In this document: positions 1 through 46,633 of the stretch, piece after piece
Layout: the number at the start of each line of letters is the position of its first letter
Numbering within the stretch: position 1 is the first letter of the stretch
The notes under the pieces: model-generated
Database searches by the model: none
The model's input: the letters and a program-made list of their open reading frames with translations, nothing else
What the model was told of the DNA's origin: nothing
Source: an uncultured Clostridia bacterium
GTDB taxonomy: Bacteria > Bacillota > Clostridia > Christensenellales > UBA1242
Assembly (NCBI GenBank): GCA_947628205.1
Contig: CANQYX010000004.1
Coordinates: forward strand, 1 to 46,633
Length of the DNA stretch: 46,633 nucleotides
Reading direction: 5' to 3'
Translations under genes and position numbers: made by a program

Positions 1-49
1 AGATTTCTTGTGGGCTACAAAAAGAGGGTTATACCCTCTCCATGAAAAA

Positions 50-74
50 CCACCAGCTAAGCTGGTGGATTTTT
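50..74 (+). terminator. Rho-independent terminator hairpin of an upstream gene outside the window
   Basis: ccaccagc-taa-gctggtgg 8-bp stem followed by atttttatt. An A-run precedes it, so it could work on both strands. Confidence 0.6.
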
Positions 75-141
75 ATTGCCAATTGCCATTTTTAACATAA
101 AAACATTTTTTTTCATAAAAAATGATGTTTAAGAGGTAAAT

Positions 142-1197
142 ATGGCAATTGCTAGTAATTTTTTAATAGGCGCAAACGACGAACACGGGCTTAATCCGCC
201 CACCGCGGGCAAGCGCACGCCCGTGCTGCCGTATATTAACCGCAGTTTTTATGAAAACGAGTTTAATTCTAAGGCTAAATTGCAGTTTATTTTGGCGTGT
301 TTAAGATGCGGTTTTAGGGTTTATGATTTAAAACCTGAGGTTCAAGATGTTTCAATTTCAAATCGCGTTACACGTGCGCGCAGGGCAGGCATAAATTTGC
401 TTGTAACTTTTGCATATAATGCGGCAGGAAATGCAAACGTTTTTAGTTCGGCGCAGGGGCTGGAAGTGTATTATAGCCCATACAATCCGTTTGCAACGCA
501 AAGCCAAAGGCTGAGCGAGGATGTGTATCAAGAAATTTTAAACAACACGGGCAGAACGGGCAGGTTTGTGGGCAGATTGTCGGTGGGTGTGCTGTCTAAT
601 GTAAATTGCCCGTCCACGCTTATTGAGGCAGGGTTTATGACCAATTTTAACGAGGCAAAATTGATGTTAAACCCTAACTTTATTTTGCAAAATGGCGAGG
701 GTGCGTGCGAGGGAGTGTGCAAATATTTAGATGTAAACTATGTTGCGCGCGAGTTAGCAAACTACCCAACAATTAGGCGTGGCTCAAACGGCAATTTTGT
801 TACAATTTTGCAATATTTATTAAATCAATATGGCTTTAATTTGTCCACCGATGGAGTTTTTGGAGCGAACACAGAAAACGCGGTTAAACAGTTTCAAACT
901 AACAACAATTTAGTTGCCGATGGAATTGTTGGCAGAAACACATGGAACGCGCTTTTAAATTTAAACCCCACCGCCAACACGTTAAGGCGCGGTAGCAGAA
1001 ATTCAGCTGTGCTTTATTTGCAACAACTATTGCTATCCTACCTTTATCCAATTACAAATTTAGACGGCATTTTTGGCGGTGAGACCGAACGCGCGGTTGT
1101 GGCTTTTCAAACAGAAAATGGGCTGACCGCAGATGGAATTGTGGGTGCAAACACTTGGCGTGCCTTGTTAAACAGCAACGGGCGGCCGCAGAGGTAG
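142..1197 (+). CDS. N-acetylmuramoyl-L-alanine amidase family (Amidase_3-like) with two or three C-terminal PG_binding_1 repeats
   Basis: N-terminal half follows the Amidase_3 layout (..NDEHGLNPP.., ..LLVTFAYNAAG.., ..GLEVYYS.., ..STLIEAGFMTNFNE..). The C-terminal half carries repeats of DG(I/V)FG..TE.AV..FQ....L.ADGIVG.NTW.ALL. RBS aagaggtaaat lies before the ATG. The position aligned by eye to the second zinc-ligand His reads Tyr (FAYNA). Confidence 0.65.
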   Translation: MAIASNFLIGANDEHGLNPPTAGKRTPVLPYINRSFYENEFNSKAKLQFILACLRCGFRVYDLKPEVQDVSISNRVTRARRAGINLLVTFAYNAAGNANVFSSAQGLEVYYSPYNPFATQSQRLSEDVYQEILNNTGRTGRFVGRLSVGVLSNVNCPSTLIEAGFMTNFNEAKLMLNPNFILQNGEGACEGVCKYLDVNYVARELANYPTIRRGSNGNFVTILQYLLNQYGFNLSTDGVFGANTENAVKQFQTNNNLVADGIVGRNTWNALLNLNPTANTLRRGSRNSAVLYLQQLLLSYLYPITNLDGIFGGETERAVVAFQTENGLTADGIVGANTWRALLNSNGRPQR

Positions 1198-1384
1198 GGC
1201 GATATGAAAATGTTAATGATGTTTATGCTTGCAAAAACAACCACTTTGGTTTTGTTTATGGGTTGCAAAAAATTAATAAAAAACCATATCAATTTAAAAT
1301 AAAACTGCCAAAAAACGCAAAAAACGCGCAATATATGAACATTTTTGTGTGTTTTTTTATATTTTTTAGTCAAGCATCTATTCA

Positions 1385-1882
1385 ATGAAAAAAATCGTGT
1401 GCGTTATCGTTGCATTGTTGTTCGTGTTTGGCTTGGCGGTGGTTATGCCATCAAAGCCAGATGTGGATTTTTTGTGTTTGCAAATTTACGCCAACAGCGA
1501 CACCGCACTTGACCAAGGAATTAAATATATAATAAAGAATGAACTAGTTGAATATTTAACACCCTGCCTTAAAGCTAGCAAAGACAAAACTGAAGCAATA
1601 AAAACCGTTAACAACAACACGGCAAACATGGCAAACCTTTGCAAAAAGATTTTAAAAGAAAACAATTTAAAATATGACGTGCAAATTAAATTAAAAAATG
1701 TGCATTTAAATGAACAAGAAAATTTAAAAGCAGGAGCTTACGATTCAATTGTTGTTGAACTGGGCAGGGCGGAAGGCAAAACGGAAGATTGCGTAATTTA
1801 TCCACCTTTAAAAATAAACGCCAATAAAAATGTTAAATTTAAATCTAAAATACAAAATTGGGTTAAATCTATTTTTAAATAA
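1385..1882 (+). CDS. spoIIR: Stage II sporulation protein R-like (SpoIIR family)
   Basis: Signal/TM N-terminus. LQIYANSDTALDQGIKYIIKNELVEYL matches the SpoIIR motif (R..ANSDS..DQ.LK..vRD.vL). AGAYDSIVVELGRAEGKTEDCVIYPPL matches the G.Y.A..I.lG.G.G.NWWCV.FPPL block, with NWWC diverged. No obvious RBS. Confidence 0.6.
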   Translation: MKKIVCVIVALLFVFGLAVVMPSKPDVDFLCLQIYANSDTALDQGIKYIIKNELVEYLTPCLKASKDKTEAIKTVNNNTANMANLCKKILKENNLKYDVQIKLKNVHLNEQENLKAGAYDSIVVELGRAEGKTEDCVIYPPLKINANKNVKFKSKIQNWVKSIFK

Positions 1883-2005
1883 AAAAATATAGGCAAAAAA
1901 ATATTAAAAAAATTTTAAAAATTAATAAATAATTTTAAAAATATTAAAAAAAATAATAAAAAATACATTAAAAATGTGTTTTTAAATTAATTTTTGGAGA
2001 TTTTT

Positions 2006-2707
2006 ATGAAAAAGTTGCCTATTTTTATTGTTTTATTTATGTTTGGCGTTTTGATTTTTGGCGGAGCATTTTTTGTTAGAACCAACTCAAACAATAACCC
2101 AATTGCCGCACCAACAATTGCTAATATTGATGAGGTTTATGCTGCAACAGCCAACACAAGGGAGGTGCAAACCCGATTAAAAAAATGGGGATATTACACG
2201 GGCGCGGTGGACGGCATAAATGGCCCTCAAACAAAAGCCGCTGTTAAAAAATTTCAAAAGCGATATGGTCTTACGCAGGATGGCATTGTCGGGCCGCTAA
2301 CCGCGGCAAAAATGGGGCTTAGTGTAAGCAGCGCAAAAAGTTCATCCAATTACAACAGCAACGATAGATATTTGCTTGCCAAAGTTATCTACGCCGAAGC
2401 GCGTGGCGAAAGTTATACCGGACAAGTTGCCATTGGCGCGGTTGTTTTAAACAGGGTTAGAGATAGCCGCTTTCCAAACACTGTTGCAGGCGTGGTTTAT
2501 CAGCCATGGGCGTTTACTGCGGTAAACGATGGGCAAATAAACTTAGAACCAAACCAAACTGCCTATCAAGCAGCCGATGATGCTTTAAATGGCTGGGACC
2601 CAACCTATGGCTCGGTGTATTATTACAACCCAAAAACCGCAACTAGTTCATGGATACGTTCTACAAAATATGTAACACAAATTGGAAATCATATTTTTGC
2701 CGTTTAA
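2006..2707 (+). CDS. sleB: Spore cortex-lytic enzyme SleB (PG_binding_1 plus Hydrolase_2/SleB domain)
   Basis: Signal peptide, then the PG-binding motif GINGPQTKAAVKKFQKRYGLTQDGIVGPLT. Catalytic-domain block LLAKVIYAEARGESYTGQVAIGAVVLNRVRDSRFPNTVAGVVYQPWAFTAV. I start at ATG 2006 (RBS ggaga at 1996-2000) rather than the TTG at 1994 given by the ORF track. Confidence 0.85.
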   Translation: MKKLPIFIVLFMFGVLIFGGAFFVRTNSNNNPIAAPTIANIDEVYAATANTREVQTRLKKWGYYTGAVDGINGPQTKAAVKKFQKRYGLTQDGIVGPLTAAKMGLSVSSAKSSSNYNSNDRYLLAKVIYAEARGESYTGQVAIGAVVLNRVRDSRFPNTVAGVVYQPWAFTAVNDGQINLEPNQTAYQAADDALNGWDPTYGSVYYYNPKTATSSWIRSTKYVTQIGNHIFAV

Positions 2708-2708
2708 A

Positions 2709-2967
2709 GGCACTCGGTTGGTTAGGTTCACTTAACGCGGGCACTCCTAATCCCGCTAAGTCGTTCACCTAACCAACCTCGCGCCCAAGCAAATAAGGTT
2801 GAAATTTAATAATGAGGCGTTTGGTTGCTTGGTTCACTTAACGGTGGGGCAAAATCTTAGCCCCACTTCAAACGAGTTTTTGTGGGGACCCCGTTCCGCT
2901 AAAACGTTCGGCCAACCAACCTCGCGCCCTGGCAAATAAGGTTGGGATTAATGAGGTGCTTGGTTGT
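2709..2967 (+). repeat. Tandem pair of about 92-nt long-hairpin elements (family L). The second copy carries a nested G-family hairpin (2844-2893).
   Basis: Copy 1 spans 2709-2801 and copy 2 spans 2816-2967. Shared ends are ggc(a/g)(c/t)t(c/t)ggttg... and ...aaccaacctcgcgcc(c)(a/t)(a/g)gcaaataaggttg. Perfect 11-bp arms ggttggttagg (2716-2726) / cctaaccaacc (2768-2778). Homologous to 17096-17327 in the opposite orientation. Confidence 0.85.
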
Positions 2968-3232
2968 TGAATTGATGAACATTAAAAAAAATAAAAATTA
3001 AAAGTTAAAAATTATAAATAATAAATTGTAAATAATAAATTGTAAAAAGTTAAAAATTAAAAATATAAAAAACAATTAAAAAAAATAAAAAAAGTAAAAA
3101 AGTAAAAAACTAAAAAATAAACTCGTAAAAAAATAAAAAATTATAAAAAATAATAAAAATTTTATAAAAAATCATTAAAAATATAAAAAAATTAGCAAAA
3201 AATAAAAATTTTTAATAAAAAAGGAGAAATTT

Positions 3233-4660
3233 ATGGCAAAATCAAAAATTAAAAGTGAAGATTTCAGCGACGAAAAAATCAATTCAAAATCTAATGTTAA
3301 TCAGGATAAACAAACCAAGAAAAAGAGCAATGCGCAAAAGGCAATACCAATTTTAACGGTGGTTATTGTTTCTCTTTTGGTGGTTTTAACTTGTGTTTTA
3401 ATTGCTTATTATCAAGTGTATAAATCCAACAAGCAAAACGCCAACATTTTGGAAGGGGTTTACACCGCCAGTTATTATTCTATGGTGGACAATGTTAACA
3501 ACCTTGCGGTGGATGTTTCTAAATATGGAACACTTTCTTCTAGGCAGGCAAAATTGCGCACCATTAATGACATGATGGGGGATTGCAATTATGTTTTGTC
3601 CGGACTTGGCACGCTTCCAATAAATCAAGAAAATGTGGTGGCTAGCACCAAATTTTTTAATCAAGTTTATGGCTTGTGCGAAGCTTACGCCACCATCCTT
3701 TCAAGCGGAAAAGATTTAACGAGCGAACAAGAGTTGATGTTTGATAAAATTGGCTTGGTTTTGGGCGAAATTAAAGCAAATTTAAATGAGCAAAACTATG
3801 GCATGTACGACACAAATTTTAATTTTGTTGACGCCGGCATTTTTGACAAAACGGGCATGAACGAACTATCTTCTAGCATGGGAGATATGACCAACATTGA
3901 ATATCCGGCAATGATATTTGATGGCCCGTTTTCTACCGCGTTAGAAACGCAGCAAGTTAAGGGTTTGGACGAAAAAGAAATAAGCCAAGAAGATGCGCAA
4001 AATTATCTTAAAAATAAGGTGTTTGCCAACAGAAAAAGCGAAATAAAATTTTTAAAACAAACAGACGGAAACATTTCAACTTACGATTTTGAAATTGTTT
4101 TAGAAACAAAAAAAGTTAATGCACAAGTAAGTAAAAAGGGTGGCTTGTTAATAACGCTAAGCAGTTACGCCGAGGCGGGCGATGCAATTATGGACGGCGA
4201 AAGAGCCAAGCAAATGGCAGAAAATTTTGCCAATAACATTGGGTTTGAAAATATGCGCACCGTTTGGTTAGAGATTCATGAAAATGTGGCATATATCAAC
4301 CTTGCGTCCGTGGTTAACGATGTAATTTATTACCCAGATATGGTTAAAATAAAAGTGGATTTAACCGCGCAGGATATTATTGGGGTTGAGGCCTTGAATT
4401 ATGCATATAACCATGTTGAACGCGAACCTGAATTTAGTTTAGGCGAAAATGAGGCAGAGAGCATGCTTGGGTTTGATTACGAAATTTTAAAAACCAGCAA
4501 GGCAGTTATCCGTTTGGATAGCGGCAAAGAAATTAGTGCTTACGAATTTTTTGTGGAAAGGATGGATGGAACATATTTCTATTACATTGACGCTAACACA
4601 AAAGAAATTGCCAAGGTTATGAAATTGGTTTCGGTTAAAGGTGTTCAAAAATTAATATAA
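3233..4660 (+). CDS. ypeB: Germination protein YpeB (SleB partner; N-terminal TM, C-terminal PepSY-like region)
   Basis: TM helix PILTVVIVSLLVVLTCVLIAYY, followed by LEGVYTASYYSMVDNVNNL...LGTLP, which parallels the B. subtilis YpeB N-terminal region. C-terminal SAYEFFVERMDGTYFYYIDANTKEIAKVMKL parallels the YpeB end. Lies downstream of sleB. RBS aaggaga. Confidence 0.75.
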   Translation: MAKSKIKSEDFSDEKINSKSNVNQDKQTKKKSNAQKAIPILTVVIVSLLVVLTCVLIAYYQVYKSNKQNANILEGVYTASYYSMVDNVNNLAVDVSKYGTLSSRQAKLRTINDMMGDCNYVLSGLGTLPINQENVVASTKFFNQVYGLCEAYATILSSGKDLTSEQELMFDKIGLVLGEIKANLNEQNYGMYDTNFNFVDAGIFDKTGMNELSSSMGDMTNIEYPAMIFDGPFSTALETQQVKGLDEKEISQEDAQNYLKNKVFANRKSEIKFLKQTDGNISTYDFEIVLETKKVNAQVSKKGGLLITLSSYAEAGDAIMDGERAKQMAENFANNIGFENMRTVWLEIHENVAYINLASVVNDVIYYPDMVKIKVDLTAQDIIGVEALNYAYNHVEREPEFSLGENEAESMLGFDYEILKTSKAVIRLDSGKEISAYEFFVERMDGTYFYYIDANTKEIAKVMKLVSVKGVQKLI

Positions 4661-4667
4661 TTTAAAA

Positions 4668-4704
4668 AATTGCGCAAAAAAATTAAAAAATGCGCAATTT
4701 TTTG
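4668..4704 (+). terminator. Terminator after ypeB
   Basis: aattgcgca (4668-4676) pairs with tgcgcaatt (4691-4699) around a 14-nt A-rich loop, then a T-run. Confidence 0.55.
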
Positions 4705-4938
4705 TTAATTTTTTAAAATTTTTGATAATTTTTATAAATTTTATATATTTTTTATCCTTTATTTTTTTAAATAAAAATTAAAATATTTTTTTGTAATTAA
4801 TTGCAATTTAATTGTGTTTAAAATCGAATTTTAGTATAATTTTTTTATATTTATATAAAAACGCCGTTTTTAATTTTAAAGCTTTTGTCAATTATTTAAT
4901 ATTTTTGGCACAATTTGAGATAATAAAAGGGGAAGCAA

Positions 4939-7900
4939 ATGAAGGGGAAATTTAAAGTTTTATTTAATGTGGTTTTGTGCTTTACCGCAATTCTGCTTGC
5001 TGGCATCTGCGTGTTTGCCGGTGTTGGAAAGAAGGGGTGCGTAGCACAAGCATTTGGCGAGGCCACAGAAGATTATTCGCTTTGGGATAAAAACACCAAT
5101 GCAATTTTTTCCGTTGAAAAAGTTGCAATTGAGGCTGGGGAAAATTTAACCGAAACTAAAGATTTTTGTAGCCCTCTTTACACCAACACAAATTTGAGTG
5201 ATGATAATGTGCTTAAAAAAATGTATTCTTACAACTTCGCAAACAGTGGCCAAACGCCAACCAATGTGGGCGAGCTTGAAAGGGCAAGTGCGGTTTATTA
5301 TGACGATATTCGAGATGGCACATCTAGAAAAACTGTTGTTCACGACAATGACTTTGTTATGTTGAATAACCGCCCCGATTCTCAAGGGAAATATTATTAC
5401 AGCGAAAATTTAACTTCTAGTTATAAAAACGGCGAAGGCAATGCCAAAATGGTTTACATGCAAGAGGCAATTATGGTCTCTTTTGGCAACTATTTTAGCT
5501 ATACATATTTGGATGAAGAAGGAAACACCGCCGAGGGCTTTGACAAGGCCGGGCAGGTTGAATACACCGATGTTAATGACGACCGAGTTGAAAAGTTCAA
5601 TTCGGGTGCAAACATAGAGTGGATGCGCGTTAGCGCAACTCGCGTTAGAACAGGCAGCCAAACGGTGGAAACTTTAACCGTTCCCGGCTCTCGAACATAT
5701 CAGAACGGGCGCGGACTGCAAAAACAAGATTTTGTTTGGATTATTCCGCAAACAGAAGGGTGCGAAGGGTATTATGAAATTAATGTAAACTTTTCTTACA
5801 ATGGCTTAACAAATGGCTTTACTTTTGGGTTTTACATAGTTTTAGGCAGTTCGTATAATCAGACATTGACGGACAACATGCACAACGATTATTCTGCCTA
5901 TCCATCGCTTAAAAACGCCAGCGCAGTTAACGGAGTGAACCATTTCTATTTGGGTGAAATGGATTTAACTAACAACAATTACCCAACTTTAAGTTACGAT
6001 GTAACAAAATATGCTTTGGATTATGTGCGTGTGGCAAATGGTGTGTCCACTTCGTTTAGTTTTAACAATGTGGAAGATAATGGCAATATGCGTTTGCAAT
6101 CAACCAAAACAACCCCTTCACAAACATATAATTACGATTATCCTATTGGCAAAGTTGGCACAAAGGGCAACATCGCGGTTGTGGTGTTTACCGAGATTGG
6201 CGATTATTCAATTCATTTTAGATATAAATATAACAATGAGATTGCGCCAAACATGAATTTGCAAATTGCAGATATTCAACTTTCAATTCATGGCTTTGAA
6301 CTTAAATACGCAAAGGCAGGTTTCAACGAGGCAGAAATGCGCCATTTAACCTTTGCCAACAACGAAAATGCCAGCACGGCAGAAATGGGCGTGGGCGTGG
6401 TTGTGCCAGATGGTTATAGAAGCGAACAAGAAAGCTCAATTTTGGAAACCGAGTTGGGGGTTATTTACGATTTTGATAGAAACAGCACAAGCGAGGTTGG
6501 TTCGCTTGTAAAACTTGAAAGTGCGTGTGTCGCCGCCAACTCTAACAATTTAACGGTTGATGAATATGTTGACGAAGAACAAGAAACTGGCTTTAACATT
6601 GATTTTGCCAAAACCAATCAAGGTTCGCTTTGGTTTGTGTCTACCGACTCTTTTGTGCAAAGAGCGGGCGAAGAACAGGGCAGTTTTTATTACTACGGGC
6701 AAAATTTAAAAGAGTTAAAATCCGCCGAAATTCAGCCATATTCCAACATTGTTTCGTTTAACCAAACGGGTTACTATTTGGTGTTTATAAAAGTGAACGC
6801 GCAGGGCGTTAACAAAAATTATTATTCAGTTTATGCCTTTAATTACACAGCGGACACCGTTACCGTGCACACCGAAAAAGTGGACGGCGAAAAAACCGTG
6901 TCGATTGCCTCGGACGCGTACACAAACAAAAGTGTTAAAATTTGGTGGGAAGAGCCAGGCGTGTTTGAGCGCGAAATTAGCGTTAAATTTTTAAAAAGCA
7001 AAAACTTTGCGGTGGGCGACAGCCAAACTTTCCCTAGTTGGCAAGAGTTGGCGCTTTCTATTGACACGCAAGGAACAACATTGCAAAACGGGCAAATTGT
7101 TGGCGGGCAAGATGGGCTTGGCGCGGTTGAAAACGGAACAAGTGCAATATTTTTAATTAAGCTTCAAATGGTGGGCAAATCGGCAAGTTTTAGAACATTT
7201 ACTATTGATAAGCAACCAATTACTGGCGTGCAAGCTTATGCGGTTGAAACAAAAATTAATAGGCTGGGCAATGTTATTTATTCGCCAATTAAAAACCAAG
7301 ATGGTGCAAATGTTGCGCTGTTGAACGGAATAACAGATAGTTATGCAACGCTTAACTGGAACAGCAAAGAAAATGCCAGCGGCGCAAAAATTAGCGTTAG
7401 CTACACGCGCACCCCAATTTCGCCAACAAATGCTTACGATGTTAAAGAGATGAGTGGCTGGCTTACAACTAAATACACCTTGGGCAAAACGGTTGGTGAA
7501 ATAGACCTTGAAAAACCGGATTTAAACGGGGAGTTAAACTCGTCAAGCGTATTGTTTGAATCGGGCATATATTTGTTTACACTAACAGACGAGGCAGGCA
7601 ATAGTTGCAGATATTTGTTTGTTATTGACAAAACGGAAAATTATTTTAAAGTTACCGAACAAAACGGAAATTCGGCTTTTGTTACAAGGGATAGCTTGCT
7701 GTATACCGACCAAGTTACCGTAAAAGCCGGCCAATATAAAGCCATTGAATTGCCAAAAACTGGCAACGAAAAAAATGACGAATTGTTCGAGTTTATTTCG
7801 GCAATTGAAAAGCAAGATGGCAGTTTGGCAAGCCTAAATTATTATTCTCAATCTGGCACAAATTCGGGCGTGTTGGCTTCGCTGTTTAAACTTAATGGTT

Positions 7901-10900
7901 CTACCCACTATTTAACGGTTGAAAACAGAACGTTAAGCGTTTACAACAACCAAAGGGAATTGCAACACACGCTTAATGGCCCAACATTTAGTTATGATGT
8001 GTTGGCAAAGGGGTCGTCTAACGTTGAACAACTTTATTTAATTGGGGCAAACCAAATTACAACCAACAATCCGCTAAATTCAAACTCTTATTTGATTGTT
8101 GAAATAAACACCGACCATGCGCTTGGCATGGCATATTATGGCGCAAATGTAACAGCTTTAAGAAATTTTGCAAATTTAACCAACAGCGGCAGCAATGGCG
8201 CAACGCGGCTTTATTATGACAACAACGGAACATTAACTGGCTTAAACGCTGCACACGCAACGGGTGCAGATTATTTGGCATTTAGTTTTAAACTTGGCAC
8301 AAACACAAAATATGAAATTAAAACGGTTGGTTTAAAATATTATCAACTTGAATTATATAAAGATGTGCAAAACGAAAGTTTCTTAACCAATTTCTTTTAC
8401 GCTAACCAACCAAACAAAGAGATAACTTTGTACGATAAAGACAGCGAAATTCCAGATAGTTTGGTGCTTTCTAATGACGAAAATGCGCGTGCGGTTGCCA
8501 TCTTAAACGTGGTGGGCAACAAAACGGTTGAAGGGCTTTATGTTATTACAAGAGAATATGTTACCAACATAGAAGCGGAAGGCGAAAAGGACACCACACT
8601 ATTAGATTATTATTTCTTGGTTGATAGAAATGGCGTTATTGTTTTGTCTAACGAAATTGACGATAAATCTATAAACGGTGGCTACATTTCGCTTGGGCTA
8701 AAAAATAACGAAATTCCATATAGCAGTTTTACAACAATTGGCGTGCCTTCTGGCTCAATTAGATTTGTGGAAAACGGCGCCACGCGCGAAATTGATTATA
8801 ACGTTTATTTAACCACAAACCGCCTTCCTCTTGTTTTGAACGTTCCTTTTGGCAAATATTTCTATTCTAACGAATTTACAGTAAAACCAAACAGCGTTGC
8901 CAACATGCAAAATGGCACAAATTATTATGGCAGTGAATATTTTGCGGGCAGATTGTCGTTTGACTTATACTTTAATGATATTCAGGGGCAACTCTCAGAC
9001 ATAACAACCGTTCCCGTTCATCTGTTATATTCGGTTGAGGCAAGCGGGCAAAAAGGGTATATTTCATATAACATTAAACAGCAATTAACCAACACAGAAA
9101 TTAAAAATTGCTTTGTTGCTGGCGATGGCGAGTTTATTGCCCTTCCGGGTGACTACATTTTAGTTATTAAAGATAATGTTGAGGGCGTTAACAATGTTAA
9201 AGACCAAGCACACCAAAAAGTTATTGGCATAAGGGTAACCAGCAATCTGCCAAGCACTTCGTTGTATGCGTCAAAAAACAAAGACACAAATTCGGTTAAC
9301 GACCAACGCGAATTTGCCGATTCAAGCAACCATTACAAATTAACAACCAACAAAGAGTTTGTTGTAATTGACATGCAAAACTTGGAAGAGGAAATATTTA
9401 ACGGCACCAACATCGCCGCTGAATTAGATTTGGATTATTTGCAAATAACCCAAACTCGCGATGGGGCAAATGTAGAGTATGTAAATTACGACCACGGGCA
9501 TAAAAGCGGATTGATAAATATAGACGATAAAAGCGATTACGCCGAGCGCACCCAGCAGGGCAACAAAACTGTTAATCGTAAAATTTGGCTAAACACATAT
9601 TTAAGAGATGAAAATGGCAAGGTTATAACCAACTTCGACGAGTTGAAAAAAGAATTAAAATACACCATTAAAGTTAGATACAATGTTGTTCAGGACGACA
9701 CAAATTATAGCGATTATTATTATCATCGAGAAGAGGGACAAACCGTTCCTTCGTTTGAGCGAGAATATGTGGTTGAAATTGATAGGGTTCCGCCTCAAGC
9801 CAACACCATCAATTTGGTGGCGCAAGATAGTTTGGCAGCTTTTTACGCACAAGGTGACATGTTTGAAAACTATGTTGGCGGCTTTGATGGCAGCGAAGAA
9901 ACTGAGGATGGAATATATTTTGTTAGAACATATAAAGATTATTATTCTAGTTCAACCAAAGATAGTGCCAACCTTTATGCCTTGCATGTAAACGCCGAAA
10001 CGTTATTTTCGATGGACGATATTGGGCGAATATATACCCGCCCACTATCAGACAATTTGGCAAATTTGCGCTTAACAATTCCGGCGAATGTAAAGAGCGG
10101 AGAATATTCCGAATTCCCTTCCGCCGATAGTTATGGGGATTTTGGCTTTACTGTTGGCAATTATTATGAAATTGTGGAAAAAGATTTGGCAGGCAACTCA
10201 ACCCAATACATAGTGTTCTTTGATAGCGTTGCAAGGCAAGAAAAACTGAATATGACGCTAAAAGCCAAAATTGCCTCGGAAGGAATGGTGCAAGAAAATG
10301 CACAAATTTCGTTTAATTTTGGCGAAACGGAAAATAAAAGTTATACAATTTTCGACATTTCGTCCTGCTCAACTAACGCACCTAAGGATAAATTTTATAT
10401 ATTGATGTTGTATCGCGGTGGCGACAATATTAACACCATTAAAACGGATTTTAAAACGAGTTTTGATGATGACTTTTCAAAAAATATTGTTAAGTTTTTA
10501 ACTGAATTTGGGCCGGGTAACTACAATTTAGTTTTGCTTTCGGAAAACAATCGTGTAACCCACACTATAAATTACCTTGAAGCAATTAGCGAGCTTTTGT
10601 TAGACGGGCTTAAAAAGACAGAAAATGGGCTAGATTATTTGGATTTAGCAGGTGCAAACTATGAACAGTCATCTGGCATAACAATTTATGCTCAAACAAT
10701 AAGGGTGCAACAAAATGAGGTTGACATAACATACAATTGCAGGGTAGAAGACGGGCAATTTAATTATTACGACGAACTGGGCAATCACCCAATCAACAAC
10801 CGATTAACCGAAATTGAAGGAAAAACACTTTTGGGCAGATACCGCATTACCGTTACCGACATGTTTGGCAAAAAATATCCGGCAATTTATTTAACCTTTA

Positions 10901-13320
10901 ACACAAACGAAACCGAACCAAGAGAAATTTCTTTTGGCGAGGATGGCAACGCAAATTATAGTTCATATAACGGGCATTATTATAGCTTTACTCAAGCAAA
11001 TATAAATTTCGACAATTTGGTTTATAACAGCTATTCAATAAATTACACCCTACTTGTTAAAGGCACATATAAAGAGTTAGACCTTAAAACTCTTGGCTAT
11101 ATTTTAGAAACGGTTGAAGATGGCAGAACTTATATCACCATTAAACCATATTATGAGGATAACAACAAAACGGGCGCGGTGTTGTCGGCAGAAATTAACC
11201 TGTCCAACAGCGAGGATGACGAAGATGGCTTCACTTACAGGGTGGTGTTGGACACAACCACGGGCAGCGTGGCATTGCGAGATAACGCGTTAGAGGGTGC
11301 AAACAAAGAGTATAATGTGGATATTAAGTTTGAAGGGGACAATCTGTTTGACACCACATATCCGGCAATATATTCCGGTTTGTTCTATCTATCTTGGTCG
11401 CCATCGTTGGCATCGCAAAGCAATTGGTATAAATTTAATTATGCAATTTACGAGCAAATGTTGGACGGAAGTTACCAGCGCACCGACCTAAACGATGTTA
11501 GCTATTACACAATTTCCACACAAGAAACCTCAACCGGCATTTATCGATTTGTTATTGAAGTTTTAAACACCAATGACTTGGTTTTGGGCTATAAGGTTTA
11601 CACTTTTGCAGTGCAGTCGTCTGGCACCGAAATCTATTCGGTTAAAACAGAGGACAACCGAGTGCTTACGCCAAATTCGCAATTTACCTTTGACGAGGTT
11701 GGAACGTTGTATAATGGTCAACTTGATGGAGTTGACGGAACAAGGTTGGATATTTCGTCAATTAAAATAAACATTCCGCTTTATGTTTACAATCATGAAG
11801 TGGTGGTGGATGTGCCAACAAAGGGCATAAAAGTTGAACTTAAAGAGTGGCACGTGTTTGAAATTACCCAAGCGGACATAACATATAAGTTTACAATTTA
11901 CCGAGTTCATTCGTTGCAAGACACATTTAGCTTGTATTTTGGCACACTGATTGTTTCGTATGCCGATCCTAGTCAGGCCAATTTAATTTCTAACGTGCAG
12001 TTAATTCAGGATGGCGAAACGCACCATGAAATTAGTTCGCCATTTGTCTCTTTAACCAACAACAAATTTTATGGCACGGGCAGTTTTGTTTTGTCGGCCG
12101 AACAGAACCTTGAAGCGGGCGATCAGGACGCGTTAAAAATTATTAGAAAAAACAACATTATAATTTCGATTTGGTGCAATGGCGAATTTGTTAAAAACTA
12201 TTCGGCAACAAACGTTGGGCAAACGTTTAATTTCGACATTTTAGGCAGCGGACAATACACCTTTGTGTTTAAAGATTTGGCAGGCAATCAGCACAACTTT
12301 AACCACAATGGCGAACTAGATGGCAGCAGCAGAAATGTGCCAGAATTGGAATTGGTGGTGTTGCGTGAAATTTCGCTTATTGTTAATGGAATGCAGGCAA
12401 TAAACAACGCTTATTATAATGGGCGAGTGCGCGTTGAAATTTACAGGCCAAGTTTGTTCTATGGCGACACAAGGTTCTTAAACTATTCATTCAGTTTAAA
12501 TGGCGAAAATTATACGCCTGTTGTTAACCAATATTCGTTTACTTTCAGCGGATATGGCACTTACAAAATTCAATATGGAATAAGGATAAACGAGCAACTA
12601 AGTTTAAACAAAGTGTTAACCTTCACAATCGTTAACGAAAACGAAGCAATGCACTCGTTTGATTTAACTCCACTATACAATTACAACATAACAAAACTTG
12701 TTAACAACAGGGGCGAGGAAACAAACAATAAGGGCGAAAGTTTAATTGAAAAATTGAACACGCTTTTAAATGCGCGTCAGGACAAAAACAAATATCTTTT
12801 AACCTACGAATTTTTGCAAGAGCATGCCGAAGAATTGGGTGTAACAAGTGGCAAGCAAATGTTGACTGTAACTTATGTGGTGGATGAAGGTGTTTATTCA
12901 AAGCGAGAGGTGGAATTTGCCTTTACGCTTAACAATCAGTTGCCAAAAATTGATTGCAATGTTGCGCCGGGTGGCACAACCAAGGATAGCTTTACCATAA
13001 CTTATGTGCCTTCAACAATTTATGAATATGTTGGGGATAGCGAACTTTATGTTAACGACATTTTAGTTTGTGGCATAAACGAAAGCTCGTTGAGTGTAAA
13101 CACACCGCAAACTTACAAGGTTTCGTTTAAAAAAGATGGTGCGGGCGATTATTATGTTGTGTTGCGTGGCTCATCTGGAACGGTTCATTCTAGCTTTAAA
13201 ATAACAATTAAAGAGCCACTAAATGTTTGGTCTATAATCGTTATTGTGGTTGTTGTGGCAATATTGCTGGCAATTGTTGGAACAATTATCTTCTTAAGAA
13301 AGAAGATGAAAATTCGCTAA
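4939..13320 (+). CDS. Giant (2793 aa) secreted protein with a C-terminal membrane anchor; function unknown, probably multi-domain beta-sandwich/Ig-like
   Basis: N-terminal signal sequence MKGKFKVLFNVVLCFTAILLAGICVFAGV. C-terminal hydrophobic helix VWSIIVIVVVVAILLAIVGTIIFL followed by RKKMKIR. Recurrent D-x-AGN module-end motifs (TDEAGNS at 7588, KDLAGNS at 10183, KDLAGNQ at 12274). N/Y/T/S-rich. No LPXTG, SLH or enzymatic motif seen. RBS aaaggggaag. Confidence 0.8.
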   Translation: MKGKFKVLFNVVLCFTAILLAGICVFAGVGKKGCVAQAFGEATEDYSLWDKNTNAIFSVEKVAIEAGENLTETKDFCSPLYTNTNLSDDNVLKKMYSYNFANSGQTPTNVGELERASAVYYDDIRDGTSRKTVVHDNDFVMLNNRPDSQGKYYYSENLTSSYKNGEGNAKMVYMQEAIMVSFGNYFSYTYLDEEGNTAEGFDKAGQVEYTDVNDDRVEKFNSGANIEWMRVSATRVRTGSQTVETLTVPGSRTYQNGRGLQKQDFVWIIPQTEGCEGYYEINVNFSYNGLTNGFTFGFYIVLGSSYNQTLTDNMHNDYSAYPSLKNASAVNGVNHFYLGEMDLTNNNYPTLSYDVTKYALDYVRVANGVSTSFSFNNVEDNGNMRLQSTKTTPSQTYNYDYPIGKVGTKGNIAVVVFTEIGDYSIHFRYKYNNEIAPNMNLQIADIQLSIHGFELKYAKAGFNEAEMRHLTFANNENASTAEMGVGVVVPDGYRSEQESSILETELGVIYDFDRNSTSEVGSLVKLESACVAANSNNLTVDEYVDEEQETGFNIDFAKTNQGSLWFVSTDSFVQRAGEEQGSFYYYGQNLKELKSAEIQPYSNIVSFNQTGYYLVFIKVNAQGVNKNYYSVYAFNYTADTVTVHTEKVDGEKTVSIASDAYTNKSVKIWWEEPGVFEREISVKFLKSKNFAVGDSQTFPSWQELALSIDTQGTTLQNGQIVGGQDGLGAVENGTSAIFLIKLQMVGKSASFRTFTIDKQPITGVQAYAVETKINRLGNVIYSPIKNQDGANVALLNGITDSYATLNWNSKENASGAKISVSYTRTPISPTNAYDVKEMSGWLTTKYTLGKTVGEIDLEKPDLNGELNSSSVLFESGIYLFTLTDEAGNSCRYLFVIDKTENYFKVTEQNGNSAFVTRDSLLYTDQVTVKAGQYKAIELPKTGNEKNDELFEFISAIEKQDGSLASLNYYSQSGTNSGVLASLFKLNGSTHYLTVENRTLSVYNNQRELQHTLNGPTFSYDVLAKGSSNVEQLYLIGANQITTNNPLNSNSYLIVEINTDHALGMAYYGANVTALRNFANLTNSGSNGATRLYYDNNGTLTGLNAAHATGADYLAFSFKLGTNTKYEIKTVGLKYYQLELYKDVQNESFLTNFFYANQPNKEITLYDKDSEIPDSLVLSNDENARAVAILNVVGNKTVEGLYVITREYVTNIEAEGEKDTTLLDYYFLVDRNGVIVLSNEIDDKSINGGYISLGLKNNEIPYSSFTTIGVPSGSIRFVENGATREIDYNVYLTTNRLPLVLNVPFGKYFYSNEFTVKPNSVANMQNGTNYYGSEYFAGRLSFDLYFNDIQGQLSDITTVPVHLLYSVEASGQKGYISYNIKQQLTNTEIKNCFVAGDGEFIALPGDYILVIKDNVEGVNNVKDQAHQKVIGIRVTSNLPSTSLYASKNKDTNSVNDQREFADSSNHYKLTTNKEFVVIDMQNLEEEIFNGTNIAAELDLDYLQITQTRDGANVEYVNYDHGHKSGLINIDDKSDYAERTQQGNKTVNRKIWLNTYLRDENGKVITNFDELKKELKYTIKVRYNVVQDDTNYSDYYYHREEGQTVPSFEREYVVEIDRVPPQANTINLVAQDSLAAFYAQGDMFENYVGGFDGSEETEDGIYFVRTYKDYYSSSTKDSANLYALHVNAETLFSMDDIGRIYTRPLSDNLANLRLTIPANVKSGEYSEFPSADSYGDFGFTVGNYYEIVEKDLAGNSTQYIVFFDSVARQEKLNMTLKAKIASEGMVQENAQISFNFGETENKSYTIFDISSCSTNAPKDKFYILMLYRGGDNINTIKTDFKTSFDDDFSKNIVKFLTEFGPGNYNLVLLSENNRVTHTINYLEAISELLLDGLKKTENGLDYLDLAGANYEQSSGITIYAQTIRVQQNEVDITYNCRVEDGQFNYYDELGNHPINNRLTEIEGKTLLGRYRITVTDMFGKKYPAIYLTFNTNETEPREISFGEDGNANYSSYNGHYYSFTQANINFDNLVYNSYSINYTLLVKGTYKELDLKTLGYILETVEDGRTYITIKPYYEDNNKTGAVLSAEINLSNSEDDEDGFTYRVVLDTTTGSVALRDNALEGANKEYNVDIKFEGDNLFDTTYPAIYSGLFYLSWSPSLASQSNWYKFNYAIYEQMLDGSYQRTDLNDVSYYTISTQETSTGIYRFVIEVLNTNDLVLGYKVYTFAVQSSGTEIYSVKTEDNRVLTPNSQFTFDEVGTLYNGQLDGVDGTRLDISSIKINIPLYVYNHEVVVDVPTKGIKVELKEWHVFEITQADITYKFTIYRVHSLQDTFSLYFGTLIVSYADPSQANLISNVQLIQDGETHHEISSPFVSLTNNKFYGTGSFVLSAEQNLEAGDQDALKIIRKNNIIISIWCNGEFVKNYSATNVGQTFNFDILGSGQYTFVFKDLAGNQHNFNHNGELDGSSRNVPELELVVLREISLIVNGMQAINNAYYNGRVRVEIYRPSLFYGDTRFLNYSFSLNGENYTPVVNQYSFTFSGYGTYKIQYGIRINEQLSLNKVLTFTIVNENEAMHSFDLTPLYNYNITKLVNNRGEETNNKGESLIEKLNTLLNARQDKNKYLLTYEFLQEHAEELGVTSGKQMLTVTYVVDEGVYSKREVEFAFTLNNQLPKIDCNVAPGGTTKDSFTITYVPSTIYEYVGDSELYVNDILVCGINESSLSVNTPQTYKVSFKKDGAGDYYVVLRGSSGTVHSSFKITIKEPLNVWSIIVIVVVVAILLAIVGTIIFLRKKMKIR

Positions 13321-13340
13321 TTTAAATTAAAAGGGATGTT

Positions 13341-14075
13341 ATGAAAAATTGTTTTACTCAAAAATTTGTTATAGACGAAACACAGTGCGATGCGTTTAAA
13401 GTTGTGCCAATAACCGAACTTTTTAGGCTGGCGGAAATTTGCGCATTCACCCATGCCGACATGATTGGGTTAGACCACGACAGCATGGAAAATAAAAGCG
13501 GCGCGTTTTGGGTTGTTAGCAAAATGAAGTTGTTTTTAAACAAAAAAATTACGGTTGGAGATAAAGTTAAAGTTAAAACATGGACTATGCAACCGGGGTT
13601 AATCCGCGCGGACAGAAACATAGTTATTAAAGTTGGCAATTCAAACGCATGCAAATTTTCAACCGAGTGGTGCGCGCTAGACATGGGCACGCATAAAGTT
13701 AGAAAACTTTCTTCAATTTGCTACCCAGAACTAGAAATGACAGAAGCCGCTGAAATTAAAGCGGACTACACAAACTTGCGTTTGCCCGTAACCGAAAAAG
13801 ATTTGGTTTACACAAAAACAATTCGCGCAACCGATTTGGATTTAAACTTTCACACAAACAATTTAAAATATAACTTTATTGCGCTTGATGCCTTTTCAAT
13901 TGACGAACTTAAAACGTTAAATTTTAAAGAGTGGGAAATTTATTTTGTAAACGAAAGCCACGAGGGCGACAAAATTGATGTTTATAAAACCAAACAAAAA
14001 AATTGCTATTATCTTGAAGGACGGGTGGCGGATAAACCTATTTTTAGAGTGGTGGCAAAATTTAAAAAGATTTAA
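13341..14075 (+). CDS. Acyl-ACP thioesterase family protein
   Basis: Hotdog-type layout. ...LFRLAEICAFTHADMIGLD......GAFWVVSKMKLFLNKKITVGDKVKVKTWT... and the second-half block ATDLDLNFHTNNLKYNFIALDAF match the conserved blocks of the Acyl-ACP_TE family. RBS aaaaggga. Only 20 nt after the giant gene. Confidence 0.6.
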   Translation: MKNCFTQKFVIDETQCDAFKVVPITELFRLAEICAFTHADMIGLDHDSMENKSGAFWVVSKMKLFLNKKITVGDKVKVKTWTMQPGLIRADRNIVIKVGNSNACKFSTEWCALDMGTHKVRKLSSICYPELEMTEAAEIKADYTNLRLPVTEKDLVYTKTIRATDLDLNFHTNNLKYNFIALDAFSIDELKTLNFKEWEIYFVNESHEGDKIDVYKTKQKNCYYLEGRVADKPIFRVVAKFKKI

Positions 14076-14103
14076 AAAAAGTTGGAGTTTTCCAACTTTT
14101 TTT
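14076..14103. terminator. Bidirectional terminator between convergent genes
   Basis: aagttgga-gttt-tccaactt 8-bp stem flanked by an A-run and a T-run. Confidence 0.75.
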
Positions 14104-15250
14104 ATTGCAGTGGCATATCTAAAACCAGCTGAATAAAACTATCTTCTTGCTTATCTTCAATTATATGTGGCTGATTATTTTTTGCTTGTTTTTCGTTGGC
14201 GAGTTGCTTCTTTTCTTGTATTGCTTTAAAGAACACTTCGCCTTCGTGCGATTGGAAGTATACGCCAACAATGCCTTTGCGCTTGGTGTTTAATATGTAA
14301 TAGGCAGCGCGCTTTCTTGCGCCGCCAACAATGTTGCCCGTTTTCTTTTTGCTTGGCTCGACAAACACATTGTAGGCAAGAATGCGGCCTTTGTTGTCTA
14401 TAATTGTTATTCCGTCAAAATTAATCATGCGCACAAATAAGTCAGCATAATTTTGCAATTTGGTTTCGTCATAACTTTTGCTTTGAGTGAACAGTTTGGA
14501 AAAACTTATTGGCTCTTTAAGCCAAATTCCGTCTTCAAAAAAGCCATTGTCCACATAATCTTTGTCTACAATAACGCATATTGCACCAGTTACGTCGTTC
14601 ATAACGCGCGAAAAAATGTTTAAATACATATTTTTCATATCTTGCAACTTTCGTGGCGTGGTGCGCAGTTTTGAAAAGGTGGCTTCAACCAGCTCGGTAA
14701 CTTCGGTTTGAACTTGGCTGTATTTAGTTTTGTCTAACGCCAAGTTTACAATAAGCCGATTGCCCGAAGTGGAATATAACTGCATGGTGTAAAAGTTAAG
14801 CGGGCGCACAACAACACAATTAATTTTTTGTTTGCGCTCGCGCAAACTGGTGTTCTCCTCCAAGGCACGCAAAAGGTTTTTATCCTTAATGCTGTTAAAC
14901 CCCATTAAAAGCCCGTAAGATATTTTGCTTGGTTTTATGTCTATAAATACAAGCCAATCGTTTTTAACCACGGCAAGCAACGATTTAAGGCGAGAGTTGA
15001 AACTGTTGGCGTCTTTATCTTCAAAAATTGTGATGGAATGGGAATTTGGAATGGTTTTTACAATAACTTCAATTGAATCGGTAAAAACCAACTTGGGGCG
15101 AATAAACAAATTCTCCTCAGTGTAGTGCAATAATTCATTAAAACGATTTAATAGGTGGGAAATAAACAAGCGCGGAATTGCAGGAAACTCTCTATCAAAA
15201 AAGCGAGTAACATTTTCCCTTGCCCTATCGTAGAACAACATTTCATCCAT
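14102..15250 (-). CDS. Cytoplasmic protein with a C-terminal diadenylate-cyclase (DAC/DisA_N)-like domain and an unknown N-terminal domain
   Basis: aa 220-340 read VTGAICVIVDKD ... FVRMINFDGITIIDNKGRILAYNVFVEPS...GNIVGGARKRAAYYIL...GIVGVYFQSHEGEVFF. This parallels the CdaA/DisA DAC blocks TGALIVIE ... LHDGAVII..g.I.aA...lPlS....lGTRHRAAlGiSE..D...ivVSEETG.iS. Spacing from the D of DG to the R of R-x-R is 33 aa (about 32 in CdaA as I recall it). Confidence 0.5.
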   Translation of the reverse strand: MDEMLFYDRARENVTRFFDREFPAIPRLFISHLLNRFNELLHYTEENLFIRPKLVFTDSIEVIVKTIPNSHSITIFEDKDANSFNSRLKSLLAVVKNDWLVFIDIKPSKISYGLLMGFNSIKDKNLLRALEENTSLRERKQKINCVVVRPLNFYTMQLYSTSGNRLIVNLALDKTKYSQVQTEVTELVEATFSKLRTTPRKLQDMKNMYLNIFSRVMNDVTGAICVIVDKDYVDNGFFEDGIWLKEPISFSKLFTQSKSYDETKLQNYADLFVRMINFDGITIIDNKGRILAYNVFVEPSKKKTGNIVGGARKRAAYYILNTKRKGIVGVYFQSHEGEVFFKAIQEKKQLANEKQAKNNQPHIIEDKQEDSFIQLVLDMPLQ

Positions 15251-15419
15251 TAAAATTATCTTAACAATTTTAAATTAAAATGTAAAATAAATTTTAAAAT
15301 TTTTTAAAAAATTTTTTAAAATTTGCATAAAAACACGCAAAAACCGCAAAAAATTAAAATTTTTCACGCCATTTTATGTTTTTAATAAATTTGTTTGTTT
15401 TGCAAATTTAAACAAAATT

Positions 15420-15596
15420 TTAATCATTTTTTTGCAAAGTTTTTATAAAAGCATAAAAATCTGGAAGATGTTTTGGTTCCATATCCAAAATTACTTTCAC
15501 AACCAAATATTTAGTTTTATTGAATTTTGAAATGTCAATGGAGTGTTTCAAACATAAATTGTTTACCCGTTCAATGTCCGCTTTCGTAAGTTCCAT
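15420..15596 (-). CDS. Small hypothetical protein (58 aa), below the ORF-track cutoff
   Basis: Hand translation: MELTKADIERVNNLCLKHSIDISKFNKTKYLVVKVILDMEPKHLPDFYAFIKTLQKND. Strong RBS aggaggcaaaa directly upstream of the ATG. TGcTAAAAT extended -10 about 20 nt upstream. Confidence 0.5.
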   Translation of the reverse strand: MELTKADIERVNNLCLKHSIDISKFNKTKYLVVKVILDMEPKHLPDFYAFIKTLQKND

Positions 15597-15634
15597 TTTT
15601 GCCTCCTAATGTTATTTTAGCAAGGGCACTACCT

Positions 15635-15661
15635 AAAAAAACAAAAGGGTAAATTTTACCC
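15635..15661 (-). terminator. Terminator downstream of the 84-aa gene
   Basis: Palindrome gggtaaa-t-tttaccc (15647-15661) followed on the minus strand by ttttgttttttt. Confidence 0.6.
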
Positions 15662-15690
15662 ATAATTTATGATGCCTTTTAAACGAATAT

Positions 15691-15725
15691 AGATTCTTCG
15701 ACGCGCTACGCTTGCTCAGAATGAC
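15691..15725. repeat. S-family hairpin unit (TC/GA variant)
   Basis: agattcttcgacgcgctacgcttgctcagaatgac. Same ends as 17013-17057, 29042-29067 and 46469-46494. Confidence 0.8.
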
Positions 15726-15783
15726 AAACATAATTATTTGGTTAAATTTTGTTTGATAACAATAGCATTTTGATAATGACCAA

Positions 15784-16038
15784 TTAAACACTTTCGCTTT
15801 TTAGTTGGCTTTTTAAATATATTATTTCATTTTTTAGGCGATTGCATTCGGCAGTTTTTTCTTTAAGTTGGGTTAGCAAACGCTCGTTGGTTAGGTTGGT
15901 TTTTATTATTTCGGCGCGCGCATCAAGTTCAACTTTGCGTTTCATAACCGACATTATCCCATTAAAAAGTGCCACAATGTCGCTGTCTGTTATTGTGGGT
16001 GGCATAACATGGATGTTGCATTTTTCTTTGTCTTTCAT
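15784..16038 (-). CDS. Small hypothetical coiled-coil protein (84 aa)
   Basis: ORF with a heptad-like C-terminal half (LLTQLKEKTAECNRLKNEIIYLKSQLK). No family recognised. Confidence 0.4.
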   Translation of the reverse strand: MKDKEKCNIHVMPPTITDSDIVALFNGIMSVMKRKVELDARAEIIKTNLTNERLLTQLKEKTAECNRLKNEIIYLKSQLKSESV

Positions 16039-16090
16039 ATTTTTATTTTTCTCTAAATTTATATTTTTATTTTAAAAATTATAAGAGTTT

Positions 16091-17014
16091 GTGTCTAGTT
16101 TTAAATTTTTTTTGCGTTCTAACATAAATATTATTATGATTTATCTTGTGCCAGAGGCAAATTGCGTTTGCTTAAATAAGAATTTAACTTTGTTAAAGGG
16201 GGCAAAATACAAATTGCCTAACCCTGAAAATTTTCCGTTAGTGTTTTTGGCAAAGGATAGTGTTCCGCTTACCTTAAATTTGTATGAAATTTGCTGTAAC
16301 TTTGTTAATGGCAAAAATTTGCCCTGTCAAAACGTTTGTAAATTTAATGCTGACTATTTTGTGTTTTTAAATTTTAAGCCAGTTTGCAATTCTGCTTTTC
16401 ACACAATAGATTTTAAAAATAACAAAATTGCAATAAGTTTAAGCCAAATGCTTACCGTTTCAATAAATGGGGAAGTGCTGGCTGAAATGCCAAATTTTAA
16501 TTTGACTTATAGCCATTTTGAAAAATTTAACAATTTTTGCGTTATTTATTTTTTAGGCAGGCGTAACTTTGTGGCAGTTGTTAAGGATGGCGAATTGTTT
16601 TATGCCAATTATTATGATAAATTTGAATGTTCTAGCAACGAATATTATTTTTTAACCTTTTTGAAAGATGGGCTGAATCATGGCAAAGTTTGCCATATTG
16701 GCGCGAACGAAAGCGAACAATATTTGGTGTATTTGGATGAATATAATTTAAATTTAAAGCCCGAGTTTTTGCCACACATATTTTTAGATTGTTTGCTTGC
16801 CGGCAACTATAAATATTGTAATGCGCTTTTGTGCCAAGATTTAAAACAAAATGAGCCAAGCGAAATTGCCAACTTTTTTTGCGAATTTGAAAGGTTTTAT
16901 CCGCTAGACAATTTAACTTTTGCGCTTATAAAAAAAGATGCCGTAGTTGGCATCTATCAATTTGAAATTGAAAATAATGAGATTGTAAATATTAGCGAAA
17001 CAGATTTCTTTTAG
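16091..17014 (+). CDS. Hypothetical Cys/Asn/Phe-rich protein; start uncertain (GTG 16091 or ATG 16136)
   Basis: Long ORF with no recognisable motif. Neither candidate start has a good RBS. The stop codon overlaps the first base of a repeat unit. Confidence 0.5.
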   Translation: MSSFKFFLRSNINIIMIYLVPEANCVCLNKNLTLLKGAKYKLPNPENFPLVFLAKDSVPLTLNLYEICCNFVNGKNLPCQNVCKFNADYFVFLNFKPVCNSAFHTIDFKNNKIAISLSQMLTVSINGEVLAEMPNFNLTYSHFEKFNNFCVIYFLGRRNFVAVVKDGELFYANYYDKFECSSNEYYFLTFLKDGLNHGKVCHIGANESEQYLVYLDEYNLNLKPEFLPHIFLDCLLAGNYKYCNALLCQDLKQNEPSEIANFFCEFERFYPLDNLTFALIKKDAVVGIYQFEIENNEIVNISETDFF

Positions 17015-17057
17015 ATTCTTCACAATTTTCCATAAATGGTAAATTGCTCAGAATGAC
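17013..17057. repeat. S-family hairpin unit (TC/GA variant) with an internal insertion
   Basis: agattcttc-[acaattttccataaatggtaaatt]-gctcagaatgac. Begins at the stop codon of the upstream gene. Confidence 0.75.
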
Positions 17058-17095
17058 CGCATTTCGCCGTTAAATGTGCGGACGAGTCAAATCTT

Positions 17096-17327
17096 GACCT
17101 TATCCCGAAGGCACGAGGTTGGGTGGGTGAACGTATTAGGCATCGGGGTCCCCACAAAAAGTTGTTTGAAGTGGGGGTATAGATTTTGCCCCGCCGTCTA
17201 GTGAACTCAACTAACCGAGTGCCAACGACTTAATCTTGTCCTTATTTGCCAAGGCACGAGGGTAATTGGGCGAGCGATTTAGGCGGATTAGGCCCCGCCG
17301 TTTAGCGAGCCTAATTGCCCGAGTGCC
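17096..17327 (-). repeat. Tandem pair of L-family long-hairpin elements (inverted relative to 2709-2967), one carrying a nested G-family hairpin (17144-17193)
   Basis: 17096-17222 is homologous to the reverse complement of 2816-2967. 17237-17327 is homologous to the reverse complement of 2709-2801. Arms gggtaattgggc (17260-17271) / gcctaattgccc (17309-17320). The last 17 nt overlap the ATPase 3' end. Confidence 0.85.
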
Positions 17328-19683
17328 AATTGAACATTTTGTTAAGCACCATATAAACAGGGCAAGACGCTTGCACCACAACCAGCCAAACAAGGAAATC
17401 AAACTTTTCAATGGTAACATACTTAAACAGTTCTGGCATGGTTATAACCATGAAAACAGACAACGCCAAGCACGAAATGTACATTATAATTTTGAATGGA
17501 TTAAATGGTTTGCACATTTTGTAAAGTGCCAAAAAGCCAACAACCAAAATGGCGAGAGAACACAAGGTTACAAGCACTTCGGTTGAAATGCCGGCATAAG
17601 TTTGATACATATACATTGCAATTGTAACCGCCACCAAAGTTAGGCCGGCTGGCACGGTGTTTTTTGCCACATTTGAAAGGAATTTACCTTTAATTGGGTT
17701 AGTGTTAGGTTGCAGTGCCAAACAGAACGATGGCAGGCCAATAACAAACATTTCTAGCAAAATAAATTGAATTGGGCTGAACGGATAAGTTTTGCCCGCA
17801 CATAGCACAAAAATTGAAATGCAAATTGCAAAAATTGTTTTCATAAGGAACAGCGAAGAAGATTTTTGCACGTTGTTAACCACGCGTCTGCCTTCCGCCA
17901 CCACGCTTGGCATAGAACTAAAATTGCTATCCAAAAGCACAAGCTGGCTGACCGAACGCGCGGCGTCACTGCCGGCGGCAATTGCAACCGAACAATCTGC
18001 CTCTTTAAGCGCGAGAATGTCGTTAACGCCGTCGCCCGTCATTGCAACTGTTTTGCCTTGCTGTTTAAGCGCGCGCACCAAAACGGCCTTTTGTTCCGGA
18101 CTAACGCGGCCAAAAATTGTGTATTCTGTGGCAATTTCCGCCACCTGCTCGTTGGACATGCCTTGCAAACTTATATATTTATCATAATGCTCCACGCCAA
18201 CTCGGCGCGCAACTTCGCTTACAGTAATTGGGTTGTCGCCCGAAATAATTTTTATATCCACTTCGTTTTGTTTAAACCATTCAATTGTTTTTGGTGCGTC
18301 TTTACGAATGTTGTCCTGCAACAGAACAAGTGCCACTGGCTTGCAGTTAGATGAACTGAAATTGTTGTCGCACTCGGCAAGCAGCAACACGCGATACCCA
18401 CTTAAACCATATTGTTCGGCTTGCTTTTTTAGGGCGTCGGTTGGCTTGTCCATAACATACTCATACGCGCCAAGTTTATATGCGCCCACGCTTTTAAACT
18501 TGCAACCCATAAACTTGCGTTCGCTTGAAAATGGCACACTTTTATCCGCCACATAGCAAGGTTTGCCAAAATAAGATTTAAGCGCAATTGCGGTGTGGTT
18601 GGCATCGTGAAAGGCATTAACCATTGAGGCAACAATTTTGTCCACATCTTTTAAGGTCTCTTTGCCTAAAAGCACAACATCTTTAACGCTCATCGAGCCG
18701 TTTGTTAGTGTGCCAGTTTTGTCCAGACACAGCACGTTTGTGCGCGCTAGCATTTCGATGCAATAAAGGTCTTGCACCAGCGTGCGTTTTTTGGCAAGAC
18801 GAATTACGCTAACCGCCAACGCAACCGAAGTTAAAAGGAACATGCCGGCCGGAATCATGGCGGTTATGCAACCTGCAGTTTTGGTTATAACGTTATATAT
18901 CAGGCCGCCAGTTGCTGGGTTTGCTGTGTAATATTTATAGTTGTTGTAAAGCATAACAATGGCAATCGGCACCATAAAAATTGAAATAATTTTAATAAGC
19001 GCGCGAAGCGAAGTTAACAACTCGCTTTTTGCCTGCTTAAAGGTTTTTGCTTTTTGGCTTAGTTGGGAAATGTAGTTGTCATCGCCAATTTTGTTCACCT
19101 TTGCTTTGCCCGTGCCGGAAGAAACGAAACTTCCGCCCAAAAGAGAATCTCTTTTTTGCTTTTTTACTGGCTGGCTTTCGCCCGTTAGCAAACTTTCGTT
19201 CACTTCAAGCGCACCGTCCAAAACCACGCTGTCGCACGCAATTTGCATGCCTGGGTTTAAAACCAAAACATCATCTAACACAACTTCGGTTTTGTAAACC
19301 TCTTCTTCCTCGCCATCGCGAATAACTTTTGTGAAGTTGGAATTGGTTAGCGACAATTTGTCCATGGTTTTTTTGGCGCGAATTTCTTGAAAAATGCCAA
19401 TCGCCGTGTTTAAAATAACAATAACCATAAACATAAGGTCGCTAAACGCTTTAACATAGCAAAGCGCAACCGCAACCACCAAACAGGTTATGTTAAAAAA
19501 TGTAAAAATGTTTTTTGCAAAAATGCTGCCCAAACTTTTGCTGGTTTTTATGTTTGAAACATTGGTTAAGCCGGCCTCAACGCGCTTGGCAACTTGCGCC
19601 GAACTTAACCCCTCACTAGCCTTGGGGTTAAAGCGCGAAATGGCTTGTTTATCCCCTTTAAAGTTTTTATTTTTCTTTTTCAT
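17311..19683 (-). CDS. Cation-translocating P-type ATPase (E1-E2, HAD-IC type); ion specificity not assignable
   Basis: TGES, the CLDKTGTLTNG phosphorylation motif, MTGDGVNDILALKEADCSVAI hinge and multiple TM helices. 790 aa. Confidence 0.9.
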   Translation of the reverse strand: MKKKNKNFKGDKQAISRFNPKASEGLSSAQVAKRVEAGLTNVSNIKTSKSLGSIFAKNIFTFFNITCLVVAVALCYVKAFSDLMFMVIVILNTAIGIFQEIRAKKTMDKLSLTNSNFTKVIRDGEEEEVYKTEVVLDDVLVLNPGMQIACDSVVLDGALEVNESLLTGESQPVKKQKRDSLLGGSFVSSGTGKAKVNKIGDDNYISQLSQKAKTFKQAKSELLTSLRALIKIISIFMVPIAIVMLYNNYKYYTANPATGGLIYNVITKTAGCITAMIPAGMFLLTSVALAVSVIRLAKKRTLVQDLYCIEMLARTNVLCLDKTGTLTNGSMSVKDVVLLGKETLKDVDKIVASMVNAFHDANHTAIALKSYFGKPCYVADKSVPFSSERKFMGCKFKSVGAYKLGAYEYVMDKPTDALKKQAEQYGLSGYRVLLLAECDNNFSSSNCKPVALVLLQDNIRKDAPKTIEWFKQNEVDIKIISGDNPITVSEVARRVGVEHYDKYISLQGMSNEQVAEIATEYTIFGRVSPEQKAVLVRALKQQGKTVAMTGDGVNDILALKEADCSVAIAAGSDAARSVSQLVLLDSNFSSMPSVVAEGRRVVNNVQKSSSLFLMKTIFAICISIFVLCAGKTYPFSPIQFILLEMFVIGLPSFCLALQPNTNPIKGKFLSNVAKNTVPAGLTLVAVTIAMYMYQTYAGISTEVLVTLCSLAILVVGFLALYKMCKPFNPFKIIMYISCLALSVFMVITMPELFKYVTIEKFDFLVWLVVVQASCPVYMVLNKMFNWHSGN

Positions 19684-19878
19684 AATTTCCTTTCTATAAA
19701 TATTTATATAAAATTAATATTTTTAAAATATTGTATATTTAAAATATTAACACAATTGTTTGCTTTTTACAATTAATTTTAATTTGTTTTAAATAATATT
19801 TGCCAACATTTCGCCTTGAAAGATGAATTTTGTAACATAATTTTTGCAAAACACATAAAAACCAACAAGGGGATATTT

Positions 19879-20394
19879 ATGGGATTTGAAAATATTGAAC
19901 TACGGGTTAAGCAACCTTATCCGCAAATTGAGGGCGCAACAGATGATTTGCAAACTGTGGCGGTGTTAAAAGATTTGGCAAACGGGCGAGATGGTGAATT
20001 GTGCGCAATTTTAACCTACATTTTTCAATCGACAATTGCGGATAAAACTAACGATGACATAGGCAAAATTTTTGAAGAAATTGCAATTGTGGAGATGTGC
20101 CATTTGGGGCTTCTTATGCACGCAATTTGCGATTTTGGCGGCACTCCAAAATATGAAATAAGCAGCGGAGCACCATTTAATATTAATAACGTGAATTATA
20201 ACACCAAGTTAAAGGACATTCTGGATATAGACATACGCGAAGAACAGGGTGCAATTGCAAATTACACTCAAGCCATAAAAATGGTTAAAAACCAAAGTTT
20301 AAAAGATTTATTTGCACGCATAATTTTGGACGAACAAAAACATATTGATGCATTAAAACAAGTCCGCGCCCAGGTTCAATTTTTGTCAGTTTAA
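19879..20394 (+). CDS. CotJC-like / manganese-catalase-family ferritin-like protein
   Basis: Blocks GRDGELCAILTYIFQ, IAIVEMCHLGLLMHAI, DIREEQGAIANYTQAI and ILDEQKHIDALKQV parallel the four-helix metal-binding blocks of B. subtilis CotJC. Start moved to ATG 19879 (RBS aaggggat) from the TTG at 19816. Confidence 0.6.
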   Translation: MGFENIELRVKQPYPQIEGATDDLQTVAVLKDLANGRDGELCAILTYIFQSTIADKTNDDIGKIFEEIAIVEMCHLGLLMHAICDFGGTPKYEISSGAPFNINNVNYNTKLKDILDIDIREEQGAIANYTQAIKMVKNQSLKDLFARIILDEQKHIDALKQVRAQVQFLSV

Positions 20395-20600
20395 CAAAAA
20401 ATTATTAAAAATTTTAAAAAATAGTAAAAATTAAATAAAAAATACAAAAAATTAATAAAAAATTAAATATTTTTAAAAATTTTTGTAAAAACGTTAAAAA
20501 AATAAATTAAATTTGCAAAAAATCATAAAAAATTAAAATAAAAATATAAAAAATAATAAAAATTTTAATAAAAATGCAATAATTTGATAAAAATTTATAA

Positions 20601-20624
20601 AAAAAATACGCATTTTTGCGTATT
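20601..20624 (-). terminator. Terminator of the XRE gene; 24-nt sequence identical to 21393-21416
   Basis: aaaaaatacgcatttttgcgtatt. Stem atacgca/tgcgtat, with a T-run on the minus strand. Confidence 0.7.
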
Positions 20625-20935
20625 TATTTTTTATCTTGCAAACCATTAATATATCCAATAACTTTATCAGCATTTGTAGGATTTAAATGTAAAACCAATT
20701 CAACCAAAGATTTAATTTTATCATCTAACATGCGCAAATCTAAAAATTGAGTATCATTTTCAATAATTGTGTCCACGCTTACTCCAAAAATTTCGGACAT
20801 TCTTTTTAAAGTCCCAATACTAGGCTCAGATATACCTTTTTCATATTTTAAAATCGATACGGATGTTAAACCAAGTTTTGCCCCTAACGCTTTTTGAGAC
20901 AAATGTAACTTATCTCTATATTCTTTAATTCTCAT
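20624..20935 (-). CDS. XRE-family helix-turn-helix transcriptional regulator
   Basis: MRIKEYRDKLHLSQKALGAKLGLTSVSILKYEKGISEPSIGTLKRMSEIFGVSVDTII is a canonical HTH_3 domain. I prefer the start at 20935 (MRIKEY) over the 20 codons of upstream extension in the ORF track. AT-richer than neighbouring genes by eye. Confidence 0.8.
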   Translation of the reverse strand: MRIKEYRDKLHLSQKALGAKLGLTSVSILKYEKGISEPSIGTLKRMSEIFGVSVDTIIENDTQFLDLRMLDDKIKSLVELVLHLNPTNADKVIGYINGLQDKK

Positions 20936-20966
20936 ATTGATATTATTGATATTTTTTTGAAAAACC

Positions 20967-20995
20967 TTACTAAAAGTTAGGATTTTGCTTGACAA
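20967..20995 (-). promoter_or_regulatory. Candidate sigma-A promoter of the XRE gene
   Basis: On the minus strand, TTGTCA (20995-20990), 17 nt, TAGTAA (20972-20967). Its -35 overlaps the -35 of the divergent plus-strand promoter. Confidence 0.45.
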
Positions 20996-21017
20996 ATTAA
21001 CAGATAGTTAATATAAT
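20989..21017 (+). promoter_or_regulatory. Consensus sigma-A promoter for the 99-aa gene
   Basis: TTGACA (20989-20994), exactly 17 nt, TATAAT (21012-21017). Confidence 0.75.
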
Positions 21018-21072
21018 GTTGGTACGATTAACAAATGGTAATCGGATTTTAGGAATATTAACAGGAGGTTAA
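20997..21072. promoter_or_regulatory. Three phased operator-like palindromes
   Basis: TTAAC-agata-GTTAA (20997-21011, inside the promoter spacer). cgaTTAAC-aaatg-GTAATcg (21025-21044, imperfect). TTAAC-aggag-GTTAA (21058-21072, covering the RBS). Site starts are 31 and 30 bp apart. Confidence 0.55.
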
Positions 21073-21074
21073 CG

Positions 21075-21374
21075 ATGAATTGTAGTGATTGTAAAAATTA
21101 TTGCAACGAGGGCGATACAAAAAAGAAAAAGAGTTTTTGCAAAATAAAAGAGAATTTTACAATGGTGCCTTGCGCCGATTTTGATTATCGAACTGGCAAT
21201 TTCTATTATGAGTTTTTAAGTAAAAATGAAGTTTTGCGGTTTATTGAAAAATCTTTGCGGGCGGTTAATGAAGTGCGTAATAATTTGGAAGCGCTGGGTT
21301 ATTATATCCGAGAATTTGGCCCCGAGTTTGATAAAGCAGATGAAAGGTTAAAAAAACACATAATAAAAGGGTAA
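21075..21374 (+). CDS. Small hypothetical protein (99 aa) with an N-terminal Cys cluster
   Basis: MNCSDCKNYC...FC...PC motif. Strong RBS aggagg 7 nt upstream. Divergent from the XRE gene. Confidence 0.6.
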   Translation: MNCSDCKNYCNEGDTKKKKSFCKIKENFTMVPCADFDYRTGNFYYEFLSKNEVLRFIEKSLRAVNEVRNNLEALGYYIREFGPEFDKADERLKKHIIKG

Positions 21375-21392
21375 AAAGAAAAGCTATAAAGA

Positions 21393-21416
21393 AAAAATAC
21401 GCATTTTTGCGTATTG
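21393..21416 (-). terminator. Hairpin identical to 20601-20624; likely terminator of the minus-strand PRC-barrel gene
   Basis: aaaaaatacgcatttttgcgtatt. A T-run is present only on the minus strand. Confidence 0.55.
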
Positions 21417-21443
21417 TCATGTTGAGCGTAAGCGAAACATCTA
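21417..21443. repeat. S-family hairpin unit (GT/AC variant)
   Basis: gtcatgttgagcgtaagcgaaacatct. Same as the reverse complement of 44613-44639. Confidence 0.8.
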
Positions 21444-21471
21444 ATTGAAATTTTTAACTTTTAAATATATT

Positions 21472-22221
21472 TTATTTTGAATAAAGCATTAGTTCGCGAA
21501 GTTTACCATATTTATTAATTTCTTTTAAATTCTTTTTGGTTATAACCGCATGTGCCTTAATTAAAATTTCGTTGTTAAAATTGAAAATGTCCTTTGTGCA
21601 AACGCGCCCAAGCAAAAAATCTGCGCTTTGGACATTTGGCTTTGGCGTTTCCACTTCAATAGCGTTTGGCGATTGATTGCTTTGCAGATTTGTTTCGTTG
21701 GCAGGTTTTGGCATAATTTCTGCCGTTTGAACATTGTTAGATTTAAAAATTTTAGGGCTTTTTTGTGGGGTAAATTTTTTAACATTAACTCTATCTGTGT
21801 TTTCGTAAAAAATGGTGGTGTTTTTGCCCGAAGATGCAAGGGTGGAAATATCCAATGCTTTGTCGTTATCTAGCGAAAATTTTTCGGTTAAAAATTTTTC
21901 GTTTAAGCTTATTTCTTTAATAACACCCAAATATTCTCCACGTATGGTGTAGGCCTTAGAATTTATTGGGCAGGTTACAAAATCGCTGTCCTCCACCTTC
22001 AATTTAACCGCCTGATTATTTTTAACTGTTATGGCGTTTTTGCCAAGATGATAAATTGATTTTGTGGGCAAAATAAGTTTGTTGCCTTCTTCGCCAACCA
22101 ATTCCAATTCCATAAGTTTTTTTAGTTTTCTATCAAAATAAAGTTTGTCCACCACGCCTAAAAGATTGCCCTCGTATAGGGATAAAACATTCAAACCCAA
22201 AAATTCTTTACAATAAAACAT
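21472..22221 (-). CDS. Protein with tandem PRC-barrel domains (YlmC/YmxH-like sporulation family)
   Basis: FLGLNVLSLYEGNLLGVVDKLYFDRKLKKLMELEL...LPTKSIYHLGKNAITV fits the PRC-barrel pattern. A second copy begins at AYTIRGEYLGVIKEISLNEKF. Confidence 0.45.
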   Translation of the reverse strand: MFYCKEFLGLNVLSLYEGNLLGVVDKLYFDRKLKKLMELELVGEEGNKLILPTKSIYHLGKNAITVKNNQAVKLKVEDSDFVTCPINSKAYTIRGEYLGVIKEISLNEKFLTEKFSLDNDKALDISTLASSGKNTTIFYENTDRVNVKKFTPQKSPKIFKSNNVQTAEIMPKPANETNLQSNQSPNAIEVETPKPNVQSADFLLGRVCTKDIFNFNNEILIKAHAVITKKNLKEINKYGKLRELMLYSK

Positions 22222-22307
22222 TTTTCACCTCTAAACTATTTTATGTTTGTTTTTTTAGTATAGAACAGCGGATGAAATTTTGAATTGAATTATTTTTACT
22301 AATTTAT

Positions 22308-22336
22308 TTGCAAAATGCCGAAATTTTGGGTATAAT
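22308..22336 (+). promoter_or_regulatory. Sigma-A type promoter for the lipoprotein gene
   Basis: TTGCAA (22308-22313), 17 nt, TATAAT (22331-22336). Confidence 0.6.
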
Positions 22337-22377
22337 ACAAAAAAATAAGGTAAATTTTGCAAAATCCAGGGGGAAAT

Positions 22378-23568
22378 ATGAAAAAGGTTTTGTTGTTTAT
22401 CTTAATATGCTTGCCTTTTTGCTTTTTTGGTTGCGCAAAACAAAATGTTGTAAAGCTTGAAACACCAAAAAATTTGTCGGTGGAAAATGGCAATATTCGG
22501 TTCGAGCGCGTAAAAGACGAGCAGTTTTATTTAATTGAAATTAACACCTTGCAAATTTTGGCGGACATAAACAACAGCCATGTTGAAATTTACAGCGAAA
22601 ACGGGGTGAATTATTTTGAATTTGACGCGAGCAATTTGTTAACAGTTGGCGAAGATTACGCAATAAAAGTTCAAGCGTGCGCTAAAGGGAAAAAATCTAG
22701 CGATTTTGTTGCGCTAAATTATACATATACTCATCATTCTAAACTGAACATACCAACCAATTTAAAAATTGTAAACGATGTGTTAACTTGGGATGCGGTT
22801 GAGGGCGCGCAGTTTTATCGGGTTGAAATAACCACGCCAAAAAGACATGTGGAAACGCTTAACGTTAGCCAAAATTTATTTAATTTAAAAAGCACGCTTA
22901 ACGATGCTGGAAAATACACTTTTAAAGTTATGGCTCAAACCAACGATAATAATTTTTCAAGCAGCGATGTGGCGGTGAAAGAATGCGAACATTTTGTAAA
23001 CCTTAACACGCCATCCGGGTTGGAAATAGATGAGCAAAGCTTAATTTTATCCGCCCAAGTTGACGAGCGCGCAAATGCAGTTGAAATAAAAATTAACAAC
23101 GAACAATTTGTTGTGGAAAAACAGGTTGACGGGCTGGAAATTGAAGGGCAAACATGGAAATTCAATTTAAAAAATTTGGTTTCGCATTTTAGCCATTCAA
23201 TAGATTTTACAGTTTTGGGGAACTATCAAATTAAATTAAAAGCAGAGTTTGTAACCAACACAAAAAATTATTATAACTCTTCCGCGTTTAGCGCAAGTGT
23301 AAATTATGTAAGCACGAAAAAATTAAATGCGCCAAAAGCGGAAATTGTTGAAAAGGGCGCGCAAAAAATTGTGCAATTTAGCTCGGGCGAAATTGAGCAT
23401 GTTTCTGGCTTTTTGTTAGAGGTAAATTTTGGGGGCAGCAGCCAGCAATTTGTGTTTGACGCATCGGTAACAAGTTTTGTTCTGCCCGAAAATTTTGTGT
23501 CGGTTAGCGTAACCGCGCTTGGCAAAGGGTTTTATTTAAATTCAACAGCAACAACCGTTTTAAAATAA
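22378..23568 (+). CDS. Lipoprotein with four FN3/Ig-like repeats
   Basis: MKKVLLFILICLPFCFFGCAKQ carries the lipobox FFGC. Four modules each open with L-(E/N)-x-P..L and contain (Q/A)FY.(I/V)EI-like strands. Start at ATG 22378 (RBS aggggga) instead of the TTG at 22357. Confidence 0.6.
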   Translation: MKKVLLFILICLPFCFFGCAKQNVVKLETPKNLSVENGNIRFERVKDEQFYLIEINTLQILADINNSHVEIYSENGVNYFEFDASNLLTVGEDYAIKVQACAKGKKSSDFVALNYTYTHHSKLNIPTNLKIVNDVLTWDAVEGAQFYRVEITTPKRHVETLNVSQNLFNLKSTLNDAGKYTFKVMAQTNDNNFSSSDVAVKECEHFVNLNTPSGLEIDEQSLILSAQVDERANAVEIKINNEQFVVEKQVDGLEIEGQTWKFNLKNLVSHFSHSIDFTVLGNYQIKLKAEFVTNTKNYYNSSAFSASVNYVSTKKLNAPKAEIVEKGAQKIVQFSSGEIEHVSGFLLEVNFGGSSQQFVFDASVTSFVLPENFVSVSVTALGKGFYLNSTATTVLK

Positions 23569-23621
23569 AAGCAAAATTTTAATGGTGGTATAAATTTATT
23601 GTGGTTGTTTAAACTAACGCT

Positions 23622-25082
23622 ATGAAGGTTAGCGCGCAGGATACAACCAAAGAAATTCAGCAAAAATTGCATCAAAGCAGTGATGTTAAAACACGCTCGG
23701 TGCAATTTTTTGGCACGTCGGTCAGTTTAATTTACATTGCCGACATAACCGACACTCTGCTTATGAACAACTCGCTGGTGTTCCCCATGGTTAGTTTTTC
23801 AAACGAGGTTTCGCGCGATGTGGTTAAAGAGTTGAAAGACAAGGTGCTTTCCAACCACGAAGTTAACGAATTTGAAGATGTTAAAGGCGCGATTGATGGC
23901 TTGCTTAAAGGCATGACGCTAATTTTGGTGGATGGCGCGGACAAAATTCTTGCCTGCGACATGGAAAAAATTACCACCCGTGCGGTTATGGAGCCACCAA
24001 CCAGCGTGGTTATTAAAGGTCCGCGTGAAGGGTTTACAGAAAGCATCAAATATAACTTTGCGCTAATTAGAAAACGGGTTAGAACGGATGATTTAGTGGT
24101 TAAAACCATGGAAATTGGCGAACTTACTAAAACACAGGTGGGCGTTGTTTATTTCAATTCGGTGGCGGATAAAAAAATTGTTGACGCCATAACAAAAAAA
24201 CTTAAAGAAATTAAAATTGATGGGGTGTTGGATGCACATTATCTTATTTCGTATTTGCAGCGCAACAAACACTCGCTTTTTAAACAGATTGGCGATGTTG
24301 AAAAGCCAGACATTTTAGTTGGCAAAATGCTTGAAGGGCGAGTTGGCATTTTGGTGGATGGCAGCCCGATTGCGCTAACCTTGCCCTTTGTTTTAATTGA
24401 AGATTTGCAAAATAGCGATGACTATTACAGCCAGCCTATCCGCGTGGCTTTTGTGCGCATTTTGCGCCTAATTGGCGTTATTTGTGCGGTGGTTTTGCCG
24501 GGAGTTTATGTTGCGCTTGAAATTTATCATTATAAAATTTTGCCCACGCAGTTTTTGGTTACAATTATGAACACCACGCAAGGCATTCCGTTTTCGCCTT
24601 TTATGGAAATTTTGTTTTTGGTGCTGCTGTTTGAAATTCTTTACGAAGCCAATTTGCGAATGCCTCAATATTTTGGTATGGCCATGAGCATTGTGGGCGC
24701 GCTAATTTTAGGCGAAACAACGGTTAACGCCGGTTTGGTTTCGCCGCCTGCCGTTATGATTGTGGCACTTTCGGGCATAACGTTTTACATCATTCCCAGC
24801 CAAGCGGCGCAGTTTAGCATTTTAAGGTTGTGCGCAATTGTAATTGGCGCGTGCTTAGGGCTTTATGGCATGATGATTTTTTGCGTGTTCATTCTATCGT
24901 ATCTATCCAATTTCGATAGTTATAAATCTGCCTATCTTGCGCCTAGCGCGCCCTACATTGAAAACGACCAGCAAGACCTGTTTAAGCGCGCTAACATTGC
25001 CGAAATGAAAAAGCGGCCGAAATCCATTTCCAACAACCGCAAAAACAATATAAGGAGGGGCAAGGATGACGCTCAAAGTTAA
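23622..25082 (+). CDS. Spore germination receptor subunit A (GerA/GerKA family)
   Basis: Typical GerA-family soluble N-terminal domain (REGFTESIKYNFALIRKRV, VGVVYF, GVLDAHYL, GRVGILVDGSP) followed by about 5 TM helices. Confidence 0.8.
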   Translation: MKVSAQDTTKEIQQKLHQSSDVKTRSVQFFGTSVSLIYIADITDTLLMNNSLVFPMVSFSNEVSRDVVKELKDKVLSNHEVNEFEDVKGAIDGLLKGMTLILVDGADKILACDMEKITTRAVMEPPTSVVIKGPREGFTESIKYNFALIRKRVRTDDLVVKTMEIGELTKTQVGVVYFNSVADKKIVDAITKKLKEIKIDGVLDAHYLISYLQRNKHSLFKQIGDVEKPDILVGKMLEGRVGILVDGSPIALTLPFVLIEDLQNSDDYYSQPIRVAFVRILRLIGVICAVVLPGVYVALEIYHYKILPTQFLVTIMNTTQGIPFSPFMEILFLVLLFEILYEANLRMPQYFGMAMSIVGALILGETTVNAGLVSPPAVMIVALSGITFYIIPSQAAQFSILRLCAIVIGACLGLYGMMIFCVFILSYLSNFDSYKSAYLAPSAPYIENDQQDLFKRANIAEMKKRPKSISNNRKNNIRRGKDDAQS

Positions 25083-26250
25083 TTATAGGCAACTCTCTAT
25101 TTTGGTGTTTATGAGTTTTATCGCGCTAAAATTTTTGGCACTTCCAAGCTTAATGTATCTGGACAGCGAAAACATGAGCTGGATTGTTGCGTTGGTTATA
25201 ATGGTTATTGACGGGCTTTATGTGTTTTTGCTGCTAGATTTGATGCGCAAATGCAAACACCGCAACATTTTAGATTTTATGACGGCCACGCTTGGGCCGG
25301 TTATGTCGCGCGTGTTTTTAGTGGTGCTTATGCTTAAATATGCGCTGGTTATTGCAAACATCTCTAAGGGGCTTGAATTTTTTGTGGTGGAAAATTTCTA
25401 CGAAAAACTAAACTGGGTGGTGTTTGTTTTGCCGCTGCTGCTGTTAACTGGTTTTATGGTGTATAAGGGGGTTAGAAACATTGCGCGCGTAAGCGAAATT
25501 ATTTGTTGGGCAATAATTTTTGGCTGCCTTTATTTAGCGGTTAAGTCGGTTATGGGCGTTGAGCCACTAAACTTTTTGCCGCTGTTTGAAGATGGGGTAA
25601 CGCCACTTTTTAAAAGTGGGTTTAACCATTTAAGTTGGTTTGGCTCGTGCACATTTATGTTTATGCTGTTTGGCAAAGTGGATTTTTCGCGCGAAAAAAT
25701 TGGGCAGATGATTAAATACATTGTGTGCTCCATTTTGCTGGTTATGTTAATTTTCTTTATATTTTTTGGCCTGTTTGAAGCCACCGCGCCCATCCACACC
25801 TTTGCCATAAGTGACATAAGCCAATTTTCAAGCGGACACAGTTCAATTGACGAACTTTCTTGGCTGGTGGTTGCGCTTTGGGTTACCGCGCAGGCAGTGC
25901 AGTTGGCGTTGTATAGCTATTGCATGGTGGAAACAATTAAGGCACTGTTTAACATACGCAGCAACACCTTCCCTATTATATTTGTGTTGTTATACATTTT
26001 TTTGTGGAGTTATGTTGGCGAAATGACTGTGAGGCTTGAACGCGTGTTTTTAACGCCATATGCATCGATTGTAACGCTGGTTGCGCAATATGTTTTGCCA
26101 TGGCTTATGCTTATTGGCTATGGCACAATGGGGAAAGCGAAACGCCAGCAATTTGAAATGTCAACCGAACAAAACGCAAAAGAGAGTTTGCAAAACAGCA
26201 AAAATAATCGCGCTAAAACTGCCAAGGCGGTGAAAAATGAAAAAGCTTAA
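25066..26250 (+). CDS. Spore germination receptor subunit B (Spore_permease/APC-like, about 10 TM)
   Basis: Polytopic membrane protein beginning ..YRQLSILVFMSFIALKFLALPS. Overlaps the upstream A-subunit gene by 17 nt, as is usual in gerA-type operons. Confidence 0.7.
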   Translation: MTLKVNYRQLSILVFMSFIALKFLALPSLMYLDSENMSWIVALVIMVIDGLYVFLLLDLMRKCKHRNILDFMTATLGPVMSRVFLVVLMLKYALVIANISKGLEFFVVENFYEKLNWVVFVLPLLLLTGFMVYKGVRNIARVSEIICWAIIFGCLYLAVKSVMGVEPLNFLPLFEDGVTPLFKSGFNHLSWFGSCTFMFMLFGKVDFSREKIGQMIKYIVCSILLVMLIFFIFFGLFEATAPIHTFAISDISQFSSGHSSIDELSWLVVALWVTAQAVQLALYSYCMVETIKALFNIRSNTFPIIFVLLYIFLWSYVGEMTVRLERVFLTPYASIVTLVAQYVLPWLMLIGYGTMGKAKRQQFEMSTEQNAKESLQNSKNNRAKTAKAVKNEKA

Positions 26251-27511
26251 CACCATTTTTTCGCCACGCAAACTTGTTGTGCTGTTTTTAATTATTTTGG
26301 CCGTTTTAACCGTGCCAAAACTTGATGCCCCTGCCATGAGCCAAACGGATGCAATTGTAACCATGCTGTGCATGGATTTAGATGGGCAAGATGTGGTTAT
26401 GTCGGCAACCGTTTTAACGCCGGGGCAGGACAATGTTGCCAACTACCAAGTTTTTAAAGGCAAGGGCAAAACCTTTGGCACGGCGGTGGATTCGCTTTCA
26501 ATAACCATGGGCAAGGAAATGGGTTTTGCTCAGTGCGAGGTGGTTGCCATGGGCGAAAAGTTATGCGAAAGCGGCGTTATGCCCGCGTTAGATTATCTAA
26601 CACGCACCAAAAAGGTGGGCAGAAATTCTTATCTTATTGCCTTTAAGGGCGATGTGGAAGAGTTTTCGCAAGCAATGGCGGATTTAAGCAAGGAAAAATC
26701 GCTTACCCTTGAAAATATTATGAATTTCGACAGCCGATATATCGTTTCGCAGGATAGCAATATAGAAAGTTTTTACACCGGCTATTTTAGCGACATTTCG
26801 CTTGGCCTTATGCCAAAAGTTAGTTTGGAAACTGAGCAGCAGGATAGCGCAATCAAAATTGAGGGGCAAGATTCATCGTCTAGCGGCGGTGGCGGCGGCG
26901 GAAGTTCGGGTGGTTCGGGCGGTGGCACAAGCGGTGGCTCGGGTGGCGGACAGCAAAACCAGGGCAAATTCTTTTTAAACGATGGCAGTGTTACAGTTTT
27001 TAAAAAGGGCAAAAAGTTTATAGATTTAACCACCGAGCAGGTGCAAAAAGTAAACTTTTTTGTTAACAACGCCCAGCAAGGCACAATCGTTTTAGAAAAT
27101 GTGGATGACGAACTTTACAACAATTCCACCGTGCTTGTGGATATTGTTAGAAAAAAGAATTTTATTTCAGTGCGCTTTGATGGCGACACACCAGTGTATA
27201 AATCTACAATGGAATTGGTGGTGTTCGTGGAAGAGGTTGACGAAAACAATCCGTCCAAAAAAATGTTAAAACGCAACAACGAGTTTTTAACCAACAATTT
27301 AATAGAACGCATTAAACAAAATGTAACCGGACAGATGGAAGAAATTGTGGAATTTTGCAAAACAAACCAGATGGATTTGTTTCAAGCTTATCAGCATTTT
27401 TACAAAATAAACAACAAGCCATTTAAAAAATATTTAAACCGCGTTGGTAAAGAGAACTTTTTAACCGATGTTAAGTTTGAATATGAAATTAAAGTTAGCA
27501 ATGAATATTAA
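26237..27511 (+). CDS. Spore germination receptor subunit C (Ger(x)C family), atypical
   Basis: Position in the operon (14-nt overlap with subunit B). N-terminal hydrophobic segment followed by AIVTMLCMDLDG (the equivalent of the GerC a.v.alGiD block). Lacks a lipobox Cys and carries a 26-aa Gly/Ser insert. Confidence 0.6.
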   Translation: MKKLNTIFSPRKLVVLFLIILAVLTVPKLDAPAMSQTDAIVTMLCMDLDGQDVVMSATVLTPGQDNVANYQVFKGKGKTFGTAVDSLSITMGKEMGFAQCEVVAMGEKLCESGVMPALDYLTRTKKVGRNSYLIAFKGDVEEFSQAMADLSKEKSLTLENIMNFDSRYIVSQDSNIESFYTGYFSDISLGLMPKVSLETEQQDSAIKIEGQDSSSSGGGGGGSSGGSGGGTSGGSGGGQQNQGKFFLNDGSVTVFKKGKKFIDLTTEQVQKVNFFVNNAQQGTIVLENVDDELYNNSTVLVDIVRKKNFISVRFDGDTPVYKSTMELVVFVEEVDENNPSKKMLKRNNEFLTNNLIERIKQNVTGQMEEIVEFCKTNQMDLFQAYQHFYKINNKPFKKYLNRVGKENFLTDVKFEYEIKVSNEY

Positions 27512-27513
27512 TT

Positions 27514-27539
27514 ATGAGGGAGATAACCCCTCATTTTTA
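27514..27539 (+). terminator. Terminator of the ger operon
   Basis: atgaggg-agataac-ccctcat followed by tttt. Confidence 0.7.
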
Positions 27540-27610
27540 ATAAAAACAGTCAGTTGCGCGGATTTAATTTAAAATTTTTAAAAAATTTTTAATTTTTTAG
27601 TTAAAATCGC

Positions 27611-27641
27611 TTGACAGGGGGGGGGGGCAACGTGCTAACAT
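27611..27641 (+). promoter_or_regulatory. Promoter with an 11-nt poly-G tract in the spacer
   Basis: TTGACA (27611-27616), G x11 (27617-27627), caacg, TGc-TAACAT (27633-27641, extended -10). The spacer is 19 nt as written. Confidence 0.55.
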
Positions 27642-27708
27642 GAATATATAGGGCAAAAATGTGGAAAAATAAATAACCACATAAAAAACAGCACAGGGTG
27701 GAGGAAAG

Positions 27709-28854
27709 ATGTTTAAATCTCGAACAAAATTTTTAACAATTATGGCATGCCTTTCATTTTTGCTGGCATGCGGAACATTTGTTTTTTGCTTAGATCGCCA
27801 ACAACTCGATGGCAGTGTTAACATTCAATACACCGCGTCGAAAGATTTTTTAACTTACAAATTAAATACTGCACAGAATGGTTGGGTTGTAACTGGTTTT
27901 TCTGAAAACAAAAGAGAAGGTAGAACCGCAATTGAAATCCCCAATGAGCATATTCAAGACGGTAAATCCTTACCTGTTACAGAGGTTGGTTCAAGCGCGT
28001 TCTACTCCAAGTCTATTTTTACAAGTGTAAAGATTGGGGATAATGTAACGACAATTGCACTTTATGCATTTGGAGGCTGTACCGGTTTAACAAATTTGGC
28101 AATAGGAAATAAAGTAACTATAATTAACGCATCCGCTTTTAGCAATTGCACAAGTTTAACACATTTATCAATCCCCTCTAGTGTAACGACTATTGATACA
28201 AATGCATTTTATAATTGCAAAGGAATAAAAGGGGATCTTATCATTCCAGATAGTGTAACCCGTTTAGGTAATGGTGCGTTTCAATCTTGTGCGGGGATAG
28301 AAAATGTAATTATAGGGTCGGGTCTTAAAACCATGGGAAATGATGTTTTTGACGATTGTTCTTCTTTAAAAACTGTAACGATTAATTTCGGAATTACATA
28401 TATAGGAAGTCACGCTTTTGCTGATTGCACTCAATTGATAGACGTTCAAATGCCGGAAAGCATAATTGATATTTATTCTTATGCATTTTACCGTTGTTCT
28501 GCATTAAAAAGAATCAATATCCCAACTAGTGTAGTCAATATAAAAGTAGATGCTTTTTGTGGAACAGGATTAACCAGTGTAACTATACCAGCTGCTGTAA
28601 ATTTTATTGATGCCTTCTTTAATTGTGAAAAATTAAACGAAGTGATTATTGATAGTCCAACAATATATAAAGCTGTCTCGAGTGAATATGACAGTAATGG
28701 AAGTTTAACATATTACATCAAAACCGGCGGAACAATTAAAATATTACAAACAATTGACGATAATTCAAACACTTATTTGAACGATAGAGCAAATTTTACC
28801 AAATCTACAACTACAATTGATGGAAAATCGTATAACGTTTACACAAAAAAATAA
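27709..28854 (+). CDS. BspA-type leucine-rich-repeat (LRR_5) surface protein, probable lipoprotein
   Basis: N-terminus MFKSRTKFLTIMACLSFLLACGT has a lipobox-like LLAC. Repeated IP.SVT.I...AF..C..L modules (e.g. VTEVGSSAFYS, VTTIALYAFGGCTGLTNLAIGNKVTIINASAFSNCTSLTHLSIPSSVTTIDTNAFYNC). RBS ggaggaaag. Confidence 0.8.
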   Translation: MFKSRTKFLTIMACLSFLLACGTFVFCLDRQQLDGSVNIQYTASKDFLTYKLNTAQNGWVVTGFSENKREGRTAIEIPNEHIQDGKSLPVTEVGSSAFYSKSIFTSVKIGDNVTTIALYAFGGCTGLTNLAIGNKVTIINASAFSNCTSLTHLSIPSSVTTIDTNAFYNCKGIKGDLIIPDSVTRLGNGAFQSCAGIENVIIGSGLKTMGNDVFDDCSSLKTVTINFGITYIGSHAFADCTQLIDVQMPESIIDIYSYAFYRCSALKRINIPTSVVNIKVDAFCGTGLTSVTIPAAVNFIDAFFNCEKLNEVIIDSPTIYKAVSSEYDSNGSLTYYIKTGGTIKILQTIDDNSNTYLNDRANFTKSTTTIDGKSYNVYTKK

Positions 28855-28875
28855 GAGGCAATTGCCTCTTTTTTA
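28854..28875 (+). terminator. Terminator of the LRR gene
   Basis: agaggcaa/ttgcctct palindrome followed by ttttttatt. Confidence 0.75.
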
Positions 28876-28878
28876 TTA

Positions 28879-29170
28879 GTCATGTTGAGCGAACGCGGGG
28901 CCCCCACAAGAACTTTGTTTGCAGTGGGGTTATAAGTGAGTCGAAACAACTAGATCCTTCGCTTTTACCCCATTTCAAATAAAATTCTCATGGGGACCCC
29001 GAACGCTCAGGATGACTTGTTCAACACAATGCACACATATTGTCATTCTGAGCGAAGTGAAGAATCTAAAAAAAGAGGCGAAATGCCTCTTTTTATGTTG
29101 AGATTGCCACGGCAAAATCATGGTGATTTTGCCTCGCAATGACAAGATCCTTCGACAGGCTCAGGATGAC
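28879..29170. repeat. Mosaic cluster of nested S-, G- and A-family hairpin units
   Basis: Six parts. 28879-28951: GT/AC S-unit split by a G-unit (28896-28930). 28952-29016: CC/GG S-unit split by a G-unit (28967-29001). 29042-29067: TC/GA S-unit. 29070-29095: extra hairpin aaaaaagaggcgaaatgcctcttttt. 29100-29143: 44-nt A-unit. 29145-29170: CC/GG S-unit ending 3 nt from the pheT stop. Confidence 0.85.
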
Positions 29171-29173
29171 AAA

Positions 29174-31549
29174 TTATTGCCTTAAAGTAAAGCCGGCGCG
29201 CTCAATTGTTTTTATGAAATATGCGCTGAATTTTTCTATGTCGGTTGAAGTTAGCGTTTTATCCTTTGGCGTTATTGTTATATTTATGGTGTAACTTATT
29301 TTGCCCTTTAAATCGGCGTCATTAGTGTAAACATCTTTTAGGTTATATTCAAGCAAATAGTTGCAGCGGAAGTTTTTAATTGCGCGCTCAAGGGTGGCAT
29401 ATTTTGTGTTAGATTCTGCCACAAAGTTGAAATCTAGGCTGACCGCTTGGAACTTGCTGGTTGGCACAATTTTTTGAGTTTGTTTTGGTGCGGAGAGCAA
29501 TTTGTTTATATCCAATTCAAGCGCGGCAAAATGTTTGCGCTTATCTATCTTTTTGGCTATTGTTGGGTGCAAAATGCCCATTTCGCCAATTGTTAAATTG
29601 CCCGAAGTTATTGCGCAAGAATTTATTGGGTGCAAAATTTTGCTGGTTGAAGCGTTTTCAAAATTAATTTCGCAACCAACAAGTGAGTGGGCAATATGCT
29701 CAACAATTTGTTTAAGTTTAAAGTATAATGCTTTTTCGCTTTCTGGGCTGGCAAGCACAATTGAAAGTTTTTTCTTTTCCACAACCAAATTGTTTTGGTC
29801 TAGTTCGTCAAAGGTGCGGCCGATTTCAAAAATTTGAATGTTCGCAAACTTATTTTTGTTTTCGTCGGCAAATTTAAGCAAGGTTGGGGTTAGGGTAACG
29901 CGCAGGCCGCTCTGTCCGCTTTTTGAGGCGTCCATAAGGTGAACAACCGGTTTATCCTCAATGCCAAGCGATTTGTTGAAGTCGGCATAATTCCAAACAT
30001 AACTATGCACCTCGTTCAAGCCAAACTTGCTTGCAAGCGCGTATTTAATTTCATATTCAATTTCGTGGGTTGGAATTTTATCCACCGGCGTTAGTGGCAT
30101 GGACATGGTTGAACTTTTGATGTTGTCGTAGCCATACATTCTAAACACTTCTTCAACCAAATCTTCTTTAATAGAAACATCTTTTGTGCCGCGGTAACTT
30201 GGCACAATTACCTCCAATTTCTGCCCGCTAACTTTAACTGAAAAGCCCAGGCGAGTTAAAATATCCGCAATTTGTTTTGCGCTAAGCTCAACACCGCCGC
30301 GGCGCGAAATGAAGTCCGCATCCGTTTTTATTGTGTGGGTTGGATATTTAAAATTGTAGACATCCGTGAAACTTGATGTAACTTTCACATCGCCGTCAAT
30401 TTGCTTTAAAAGATATAGCAAGCGGGCAAGCGCGGTTTGGGTCATTTCTGGGTCAAGCGATTTTTCGTAACGTAGGCTTGCATCGGTTATAAGGCCAATT
30501 TTGCGGCTGGTTTTGCGGATGGACATGCTATCGAAACAGGCACTTTCCAAAAGTAAACTATTTGTGCTTTCGCTTATGCTATCCTTTAAGCCACCCTTAA
30601 TGCCGGCAATTGCAACCGGCTCGCGCTTATCGTCACAAATTACAACCGAATTTGGCTCGATTGTGTGGGTGGTGTGTTCAAGCGTTTCCATGGCAAGCGG
30701 CTTTGCGTTTTCAATAACGGTTATTCCACGCACTTTGGCATGGTCAAACGCGTGCATTGGCTGGCCAAGTTCAAGCATTAAATAGTTGGTCAAGTCGGCA
30801 AGCAGGTTGATGTCGCGCATGCCGCAATAGTTAAGACGAAGTTTAATAAGCGGCGTGGCAAACTTTTTTGAAATGTTTTCCACCGCAATGCCCGAATATC
30901 TAAAACAATTTTTGGTTTCCACCTTAATGTTGAGTTTTGGCAAATTTTCGTAAGCCGACAAATCGTCCACAGCAAGCGGTTTAAGCGGGCGGTTGAAAAT
31001 TGCAGCAAACTCGCGCGCAATGCCATAATGCCCCCACAAATCCGGGCGGTTGGTTAGTGACTTATTGTCAATTTCAATAAGCACATCGTCAACTGGCAAG
31101 AAATCGTGAATGTCCGTGCCAATTTTTGCACTATCGTCAAGTTCAACAATGCCAGAAGTGTCCGCCTCAATGCCAAGTTCGTGGCCGCCGCAGCACATGC
31201 CGTTGCTGTCTATGCCAACCATTTTAACTGGCTTAATTTTCATGTCCTTAACTTGTCCACCGACGCGCGCAAAAAAGGTTTTAAGCCCAACGCGCACATT
31301 TGGCGCACTGCAAACAACTTGCACAGGCGCACCCGAGCCATCGTCCACCGTTAAAACGTGCAAATGGTCGCTTTTCGGGTGGTTTTCCACCGACAAAATT
31401 TTGGCAACCACAATGTTTTTTAGGTTGCTGCCCAGATGGGTTACGCTTTCAATTTCGGCTGTACTCAGACCAAAGCGCTTGGTGAGTTCATCAACTTCAA
31501 TTCCGCTTAGGTCAACAAATTCTTTTATCCAATTTAGTGATATTAACAT
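29174..31549 (-). CDS. pheT: Phenylalanine--tRNA ligase beta subunit
   Basis: MLISLNWIKEFV start, tRNA-binding domain, B3/4 and B5 domains, C-terminal FDX-ACB-like region. 791 aa, directly downstream of pheS. Confidence 0.95.
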   Translation of the reverse strand: MLISLNWIKEFVDLSGIEVDELTKRFGLSTAEIESVTHLGSNLKNIVVAKILSVENHPKSDHLHVLTVDDGSGAPVQVVCSAPNVRVGLKTFFARVGGQVKDMKIKPVKMVGIDSNGMCCGGHELGIEADTSGIVELDDSAKIGTDIHDFLPVDDVLIEIDNKSLTNRPDLWGHYGIAREFAAIFNRPLKPLAVDDLSAYENLPKLNIKVETKNCFRYSGIAVENISKKFATPLIKLRLNYCGMRDINLLADLTNYLMLELGQPMHAFDHAKVRGITVIENAKPLAMETLEHTTHTIEPNSVVICDDKREPVAIAGIKGGLKDSISESTNSLLLESACFDSMSIRKTSRKIGLITDASLRYEKSLDPEMTQTALARLLYLLKQIDGDVKVTSSFTDVYNFKYPTHTIKTDADFISRRGGVELSAKQIADILTRLGFSVKVSGQKLEVIVPSYRGTKDVSIKEDLVEEVFRMYGYDNIKSSTMSMPLTPVDKIPTHEIEYEIKYALASKFGLNEVHSYVWNYADFNKSLGIEDKPVVHLMDASKSGQSGLRVTLTPTLLKFADENKNKFANIQIFEIGRTFDELDQNNLVVEKKKLSIVLASPESEKALYFKLKQIVEHIAHSLVGCEINFENASTSKILHPINSCAITSGNLTIGEMGILHPTIAKKIDKRKHFAALELDINKLLSAPKQTQKIVPTSKFQAVSLDFNFVAESNTKYATLERAIKNFRCNYLLEYNLKDVYTNDADLKGKISYTINITITPKDKTLTSTDIEKFSAYFIKTIERAGFTLRQ

Positions 31550-31560
31550 TTTTCTTTCTC

Positions 31561-32589
31561 CTATTTAACTCCAAATTGTTTTAGAAGTTTCAAATTTCCG
31601 CTGTTTAGTTCGCGAATGTCGTTTAGGTTGGTGGATAGCATGGTCATTCTGTCCAACCCCAAACCGAACGCGCAGCCGCTGAATTTTTCTGGGTCTATGC
31701 CGCTATTGCGCAAAACTTGCGGGTGAATCATGCCGCAAGGGCAGAGTTCAATCCAACCGCCGTTTTTGCAGGTTGGGCAGCCTTTGCCATCGCAGAACGG
31801 GCAGCGCACGTCCATTTCAAAACTAGGCTCGGTGAACGGGAAAAACCCGGGGCGCAGGCGCACTTCAACCTGCTTTTTAAAGATTTTAGATAGCATCTCT
31901 TTCATGAAATATATAAGGTTGCCAACCGAAACGTCTTTATCCACAATAACGCCTTCAAGTTGGAAGAAGGTGTTTTCGTGGCTGGCATCAACATCTTCAT
32001 TTCTAAAGCACCTGCCGGGGAATATGGCGCGAATTGGCGGCGTATATTTCTTCAAAATGCGGTTTTGCGATGCGGATGTGTGCGTTTTAAGCACTTCGCC
32101 GTTATCCAGCCAAAAAGTATCTTGCATATCGCGCGCTGGGTGGTTTTCCGGCACGTTGACGGCGGTGAAGTTGTTGTATTCGGTTTCCACCTCGTTGCCA
32201 TCCTCAACCACAAAGCCCATAGAAGTAAACACCTCCTCAATTTCGCGCTGAATAATTGTGCGTGGGTGCAAACTGCCGCACTCGGCACCGGTTGGCAAAG
32301 TGATGTCTATTTTTTCTGCCGAATTAATTTCGTTTTGGATTGCCGCGTTTGCCAACTCTTTTTCTTTGTTTGAAATTATAGCATCAATTTCGCTTTTGCC
32401 CGCGTTCAAAATTTGGCCGACCTTGCCTTTTTCTTCCGCTGGCACATCTTTAAGCTGTTTAAACAACTCGGTCAACTTGCCCGATTTGCCCAAAATTTCC
32501 ACGCGCAAGGCTTGGCAATCTGCTTGCGCATTTATACCAGATAATTTTTGAATAACATAATTTTTAATTTCATTAATTTTGTTTTGCAT
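31561..32589 (-). CDS. pheS: Phenylalanine--tRNA ligase alpha subunit
   Basis: Class II aaRS motifs (HP.R..QDTFW, FPGRCFRNE, GFAFGLGLDR-type AFGLGLDRMTML). 342 aa. RBS aaaaggagaaaatt. Confidence 0.95.
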   Translation of the reverse strand: MQNKINEIKNYVIQKLSGINAQADCQALRVEILGKSGKLTELFKQLKDVPAEEKGKVGQILNAGKSEIDAIISNKEKELANAAIQNEINSAEKIDITLPTGAECGSLHPRTIIQREIEEVFTSMGFVVEDGNEVETEYNNFTAVNVPENHPARDMQDTFWLDNGEVLKTHTSASQNRILKKYTPPIRAIFPGRCFRNEDVDASHENTFFQLEGVIVDKDVSVGNLIYFMKEMLSKIFKKQVEVRLRPGFFPFTEPSFEMDVRCPFCDGKGCPTCKNGGWIELCPCGMIHPQVLRNSGIDPEKFSGCAFGLGLDRMTMLSTNLNDIRELNSGNLKLLKQFGVK

Positions 32590-32629
32590 AATTTTCTCCT
32601 TTTAAGTTTACGGAAGGAGATTTTCTCCT

Positions 32630-34033
32630 TTATTCCGCAACGGGCAAATTGTCGCCCGAATTGTCGTCTTTGTCGTCATCTGTTTTATCTACAACCTTAC
32701 CGTTTAATGCTTTATTTAAATTTTCCAAAGCGGTGGATTTTTTAGTTTTTTGTTTTACATCAATTTCGCTTGAAGAAATATCAATTTTTTGCTGAACTTC
32801 ACTTGTTTCATAATCTAAGCCGACAAGGTCGCCAACATCGTCAAGTTTTTTGGCAATTTTTTGGCTAGATTTTGTGGCTTGTTCAAGGTTGGTGCTTGCA
32901 TCTGCCAATTTGCCTTGAGATTTTTCTAGCAACGCAACATATTTTTCAAACTCTTGTTTAAGGGTGGAGAGGAACTGCCAAATTTCGCTGCTGCGCTTTT
33001 GAATATACAGCGTTTTAAAGCCAAGTTGCAAGCTGTTTAATAGCGCGGTCAGCGTGGTTGGCCCGCACACCACAACTTTAAATTGATTTTGCAGCGTATC
33101 CAACAATTCAACGTTTCTAACCACTTCGGCATAAAGCCCTTCAATTGGCAAAAACATAACGGCAAAGTCGGTGGTTTCGGGTACATTGATATATTTTTCC
33201 TTAATAGATTTTGCCTCTTCCTTAATGCGCTTATAAAGGTTTTTTTGGCATTTTTCAATAAGGTCTTTATCTATAGTGTCGCTCGCCTCAACCAGTTTGT
33301 TGTAATCTTCAAGCGGAAATTTGCTATCTATTGGCAGATAGACATCATGCCCGTCTTTACCCGGCATGGAAACAACAAAATCCACGCGCTCTTTGCTGTT
33401 GGGTGTAACTTGAACTTGTGATTTGTATTGATTTGGCGCAAGAACTTGTTCAAGCAAGGTGGAAAGCGCAACCTCGCCCCAATTGCCGCGCGTTTTAACG
33501 TTGGAAAGCACCTTTTTAAGGTCGCCAACTCCAACCGCTAAACTTTTCATTTCGCCCAAGCCTAAATTTACGCTTTCTAGGCTCTGTTGAATTTTACTAA
33601 AACTATCGTTAAGCCGTTGCGAAAGCGAAGTGTTAAGTTTTTCATCCACCGTTTGGCGCATTTTTTCAAGCGCTTTTTCGTTTTCCTCGCGCATGTTGGT
33701 TAGCGTTTGATTTACTTGCAAGGTAAGTTTTTCAATCCTATCCTCATTTCTAAAAGTTAAATCGTTCACGCGCTTTGAAATGGCTTCAAACTCCTGTTTT
33801 TGCACCAAACTTAAATTGTTTATTGTGTTTTGAGTGGTTAACTCGCTAGCCCTTATTGTTTGAATAAACACATTTTGCAAATTGGTGTTGTTATCCTTTA
33901 CATTTTGCACAATTTGCTTTAACGAACCATCGTCTGCCGTGCCGGTTGGCTTCTTTTTATATAACACAACAAAAACAATTGTGGAGATAAGCCACGCACC
34001 AGCAAATATTGAGCCTAAAATGATTATTGACAT
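32630..34033 (-). CDS. rmuC: DNA recombination protein RmuC
   Basis: N-terminal TM helix, long coiled coil, then the C-terminal RmuC nuclease-like block (VDFVVSMPGKDGHDVYLPIDSKFPLEDY ... FAVMFLPIEGLYAEV ... VVVCGPTTLTALLNSLQLGF). Start set at ATG 34033 (MSIIILG, RBS aaggat) rather than the 47-codon upstream extension. Confidence 0.8.
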   Translation of the reverse strand: MSIIILGSIFAGAWLISTIVFVVLYKKKPTGTADDGSLKQIVQNVKDNNTNLQNVFIQTIRASELTTQNTINNLSLVQKQEFEAISKRVNDLTFRNEDRIEKLTLQVNQTLTNMREENEKALEKMRQTVDEKLNTSLSQRLNDSFSKIQQSLESVNLGLGEMKSLAVGVGDLKKVLSNVKTRGNWGEVALSTLLEQVLAPNQYKSQVQVTPNSKERVDFVVSMPGKDGHDVYLPIDSKFPLEDYNKLVEASDTIDKDLIEKCQKNLYKRIKEEAKSIKEKYINVPETTDFAVMFLPIEGLYAEVVRNVELLDTLQNQFKVVVCGPTTLTALLNSLQLGFKTLYIQKRSSEIWQFLSTLKQEFEKYVALLEKSQGKLADASTNLEQATKSSQKIAKKLDDVGDLVGLDYETSEVQQKIDISSSEIDVKQKTKKSTALENLNKALNGKVVDKTDDDKDDNSGDNLPVAE

Positions 34034-34208
34034 AGAAATCCTTAAAAAATATACTAAAATATATATAAATATATAAAAATAAAAGAAAATTGTCAAGTGA
34101 AAAGCGGAAATTTGCGCCCGATTTGCAAAATGTGGGCAAAATTTATATAAAATTTTACCATTTTGCCAAAACATTTGCTTTTTTAAAAATTTTGGATAAA
34201 ATATTTAT

Positions 34209-35153
34209 ATGTTAAATTTAATTGTTGCACCTTATGAAATAAGCGAAAATGCCGAAAAATATGCAAAACGTCTTGTCAGTTTTTTGAAGGAACAAAAAAT
34301 TGAATATGCGGTTTATTTCCACACCAGTTTAGACGATGTTGCAAAAAGCGTAAATGAAAGTTTGCTTTTGGGCGAAACTGAGTTTGTTATTGTTGGCGAA
34401 GATGCCACTGTTAATGCGTTTATAAATTCGGTTAAAGATTTGTCTAAAATTAAGCTTGGTATTGTGCCAACTTCAAATCATGACGATTTTGCCAAATTTT
34501 TAGGGCTTAGCACCAACCCAATTCAGGCAATAAAAGATATTTTGCTAAAACAAGTTGAGCCGGTGGACTATTTGGTTTGTAACGACATTAAAGTTGTTAA
34601 CAACATTTTAATTGGGGCAAGTGTGGAAGTGTTTGAAAAATATAACGAACACAGGGTTAAAAACTTTATAACCCAAAAACTTTCTATTATGCAATATGCT
34701 GGCAATTTTGAGGGCGTGGAATTGACATTAGATTTTAAGGGCAACAAAAATGTAACCGAAACGATTTACGAACTTTCAATTGCCAACGGTGGTTTAAGCC
34801 AGGGCAAAAAAATAAGCCCGCTTGCCAATGTGCAGGATGGTCTGTTTAATTTGAACTATACTGCCTTGCCAGAAAAAGAGCAAAGAAAAAAATATTTGTC
34901 TTTATTTAAAAATGGCGAACAAATATATAAAGAGGCAACAAATCAGTTTTGGCTGGAAAGTTTAAAAATAATGCAAGCGGAAAATAAAATTAAGGCCTTG
35001 GTTGATGGCCGCGTTGTTAATTTTGAAAATATGAATGTTTCGGTTGTTGAAAATGGGTTAAAGTTATTTAGAAATTTGAACAACGAAAAATTTGTTGAAA
35101 ACAATTTTGAAAAAAATAAAAAAGAATCTGAGGCAAAACCTAAAAGAAAATAA
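34209..35153 (+). CDS. Diacylglycerol/lipid kinase-fold protein (YegS/BmrU-like) with degenerate signature motifs
   Basis: Layout ..FVIVGEDATVNAFINSV....KLGIVPTSNHDDFAKFLGL.. parallels DAGK_cat ..vv.GGDGTvnevvngl....lgiiP.GTgNDfar.lgi.. However, GGDGT reads GEDAT and GTGND reads TSNHDD. Confidence 0.5.
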   Translation: MLNLIVAPYEISENAEKYAKRLVSFLKEQKIEYAVYFHTSLDDVAKSVNESLLLGETEFVIVGEDATVNAFINSVKDLSKIKLGIVPTSNHDDFAKFLGLSTNPIQAIKDILLKQVEPVDYLVCNDIKVVNNILIGASVEVFEKYNEHRVKNFITQKLSIMQYAGNFEGVELTLDFKGNKNVTETIYELSIANGGLSQGKKISPLANVQDGLFNLNYTALPEKEQRKKYLSLFKNGEQIYKEATNQFWLESLKIMQAENKIKALVDGRVVNFENMNVSVVENGLKLFRNLNNEKFVENNFEKNKKESEAKPKRK

Positions 35154-35241
35154 TTTTAAAAAATTGCAAAAAATTTTTAAAAAATTAAAAAAATAGCCAA
35201 AAATTCAAAAAAATACAAAAAAACAGTTAAAAAATTGAAAA

Positions 35242-35270
35242 ATGCAAAATTTTTTTGCATTTTTTGTTTT
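35242..35270 (+). terminator. Terminator after the lipid-kinase-like gene
   Basis: atgcaaaa-ttt-ttttgcat stem followed by tttttgtttttt. Confidence 0.6.
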
Positions 35271-35381
35271 TTGTGCAGATTTTTTGTGATTTATTTATAT
35301 ATAGAAACAATTATTTATAATTTGACAATTTTTAGATAGATTTAAACTTATTTTTGTTATATTTTGGCGGGAGAAAAAATT

Positions 35382-35573
35382 ATGATTGAAAGTTTTGACA
35401 TGTTATATAAACGCCTTTTAAATTTGGAAAAGAGGTTGGAAAAATATTATAAAAAAATTTACATCGAAAACGAATTAGATTTTGTTATGAACGGAACCTA
35501 TATTTTAAAAGATGAATTAGATAAAATTTTAGACGGAAGTTACATCTTAGGAGGGAGTGATGGAGAGAATTGA
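35382..35573 (+). CDS. Small hypothetical protein (63 aa) translationally coupled to the repeat protein
   Basis: ATG 35382 with RBS gggagaaaaaatt. Coiled-coil-like N-terminus. Its TGA stop (35571-35573) lies 14 nt inside the next gene. Confidence 0.5.
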   Translation: MIESFDMLYKRLLNLEKRLEKYYKKIYIENELDFVMNGTYILKDELDKILDGSYILGGSDGEN

Positions 35574-37395
35574 AGAATTAAAGCAAGAGCTTTTAAAGCA
35601 AAAAAAGGCAATTGAAACGAAACATGGAAAGGTTGTGGTTGCAAATTTAAACCCCAGCCCAAGCGAAATTACGGCGGGAATAGACACTATTTCTGCAATT
35701 GAGGCAAATTTGGACGATATAACTGCAACACAAGCCGATGTGCTTAAAGGCAAAAAGTTTATAGATTCCACTGGCAAAATGGCTGAGGGGAATTTAAAAA
35801 ATGTTGATTGGCGTAGCACAACCGCCAGTGTGGCAGATGTGGTTGAGGGCAAGAAATTTGTAGATTCTAATGGCGACCTGCAAACTGGCGAAATGAAGGA
35901 CGTTGACTGGGAAAACACCACAGCAACGCAAGCCGATGTTTTAAGCGGAAAAAAATTTGTTGATGCAGCGGGTGAACTGGTTGATGGCGCGTTAGAAAAA
36001 ACAGATTTTTCGGTTGTAACTGCTGGCGAACAAGACGTGTTGCAAGGCAAGCAATTTTATAATTCAACTGGCGCGCTGGTTGATGGCACAATGAAGGACG
36101 TTGACTGGGAAAACACCACAGCAACGCAAGCCGATGTTTTAAGCGGAAAAAAATTTATAGACCAAAATGGCGATTTAATTTTAGGCACAATGAAAGATGT
36201 TAACTGGGAGGCAACTACAGCCACAACCGCCGATGTTTTGCAGGGCAAACAATTTGTAGATTCTTTAGGCAATTTAGTTGAAGGCAGTTTAAAGGATTTG
36301 GAAATAGAAAGTGTAACTGCAACCGAGCAGGATGTAAAGCAGGGTAAAAAGTTTTTAACCGCTTCGGGCGAACTCGCCGAAGGCCAATTAGAAGAAGTAG
36401 ATTTTAGTGTGGTTACAGCCGAAGAGAACGATGTAAAACTGGGCAAACAGTTTTTAGATTCAACCGGACAATTGAAAGACGGAACTTTTGAGGCAGCCGA
36501 TTGTAGCGAAGTTACCGCAACCGAGCAAGATGTAAAACAGGGCAAAAAGTTTTTAACCGCTTCTGGCGAGCTAAAAGAGGGCACGCTAAAAGATAATTCG
36601 GATTTATACATATACATGCCTGTAAAAAAGACCGCCGACCCTATAGCCGAAATAGATTATGTTTTTGCCGATGACCTCACAGAGGTTAAAATGGGGTTGT
36701 TTAACTCTACGCCATACAAAATGAACATCTGGTTAAACCCAAACACCACGCACATTAACGATGGTGCGTTTAGCGCGTATTTCCGCATCAGCTTAATGAA
36801 TTTTAACGAGCTTTCGTCGCTTAAGTTTATTGGCAAAAGTGCTTGCAGTTCGGTTTATGGGGTGGACACAATGAACATACCGGAGAGCGTAACAACGATT
36901 GAAGCACGCGGGTTGGAAAACTGCGCACTAAACTCGTCCGGCATTAGATTTACCGCCAAAATGTATACACTTGGAGATTATCCTTTTGGTTGCACCACAA
37001 ACTATGTGCCACTTGACACAATCGAGTTCGATGCAGCGAGTAGAATTTTGATAACAAGCGTTGGAATGTGCTATGGCTTTACATGCGACCGAGAAATTGT
37101 TTTGCCAAGTACCACCAAATATATAAGTGATAACACTTTTTCCTTGTCGGAATACAACAGCATTGTTCTGCCAGAAAAACTTATAGACGTTGGCCGAACT
37201 TCATTCTATAACCCAGAAAGAACAAACTGCAAAATGGTTACGTTCAAAGGCGAAAAACCGCCTAAATTTGACTCGTTAGTTTTCCATCCTAACATACAAC
37301 CAGTGTTAAAGATTTACGTTCCTGATGTGTCTGTTCAAGAGTATAAAAACGCGTTGCCAGATTATAAAATTTACCCTATGAGCGAAAGGCCATAA
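35560..37395 (+). CDS. Signal-less protein: coiled-coil N-terminus, nine 33-aa tandem repeats, C-terminal BspA-type LRR domain
   Basis: RBS aggaggga 5 nt before ATG 35560. Repeats of consensus TAT.aDVl.GKkF.ds.G.l.eGtmkdvdw.. The C-terminal region (NIPESVTTIEARGLENC..., VLPSTTKYISDNTFS..., VLPEKLIDVGRTSFY) resembles LRR_5. Confidence 0.75.
   Translation: MERIEELKQELLKQKKAIETKHGKVVVANLNPSPSEITAGIDTISAIEANLDDITATQADVLKGKKFIDSTGKMAEGNLKNVDWRSTTASVADVVEGKKFVDSNGDLQTGEMKDVDWENTTATQADVLSGKKFVDAAGELVDGALEKTDFSVVTAGEQDVLQGKQFYNSTGALVDGTMKDVDWENTTATQADVLSGKKFIDQNGDLILGTMKDVNWEATTATTADVLQGKQFVDSLGNLVEGSLKDLEIESVTATEQDVKQGKKFLTASGELAEGQLEEVDFSVVTAEENDVKLGKQFLDSTGQLKDGTFEAADCSEVTATEQDVKQGKKFLTASGELKEGTLKDNSDLYIYMPVKKTADPIAEIDYVFADDLTEVKMGLFNSTPYKMNIWLNPNTTHINDGAFSAYFRISLMNFNELSSLKFIGKSACSSVYGVDTMNIPESVTTIEARGLENCALNSSGIRFTAKMYTLGDYPFGCTTNYVPLDTIEFDAASRILITSVGMCYGFTCDREIVLPSTTKYISDNTFSLSEYNSIVLPEKLIDVGRTSFYNPERTNCKMVTFKGEKPPKFDSLVFHPNIQPVLKIYVPDVSVQEYKNALPDYKIYPMSERP
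35722..36612 (+). repeat. Nine in-frame 99-bp tandem repeats inside the CDS
   Basis: Unit length is exactly 33 codons. A 66-bp stretch is identical at 35893-35958 and 36091-36156 (198 bp apart). A second near-identical pair lies at about 36313 and about 36511 (also 198 bp apart). Confidence 0.9.
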
Positions 37396-37396
37396 G

Positions 37397-38713
37397 TTAA
37401 ATTAAAATTGGCAGCGAAAATCCTATTGGGATTGGGTTTTCGGGTTCGCGCTTTTTGGTGCCAAAAACTTTTACCGCATTTTGCACTTTAAATTTATCGA
37501 AACGCAAAAGCTGGCGATCTACCAAACGGCCATCTATATATTTTTCTCTATACGATTTTATTTCCATGCCCTTAGATGGCTTTTTTAGATAAAAGAATTC
37601 GTCTTCAAAGGTAACTTTGTCGGCAAACTGACCTTTTTCGTCATATAAAATTTCGGTTTCTGGCTCGGTGGTGGAAACAATTTCATTTGTTAATTTATAT
37701 TGGCAATTTAGCTTTTCGCCATAAATTCTTATGCGCGCACTTGTGGGCGAATATGTTGTTATAATTGTAATTTTTTCGTTTGTGTTGTTTTTAAATTTTA
37801 GGTCGCTACTGCCAAAATTTACCATTGCATCAAAACCATATTTTACATATTTTATTTGTTTGCTGTGCTTGTTTGCTTCAACTATGTCTAACCCAGCAAG
37901 CAAGGCCGAATTATATAGCGTGGTTGAAACCTGACAAACTCCGCCGCCCAGCCCGTCTACAAACTCATTGTTCACAATAATTTTTGCCTCTCTGTATCCG
38001 TTGGCTTGCGTGCGTCTGCCAACCGTTTTGTTAAAAGAAAAGGTTTGGTTGGGTGCTATTTCCACTTTGTTTAAAGAGTTTAGTGCGTTTTTAATGTTGT
38101 GCTTCCTATCCTGGCTGGAAGAAGCGATATTTGTGGAAAAATCTGCGCGCAAATTGGTGTATTTTTCAAAATCTTTTGCAAAAACTTTTGGCAAAAGCGT
38201 TGTTGTTGGCACGGATATTTTTAAAACATCATTTTTTAAATATGCGGCAATTATTTCGTTGTGTAATGCAACGCTATCCAACTTGCAGCCAACGCGCTCG
38301 GGCGTTATTTTAAAAACCTGTTCCGCGTTTGTGTTAACAGATAGTTTTGCATCTAGCGGAGCCAAATATACATTTTTTTCTATGCGCTTTACAACCGCTT
38401 TTAAATTTGGAAAAATGTATTCAAGTGCAACCGATTTTTCAATTCGTGCTTCAAGCATTTTTTCTAGCAGTGCTTTGCGTTCGCTGTAACTTCCAAAACG
38501 GTTAAATTTATTTATTTCGTAATTCAAATCGAACTGGTCGCTGCGTTTTATGTTTTTGGATAAATCGTAAAAAAACACACGGTCGCCATATTGAAATTCA
38601 ATTTTTTCGTTTAAACTGCCCGAACTGGCAGTTGCATAAGCGTTAAGTTTAGGGCGAACCATTATCACTGCACAACACAAAAAAATTAACATTAAAAGCA
38701 AATACTTTTTCAC
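37397..38713 (-). CDS. VanW-family protein
   Basis: N-terminal signal/TM. VanW-domain block GYREAKIIVNNEFVDGLGGGVCQVSTTLYNSALLAGLDIVE..H. Confidence 0.7.
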   Translation of the reverse strand: MKKYLLLMLIFLCCAVIMVRPKLNAYATASSGSLNEKIEFQYGDRVFFYDLSKNIKRSDQFDLNYEINKFNRFGSYSERKALLEKMLEARIEKSVALEYIFPNLKAVVKRIEKNVYLAPLDAKLSVNTNAEQVFKITPERVGCKLDSVALHNEIIAAYLKNDVLKISVPTTTLLPKVFAKDFEKYTNLRADFSTNIASSSQDRKHNIKNALNSLNKVEIAPNQTFSFNKTVGRRTQANGYREAKIIVNNEFVDGLGGGVCQVSTTLYNSALLAGLDIVEANKHSKQIKYVKYGFDAMVNFGSSDLKFKNNTNEKITIITTYSPTSARIRIYGEKLNCQYKLTNEIVSTTEPETEILYDEKGQFADKVTFEDEFFYLKKPSKGMEIKSYREKYIDGRLVDRQLLRFDKFKVQNAVKVFGTKKREPENPIPIGFSLPILI

Positions 38714-38809
38714 GCCCTTAGTATGCGTAAAATGTCGAATTTTATGTTGGGTGCAACTAATTATTTGCTATAAACAAAATTCAATTTTAGTAAAATGATA
38801 TAAAAATAT

Positions 38810-38838
38810 TTGCCAAATTAAAATTTTTGTGTTAAAAT
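38810..38838 (+). promoter_or_regulatory. Sigma-A type promoter (extended -10)
   Basis: TTGCCA (38810-38815), 17 nt, TGt-TAAAAT (38830-38838). Confidence 0.6.
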
Positions 38839-38859
38839 TACAATAATCGAGGTATAAAT

Positions 38860-39459
38860 ATGTCTAAAAATTTAAGGTTATTTTATGTTTTAACTTTTGT
38901 GCTTGTTGGGGTTGTTATGGCATGGAAATCCCTTGCCGCTAACCTATTTGGCGTGGGCGTAAATTTTGTTGTTATGCTAGTTCTGCTTTCGGTTATGCTT
39001 ATGTTGCTTTGCTCGGTGGCAGAGGTTAAATCGCGTTCGGTGGATATGTTCGTTATTTCGTGCGTGTTTACTGGGCTGGAATTTATTGAATTTTTGGTGT
39101 TGGAAATTTTTAACATCAATTTAACCACTGGCACAATAAAAGGGTTTAACATTTATCAAAGCGTGCTTTCGTTTTTGGCAGTTATATATTTTGCCTATGT
39201 GGTTTTCAGGTTTATCTGCGAGGTTAAAGGCAAACAGGTGGCTTTCGTTGAAACTTTGCTTGGGCATAATAAGCGCGAAAAGAAAGAAAAAAAGGCAAAA
39301 GAGCTTACTAATGGCAGTTTAATGGAAAAACCAAATAAACATAAAGAGTTGGAAGAAAACTCAAATTTCACCAGCATCCAGCAAACCGAAAAAACGGTTG
39401 AGCCAGAAGTGCAAACAAACAGTTATGTTTATAAAAATGACGAGGATAGTGAAAAATAA
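38860..39459 (+). CDS. Hypothetical integral membrane protein (4 predicted TM) with a charged C-terminal tail
   Basis: Four hydrophobic segments followed by a KREKKEKKAKE-rich tail. RBS gaggt. Confidence 0.55.
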   Translation: MSKNLRLFYVLTFVLVGVVMAWKSLAANLFGVGVNFVVMLVLLSVMLMLLCSVAEVKSRSVDMFVISCVFTGLEFIEFLVLEIFNINLTTGTIKGFNIYQSVLSFLAVIYFAYVVFRFICEVKGKQVAFVETLLGHNKREKKEKKAKELTNGSLMEKPNKHKELEENSNFTSIQQTEKTVEPEVQTNSYVYKNDEDSEK

Positions 39460-39482
39460 AGTGGCGCAAGCCACTTTTTTTG
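39460..39482 (+). terminator. Rho-independent terminator
   Basis: agtggc-gcaa-gccact followed by tttttttg. Confidence 0.75.
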
Positions 39483-39544
39483 TTGGCGGAAATTGACGTT
39501 TTAAAAAATAATTTTGAATATTCTAAAAATTTTTTAAAAACCTG

Positions 39545-39573
39545 TTGACAAGTAATTTTTTTTATGCTATTAT
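39545..39573 (+). promoter_or_regulatory. Consensus promoter of rpmG-secE-nusG
   Basis: TTGACA (39545-39550), 17 nt, TGc-TATTAT (39565-39573). Confidence 0.7.
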
Positions 39574-39694
39574 ATTTCTAGCACTTGGAAAGGTGTTTTT
39601 TTAAAACCCTTTTTAAATTGGGTGTTGTTATAGGTTAATTTTAACCTTAACAAAAACTTTTTAAATTTTAATTTGCTGTTAAAAGGAGATAATT

Positions 39695-39865
39695 ATGGCA
39701 AAGGCCAAAAAAACTAAAAGAGAAAAAGTTATTTTTGAATGCACTGAATGCAAGGAGAGGAACTATTACTCAACAAAAAATAAGGCAAACAATCCAGATA
39801 GGATGGAATTAAAAAAATATTGCCCAACTTGCAAAAAAACCACCACTCATAAAGAGACAAAATAA
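39695..39865 (+). CDS. rpmG: 50S ribosomal protein L33 (not in the ORF track, 56 aa)
   Basis: Hand translation: [56 protein letters not shown]. CxxC...CxxC zinc-ribbon L33 signature. RBS aaaaggaga. Canonical position upstream of secE. Confidence 0.9.
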
Positions 39866-39874
39866 GGGGTGAAC

Positions 39875-40300
39875 ATGTCTAAAAATAAAAAGAAAAACAA
39901 AAATGCGCCCGTTAAGGCATTAAAAGCGGAGCAAGCGGCGGCCGAGGTTAAAGAAAATTTGGCAGAAACTGTTGTTCCAACCGAAACCGATGTGGCAGAA
40001 ACTGCGCCAAAAACCGACACTGTGACCACCGAAGTTAAAGCGGATAAAAAAGACGGCAAAGCGGTTGAAGTTAAGGCGAAGGATGTAGACAAGAAAAAGA
40101 AAAAAGAAAAAACAAAAAAACCAAACAAAGTTGTTAAGGCAATTAAAGACACTGGCAGCGAGCTTAAAAAAGTTACTTGGCCAAAATTTGGCGAAGTGGT
40201 TAAGCAAACTGGCATAGTTTTGGTGGTTGTTATTGTTTTTGCCTTGGTTTTGTTGGGGCTGGATAAACTTTGCTCGCTTCTAACCGGTTTGTTATACTAA
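39875..40300 (+). CDS. secE: Preprotein translocase subunit SecE with a long Lys/Glu/Thr-rich N-terminal extension
   Basis: C-terminal 55 aa IKDTGSELKKVTWPKFGEVVKQTGIVLVVVIVFALVLLGLDKL is the SecE core. ATG 39875 preferred over GTG 39869. Confidence 0.85.
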   Translation: MSKNKKKNKNAPVKALKAEQAAAEVKENLAETVVPTETDVAETAPKTDTVTTEVKADKKDGKAVEVKAKDVDKKKKKEKTKKPNKVVKAIKDTGSELKKVTWPKFGEVVKQTGIVLVVVIVFALVLLGLDKLCSLLTGLLY

Positions 40301-40318
40301 AATTTATAGGAGAAATTT

Positions 40319-40876
40319 ATGGCAATTATTGATAAGAATATAGATGAAGTTCCAAAATGGTATGCTTTGCATGTTTATTCTGGCTATGAAAATGTTGCAA
40401 AACAAAATTTAGAGGTTACTATTGAAAAATTTGGGCTTCAAAACCGCATTTTTGACATCGTTATTCCAATGGAAGATGTCTTGGTGGAAAAGCGCGGCAA
40501 AAAAGTGCTTGTGCCTAAAAAAACCATGCCGGGGTATATGCTGGTTAAAATGATGTATGGCGATGATATTTGGCACGCTATTACAAACACGCAATATGTT
40601 AACAGTTTTGTTGGCCCTAGAGGCAGGCCTTCTCCAATAACTGACGAAGAGGCAAGGCGCATGGGCGTTGATGGCGTGAAAAACGAAGTTAAAATTGAAC
40701 TTGATGTTAAAGTTGGCGATATGGTTGAAATTGTGGACGGATCGCTGGCAAGTTTTGTTGGCACGGTTAAAGCGGTTGACACAGCAAACCAAAAAGTTAC
40801 AGTTTTAGTTGAAATGTTCGGTCGCGCTAGCGAAGTTGAACTTGGGTTTAATCAAATTAGGGTGGGGAATAACTAG
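40319..40876 (+). CDS. nusG: Transcription termination/antitermination factor NusG
   Basis: KWYALHVYSGYENVAKQNLE NGN start. KOW motif VGDMVEIVDGSLASFVGTVKAVD. Confidence 0.95.
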   Translation: MAIIDKNIDEVPKWYALHVYSGYENVAKQNLEVTIEKFGLQNRIFDIVIPMEDVLVEKRGKKVLVPKKTMPGYMLVKMMYGDDIWHAITNTQYVNSFVGPRGRPSPITDEEARRMGVDGVKNEVKIELDVKVGDMVEIVDGSLASFVGTVKAVDTANQKVTVLVEMFGRASEVELGFNQIRVGNN

Positions 40877-40890
40877 ATTCCACCCTTTTT
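40860..40890 (+). terminator. Terminator overlapping the nusG stop
   Basis: gggtgg (40860-40865) pairs with ccaccc (40880-40885), then ttttt. The 14-nt loop contains the TAG stop. Confidence 0.5.
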
Positions 40891-40900
40891 GTTTTATTAT

Positions 40901-40929
40901 TTGACAATTTAGCGTTTATTAGCTAAAAT
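40901..40929 (+). promoter_or_regulatory. Consensus promoter of the orphan three-gene insert
   Basis: TTGACA (40901-40906), 17 nt, TAAAAT (40924-40929). Confidence 0.65.
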
Positions 40930-40947
40930 TACAATTAGGAGGAAATT

Positions 40948-41289
40948 ATGTTTGCAGAACTTTTAGAAGGCAACGAAATTAAAAATTTGTTTTTAAATGA
41001 TTACCAAATGGTGGTGGATAGCGCGGTTTTCCCAATTAGGGGGCGCGGCAAAAACTATTTGGCGGTTAGATATGCCCAGCCATCGTGTGGAGAGAGTGAA
41101 TTCTTTTTCTTATATATAAGCGATTGCGAGGTTAGAAGGCCTAAAAACAACGAGCCATATGAATTGTCGTGCGTGGACAAGGTGTCAACAAACATTTTGC
41201 GCGAATATTTCATTGAAAACTATGGCAAAAAATATACATCTGTTTTAACTGAGTTTGAAACACCAATTCAAAGCGGTTTAATTTTGTAG
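40948..41289 (+). CDS. Hypothetical protein (113 aa)
   Basis: ORF with RBS aggagg 7 nt upstream. No family recognised. Confidence 0.6.
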   Translation: MFAELLEGNEIKNLFLNDYQMVVDSAVFPIRGRGKNYLAVRYAQPSCGESEFFFLYISDCEVRRPKNNEPYELSCVDKVSTNILREYFIENYGKKYTSVLTEFETPIQSGLIL

Positions 41290-41298
41290 GCGGGCAAT

Positions 41299-41619
41299 AT
41301 GTATGTAGAAAAATTAACCGACCAACAGTTAAAAGAGCTTATTTCGCCCAAATTTTACGATACATTAACTAATCTTTCGCGCCACAAATGGAATGGTAGA
41401 TTGTATGTAAATTACACTTGTTGCAACGTGCGCTGCCTCACTGTTTTTGAGGATTTCCAAATTGTTTATAGCGGTTTTCCAATTGAGCAGGAAAATTATA
41501 GAAAATTTATGATGTCCCAATTTAAAGATAGTGGATATTTAGAAAATTTTTCTAATTTTATTAAGCAACTTAAAATTCAGGAATATAAAGACGAAATAAA
41601 TGAATTAAAAAACATTTAA
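41299..41619 (+). CDS. Hypothetical protein (106 aa)
   Basis: ORF 9 nt after the previous stop, weak RBS (ggcggg). No family recognised. Confidence 0.5.
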   Translation: MYVEKLTDQQLKELISPKFYDTLTNLSRHKWNGRLYVNYTCCNVRCLTVFEDFQIVYSGFPIEQENYRKFMMSQFKDSGYLENFSNFIKQLKIQEYKDEINELKNI

Positions 41620-41658
41620 AGTTATTGCAAAAAATGGGTTTTTATCATAAAAATTTAT

Positions 41659-42012
41659 ATGATAATTTATGCAAACCTAAACAACCTTTACAACCTGTTG
41701 CCATATATGAAAATGGCACTGCCCACCTTTGACATTTTGCTTGTTTTGCATAAAGATGAAAGATATGGCTTTCACATCGACCCAAAAGCCGATGTTGTGG
41801 ATGAATTTGGCAGATTTAAACATTTTGAGCTGCTTGTTGAAAACGATTTTGAACTTGTGCTTAATAAGGACATAGAGTTTTATCAAAAAGTTAATGTGGC
41901 AAAGTTTAACAAAATTTTTAGGATGGGCATGGTTGCGCTTTTGGGTAGCATTTATAAAACAAAATTAGACGAATTTTTGTTCCAAAAACAAAAAAATCAA
42001 CTTGTAAATTAG
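41659..42012 (+). CDS. Hypothetical protein (117 aa); start uncertain
   Basis: ORF without a clear RBS at ATG 41659 or at the in-frame ATG 41706. No family recognised. Confidence 0.4.
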   Translation: MIIYANLNNLYNLLPYMKMALPTFDILLVLHKDERYGFHIDPKADVVDEFGRFKHFELLVENDFELVLNKDIEFYQKVNVAKFNKIFRMGMVALLGSIYKTKLDEFLFQKQKNQLVN

Positions 42013-42029
42013 AAAATTCTAAAAAACTA

Positions 42030-42058
42030 TTGACAAATAAAATTATTTGTGTTAAATT
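42030..42058 (+). promoter_or_regulatory. Promoter of rplK-rplA
   Basis: TTGACA (42030-42035), 17 nt, TGt-TAAATT (42050-42058). Confidence 0.65.
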
Positions 42059-42086
42059 TATAACGCAAATTTTTTATTTGCACTTT

Positions 42087-42114
42087 CGTGGGAGGGGTTA
42101 ACCCTACAACCACG
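42087..42114 (+). promoter_or_regulatory. Structured 5' leader hairpin upstream of rplK (candidate L1 autoregulatory site)
   Basis: cgtgg (42087-42091) pairs with ccacg (42110-42114), enclosing the inner hairpin aggggttaaccct. It is GC-rich in an otherwise AT-rich leader, about 20 nt before the RBS. Confidence 0.3.
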
Positions 42115-42137
42115 CCATAAAATTTAAAGGAGGATAT

Positions 42138-42575
42138 ATGGCAAAAAAAGTTAAGGCTGTTGTTAACATTCAACTTCCTGCTGCCAAAGCCACCCCCGGA
42201 CCACCTGTCGGTTCGTCACTTGGCCCACACGGCATCAACATTGCAGGTTTTGTTAAAGAGTTTAACGATAGAACAGCAAAAATGGTTGGTTTCACAATAC
42301 CTTGTGTAATCACAATTTTCGAGGATAGAAGTTTCACATTCATCCTAAAACAACCACCAGCAGCAGATTTAATTTTAAAAGAGGCTGGGCTTGAAAAAGG
42401 CAGCGCAAAAGCGCGCACTAAAGTTGGAAAAATTACTGTTGACCAACTTAAAAAGATTGCAGAACAAAAAATGCCAGATTTAAATGCGGGCAGCCTAGAG
42501 GCAGCCATGAGCATGATTGCAGGCAGCTGCAGAAGTATGGGCATAACAGTGGAGGGCTACAATGGAAAGAAGTAA
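42138..42575 (+). CDS. rplK: 50S ribosomal protein L11
   Basis: [43 protein letters not shown] is the canonical L11 N-terminus. Confidence 0.97.
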
Positions 42576-43254
42576 GAAATATGTAGAATCCGCTAAACTT
42601 ATTGATAAAACAAAGGTTTACGACGCAAAAGAGGCACTAAATGTGGTTTTAAGCACAGCTAAAGCCAAATTTGACGAAACAATTGAACTTCACATCCGTT
42701 TGGGTGTTGATGGCCGCAATGCAGACCAACAAGTCCGTGGCGTTGTGGTTTTGCCAGAAGGAACTGGTAAAAATGTTCGCGTTTTGGTTATTGCCAAAGG
42801 CGATAAGGCAGAAGAGGCCAAAAAAGCAGGCGCAGACATTGTTGGTGATGATGATATTGTTGCCAAAATTATGTCGGGCAACTGGCTAGATTTTGACGTG
42901 TGCATCACCACACCAGATATGATGGGGGCGCTTGGCCGTTGTGCGCGTATCTTAGGCCCTAAAGGTTTAATGCCAAACCCTAAGAGCGGCACTGTTACTA
43001 TGGACGTAACCAAGGCCATTAAAGACGTTAAAGCCGGTAAAGTTGAATATAGGCTGGACAAACAAAATATTGTGCATGTTCGCATTGGCAAGGCAAGTTT
43101 CGGCGCAGATAGGCTTTATACCAACCTATCCACCGTTATGGATGCAATTATTAAGGCAAAACCTGCCGCAGCAAAAGGAACTTATTTGAAGTCAGTTTAT
43201 GTTGCTTCAACCATGGGCCCAAGCGTTAAATTAAGTTATAGCGACAATAAATAA
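42562..43254 (+). CDS. rplA: 50S ribosomal protein L1
   Basis: [26 protein letters not shown]...[14 protein letters not shown]...QVRG.VVLP.GTGK is canonical L1. 14-nt overlap with rplK. Confidence 0.97.
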
Positions 43255-43260
43255 TAATAA

Positions 43261-43287
43261 AAGGTGGCAATTGCCATCTTTTTTTGT
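43261..43287 (+). terminator. Terminator after rplA
   Basis: aaggtggcaa/ttgccatctt stem followed by tttttttg. Confidence 0.75.
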
Positions 43288-43304
43288 TTGAATTTGTATA
43301 TTTA

Positions 43305-43333
43305 TTGACAATTTGTCTGCGTTGTGCTAAAAT
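43305..43333 (+). promoter_or_regulatory. Consensus promoter (extended -10)
   Basis: TTGACA (43305-43310), 17 nt, TGc-TAAAAT (43325-43333). Closely resembles the 40901 promoter (ttgacaattt...gctaaaat). Confidence 0.65.
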
Positions 43334-43349
43334 AATTTTAGGAGATGTT

Positions 43350-44069
43350 ATGAGTTTGAAAACTGAAAAAGTTATAGAGTTTTATAAAATTATCAAAACT
43401 AAGGATGCGGGGGAAGAAAAAACCCTTTTAAGCAAACAAACTTTCGACCCTTCCCACCTGCCATTAACCTTTAAACTTCCTTCTGGCTGCAATTATTTTG
43501 AATGCTATTCGCTAATTTATGGCGAAATTTCTGTTGGCGGCAAAAAGGTGGATATGTGTTCGGACAAATTGAATTTTAAGCAGTACGATTTTTCCGTTGC
43601 CGAAAAAGAGGACTGCCCTAAAGAAATTTATGCCGCTGTTTGTTTGAAATCTTTGCCCGTTTATAAAATTGGCAATATTGATGAAGTTCAAACAGTGCAT
43701 AACATTGGCTACGGCAACCAAGTGCATGGAGATTTTGTTGGCAGTTTCGATTATGTTCAACACCCAAAAACGCTCAATTTAAATGATGTTGTTGTGCGCG
43801 ATGGCTACAACAGGTTTGAGCTTTTCGACACATTAACCACAACGCTTGGCAGCAACCAGGGCGATGTTAAGTTATATTCACAACAAAAGTTGAACCATTC
43901 TGTTTATTATATCGGCCGCTTGGAAGAGGTTATGGCGGACACAAAAACGGTTGTTGCGCACACGCAAGATGGGCTGCGCATAGTTTGCGAAAGGGGCGAA
44001 CTTATCGACCCAAACAATATAGATAAATTTGGCAGAATTGTTTTTGAACCTATTTCGCCAGATATGTAA
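43350..44069 (+). CDS. Hypothetical protein (239 aa)
   Basis: ATG 43350 with RBS aggag. The upstream TTG extension in the ORF track runs through the promoter and is rejected. No family recognised. Confidence 0.6.
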   Translation: MSLKTEKVIEFYKIIKTKDAGEEKTLLSKQTFDPSHLPLTFKLPSGCNYFECYSLIYGEISVGGKKVDMCSDKLNFKQYDFSVAEKEDCPKEIYAAVCLKSLPVYKIGNIDEVQTVHNIGYGNQVHGDFVGSFDYVQHPKTLNLNDVVVRDGYNRFELFDTLTTTLGSNQGDVKLYSQQKLNHSVYYIGRLEEVMADTKTVVAHTQDGLRIVCERGELIDPNNIDKFGRIVFEPISPDM

Positions 44070-44094
44070 TTGCTTTTAAATTTTAGGAGTTGTT

Positions 44095-44559
44095 ATGAGG
44101 AAATTTGAACTTGTTAAACCCGAATTTATGCAATATGGGGTGGACCCCAAAACGCTTAAAAAACCTTACCGCGCAACAAAACACGCCGTTTGTTACGATT
44201 GCTTTTCGCCAATCGACATTGAAATTCCGCCCGAAAGCACTCGGCTTGTGTTTATTAATTTTAAGGCATATTGCAACCCAGACGAGGGCTTTATTTTGGC
44301 ATCAACCAGCGGACTAGGCAAAAAAGGGCTAATTTTGGCAAACGGCATTGGTATTATTGAAAGCGATTATGCGGACAACGAAACGAATGACGGCAACATT
44401 GGCTTTTTGCTTCACAATTTAAACAAAATGCCTTATATGGTTAGGGCGGGAGATAAAATTGGGCAAATTTTCTTTTTTAAATTTTTAACCACAGATGACG
44501 ATGCTGAAACCAATTCAAACGCCAAACGCACGGGCGGGTTTGGCTCAACTGTGAAATAA
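44095..44559 (+). CDS. dut: dUTP diphosphatase (trimeric dUTPase family, YncF/phage-like subtype)
   Basis: Motif III GIGIIESDYADN, motif IV GDKIGQIFF and motif V KRTGGFGSTVK at the C-terminus. RBS aggag. Confidence 0.7.
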   Translation: MRKFELVKPEFMQYGVDPKTLKKPYRATKHAVCYDCFSPIDIEIPPESTRLVFINFKAYCNPDEGFILASTSGLGKKGLILANGIGIIESDYADNETNDGNIGFLLHNLNKMPYMVRAGDKIGQIFFFKFLTTDDDAETNSNAKRTGGFGSTVK

Positions 44560-44586
44560 TTAAATTTATATTATTCCGAGTGGCAT

Positions 44587-44689
44587 GTTATCCTGAACGA
44601 AGTGAAGGATCTAGATGTTTCGCTAACGCTCAACATGACATCGTCGCAACACGCCCCGATTATGTCATCCTGAGCTTGCCGAAGGATCT
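44587..44689. repeat. Three S-family hairpin units
   Basis: 44587-44612 gttatcctgaacgaagtgaaggatct (CC/GG). 44613-44639 agatgtttcgctaacgctcaacatgac (GT/AC, inverted). 44664-44689 gtcatcctgagcttgccgaaggatct (CC/GG). Confidence 0.85.
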
Positions 44690-44694
44690 TATTT

Positions 44695-44723
44695 GAAAAA
44701 AATCCGCATTATGCGGATTTTTT
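44695..44723. terminator. Bidirectional terminator between dut and the peptidase gene
   Basis: aaaaaaa-atccgc-attat-gcggat-tttttt. Confidence 0.75.
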
Positions 44724-46203
44724 ATCTAACCACAACTTTGCCCTGAAGCCAGCTGTTGAAAAAGTTGGTGAGAGCAGTTTTGCTTGTTTTTTCAAAGGCA
44801 GAAATTAAATTTTCTGGCTTGGCGTTGGTGTATTTATTGGCAGAATAATATTCTTTAAGGCCGGAGATAAATTTCTTTTGCCCAATAAGCCCATTTAAAC
44901 TTTCAAACATAAGCACGCTTTTAACATAGGTGCAATAGGTATATTCTGGCTCGGTGGAGTAATCGTAAATCGAGCGCATGCTGGTGTCAATGTCGCCCAA
45001 AACATCGCTGTATACCGACATAAAAAGCGTGTAATTTTCTTTATTTGCTTTAAGCATTTCGGCGTGGGTTAGGTTATATCCGCTGTTGTTGTCATAGAAA
45101 AGCAGGGTGGAATATTCGGTCAGCCCCTCGTCCAGCCAAGGGTGTTCATGCTCGTTGTTGCCAACCACGCCATACCACCATTGATGTGCCGTTTCGTGAA
45201 TTATAACATTTTTATAATCATCTACGTTGTCAATGTCGGCGTTTATAAGCACCAAATTTGGATATTCCATTCCGCCATAAACAAAATCGGCTTTAACCAA
45301 CGAGAAATTTTCGTAAGGGTAATCTCCATACAATTTAGAATAGGTTTTTATTGCATCAATGCCTGTCTGTAAATTGGCTTTGGCGCTGTCATCGTCCTCA
45401 TCAAAATAATAATAGTCCACCGCGGTTTTGTCCGCCATGCCGGAAACAACTTCAAATTTATTGCTTAAAACCAGCGCAAAATCGCGCACCATAAGCGCGG
45501 TGAACTTGCAAACTTTTTTGCCGTTTTCAAGCGTGTCTTGCGTTTTTCTGCCGCTGCCGGCAACTGTGTAGGCGCTGTCCGTGGCAATGTTTACGCTATA
45601 ATTTGCCATGTCGCTGTAAAACGGGTCGCCGTTCGGGCTGTATCCGCTCTCGTCAAACGAGCCGTTTTCGTAAACGCACGCGATAGGGTAAAAATTGCCC
45701 AAATTTATTGTGTTATCGCCATAGCCAAAGCGGTGTTCGCAGTTCGGCAATGTGAAATTGAACTCGATATAAATTTCGACATTTTTGTCTGGCATTAGGC
45801 TAGAATTTAGGTCAACCGACAAAATGCCGTCGCACTCGCCCGAATACACAACCGGTTGGTCTTTGCCAGCAACCGCCACGCGCGTAACTTCAAACTCGGC
45901 GTAACTCATGCCGTGCGGATAGGCCTCGTTCATCTGGGTGGATGCAACCACTTTGCCTGCGCCAACTTCCTCAAAAAACTGCGGATATAGGTGGAATTTA
46001 ACATTTTTTAAAATTGCGCCGCTGTTGTTAACATACATAACGCGCTCGGTGCAAGTTGCACTGTGGGTGGCGGCGTTGAGGTCAACATTTATGATGTATG
46101 AGGTTAAATTTGCGCTTAAATTGTTTAAATTATCTGCCTTTTTGCAGCCAACGAAGGTTAAACTAAAGCAAGCGCACAAAAAACATAAAATAAATTTTTT
46201 CAT
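44722..46203 (-). CDS. M1-family (gluzincin) zinc metallopeptidase lipoprotein
   Basis: MKKFILCFLCACFSLTFVGCKK with lipobox FVGC. GGMEYPNL (GxMEN-type exopeptidase motif). HETAHQWWYGVVGNNEHEHPWLDEGLTEY is HExxH followed 18 residues later by the Glu ligand. Confidence 0.8.
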   Translation of the reverse strand: MKKFILCFLCACFSLTFVGCKKADNLNNLSANLTSYIINVDLNAATHSATCTERVMYVNNSGAILKNVKFHLYPQFFEEVGAGKVVASTQMNEAYPHGMSYAEFEVTRVAVAGKDQPVVYSGECDGILSVDLNSSLMPDKNVEIYIEFNFTLPNCEHRFGYGDNTINLGNFYPIACVYENGSFDESGYSPNGDPFYSDMANYSVNIATDSAYTVAGSGRKTQDTLENGKKVCKFTALMVRDFALVLSNKFEVVSGMADKTAVDYYYFDEDDDSAKANLQTGIDAIKTYSKLYGDYPYENFSLVKADFVYGGMEYPNLVLINADIDNVDDYKNVIIHETAHQWWYGVVGNNEHEHPWLDEGLTEYSTLLFYDNNSGYNLTHAEMLKANKENYTLFMSVYSDVLGDIDTSMRSIYDYSTEPEYTYCTYVKSVLMFESLNGLIGQKKFISGLKEYYSANKYTNAKPENLISAFEKTSKTALTNFFNSWLQGKVVVR

Positions 46204-46242
46204 ACAAAAGTTTATGCTTGTACGTGCGGAAAAAGAACTTTA

Positions 46243-46494
46243 AGATTCTTTGACTCGTTTATTTACCCCATATCAAAGCAAGTTCTCATGGGGACCCCGA
46301 ATTACCCCACTGCCGAACAAAGTTCTTGTGGGGACCCCGAGATCCTTCACTTCGTTAGGATGACATAAGGTTGAGATTGCCACGGTGGTTTGATGGTCAA
46401 ACCGCCTCGCAATGACATGCTGGCGGTGTCATCCTGAGCGAACGAAGTGAGTCGAAGGATCTGGATTTAGATTCTTCGCTTTGCTCAGAATGAC
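46243..46494. repeat. Mosaic cluster of S-, G- and A-family hairpin units
   Basis: Seven parts. 46243-46257: truncated S half. 46265-46299 and 46304-46339: G-units. 46340-46364: CC/GG S-unit. 46373-46416: 44-nt A-unit. 46428-46462: CC/GG S-unit. 46469-46494: TC/GA S-unit. Confidence 0.85.
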
Positions 46495-46546
46495 AAAGGG
46501 TGTTTTGGCTGCACACAAAAAATTTTTAATTAAAATTTGCGTTTGT

Positions 46547-46575
46547 TTTACATTTTAATTTTTTTGTGCTATTAT
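46547..46575 (+). promoter_or_regulatory. Sigma-A type promoter (extended -10) directly abutting an ATG
   Basis: TTTACA (46547-46552), 17 nt, TGc-TATTAT (46567-46575). Confidence 0.55.
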
Positions 46576-46581
46576 ATGGAT

Positions 46582-46633
46582 ATGTCTTTCTGCAAATTCA
46601 GCCCTAGCCAGACGGCTAACAATAAAACTATGG
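46582..46633 (+). CDS. 5' fragment of an unidentified gene (runs off the window), possibly leaderless
   Basis: ATG 46582 (MSFCKFSPSQTANNKTM...) has no RBS. An alternative in-frame ATG lies at 46576. Confidence 0.3.
   Translation, partial: MSFCKFSPSQTANNKTM

Follow-up and report, generated by a model that had tools for sequence, protein, structure and literature searches.

A poly-G tract in the predicted promoter spacer of a BspA-type LRR surface-protein gene is a candidate phase-variation switch in a spore-forming gut Bacillota lineage

The window, by which we mean the whole stretch of 46,633 nucleotides that was analyzed, carries on its plus strand a gene for a 381-residue LRR protein (27709-28854), which lies between a germinant-receptor operon and the convergent genes pheT and pheS. 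The operon, gerAA-gerAB-gerAC (23622-27511), encodes GerAA (23622-25082), GerAB (25066-26250) and GerAC (26237-27511), which match the Pfam families GerA, Spore_permease and GerAC, respectively. In a terminator scan, the operon ends in a hairpin that resembles an intrinsic terminator and has a T run after it (27514-27534, plus strand), and a second terminator-like hairpin with a T run lies directly 3′ of the LRR stop codon (28853-28870, plus strand), ahead of pheT and pheS. Since the gerA operon ends in a terminator, the LRR gene needs a promoter of its own, and since there are terminators on both sides, the gene is expected to be monocistronic and its promoter must fall within 27541-27708. 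The window also codes for SpoIIR, SleB, YpeB, NusG, ribosomal protein L1 and an N-acetylmuramoyl-L-alanine amidase of the Amidase_3 family, which is CwlD-like by its sporulation context. The presence of SpoIIR, SleB, YpeB and GerA identifies the host as an endospore-forming member of the Bacillota. Based on a run search and on Logan contigs, the window matches four sequencing runs, all of which come from one rabbit-gut metagenome sample; a search for RNA runs that contain the gene returned none.

The surrounding sequence has several features of its own. Residues 213-238 of GerAC (26873-26950) form an unusual Ser/Gly-rich linker, SSSSGGGGGGSSGGSGGGTSGGSGGG, between the N- and C-terminal domains. 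An ORF of 2,793 residues (4939-13320), which adjoins an acyl-ACP thioesterase gene, has no match at all in Pfam and contains internal diverged repeats, for example at 6767-6815 and 9146-9194. Many genes in the window have, on their 5′ side, a long intergenic block in which A and T tracts are phased every ∼10-11 nt (1854-1988, 2985-3235, 15275-15355, 20375-20560, 27563-27606 and 35142-35250, from repeat analysis); judged from their sequence, these blocks look like curved-DNA or UP-element regions. Repeat analysis also found a modular, REP-like interspersed palindromic repeat that is intergenic and follows gene ends, with the core TACCCCA...TTCTCATGGGGACCCCGA plus companion modules; copies are found at 2858-2893, 17143-17179, 28886-28919, 28964-29003 and 46262-46341, with further copies at 21415-21443, 28870-28895 and 44612-44640, and paired modules at 29033-29070 with 46466-46503 and at 29097-29144 with 46370-46417. 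In the rabbit-gut Logan contigs, the depth of this repeat is ∼31 compared to ∼4 for unique sequence, which indicates that there are many copies per genome. The REP-like repeat has no Rfam match, and the Rfam search of the 46.6 kb returned no RNA family, not even a T-box before pheS; a reading of the LRR 5′ region as a riboswitch or leader was dropped on the strength of this result.

Upstream of the LRR gene, we read on the plus strand a −35 hexamer, TTGACA, at 27611-27616, which is a perfect match to the consensus and is followed by eleven uninterrupted G residues (27617-27627), by CAACG, and by an extended −10 element, TG-c-TAACAT, at 27633-27641. The G11 tract fills most of the −35/−10 spacer, which runs from 27617 to 27635. 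The sequence-only reading had described this anatomy, with a spacer of 19 nt that would become 17 nt after the loss of two G residues (G9), and direct reading and counting of the bases confirmed it. Directly 5′ of the −35 hexamer is one of the A/T-rich blocks in which A and T tracts are phased (27563-27606, plus strand); it resembles an UP element and may act as one, judging from its sequence. If the start of transcription is placed ∼7 nt after the −10 element, according to standard promoter geometry, the predicted 5′ UTR covers 27648-27708 (plus strand) and includes a Shine-Dalgarno sequence, GGAGG, at 27700-27704 (plus strand). The consensus promoter scan accepts spacers of 16-18 nt, and the promoter in the window is absent from its list because the spacer is 19 nt. 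The best explanation of the arrangement TTGACA-G11-CAACG-TGcTAACAT is that the G11 tract constitutes the spacer of a predicted housekeeping-sigma promoter with an extended −10 element.

The tract is unique in the window, as the sequence-only reading had also maintained: in all 46,633 bases, which have a G+C content of 37.9%, G11 is the sole run of G or C that reaches six residues, and the next longest run is 5. Under a first-order Markov model, the expected number of G runs of at least 11 in the window is 0.004. The same model predicts, based on dinucleotide content, ∼7 runs of G or C of at least six residues, compared to the single G11 observed; runs of this length are otherwise depleted in the window. 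Even the Gly6 stretch of the neighboring gerAC gene is coded without any G run longer than 3.

The product of the downstream gene belongs to the class of surface proteins that had been claimed for it from the sequence. The 381-residue protein matches the Pfam family LRR_5 (BspA type, PF13306) in three stretches with an E value of 1.3e-70, which upholds the assignment of ORF 27709-28854 to the BspA-type LRR proteins. In the AlphaFold2 model of the protein (mean pLDDT 86.5), residues 5-29 form an N-terminal helix and the chain up to residue ∼42 is a disordered linker, which is followed by a small beta cap, an LRR solenoid and a C-terminal module rich in beta structure. The best matches to this model in a Foldseek search were 4fs7 from Bacteroides ovatus (E = 5e-14) and 4gt6 from Faecalibacterium prausnitzii, both LRR proteins from the cell surface of gut bacteria, and further structural matches were found to TpLRR of T. 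pallidum (6mlx, target TM-score 0.81) and to the pneumococcal antigen PcpA (4cp6). The PF13306 match and the TpLRR-type solenoid fold together place the protein among the BspA/TpLRR-type LRR proteins. The further claim that the product is of a class that is usually phase varied holds as well, in that an N-terminal hydrophobic helix precedes a TpLRR/BspA solenoid like that of the gut-bacterial cell-surface LRR proteins and PcpA.

The label of lipoprotein is doubtful. We took as a lipobox the pattern [LVI][ASTVI][GAS]C at the end of the h-region of the signal peptide. The sequence LLAC at residues 18-21 of the window protein, and of its relatives P0004 and P0031, fits this pattern, but P0003 and P0241 have LLLC, with a non-canonical residue at −1, and P0242 lacks a Cys there. 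A signal/anchor helix that is uncleaved or of type I is no less likely than a lipoprotein signal, while the more general conclusion that this is a secreted or membrane-anchored surface protein is well supported. At its other end, the protein has a family-specific module of ∼75 residues (28630-28854 in the window), which is also found in P0004, P0031, P0003 and P0241 and has the pattern …IYK…G.L…TG…L…F T.ST…Y.VYT; the module is predicted with high confidence to be rich in beta structure and contains no known anchor motif.

The LRR gene belongs to a small family that is defined by its N-terminal module. In a profile search built on four full-length members, generic long LRR proteins dominated the results. 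An exhaustive HMMER search with a profile of the N-terminal 90 residues found 6 matches among 1.84 billion representative proteins, and because these are the only matches, the family is lineage-specific and rare. Among the LRR matches, the N-terminal 66 residues are common only to P0004 (91% identity), P0031 (76%) and P0003 (68%), and P0001, P0004 and P0031 do not differ in their first 43 residues. P0004, P0031 and P0003 also have the C-terminal module of ∼75 residues, and their LRR cores are 43-50% identical; in the family layout, the modules at the two termini are conserved and the LRR core between them is variable. When GTDB genome contigs were scanned with the whole protein, the only matches were unrelated LRR_5 proteins, with 25-41% identity. 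One metagenome-contig locus from a scan by N-terminal alignment (L011) was discarded as spurious, as it has neither a tract nor a gene start.

Within the rabbit sample itself, there is evidence of additional genes with the same 5′ end. Logan contigs match 27647-27830 at ∼96% identity and with roughly twice the local depth. The coding part of this common 5′ cassette, as delimited by variant contigs and protein alignment, is 27709-27830 (plus strand) and specifies residues 1-41, in which a basic N-terminus is followed by a hydrophobic helix and then by a short linker. After the cassette, we find at least four other in-frame continuations, which diverge after 27830, 27836 or 27858 (...IQYVALPPTNDL, ...IQYVAPPQIWGT, ...YTAPKTEDLWNG and ...YELNSAQDGWV, the last of which is P0004). 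The coding differences in the variant cassette are all synonymous. Because there are at least four other continuations, the population has at least five genes with a common 5′ cassette, which comprises at minimum the part that codes for the signal peptide; in one variant cassette, the common stretch also takes in most of the 5′ UTR, starting at 27647. The pattern is consistent with gene conversion or a recent duplication, after which the LRR part diversified. With respect to tracts in the paralogues of the window organism itself, there are hints from two Logan contigs of low depth (X3), which have G residues at their end or start.

To compare the promoters of family members, we fetched contigs for three relatives (P0003, P0241 and P0242). 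The contig that encodes P0242 (L013) starts 67 nt 5′ of the ATG and the promoter is outside it, such that upstream DNA can be read in three members, the window and the loci of P0003 (L010) and P0241 (L012). The two relatives are tract-bearing paralogues from one Logan run (SRR27728185). The promoter of L010 reads AAATCGCTTGACT-G10-CAA-TGcTAAACT and that of L012 reads GGATTGCTATT-G8-CAAA-TGgTAAAAT; the hexamer of L010 that corresponds to the TTGACA of the window is TTGACT. Thus, an uninterrupted G tract lies in an extended −10 promoter in all three members with readable upstream DNA, which share ancestry in these promoters and are not three independent observations. The consensus scan lists both relatives, with TTGACT-16-TAAACT for L010 and TTGCTA-17-TAAAAT for L012, each TG-extended, and in both loci the site that spans the tract is the only promoter-like site 5′ of the gene. 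The conserved layout consists of a −35 element, a pure G run, CAA and TGnTAAnnT, and within it the tract and spacer vary, from G11 with 19 nt in the window to G10 with 16 nt in L010 and G8 with 17 nt in L012. Tract length therefore differs between homologous loci in which the flanking promoter elements have been kept. Sequence identity in the flanks, within 25-60 nt of the tracts, is only ∼50-75%, yet all three tracts are free of interruptions, and each tract is the only run of G or C of at least six residues in its sequence. The gene neighborhoods are unrelated, with the gerA operon and pheST in the window, holB, PSP1 and greA at L010, and acpP and a gene for an M23 peptidase at L012. In L010, 5′ of the promoter of P0003, there are also two direct copies of an element of ∼90 nt (2700-2880; …CCACTAAGACAATTTCCCAAATTGGCTT…TGGTAGGCTTATGCCTAAGGA…).

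The window contains a second LRR_5 gene (35557-37395), which encodes 612 residues and has eight tandem repeats of 99 nt (33 residues) before its LRR part. This gene is outside the MFKSRTKFL family, with no signal peptide and no G tract upstream, which indicates that the tract is a feature of this family rather than of LRR genes at large. We also considered that such tracts might be generic to LRR_5 genes and rejected this idea, because the tract is absent both at 35557-37395 and at eight unrelated LRR_5 loci (∼72 kb), in which there is no run of G or C of seven or more residues.

We also examined the window locus itself in other assemblies. An exact look-up of the GerAC protein yielded three ENA contigs from other samples, and the exact LRR protein yielded one more contig (L009). 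One contig, L014, spans the tract and has G11; L016 ends after 10 G and L015 after 6 G, while L009 starts with 6 G and has small allelic indels in the 5′ UTR region. L014 is identical to the window from 23737 through the tract, then has seven substitutions (27677-27822) and ends at 27830. Positions 3911-4094 of L014 correspond to 27647-27830 of the window; the substitutions in coding sequence are all synonymous, and the contig ends at the point at which the paralogues diverge. This downstream part is the paralogue-type cassette that is seen at double depth in the Logan contigs, and L014 is either a chimeric join via the common promoter or a real gene-conversion allele. Two assemblies, the window and L014, span the tract of the window locus, and both have G11, with the reservation that L014 is possibly chimeric. 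Differences in tract length were seen in the homologous promoters (G10 and G8) and not for the window locus (G11 in both spanning assemblies, n = 2).

Most short-read contigs break at the tract. The coverage of the assemblies is ∼2.5-5x, and the Logan contigs end in or near the tract, with none spanning it. Two of the Logan contigs include 2 G of the tract and then stop, and the k-mer at that point is the same whatever the tract length. Because of this, and because coverage is low, the breaks are not evidence of heterogeneity in tract length; low coverage or sequencing error in homopolymers explains them just as well.

Considering these observations together, we think that the G11 tract is probably a contingency switch in a promoter spacer, of the type found in porA, tp0126 and vlp; we infer both the slippage and its effect on expression from the sequence. 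According to this model, the long pure G homopolymer would gain or lose G residues by slipped-strand mispairing in replication, and each step would shift the separation of the −35 element from the −10 element by 1 nt, modulating initiation. In the window, G9 would provide the optimal spacer of 17 nt, G8 and G10 would provide intermediate spacers of 16 and 18 nt, and G11 would provide a poor spacer of 19 nt, such that the prediction for the assembled G11 state is low expression or none. The optimum for L010 would be G11, and its spacer with the observed G10 is 16 nt; L012 would be at its optimum with G8. Expression of the LRR protein would then vary between cells, in a heritable and reversible manner. 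Extended −10 promoters depend less on the −35 hexamer, and the effect of spacer length could for this reason be weaker than on/off. The proposal that the tract is a phase switch is strengthened by the G10 and G8 tracts at the same place in the promoters of two relatives, but the finding of G11 in both assemblies that span the window locus, at ∼3-5x coverage, runs against it.

The invariant G11 in these two assemblies would be expected if the tract is instead a static, conserved promoter element, which could adjust promoter strength as a rigid G/C spacer or be bound by a regulator specific to the family. In that case, regulation would determine expression, and the differences in length among paralogues would have become fixed long ago. 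We consider this rather unlikely. The conservation of CAA after the tract and of TGnTAA is consistent with a protein-binding or promoter module, and some homopolymers adjacent to promoters have been shown not to switch (PMC2268961). However, a static element should hold the spacer near 17 nt, and the spacers that we observe, 16, 17 and 19 nt, are those expected of independently drifting switches rather than of a static, optimized promoter. Moreover, in those bacteria for which measurements exist, uninterrupted runs of 8-11 G are inherently unstable (PMC3639595, PMC7864442), and the fact that this genome otherwise avoids runs of G or C of at least six residues suggests that such runs are costly here too.

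The contingency-switch reading also requires that the promoter be placed correctly. If the true promoter is elsewhere, for instance in the A/T-rich block (27578-27607), the tract would be at the start of the transcript or 5′ of the core promoter, and could act through reiterative transcription, through the length or structure of the 5′ UTR, or through the distance to an upstream element. Indeed, the consensus scan finds a weak site, TTAAAA-18-TAAAAT, at 27578-27607 (9/12 matches), but matches of this kind occur by chance in A/T-rich DNA (13 found versus 8.2 expected), and no equivalent site exists in L010 or L012, where only the site that spans the tract is promoter-like. With a perfect TTGACA abutting the tract in the window, and a TG-extended −10 element following the tract in 3/3 loci, we judge a promoter elsewhere to be quite improbable. 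An artefact of sequencing or assembly, such as the poly-G of two-color chemistry or a misjoin, might be suspected from the fact that most short-read contigs break at the tract. This explanation was rejected and is effectively refuted, because the tract sits between unique flanks, G11 (L014) and at least 10 G (L016) are found in independent assemblies of other samples, and G10 (L010) and G8 (L012) are found at the homologous site of diverged genes in a different sequencing project.

The family as a whole may extend the proposed switch beyond a single gene. If paralogues each have their own tract, the population could display different combinations of LRR proteins. The corresponding model is a multi-locus contingency system of an uncultured, endospore-forming commensal from the rabbit gut, in which at least five dispersed LRR surface-protein genes with near-identical cassettes, kept so by gene conversion, each have their own poly-G switch and generate combinatorial repertoires within a clone. 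We advance this model tentatively, as a possibility to be taken seriously, and we stop short of calling it probable.

Slippage in a promoter spacer is a well-known mechanism; what is new is its proposed occurrence in a spore-forming gut Bacillota lineage, in a tiny LRR family and with a near-identical common 5′ cassette. Most known switches of gut Bacillota and Bacteroidota are invertible promoters. If the candidate switch is real, it would, at the head of a family of adhesin-like LRR proteins, extend the mechanism of porA, tpr and vlp to a new lineage and a new lifestyle. Strategies like those of Vlp and Tpr have been described mainly in host-restricted pathogens with reduced genomes, and if the multi-locus model is correct, a free-living, spore-transmitted gut commensal would use such a strategy. 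According to a recent review, multi-locus phase variation mediated by repeats appears to be restricted to pathogens, which may reflect bias in sampling or in databases (PMC11868660). The conserved 5′ cassette together with the G tract provides a sequence signature with which such loci could be found in metagenome-assembled genomes. Furthermore, because short-read metagenome assemblies break at the tracts, genes of this kind are systematically split from their promoters in public assemblies.

The known systems resemble this locus in different respects; porA, tp0126 with the tpr paralogues, and vlp, maa2 and vmm come nearest in mechanism. In the sortase-dependent pilus of Bifidobacterium breve, the G tract is intragenic and acts by frameshift, not through promoter geometry. 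Replication slippage at this G tract serves as an ON/OFF switch (PMC9187656), and the system is similar to our case with regard to a Gram-positive gut commensal, a G tract and a surface structure, although B. breve is an actinobacterium. By gene class, the closest counterpart is Ca. Mycoplasma girerdii, in which at least 28 BspA-like genes were found and eight have length-variable repeats (PMC5476646); judged from metagenomic reads, this large family of BspA-type LRR surface proteins undergoes phase variation through simple-sequence repeats (PMC5476646). The repeats of Ca. M. girerdii are mostly coding (CA)n repeats that cause frameshifts, whereas the tract described here is a mononucleotide run in a promoter spacer and would act on transcription.

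In Mycoplasma, indels in the spacers of vlp, maa2 and vmm switch transcription, and in M. hyorhinis a homopolymer of its own between −35 and −10 turns each vlp gene ON or OFF independently, with combinatorial surface variation as the outcome (PMC2268961). The T tract of the vpma promoter of M. agalactiae plays no switching role (PMC2268961). Like vlp, the genes studied here form a surface-protein family with a conserved 5′ region, in this case a common cassette that codes for the signal peptide. Citti and Wise reportedly found in 1995 that the vlp 5′ regions, comprising promoter, 5′ UTR and signal peptide, are highly conserved. The vlp genes differ in that they have poly-A tracts, are clustered and encode lipoproteins with repetitive C-termini, whereas the genes of this family have poly-G tracts and encode LRR solenoids of doubtful lipoprotein status, and the loci of the window, L010 and L012 are dispersed.

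The arrangement in T. pallidum is similar in that several surface-protein genes, including members of one paralogous family, each have a poly-G tract at the promoter. The tracts of tp0126 and of tpr genes (E, G, J, F, I and L) are ∼7-11 G long and vary in length within isolates, and in tp0126 the tract lies between −35 and −10, with an optimum spacer of 17 nt (PMC7864442). The tpr tracts, on the other hand, lie just 5′ of where transcription starts rather than strictly in the spacer, and the products of this spirochaete pathogen are candidate outer-membrane beta-barrels. Both the variation and its effects on reporters have been measured in T. pallidum, while our candidate switch is predicted from sequence. 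In porA of N. meningitidis, as in the window, poly-G lies between −35 and −10 and changes of a single G alter the spacer; expression is high with 11G, ∼2-fold lower with 10G and 6- to 13-fold lower with 9G (PMC3639595). porA is a single-copy porin gene of a Gram-negative pathogen, whereas the candidate switch described here belongs to a paralogous family of LRR proteins in a spore-forming gut member of the Bacillota, and, unlike in porA, G11 in the window is not the optimum but makes the spacer too long, at 19 nt.

Follow-up and report, generated by a model that had tools for sequence, protein, structure and literature searches.

What are the short hairpin repeats that sit inside one another between the genes of an uncultured gut bacterium, and what reads them? 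The locus at 28879-29170 raises this question within a stretch of 46,633 nucleotides (the window; G+C 37.9%) from an uncultured, spore-forming member of the Clostridia from rabbit gut. The window carries genes for an amidase, spoIIR, a sleB-like gene, ypeB, a gerA operon, pheS/pheT, RmuC, nusG, L11, L1, dUTPase and M1 peptidase, and its sequence is present in four rabbit-gut metagenome runs. In a collection of species-representative genomes the nearest PheT, at 89% identity, belongs to an uncultured Clostridia genome (L001), also from rabbit gut; relatives further away by PheT are labelled Candidatus Onthoplasma or Christensenella.

A preliminary description of this DNA had reported units of four families, named S, G, A and L, between genes at seven loci. 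Counts far in excess of chance bore out the units and their positions, and we confirmed that the nested intergenic repeats are genuine. The S pattern GTCATNNTGAGC..GAANNATC has nine exact matches against 0.00 expected from 100 shuffles, and relaxed matching added five more, two with a G unit inside, two degenerate and one half unit. The G tag TGGGGACCCCG, allowing one mismatch at most, is matched six times against 0.18 expected, the A end CTCGCAATGAC has two exact matches in the window, and the L hairpins are present as four copies in two blocks. Searches of the whole window, relaxed ones included, revealed no units beyond the seven intergenic loci, and the final map holds 13 S units and one half S unit (14 in total), two A units, six G units and two L composites of ~255 nt. 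The division into four families stood only in part: S, G and L are distinct, but A is a variant of S, with which it has the module GTC-AT NNN-GA...N'N'N' AT-CT in common. Nor are the units confined to the window, as S, A and G were each found in many phyla as well.

At the locus itself, an S unit on the plus strand (28879-28951) with a degenerate 3' arm (AACAACTA) carries a G unit in its loop (28896-28933, minus strand), and this composite is multicopy in the source metagenome. Head-to-head with it lies an S unit on the minus strand (28952-29016), the base module of which is intact around a 38-nt G insert (28965-29001, plus strand). A canonical S unit of 26 nt follows (29042-29067, plus strand), and an A unit on the minus strand (29101-29143), reading GTC-ATTGC-GA-[10-bp hairpin]-GTG-GCAAT-CT in the S sense, is found between the pheT stop codon and a terminator-like hairpin at 29070-29096; this hairpin and a similar one at 28853-28870 are separate from the units. 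The last S unit of the cluster (29145-29170, minus strand) runs in the sense of pheT and ends 3 nt from its stop codon (29174-29176).

The other S units include one at 15691-15725 (minus strand; GTCATTCTGAGC, a 14-nt loop, GAAGAATCT), one with a mini-hairpin in its 24-nt loop at 17013-17057 (minus strand), which overlaps the stop codon at 17012-17014, and a GT/AC stem variant at 21416-21442 (plus strand), directly past the terminator-like hairpin of the gene at 21075-21374. A unit with a degenerate 5' part (GTTAT..TGAAC; 44587-44612, plus strand) forms a head-to-head dimer, with the junction ATCT|AGAT, with the unit at 44613-44639 (minus strand), and a further S unit (44664-44689, plus strand) lies upstream of the terminator-like hairpin common to the dUTPase and M1 peptidase genes. 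The region 46243-46494 is more rearranged: the 3' half of a long-loop S unit stands alone, its 5' half missing (46243-46262, minus strand, read directly from the letters), followed by two G units in tandem (46263-46299 and 46303-46339, plus strand), a degenerate S unit with CTAAC in place of TGAGC (46340-46364, minus strand), an A unit whose inner stem is fully compensatory relative to that of 29101-29143 (46374-46416, minus strand), and a long-loop S unit (..GAGTC GAAGGATCT; 46428-46462, plus strand) that is paired head-to-head with the S unit at 46469-46494 (minus strand). The head-to-head S dimers of the window are thus 28879/28952, 44587/44613 and 46428/46469. Between the sleB-like gene and ypeB, an L composite (2709-2967, plus strand) consists of a long hairpin L, a linker (..GCAAATAAGG..) and a second L with a G unit (2857-2893) in its apical loop. 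The second copy is reversed (17066-17327, minus strand), shows compensatory stem changes, has its G unit at 17144-17180, and overlaps the last codons of a P-type ATPase gene.

The distances to stop codons are as first described: besides the 3 nt at pheT and the overlap at 17012-17014, the first L composite starts 1 nt past the stop codon of the sleB-like gene (2707), and the overlap of the second at 17311-17327 covers the stop codon (17311-17313) and the last codons of its gene. The units had also been called non-autonomous, and indeed no transposase or other mobilising enzyme was found among the ORFs scanned within the 46.6-kb window. Together, these data support the view that the units are non-autonomous REP-like hairpin modules arranged in mosaic clusters at gene 3' ends.

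S and A are built on a common base module, GTC-AT-NNN-GA-[variable hairpin]-N'N'N'-AT-CT, which on one strand reads GTC-ATNNT-GA-GC..GC-GA-AN'N'AT-CT in S and GTC-ATTGC-GA-GG..CC-GTG-GCAAT-CT in A. Across 80 distinct S sequences GTC is invariant and the base preceding it is mostly T or C; in the window all S and A units start with GTCAT, except one degenerate copy with GTTAT. Every unit ends with ..AT-C-T, with the C immediately 3' of the palindrome, and the S tail is C-T-N (consensus ATCTC). The S stem has 9 positions, two G.A among them. Covariation supports a paired stem in both forms of the module. Among the matches listed, which come from about 120 loci in many phyla, the free NN/N'N' positions are complementary in 142 of 160 S matches, with six pair types (CC/GG 69, TC/GA 40, GC/GC 17, GT/AC 10, CT/AG 4, GG/CC 1). 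On the 80 distinct 26-nt units the S helix is 97% paired, compared with only 19-51% for slid registers; pair 9-25 is CG in 39, UA in 24 and GC in 14, and in 500 shuffles the covariation score never rose to the one observed. Between the two A units in the window most positions of the inner stem have changed, with pairing complete in both, and the inner stems are also compensatory relative to a third copy in L002; among the 147 A copies from many phyla in the matches listed, nearly all have a terminal hairpin of their own on a constant base module.

The conserved TGAG/CGAA step of S would form a tandem G.A in the context 5'-YGAR-3' on both strands, and GC-GNA-GC is the commonest S apex. The GNA mini-hairpin apex and the YGAR sheared-GA context both count among the classic motifs of stable DNA, and their stability is underestimated by standard energy tables. 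With standard DNA energy parameters, predicted folding was weak for S (z -1.5 to +0.7), perhaps because of this underrating, and strong for A and L (z -3.6 to -4.5). The GNA triloop together with the YGAR sheared-GA context favours a DNA rather than an RNA form of the hairpin. Hammerhead and other small ribozymes, k-turns, integron attC sites, dif/Xer sites and CRISPR repeats were dropped as candidates on anatomy alone.

Hairpins of closely similar design were described by Chenal et al. (2025, Nat Commun 16:2388; PMC11893778), who reported that oriented dRS3 repeats (NTS, CGTCATTCCCGCGMAVGCGGGAATCYRG) and related SRM hairpins flank ssnA, the gene for a GIY-YIG protein of 94 aa with a single domain (cd10448). 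Binding of the hairpin by SsnA is restricted to ssDNA and to one orientation, the cut falls a few nucleotides upstream, and the RNA form is left unbound; the three bases before the palindrome (the GTC tag) weigh most for cleavage and the C after the palindrome weighs most for binding, removal or extension of the hairpin loop is tolerated, and in N. meningitidis SsnA lowers transformation by NTS-bearing DNA (PMC11893778). It is from this literature that we take ssDNA-only binding and cleavage, independence of the loop and restriction of transformation. Like SRM and NTS, S and A have an unpaired (C/T)GTC tag 5' of a stem starting with AT, a C directly past the palindrome, a loop that is unread and extendable, hundreds of clustered intergenic copies, and inverted units around a single-domain GIY-YIG gene of ~95 aa, in many phyla. 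They differ in that the S hairpin bears two conserved G.A mismatches and ends in a GNA triloop, whereas NTS has a perfect GC-rich stem of 8 bp, and in that A combines an internal loop with a terminal hairpin that varies throughout; moreover, the host here is an uncultured Gram-positive spore-former, G is nested in the loop, and the 46.6-kb window holds no ssn gene or ssn remnant. The published SRM search motif, HGTCWYN(0-2)YYVSBRHN(0-5)WNVSBRGN(0-2)RNCYNB, an operational string from 29 genomes rather than a biochemical definition (PMC11893778), has no match in the window; NTS matches it whereas S and A do not, and we have therefore filed the latter as a variant.

S and A also resemble the CGTC REPs of Di Nocera et al. 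(2013, BMC Genomics 14:522; PMC3733652), a class that takes in Neisseria dRS3 and Rickettsia RPE-4 and RPE-6 and was found in five phyla, without Firmicutes and without an associated transposase. In both, a CGTC or TGTC tag precedes a stem of 8-9 positions that begins with AT and closes on a short loop, of 4-5 in the CGTC REPs, and both are intergenic, overlap coding ends at times, and form head-to-head dimers, often heterodimers, which predominate among the CGTC REPs. S and A depart from that class in their tail, CTN where the CGTC REPs have a 3-nt tail fitting CCA, and in the conserved mismatches of their stem (PMC3733652). S and A units explain many spurious short ORFs, with the footprints VILSEAKNL, RFFASLRMT, VIARSEA and LRRFAPRND; S- and A-type footprints (VILSEAKNL, VIARSEA..) are absent from the table of REP-encoded peptides in PMC3733652, and searching the literature for literal S and G strings returned only chance primer matches. 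As in BIME, NIME and RIME elements, unrelated hairpin modules alternate in orientation, form composite blocks near gene 3' ends, and are repeated as composites; here, unlike there, modules also sit inside the loops of other modules, and the REPs of E. coli BIMEs are GTAG-tagged and RAYT-linked. REPtrons, in which REP or REPIN sequences accompany a RAYT gene, offer a parallel in that hairpins which are multicopy elsewhere stand on either side of a nuclease gene present once, and in that the substrate is a tagged ssDNA hairpin, but the enzyme of the present case is GIY-YIG and not HUH Y1, the tag is GTC and not GT[AG]G, and dimer partners are unlike and form no REPIN-type long hairpin.

Randomly sampled S units had no recurrent neighbour protein family around them, and we then inspected only ORFs bracketed by inverted units. 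Two such small ORFs, in Oscillospiraceae and Cyclobacteriaceae genomes, encode a GIY-YIG domain (PF01541). Phmmer over all ORFs of the 445 loci fetched returned 8 homologues, and all 8 have a sense unit immediately ahead of the start and an antisense unit immediately past the stop codon; around some of them the units read through into the ORF ends. Since these 445 loci had been chosen for their units, an independent sample of 80 metagenome loci was drawn by similarity to the protein alignment only; being the best matches to one Oscillospiraceae sequence, these loci sample one part of the family. The GTCATNNNGA module occurs within 150 nt of the gene in 62 of the 71 protein-selected loci with both flanks, as a sense module upstream in 38/75 and as an antisense module downstream in 47/76, whereas the background, taken at more than 400 nt from the gene, stands at 0.49 modules per kb over both orientations, or about 0.04 expected per flank and orientation. 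A-type (CGAGG 69, CGAGC 66) and S-type (TGAGC 42, TGAGG 25) modules were found at these loci, NTS-type ones rarely, and the G tag was found nowhere in 295 kb of Ssn loci. A viral collection yielded only 30 ssn loci, 9 of them with a module.

The proteins flanked by S or A units have a single domain and 97-101 aa, and their invariant Y7, Y18 and E66 (numbered on the first sequence, in which E is preceded by one additional residue) match the spacing of SsnA Y6, Y17 and E64, the residues being those of the mutants named in PMC11893778. Size, Pfam domain, spacing of catalytic residues and gene architecture lead us to assign them to cd10448 as putative Ssn-type proteins. No NCBIfam model matches this family, and the nearest solved structure is that of the UPF0213 protein BH0048, at E = 1e-8 only. 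Inverted copies bracketing a single-domain GIY-YIG gene were thus found in other genomes, and this independent association reproduces the SRM-ssn-SRM architecture (PMC11893778).

The nesting had been described as mutual and attributed to repeated targeted insertion into hairpin loops or to a recombinational assembly process. Units do sit in the loops of other units, but the nesting is one-directional: G lies inside S or L, never the reverse. The G unit within 28879-28951 had been called inverted, which holds in window coordinates only; relative to S, the orientation of G is identical in the two S(G) composites. G was correctly placed in the apical loop of L at two loci; however, over its full length 2700-2975 aligns with 17055-17335 once the latter is reverse-complemented, so that the two nestings belong to a single ~255-nt composite (L, linker, L with G) present twice and do not represent two events. 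S(G) is itself a repeated unit, as indicated by a depth over 28879-28940 that is 5-7x that of the flanks in assembled contigs of the four rabbit-gut runs, and by other metagenome contigs in which S units with different stems carry the same G at an identical place in the loop. In these assembled contigs no joints skipping the 28879-29170 cluster were found. A clean S(G) nest with the same relative orientation is present in an Acidobacterium locus (L272) beside an ssn gene, and degenerate ones in two further loci (L273 and L286). With one of three nestings a duplicate and S(G) multicopy, and with loop tolerance to be expected because SsnA cleavage is indifferent to loop identity and tolerates loop extensions (PMC11893778), repeated targeted insertion is not supported, and tolerant loops together with the propagation of composites give a better reading of the nesting.

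The spread of S, G and A over phyla was obtained from pattern scans of one genome per species. Among the matches listed, S occurs in Nitrospirota, Chloroflexota, Bacteroidota, Acidobacteriota, Patescibacteria, Omnitrophota, several Proteobacteria and Clostridia, A in Patescibacteria, Chloroflexota, Bacteroidota, Oscillospiraceae, Neisseriaceae, Treponema, Planctomycetota and others, and G foremost in Acidobacteriaceae but also in Clostridia, Thermus, Nitrospirota and Saccharibacteria. Close to the present organism the units turn over. In L001 the site downstream of pheT is empty, the stop codon running directly into the terminator-like hairpin, and other relatives have A and G units between pheS and pheT, or S units elsewhere. 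No empty site was found between the dUTPase and M1 peptidase genes, the spacing of which is the same as in the window in other assemblies of the same strain. S and A units reach a density of 0.26 per kb in the window, as against 0.005 per kb over 597 kb from relatives, a gap that indicates a recent expansion specific to the lineage.

The core of the finding is explained by the system published in 2025, and S and A are a variant of the SRM hairpin. We consider it likely that S and A are ssDNA hairpins of the SRM class that are read by a cognate GIY-YIG nuclease of the Ssn family, with G and L as separate families; to this reading our data contribute the anatomy, the covariation, the spread, and the bracketing of genes elsewhere. 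A unit would comprise an unpaired 5' GTC tag, a 5-bp basal stem AT-NNN that may vary as long as it is paired, a conserved GA step, which in S is a tandem sheared G.A and in A forms an internal loop, a terminal hairpin free in sequence and length, and the 3' AT-C-T end with its C next to the palindrome. It would be exposed when DNA becomes single-stranded in replication, transformation, conjugation or repair; the cognate Ssn would then bind the hairpin and nick the same strand a few nucleotides 5' of the tag, with no action on duplex DNA, RNA or the opposite strand. The nuclease gene, bracketed by inverted units, would lie elsewhere in the genome. As only the base module would be read, the apical loop would be free to carry other modules, which may be why G sits inside S, and the clusters that the four kinds of unit form at the 3' ends of genes would represent mosaic elements of the BIME/NIME type. 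A cognate Ssn in this genome, its cutting of S and A, and the way in which the units multiply are inferred.

This reading has to be set against others. The preliminary description had pointed to a RAYT/IS200-like partner, so that the units would be REP/REPIN elements mobilised in trans by a RAYT (an IS200-like Y1 HUH enzyme) whose gene lies elsewhere. The units do share REP/BIME traits, being short, tagged, multicopy hairpins in mosaic clusters at the 3' ends of genes and often head-to-head; they are absent from the orthologous site in a relative, and atypical hairpins flank some Y1 classes (PMC6006769). The tag, however, is (T/C)GTC and not GT[AG]G, CGTC-type REPs were never seen flanking RAYT or other tyrosine transposase genes (PMC3733652), and a regex search at about 120 loci found the Y..NP-type Y1 motif in no ORF near S units; the genes that are bracketed encode GIY-YIG proteins (8/8 and 62/71), and paired units mostly carry different NN alleles and therefore form no REPIN-like long hairpin. 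Mobilisation by a RAYT is thus very unlikely. Still less probable, in our judgement, are passive palindromes without a dedicated protein, which slippage, template switching and recombination would have spread and in which quasipalindrome correction would have produced the covariation. Half units and half-plus-whole arrangements (46243-46262 in the window; loci L143, L160, L164 and L183), composite blocks duplicated whole, and a locus (L109) with about eight copies of a 105-nt S-bounded tandem duplication speak for such processes, and the half units, the half-plus-whole arrangements and the L109 duplication show recombination or slippage at loops. Template-switch correction, though, would erase the G.A mismatches and unpaired tags, which are the most conserved features across phyla; base modules near-identical across genomes of very different G+C point to a conserved reader, and the association with Ssn genes is strong.

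An action of the units mainly as RNA, that is, as 3'-UTR stem-loops serving mRNA stability, attenuation or termination, or small RNAs, with their spread a by-product, has more in its favour, and we regard it as unlikely rather than implausible. S and A at 29101-29170 lie between the pheT stop codon and a terminator-like hairpin, S units at 44587-44689 lie between the dUTPase stop codon and another, and units so placed are probably transcribed; S and A are mostly intergenic, with 34 convergent against 5 divergent sites, and 3'-UTR effects are reported for E. coli REPs. Yet their orientation relative to the upstream gene shows no clear bias (62 sense, 46 antisense). The units lack the T run past a GC-rich stem that marks intrinsic terminators and have ATCT and then variable sequence in that place; the terminator-like hairpins are structures of their own. 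No Rfam family matched the window or 14 unit-rich loci at gathering thresholds, and permissive thresholds gave only terminator-driven noise. The apical GNA triloop and the sheared-GA context favour DNA, N. meningitidis SsnA leaves the RNA form unbound (PMC11893778), and an RNA role leaves the bracketing of a nuclease gene unexplained. A secondary RNA effect may accompany the DNA role.

Reading by an Ssn nuclease, our preferred explanation for S and A, does not explain G and L. The G unit has the form CCA-CCCCA-[variable 6-8 bp stem and loop]-TGGGG-ACCCCG-G: its stem extends 6-8 bp past CCCCA/TGGGG, with 85% of this extension paired as compared with 36% after shuffling, and the CCA and G on either side show conservation. 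Around G units, no neighbouring gene was found to recur or to be bracketed. G is an orphan hairpin family, undescribed and present in many phyla, which searches by sequence string did not trace in the literature; L, seen in the window and nowhere in 597 kb from relatives, is likewise an orphan. A bolder proposal, which we hold to be possible but rather doubtful, is that G is a second undescribed tagged-hairpin family of many phyla with its own cognate ssDNA enzyme, and that its preferred place of settlement is the apical, unread loop of an Ssn-type hairpin, which it would enter in a single relative orientation, so that composite sites would be read by two systems. On the same tentative footing, and independently of G, S and A would be Ssn specificity classes missed by the published motif, and Ssn would reach much further than the published account has it, with candidate phyla and Gram-positive spore formers included.

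To our knowledge, Ssn nucleases are the only known site-specific nucleases that cut ssDNA exclusively, and they are under development as tools. Each new hairpin class is therefore a candidate for a new Ssn specificity, and S and A, very common across phyla yet outside the published motif, point to a large uncharted part of the Ssn family. Two of their traits lend themselves to easy testing, namely the conserved tandem G.A mismatches and the freely exchangeable terminal hairpin. The G family, an orphan, offers a concrete lead towards another system that reads hairpins, and in uncultured gut Clostridia the S and A units mark recent intergenic turnover.

The stop codon or last codons of two genes in the window are supplied by repeat units, namely those of the P-type ATPase gene (17311-17327) and the 307-aa ORF (17012-17014). 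In other genomes, ssn ORFs (encoding small single-domain GIY-YIG nucleases; loci L131 and L340) likewise run into unit sequence at their ends, yielding the peptides DSSLRSE* and VIARSEATWQS. At locus L109 of a Bacteroidaceae genome (3400-4260), we found about 8 tandem copies with a period of 105 nt. The repeated segment takes in ~25 nt from the very end of a gene, the spacer that follows it and an S unit, and the array looks like the product of slippage with S as its boundary.

Intergenic regions upstream of window genes (1868-1990, 2981-3230, 15278-15330, 20390-20590 and 35140-35250) are made up of A-tracts of AAAAAT-type repeats phased at about 10-11 nt, suggesting intrinsically curved promoter DNA. 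The sleB-like gene and ypeB, as a rule direct neighbours within one operon, are separated in the window by 525 nt (2708-3232), in which the L composite is accompanied by a long stretch of A-tracts. Among the other genes, one encoding a BspA-type leucine-rich-repeat protein (35557-37395) carries eight coding tandem repeats of 99 nt each, and a second of this type (27709-28854) directly adjoins the main repeat cluster. An RmuC-family gene (32630-34174) adjoins pheS/pheT in this repeat-rich genome; RmuC has been implicated in restricting inversions at short inverted repeats. The 2793-aa ORF at 4939-13320 matches nothing in Pfam at E <= 0.001.

G units, present in the window at 2857-2893, 17144-17180, 28896-28933, 28965-29001 and 46263-46339, share with those of loci L205-L324 the consensus CCA-CCCCA-[variable stem-loop]-TGGGG-ACCCCG-G. 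The family spans many phyla and is especially frequent in Acidobacteriaceae. Neither a recurrent neighbour gene (window and L205-L324), nor a matching Rfam family, nor any trace in the literature when queried by sequence string was found. In an alphaproteobacterial genome (locus L278, about 7520-7610), a G unit is flanked by GTCATTCCCGC and GCGGGAATGAC, which together make up an NTS/CGTC-1-type palindrome, one half each. The classical SRM type, too, thus harbours nested G.

Follow-up and report, generated by a model that had tools for sequence, protein, structure and literature searches.

A 46,633-nt stretch of Clostridia DNA (the window) contains two 44-nt segments with identical ends and loops but different 10-bp stems, raising the question of what is preserved at these sites and whether it serves as RNA or as DNA. 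The two segments are:

29100..29143, plus strand: copy 1, an ATTGC-type element between the pheT stop codon and a terminator, with minus strand tGTC-ATTGC-GA-(GGCAAAATCA cca TGATTTTGCC)-GTG-GCAAT-CTC
46373..46416, plus strand: copy 2, an ATTGC-type element with the ends and loop of copy 1 and a different, compensated apical stem

Two hairpins with compensated stems

Both copies end in GAGATTGCCAC and (C)TCGCAATGAC and carry the same TGG loop, and all 24 of their non-stem bases are common to the two. The 10-bp stems are formed by GGCAAAATCA and TGATTTTGCC in copy 1 and by GGTGGTTTGA and TCAAACCGCC in copy 2; six of the ten pairs differ, and every difference is compensated on the opposite arm, with a single T–G wobble on the plus strand of copy 2 corresponding to an A–C mismatch on its minus strand. 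The positions, length, ends, loop, compensated pairs and wobble all read exactly as described in the initial annotation, and the outer ATTGC/GCAAT arms indeed pair in both copies. The pattern GAGATTGCCACGG-N-GCCTCGCAATGAC matched twice in the window and not once in 100 dinucleotide-preserving shuffles, and either strand of both copies, as DNA or as RNA, was predicted to fold into a two-tier hairpin (z-scores of –2.5 to –4.9).

The copies occupy different settings. Copy 1 is located in a convergent intergenic region, with the pheT stop codon on one side and a bidirectional terminator on the other, and copy 2 sits upstream of an M1 peptidase gene, in an intergenic region whose flanking genes diverge. 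The window itself is ordinary chromosomal DNA of a spore-forming Clostridia bacterium whose relatives include the 'Lapin' MAGs and Candidatus Onthoplasma, and it carries gerA/gerB/gerC-type genes, spoIIR, ypeB, pheST and secE-nusG followed by small ORFs. The only sequencing runs containing it were four DNA runs of rabbit-gut origin, and a scan of the window for tRNA and tmRNA genes returned none. The intergenic DNA of the window is very AT-rich.

Covariation of the apical stem

Among 185,579 species representatives, the 44-nt form with a TGG loop was restricted to three related MAGs from rabbit gut. Comparison of 14 distinct 44-nt copies (the 2 of the window and 12 from related rabbit-gut Clostridia MAGs) revealed ends, foot and loop to be invariant or nearly so, while 8 of the 10 apical pairs varied on both sides and 96.7% of the cells were paired. 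Sliding the partner by one to three columns reduced pairing to 32–42%. The proposal that the apical 10-bp stem is kept as a pairing and not as a sequence, originally based on two copies, thus holds across all 14, a few of which carry single uncompensated mismatches. Orthologous 44-nt copies in two MAGs differed by one base, with diverged flanks, and two different loci of one MAG (L204 and L207) carried near-identical stems.

The more general statement that the hairpin rather than its sequence is conserved is true of the apex, but does not apply to the 5-bp foot, to the tags (GAG/GAC) or to the internal loop (CAC/CTC), all of which are conserved in sequence across phyla. It is these parts that are read by the partner enzyme known for such repeats. 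We also considered whether the apical hairpin could be an independent mobile mini-element nested in the outer shell. Within this lineage, TGG-loop stems of at least 7 bp occurred only inside the ATTGC shell and never outside it, and the apex therefore belongs to the element and is not a separate insert.

Distribution and conservation of the element family

When any interior of 15–35 nt was allowed, the same ends were found at at least 120 loci in genomes of many phyla, including Oscillospiraceae, Bacteroidota, Proteobacteria, Chloroflexota, Elusimicrobia, candidate phyla and Actinomycetota, as well as on plasmids of Methylosinus, Methylocystis and Halomonas. ATTGC-type copies also occur in a culturable species, Pumilibacter intestinalis CLA-AA-M10 (L370). 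The family is patchily distributed: its canonical 34-nt form (GAGATTGCCACGTCGCTACGCTCCTCGCAATGAC) had no match in 5,426 E. coli genomes, yet 108 viral contigs carry the same ends, some of these contigs being clearly phages, with capsid genes. Further copies with unpaired stems, which the initial annotation named as the outcome that would speak against it, were not the rule: of 136 distinct interiors, drawn from many phyla, 92% folded with at least 4 bp.

The outer stem covaried among subtypes (ATTGC, ATTCT, ATCCT, ATGTT, ATTCC and ATACT) with head and tail remaining constant. The most conserved flank position was the G at –1 (96%), which on the GTCAT strand is the C that follows the palindrome. 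The GAC, or GTC on the other strand, was conserved in 392 of 400 elements, and the base preceding GTC was T in 68% and C in 24% of 462 elements. Conservation broke off sharply, reaching three bases outwards from the foot on one side and one base past GAC on the other, beyond which the flanks were unrelated, and neither a target-site duplication nor a target motif was visible at the element flanks. A literature search by exact sequence yielded only chance primer matches, and the element is described neither by REP survey tools nor in the HUH phylogenomics paper.

Relation to CGTC-tagged REP, NTS and SRM repeats

On the minus strand, the element reads (T/C)GTC-AT-NNN...NNN-AT-C. In our view, the two copies are likely members of the CGTC/TGTC-tagged REP superfamily (NTS or SRM repeats) and probably constitute a folded ssDNA site read by an Ssn nuclease, with an apex that drifts. 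Members of this superfamily carry an unpaired CGTC/TGTC tag, A-T-initiated stems and a short tail, are located downstream of ORFs and have no dedicated transposase; families CGTC-1 to -4 include Neisseria dRS3 and Rickettsia RPE-4 and RPE-6, and units with other stems, loops and tails were noted in the same paper (Di Nocera 2013, PMC3733652). NTS (CGTCATTCCCGCGMAVGCGGGAATCYRG) is the oriented 28-nt form of dRS3, and NTS and related SRM repeats flank ssnA, a 94-aa single-domain GIY-YIG gene, in many bacteria (Chenal 2025, PMC11893778). The presence of dRS3 in both papers, together with the shared head, suggests that CGTC REPs and SRMs are one family.

SsnA binds and cuts NTS only as ssDNA and on one strand; RNA, dsDNA and the opposite strand are not substrates. 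Binding depends critically on the C that follows the palindrome, and cleavage on the 3 nt that precede it (PMC11893778). Such ssDNA-only binding and cleavage has been published for the Ssn proteins of Neisseria, N. elongata, N. wadsworthii and Wolbachia (PMC11893778). The most conserved flank positions of the present family are exactly those that SsnA mutagenesis marks as critical. The NTS/SRM head HGTCWY directly before the palindrome reads tGTCAT on the minus strand of both copies, and the C directly after the palindrome is found in both as GCAAT-C-TC. The element also resembles NTS/SRM in its size, which lies within their 20–50 nt range, in the clustered intergenic copies that number hundreds per genome in certain species, and, in other genomes, in the occurrence of copies of this element type on both sides of an ssn gene.

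The copies also resemble the CGTC REPs. The tag, CGTC with TGTC or CCTC allowed, is TGTC in both copies; A-T residues occupy stem positions one and two (ATTGC/GCAAT), as in all outer-stem variants, which start with AT; and copy 1 lies between convergent genes, in accordance with the extragenic location of CGTC REPs near the 3′ ends of convergent or co-directional ORFs. A short unpaired tail, the possibility of several families per genome and the lack of a known dedicated transposase are further shared features.

The copies differ from the published repeats in several respects. CGTC REPs have an 8–9 bp stem, a 4–5 nt loop and a CCA tail, whereas in the window copies a 5-bp foot is followed by a GA/GTG internal loop and a 10-bp apical stem closed by a 3-nt loop, the tail being CTC, and the element family as a whole shows apical stems of 2–13 bp and CTC or CTA tails. 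Likewise, NTS is a continuous ATTCCCGC stem, in contrast to the ATTGC foot and GA/GTG internal loop of the window copies, whose apex is a freely varying 10-bp hairpin unlike that of NTS/SRM. The host is also different, being a spore-forming Clostridia bacterium, while most ssn homologues were placed in Gram-negative bacteria (PMC11893778) and CGTC REPs were reported in five phyla that do not include Bacillota (PMC3733652).

The published SRM pattern, HGTCWYN(0-2)YYVSBRHN(0-5)WNVSBRGN(0-2)RNCYNB, had no match in the window, because the interior of the copies measures 34 nt against a maximum of 23 and the TG of the foot breaks the YY positions. It matched only 6 of 80 metagenomic loci with ssn-like genes (see below), as opposed to 72 of 80 for head, foot and tail, and is a search heuristic rather than a family boundary. 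The two copies are a long-stemmed Clostridia addition to an already known repeat family, and what goes beyond the literature is this long-stem subtype together with the failure of the published pattern to find any window copy. The family is far wider than that pattern shows, extending to spore-forming gut Clostridia, candidate phyla and phage genomes, and this range bears on the open questions of the role of the repeats outside Neisseria and of their mode of spread.

Because changing the palindrome while keeping the hairpin abolished the activity of N. meningitidis SsnA (PMC11893778), we infer apical tolerance in the 44-nt subtype from natural variation only: the 14 variants suggest that the apical stem acts merely as a clamp that needs pairing, not sequence. 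These natural variants amount to a ready-made mutagenesis series for an Ssn-type site. They would mark the head, foot, asymmetric internal loop, C after the palindrome and (in the 44-nt subtype) TGG loop as the parts read by sequence, and the 10-bp apex as the part that requires pairing alone, a distinction useful for engineering Ssn nucleases as site-specific ssDNA cutters.

Two further systems invite comparison. Integron attC sites are likewise recombination or cleavage sites defined by a folded single strand: their basal boxes are conserved, their orientation is set by asymmetric unpaired bases, and their terminal structure varies. Their core sites follow the consensus R''/R' = RYYYAAC ... 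GTTRRRY. The element, in contrast, ends in GAGATTGC ... GCAATGAC and has no R''/R' core sites, gene cassettes or integrase, and its copies are dispersed rather than arrayed. The SDR repeats of Nostocaceae, reportedly described by Elhai and colleagues in 2008, measure about 20–30 nt and insert into one another and into hairpins, and they resemble the present elements as very small, mobile-looking repeats with nested insertion. They are, however, not known outside cyanobacteria, differ from the window elements in sequence and are not known to have an enzyme.

A probable inserted DNA element rather than an RNA motif

Covariation of this kind could also reflect selection on a cis-acting RNA structure, such as a 3′-UTR stabiliser, a processing site or a protein-binding hairpin. 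Both copies lie in probably transcribed regions, copy 1 between the pheT stop and the terminator, and their folds are stable as RNA. Moreover, the elements prefer convergent or 3′ positions (36 convergent versus 15 divergent), co-directional copies being nearer to the upstream stop codon, and a related copy occurs in gut metatranscriptome contigs in many contexts and at high depth, although these contigs carry no strand information and may include DNA.

The orientation of the elements relative to flanking genes is nevertheless even, at 25 versus 26, or 30 versus 32 after deduplication, and at 27 versus 20 in phage contigs, and the asymmetric tags are retained whichever way the element is transcribed. 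Among 226 distinct apical stems, 182 (about 80%) were perfect, and the mismatches in the remainder comprised 31 of transversion type against 12 and 6 of wobble type on one or the other strand. Because these mismatches are not biased towards wobbles on either strand, the G–U tolerance of a selected RNA is lacking. Rfam gave no match at its gathering threshold, nor when E-values as high as 10 were allowed. The covariance-model match, fixed orientation and G–U-tolerant covariation that characterise a structured RNA family are all absent. In addition, the RNA form is not bound by SsnA (PMC11893778). An RNA structure thus appears quite improbable as the object under selection, and the small-RNA role suggested in the initial annotation finds neither an orientation bias nor a G–U enrichment in its favour. 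Hammerhead ribozyme, K-turn, CsrA-site and boxA readings were dismissed on reading the sequence.

The pheT 3′ site provides a direct comparison with close relatives. In the window, the pheT stop and the terminator are separated by about 75 nt made up of two elements, copy 1 and its neighbour:

29144..29170, plus strand: superfamily element of the ATCCT/AGGAT type (aagATCCT TCGACAGGCTC AGGATGAC), abutting copy 1 and ending 3 nt before the pheT stop
29070..29098, unstranded: bidirectional intrinsic terminator (AAAAAGAGGCgaaatGCCTCTTTTT), common to the convergent LRR gene and pheST

In the relatives L122 and L142, whose PheT is 88–89% identical, the terminator follows directly after the pheT stop with no elements in between, and relative to these close relatives the elements were gained at this site. 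The even orientation, the lack of G–U tolerance, the absence of an Rfam match and the empty pheT site together indicate an inserted DNA element. We therefore favour a DNA-level mobile repeat over an RNA motif, given orientation, G–U pairs, sharp boundaries and the absence of elements at pheT in relatives. Elements inserted in untranslated regions would be co-transcribed, and any effect on the mRNA would then be secondary.

Other comparisons were less informative. The M1 peptidase orthologues were too distant (at most 61% identity) for an empty-site comparison at copy 2, and an exact look-up of the PheS protein for strain-level empty sites returned one short contig only. Replication strand, as judged by local GC skew, was not significantly biased in genomes (96 versus 81); the bias in viral contigs was significant, but the loci there are non-independent.

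Ssn-like GIY-YIG genes beside the elements

Genes neighbouring 120 loci, chosen by the element pattern alone, were examined. At three of these loci, a GIY-YIG gene (PF01541) is located directly between or beside window-type elements, the hosts being an Oscillospiraceae MAG (L003), Flavihumibacter soli (L050) and a Smithella (L073), from three phyla. The genes of L003 and L050 encode 98 and 102 aa, respectively, and that of L073 is truncated at the contig edge. The Tyr/Tyr/Glu spacing of the L003 protein (Y7, Y18, E66) fits the reported Y6, Y17 and E64 of SsnA.

A metagenome scan with these proteins yielded 80 loci. Superfamily elements lay within 300 nt of the gene in 72 of these, and on both sides of it in 56, and element density was tenfold higher near the ssn-like gene than further away. 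ATTGC was the commonest outer stem at these loci, and the GTC heads of the elements pointed outwards. Exact window-type ends, with lengths of 33–45 nt, were present at 7 of the 80, so that the repeat-ssn-repeat arrangement is found for this element type in other genomes both here and at L003, L050 and L073. Exact Neisseria-type NTS lay on the flanks of some homologues and thereby connect this protein clade with the published Ssn family. Together, their size, single GIY-YIG domain, Tyr/Tyr/Glu spacing and NTS-flanked homologues suggest that the L003 and L050 proteins belong to the Ssn clade (cd10448).

No ssn-like gene was found in the 46.6-kb window or in the relatives' loci examined, which make up a small part of these genomes, and an Ssn partner encoded in the genome of the window is therefore putative. 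An all-against-all BLAST of the ORFs around the 120 loci likewise revealed no recurrent neighbour protein, the largest cluster spanning four loci, because solo copies far outnumber the ssn-linked ones. Protein clusters around the viral matches consisted of related phages only.

The initial annotation had raised the possibility of a co-occurring protein, for example a RAYT-type nuclease. The protein that accompanies elements of this type is a single-domain GIY-YIG, Ssn-type ssDNA nuclease, and the RAYT type lacks support, since the elements have neither a GT[AG]G tag nor a Y1 transposase close by. A classical REP/REPIN mobilised by RAYT, a Y1 HUH transposase, would account for the REP-like size, the palindrome with an unpaired tag, and the extragenic, clustered copies with inverted doublets (e.g. 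on Methylosinus pOB3b1). The general logic is also shared with GTAG REPs and RAYT, in that a short extragenic tagged palindrome is read, folded and single-stranded, by a small nuclease whose gene is flanked by the repeats. However, the tag is YGTC, the head reading GTCA where GTAG REPs carry the foot tetranucleotide GT[AG]G, and the gene flanked by elements encodes a GIY-YIG instead of a Y1 (HUH) protein. REP sequences are species-specific, whereas the head and foot of the window element recur across phyla. The absence of a recurrent neighbour (at most four of the 120 loci in a cluster) and the ordinary genes between inverted pairs speak against RAYT as well, as do the lack of a dedicated transposase for CGTC REPs (PMC3733652) and the case of E. 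coli, which has both RAYT and REPs yet no match to the canonical 34-nt form. We accordingly attach hardly any probability to mobilisation by RAYT.

A proposed mechanism

The working form of the element would be a ssDNA hairpin of the window minus strand, 5′-(T)GTC / ATTGC / GA / variable apical hairpin / GTG / GCAAT / C TC-3′. A single-domain GIY-YIG nuclease of the Ssn family would recognise by sequence the GTC head, which is unpaired, together with the A-T/T-A-initiated foot and the C that follows the palindrome, and would cut the same strand a few bases 5′ of the GTC head. The apical stem, being unread, would only close the hairpin and would thus be free to drift, with only still-pairing copies persisting or propagating. 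The Clostridia genome of the window would presumably encode its own Ssn, and Ssn, or the ssn unit, may spread the solo hairpins.

Part of the paired apical change may have arisen in one step, by hairpin-templated template switching during replication, rather than by two mutations. Template switching within quasi-palindromes is a described mechanism of one-step arm-to-arm copying (PMC8794818). It fits the predominance of perfect stems, but fails to explain the invariant asymmetric positions. The same process lies at the heart of a different explanation, namely that the elements are orphan relics with no partner in the genome, whose pairing is kept passively by DNA template switching with no reader involved. 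The absence of an ssn gene from the window and from the relatives' loci would fit such relics, although the sequence examined is a small part of these genomes, and so would the 80% of perfect stems and random-looking mismatches expected of arm-to-arm copying (PMC8794818). Also, the orthologous copies that are one base apart in two MAGs imply that the elements are largely vertically inherited. Passive switching, however, leaves unexplained why, in 14 copies, none of the 24 non-stem positions varies although 8 of the 10 stem pairs do, and the asymmetric CAC/CTC and GAG/GAC positions have not been symmetrised. The near-identical stems at L204 and L207 moreover point to recent copying within one MAG. 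Passive relics are on balance unlikely, and a site read by an Ssn nuclease remains our preferred reading.

A further step would be to regard the ssn gene with its outward-facing hairpin ends as an IS-like unit in which the GIY-YIG ssDNA nuclease serves as transposase, the solo hairpins being MITE-like derivatives that would move as folded single strands. We advance this tentatively, as a possibility that we do not regard as the probable outcome. The gain at the pheT site, the outward heads at 56 of the 80 loci and the near-identical copies in one MAG are consistent with it. If true, the unit would represent a new mechanistic class of prokaryotic transposon and would explain the sharp boundaries, the absent target-site duplication, the nested apex insertions, the carriage by phages and the spread across phyla. 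A composite transposon was rejected on the grounds that the genes between inverted pairs are ordinary ones (a Rieske oxygenase, capsid and scaffold proteins, a glycosyltransferase).

Further elements in the window

Scanning the window for 'G-AT-NNN ... NNN-AT-GAC' gave 14 matches versus about 5 expected, 12 of which are entered in the feature lists given here. The outer stems among the window elements are ATTCT/AGAAT, ATCCT/AGGAT, ATGTT/AACAT and ATTGC/GCAAT. The two copies reported initially are real, but at least 11 more elements of the same architecture, with other outer stems, had been missed. Superfamily elements and two terminators take up nearly all of the 320 bp that separate the LRR gene from pheT, and two of the elements in this region hold a different small hairpin nested in the apex. 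In addition to copy 1, its neighbour and the terminator, this region contains:

29042..29068, minus strand: superfamily element of the ATTCT/AGAAT type (tagATTCT TCACTTCGCTC AGAATGAC), on the far side of the terminator
28951..29016, plus strand: ATCCT-type shell (tagATCCT TCGC ... CGCTC AGGATGAC), its apex holding a nested 'CCCCAT..ATGGGGACCCCGA' hairpin element
28879..28952, minus strand: degenerate ATGTT-type shell (tagTTGTT TCGACTCAC ... CGCTC AACATGAC), in which a second CCCCA..TGGGG element is nested

The two shells are arranged head-to-head and have a CTAG in common. Elsewhere in the window, superfamily elements accompany copy 2 and occupy further positions:

46339..46364, plus strand: superfamily element gagATCCT TCACTTCGTT AGGATGAC
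46428..46463, minus strand: superfamily element cagATCCT TCGACTCACTTCGTTCGCTC AGGATGAC
46468..46494, plus strand: superfamily element tagATTCT TCGCTTTGCTC AGAATGAC
44612..44639, plus strand: superfamily element tagATGTT TCGCTAACGCTC AACATGAC, downstream of the M1 peptidase and dUTPase genes
44664..44690, minus strand: superfamily element aagATCCT TCGGCAAGCTC AGGATGAC
21416..21443, minus strand: superfamily element tagATGTT TCGCTTACGCTC AACATGAC
17012..17057, plus strand: ATTCT-type element with a long apical hairpin (CAATTTTCCAT aaa TGGTAAATTG)
15690..15725, plus strand: superfamily element tagATTCT TCGACGCGCTACGCTTGCTC AGAATGAC

The long apex of the ATTCT-type element at 17012..17057 indicates that variable apices are not confined to the ATTGC type. 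For annotation, it matters that superfamily elements fill several intergenic regions of the window almost completely and, when translated, give rise to spurious small ORFs.

Small and larger hairpin repeats of the window

Besides the CGTC-tagged superfamily elements, the window contains a second family of small hairpins, with the pattern TTACCCCAy..n16..rTGGGGACCCCGA, of which six copies are listed here.

Copies of the second small-hairpin family in the window
2857-2893, TTACCCCAy-family hairpin
17144-17179, minus strand, TTACCCCAy-family hairpin
28896-28932, minus strand, TTACCCCAy-family hairpin
28965-29003, TTACCCCAy-family hairpin
46263-46301, TTACCCCAy-family hairpin
46303-46341, TTACCCCAy-family hairpin

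One such copy is nested at the apex of an ATCCT-type shell (the outer part of a superfamily element; 28951-29016) and another at that of a degenerate ATGTT-type shell (28879-28952), which suggests that hairpin apices are targets for insertion. One copy is also enclosed by a larger repeat at 2818-2950. This repeat is one of the ca. 85-130 nt repeats with long imperfect hairpins, laid out as GGTTGGTTAGGTTCACTTAACG...CCTAACCAACCTCGCGCC...GCAAATAAGGT.

Larger hairpin repeats in the window
2715-2800, repeat with long imperfect hairpin
2818-2950, repeat with long imperfect hairpin
17060-17320, inverted copy

The first two are intergenic, with a cell-wall hydrolase gene (1994-2707) on one side and ypeB on the other, while the inverted copy adjoins a P-type ATPase gene and partly overlaps its 3′ end. 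An Rfam search with these repeats yielded no match at the gathering threshold.

Superfamily elements in other genomes, plasmids and viral contigs

Several distantly related Christensenellales-like genomes carry clusters of superfamily elements of mixed subtypes (ATTAC, ATTGC-CGC, ATACT, ATGTC and ATTCC) immediately upstream of their M1 peptidase orthologue, indicating either that this intergenic site was repeatedly colonised or that elements were retained there and then diverged. In phage contigs, the elements were located in the structural module, and in two contig groups inverted elements flank the scaffold and major capsid genes. Across viral contigs, which are mutually related, the GAGAT orientation lay on the G-rich strand in 137 versus 48 cases.

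Element positions by locus (own coordinates)
L363 2192-2397, upstream of M1 peptidase orthologue
L370 1924-2140, upstream of M1 peptidase orthologue
L382 2184-2324, upstream of M1 peptidase orthologue
L345 2287-2310, upstream of M1 peptidase orthologue
L228/L261 1544-3563, phage structural module
L254 1001-4326, phage structural module
L215 3886-3924, phage structural module

At locus L073 (100-145), the ssn-like gene terminates on a stop codon that belongs to the element itself (aTGAgattgcc), and repeat and gene are therefore contiguous, without a spacer.

Plasmid pOB3b1 of Methylosinus trichosporium OB3b carries an inverted doublet of two ATTGC-type elements (L319 2455-2535), separated by 20 nt and flanked by convergent genes. 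Both elements have a CGTC head and a CCA-like tail. The doublet corresponds to the head-to-head dimers known from CGTC REPs, and the plasmid record carries no annotation across this region.

The 39-nt copy at L039 4897-4935 (interior GCCAGTGTGCGCACTGG) displayed a contig depth several-fold above that of its flanks in four gut metatranscriptome assemblies, and many contigs broke precisely at the ends of this copy and continued into unrelated sequence. This copy type is therefore present in many transcribed contexts of the gut community sampled.

Other features of the window

Long intergenic stretches (repeat family D1) carry A-tracts phased at ca. 10-11 bp (spacings 10, 21, 10...), and likely constitute intrinsically curved DNA upstream of promoters.

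Phased A-tract stretches in the window
1868-2000
2981-3230
15278-15400
20367-20600
35142-35300

A Pfam search with the 2,793-aa ORF at 4939-13320 gave no match at E-values up to 0.001. Finally, a gene for a BspA-type leucine-rich-repeat protein contains eight tandem repeats of 99 nt (33 aa) each at 35736-36590.
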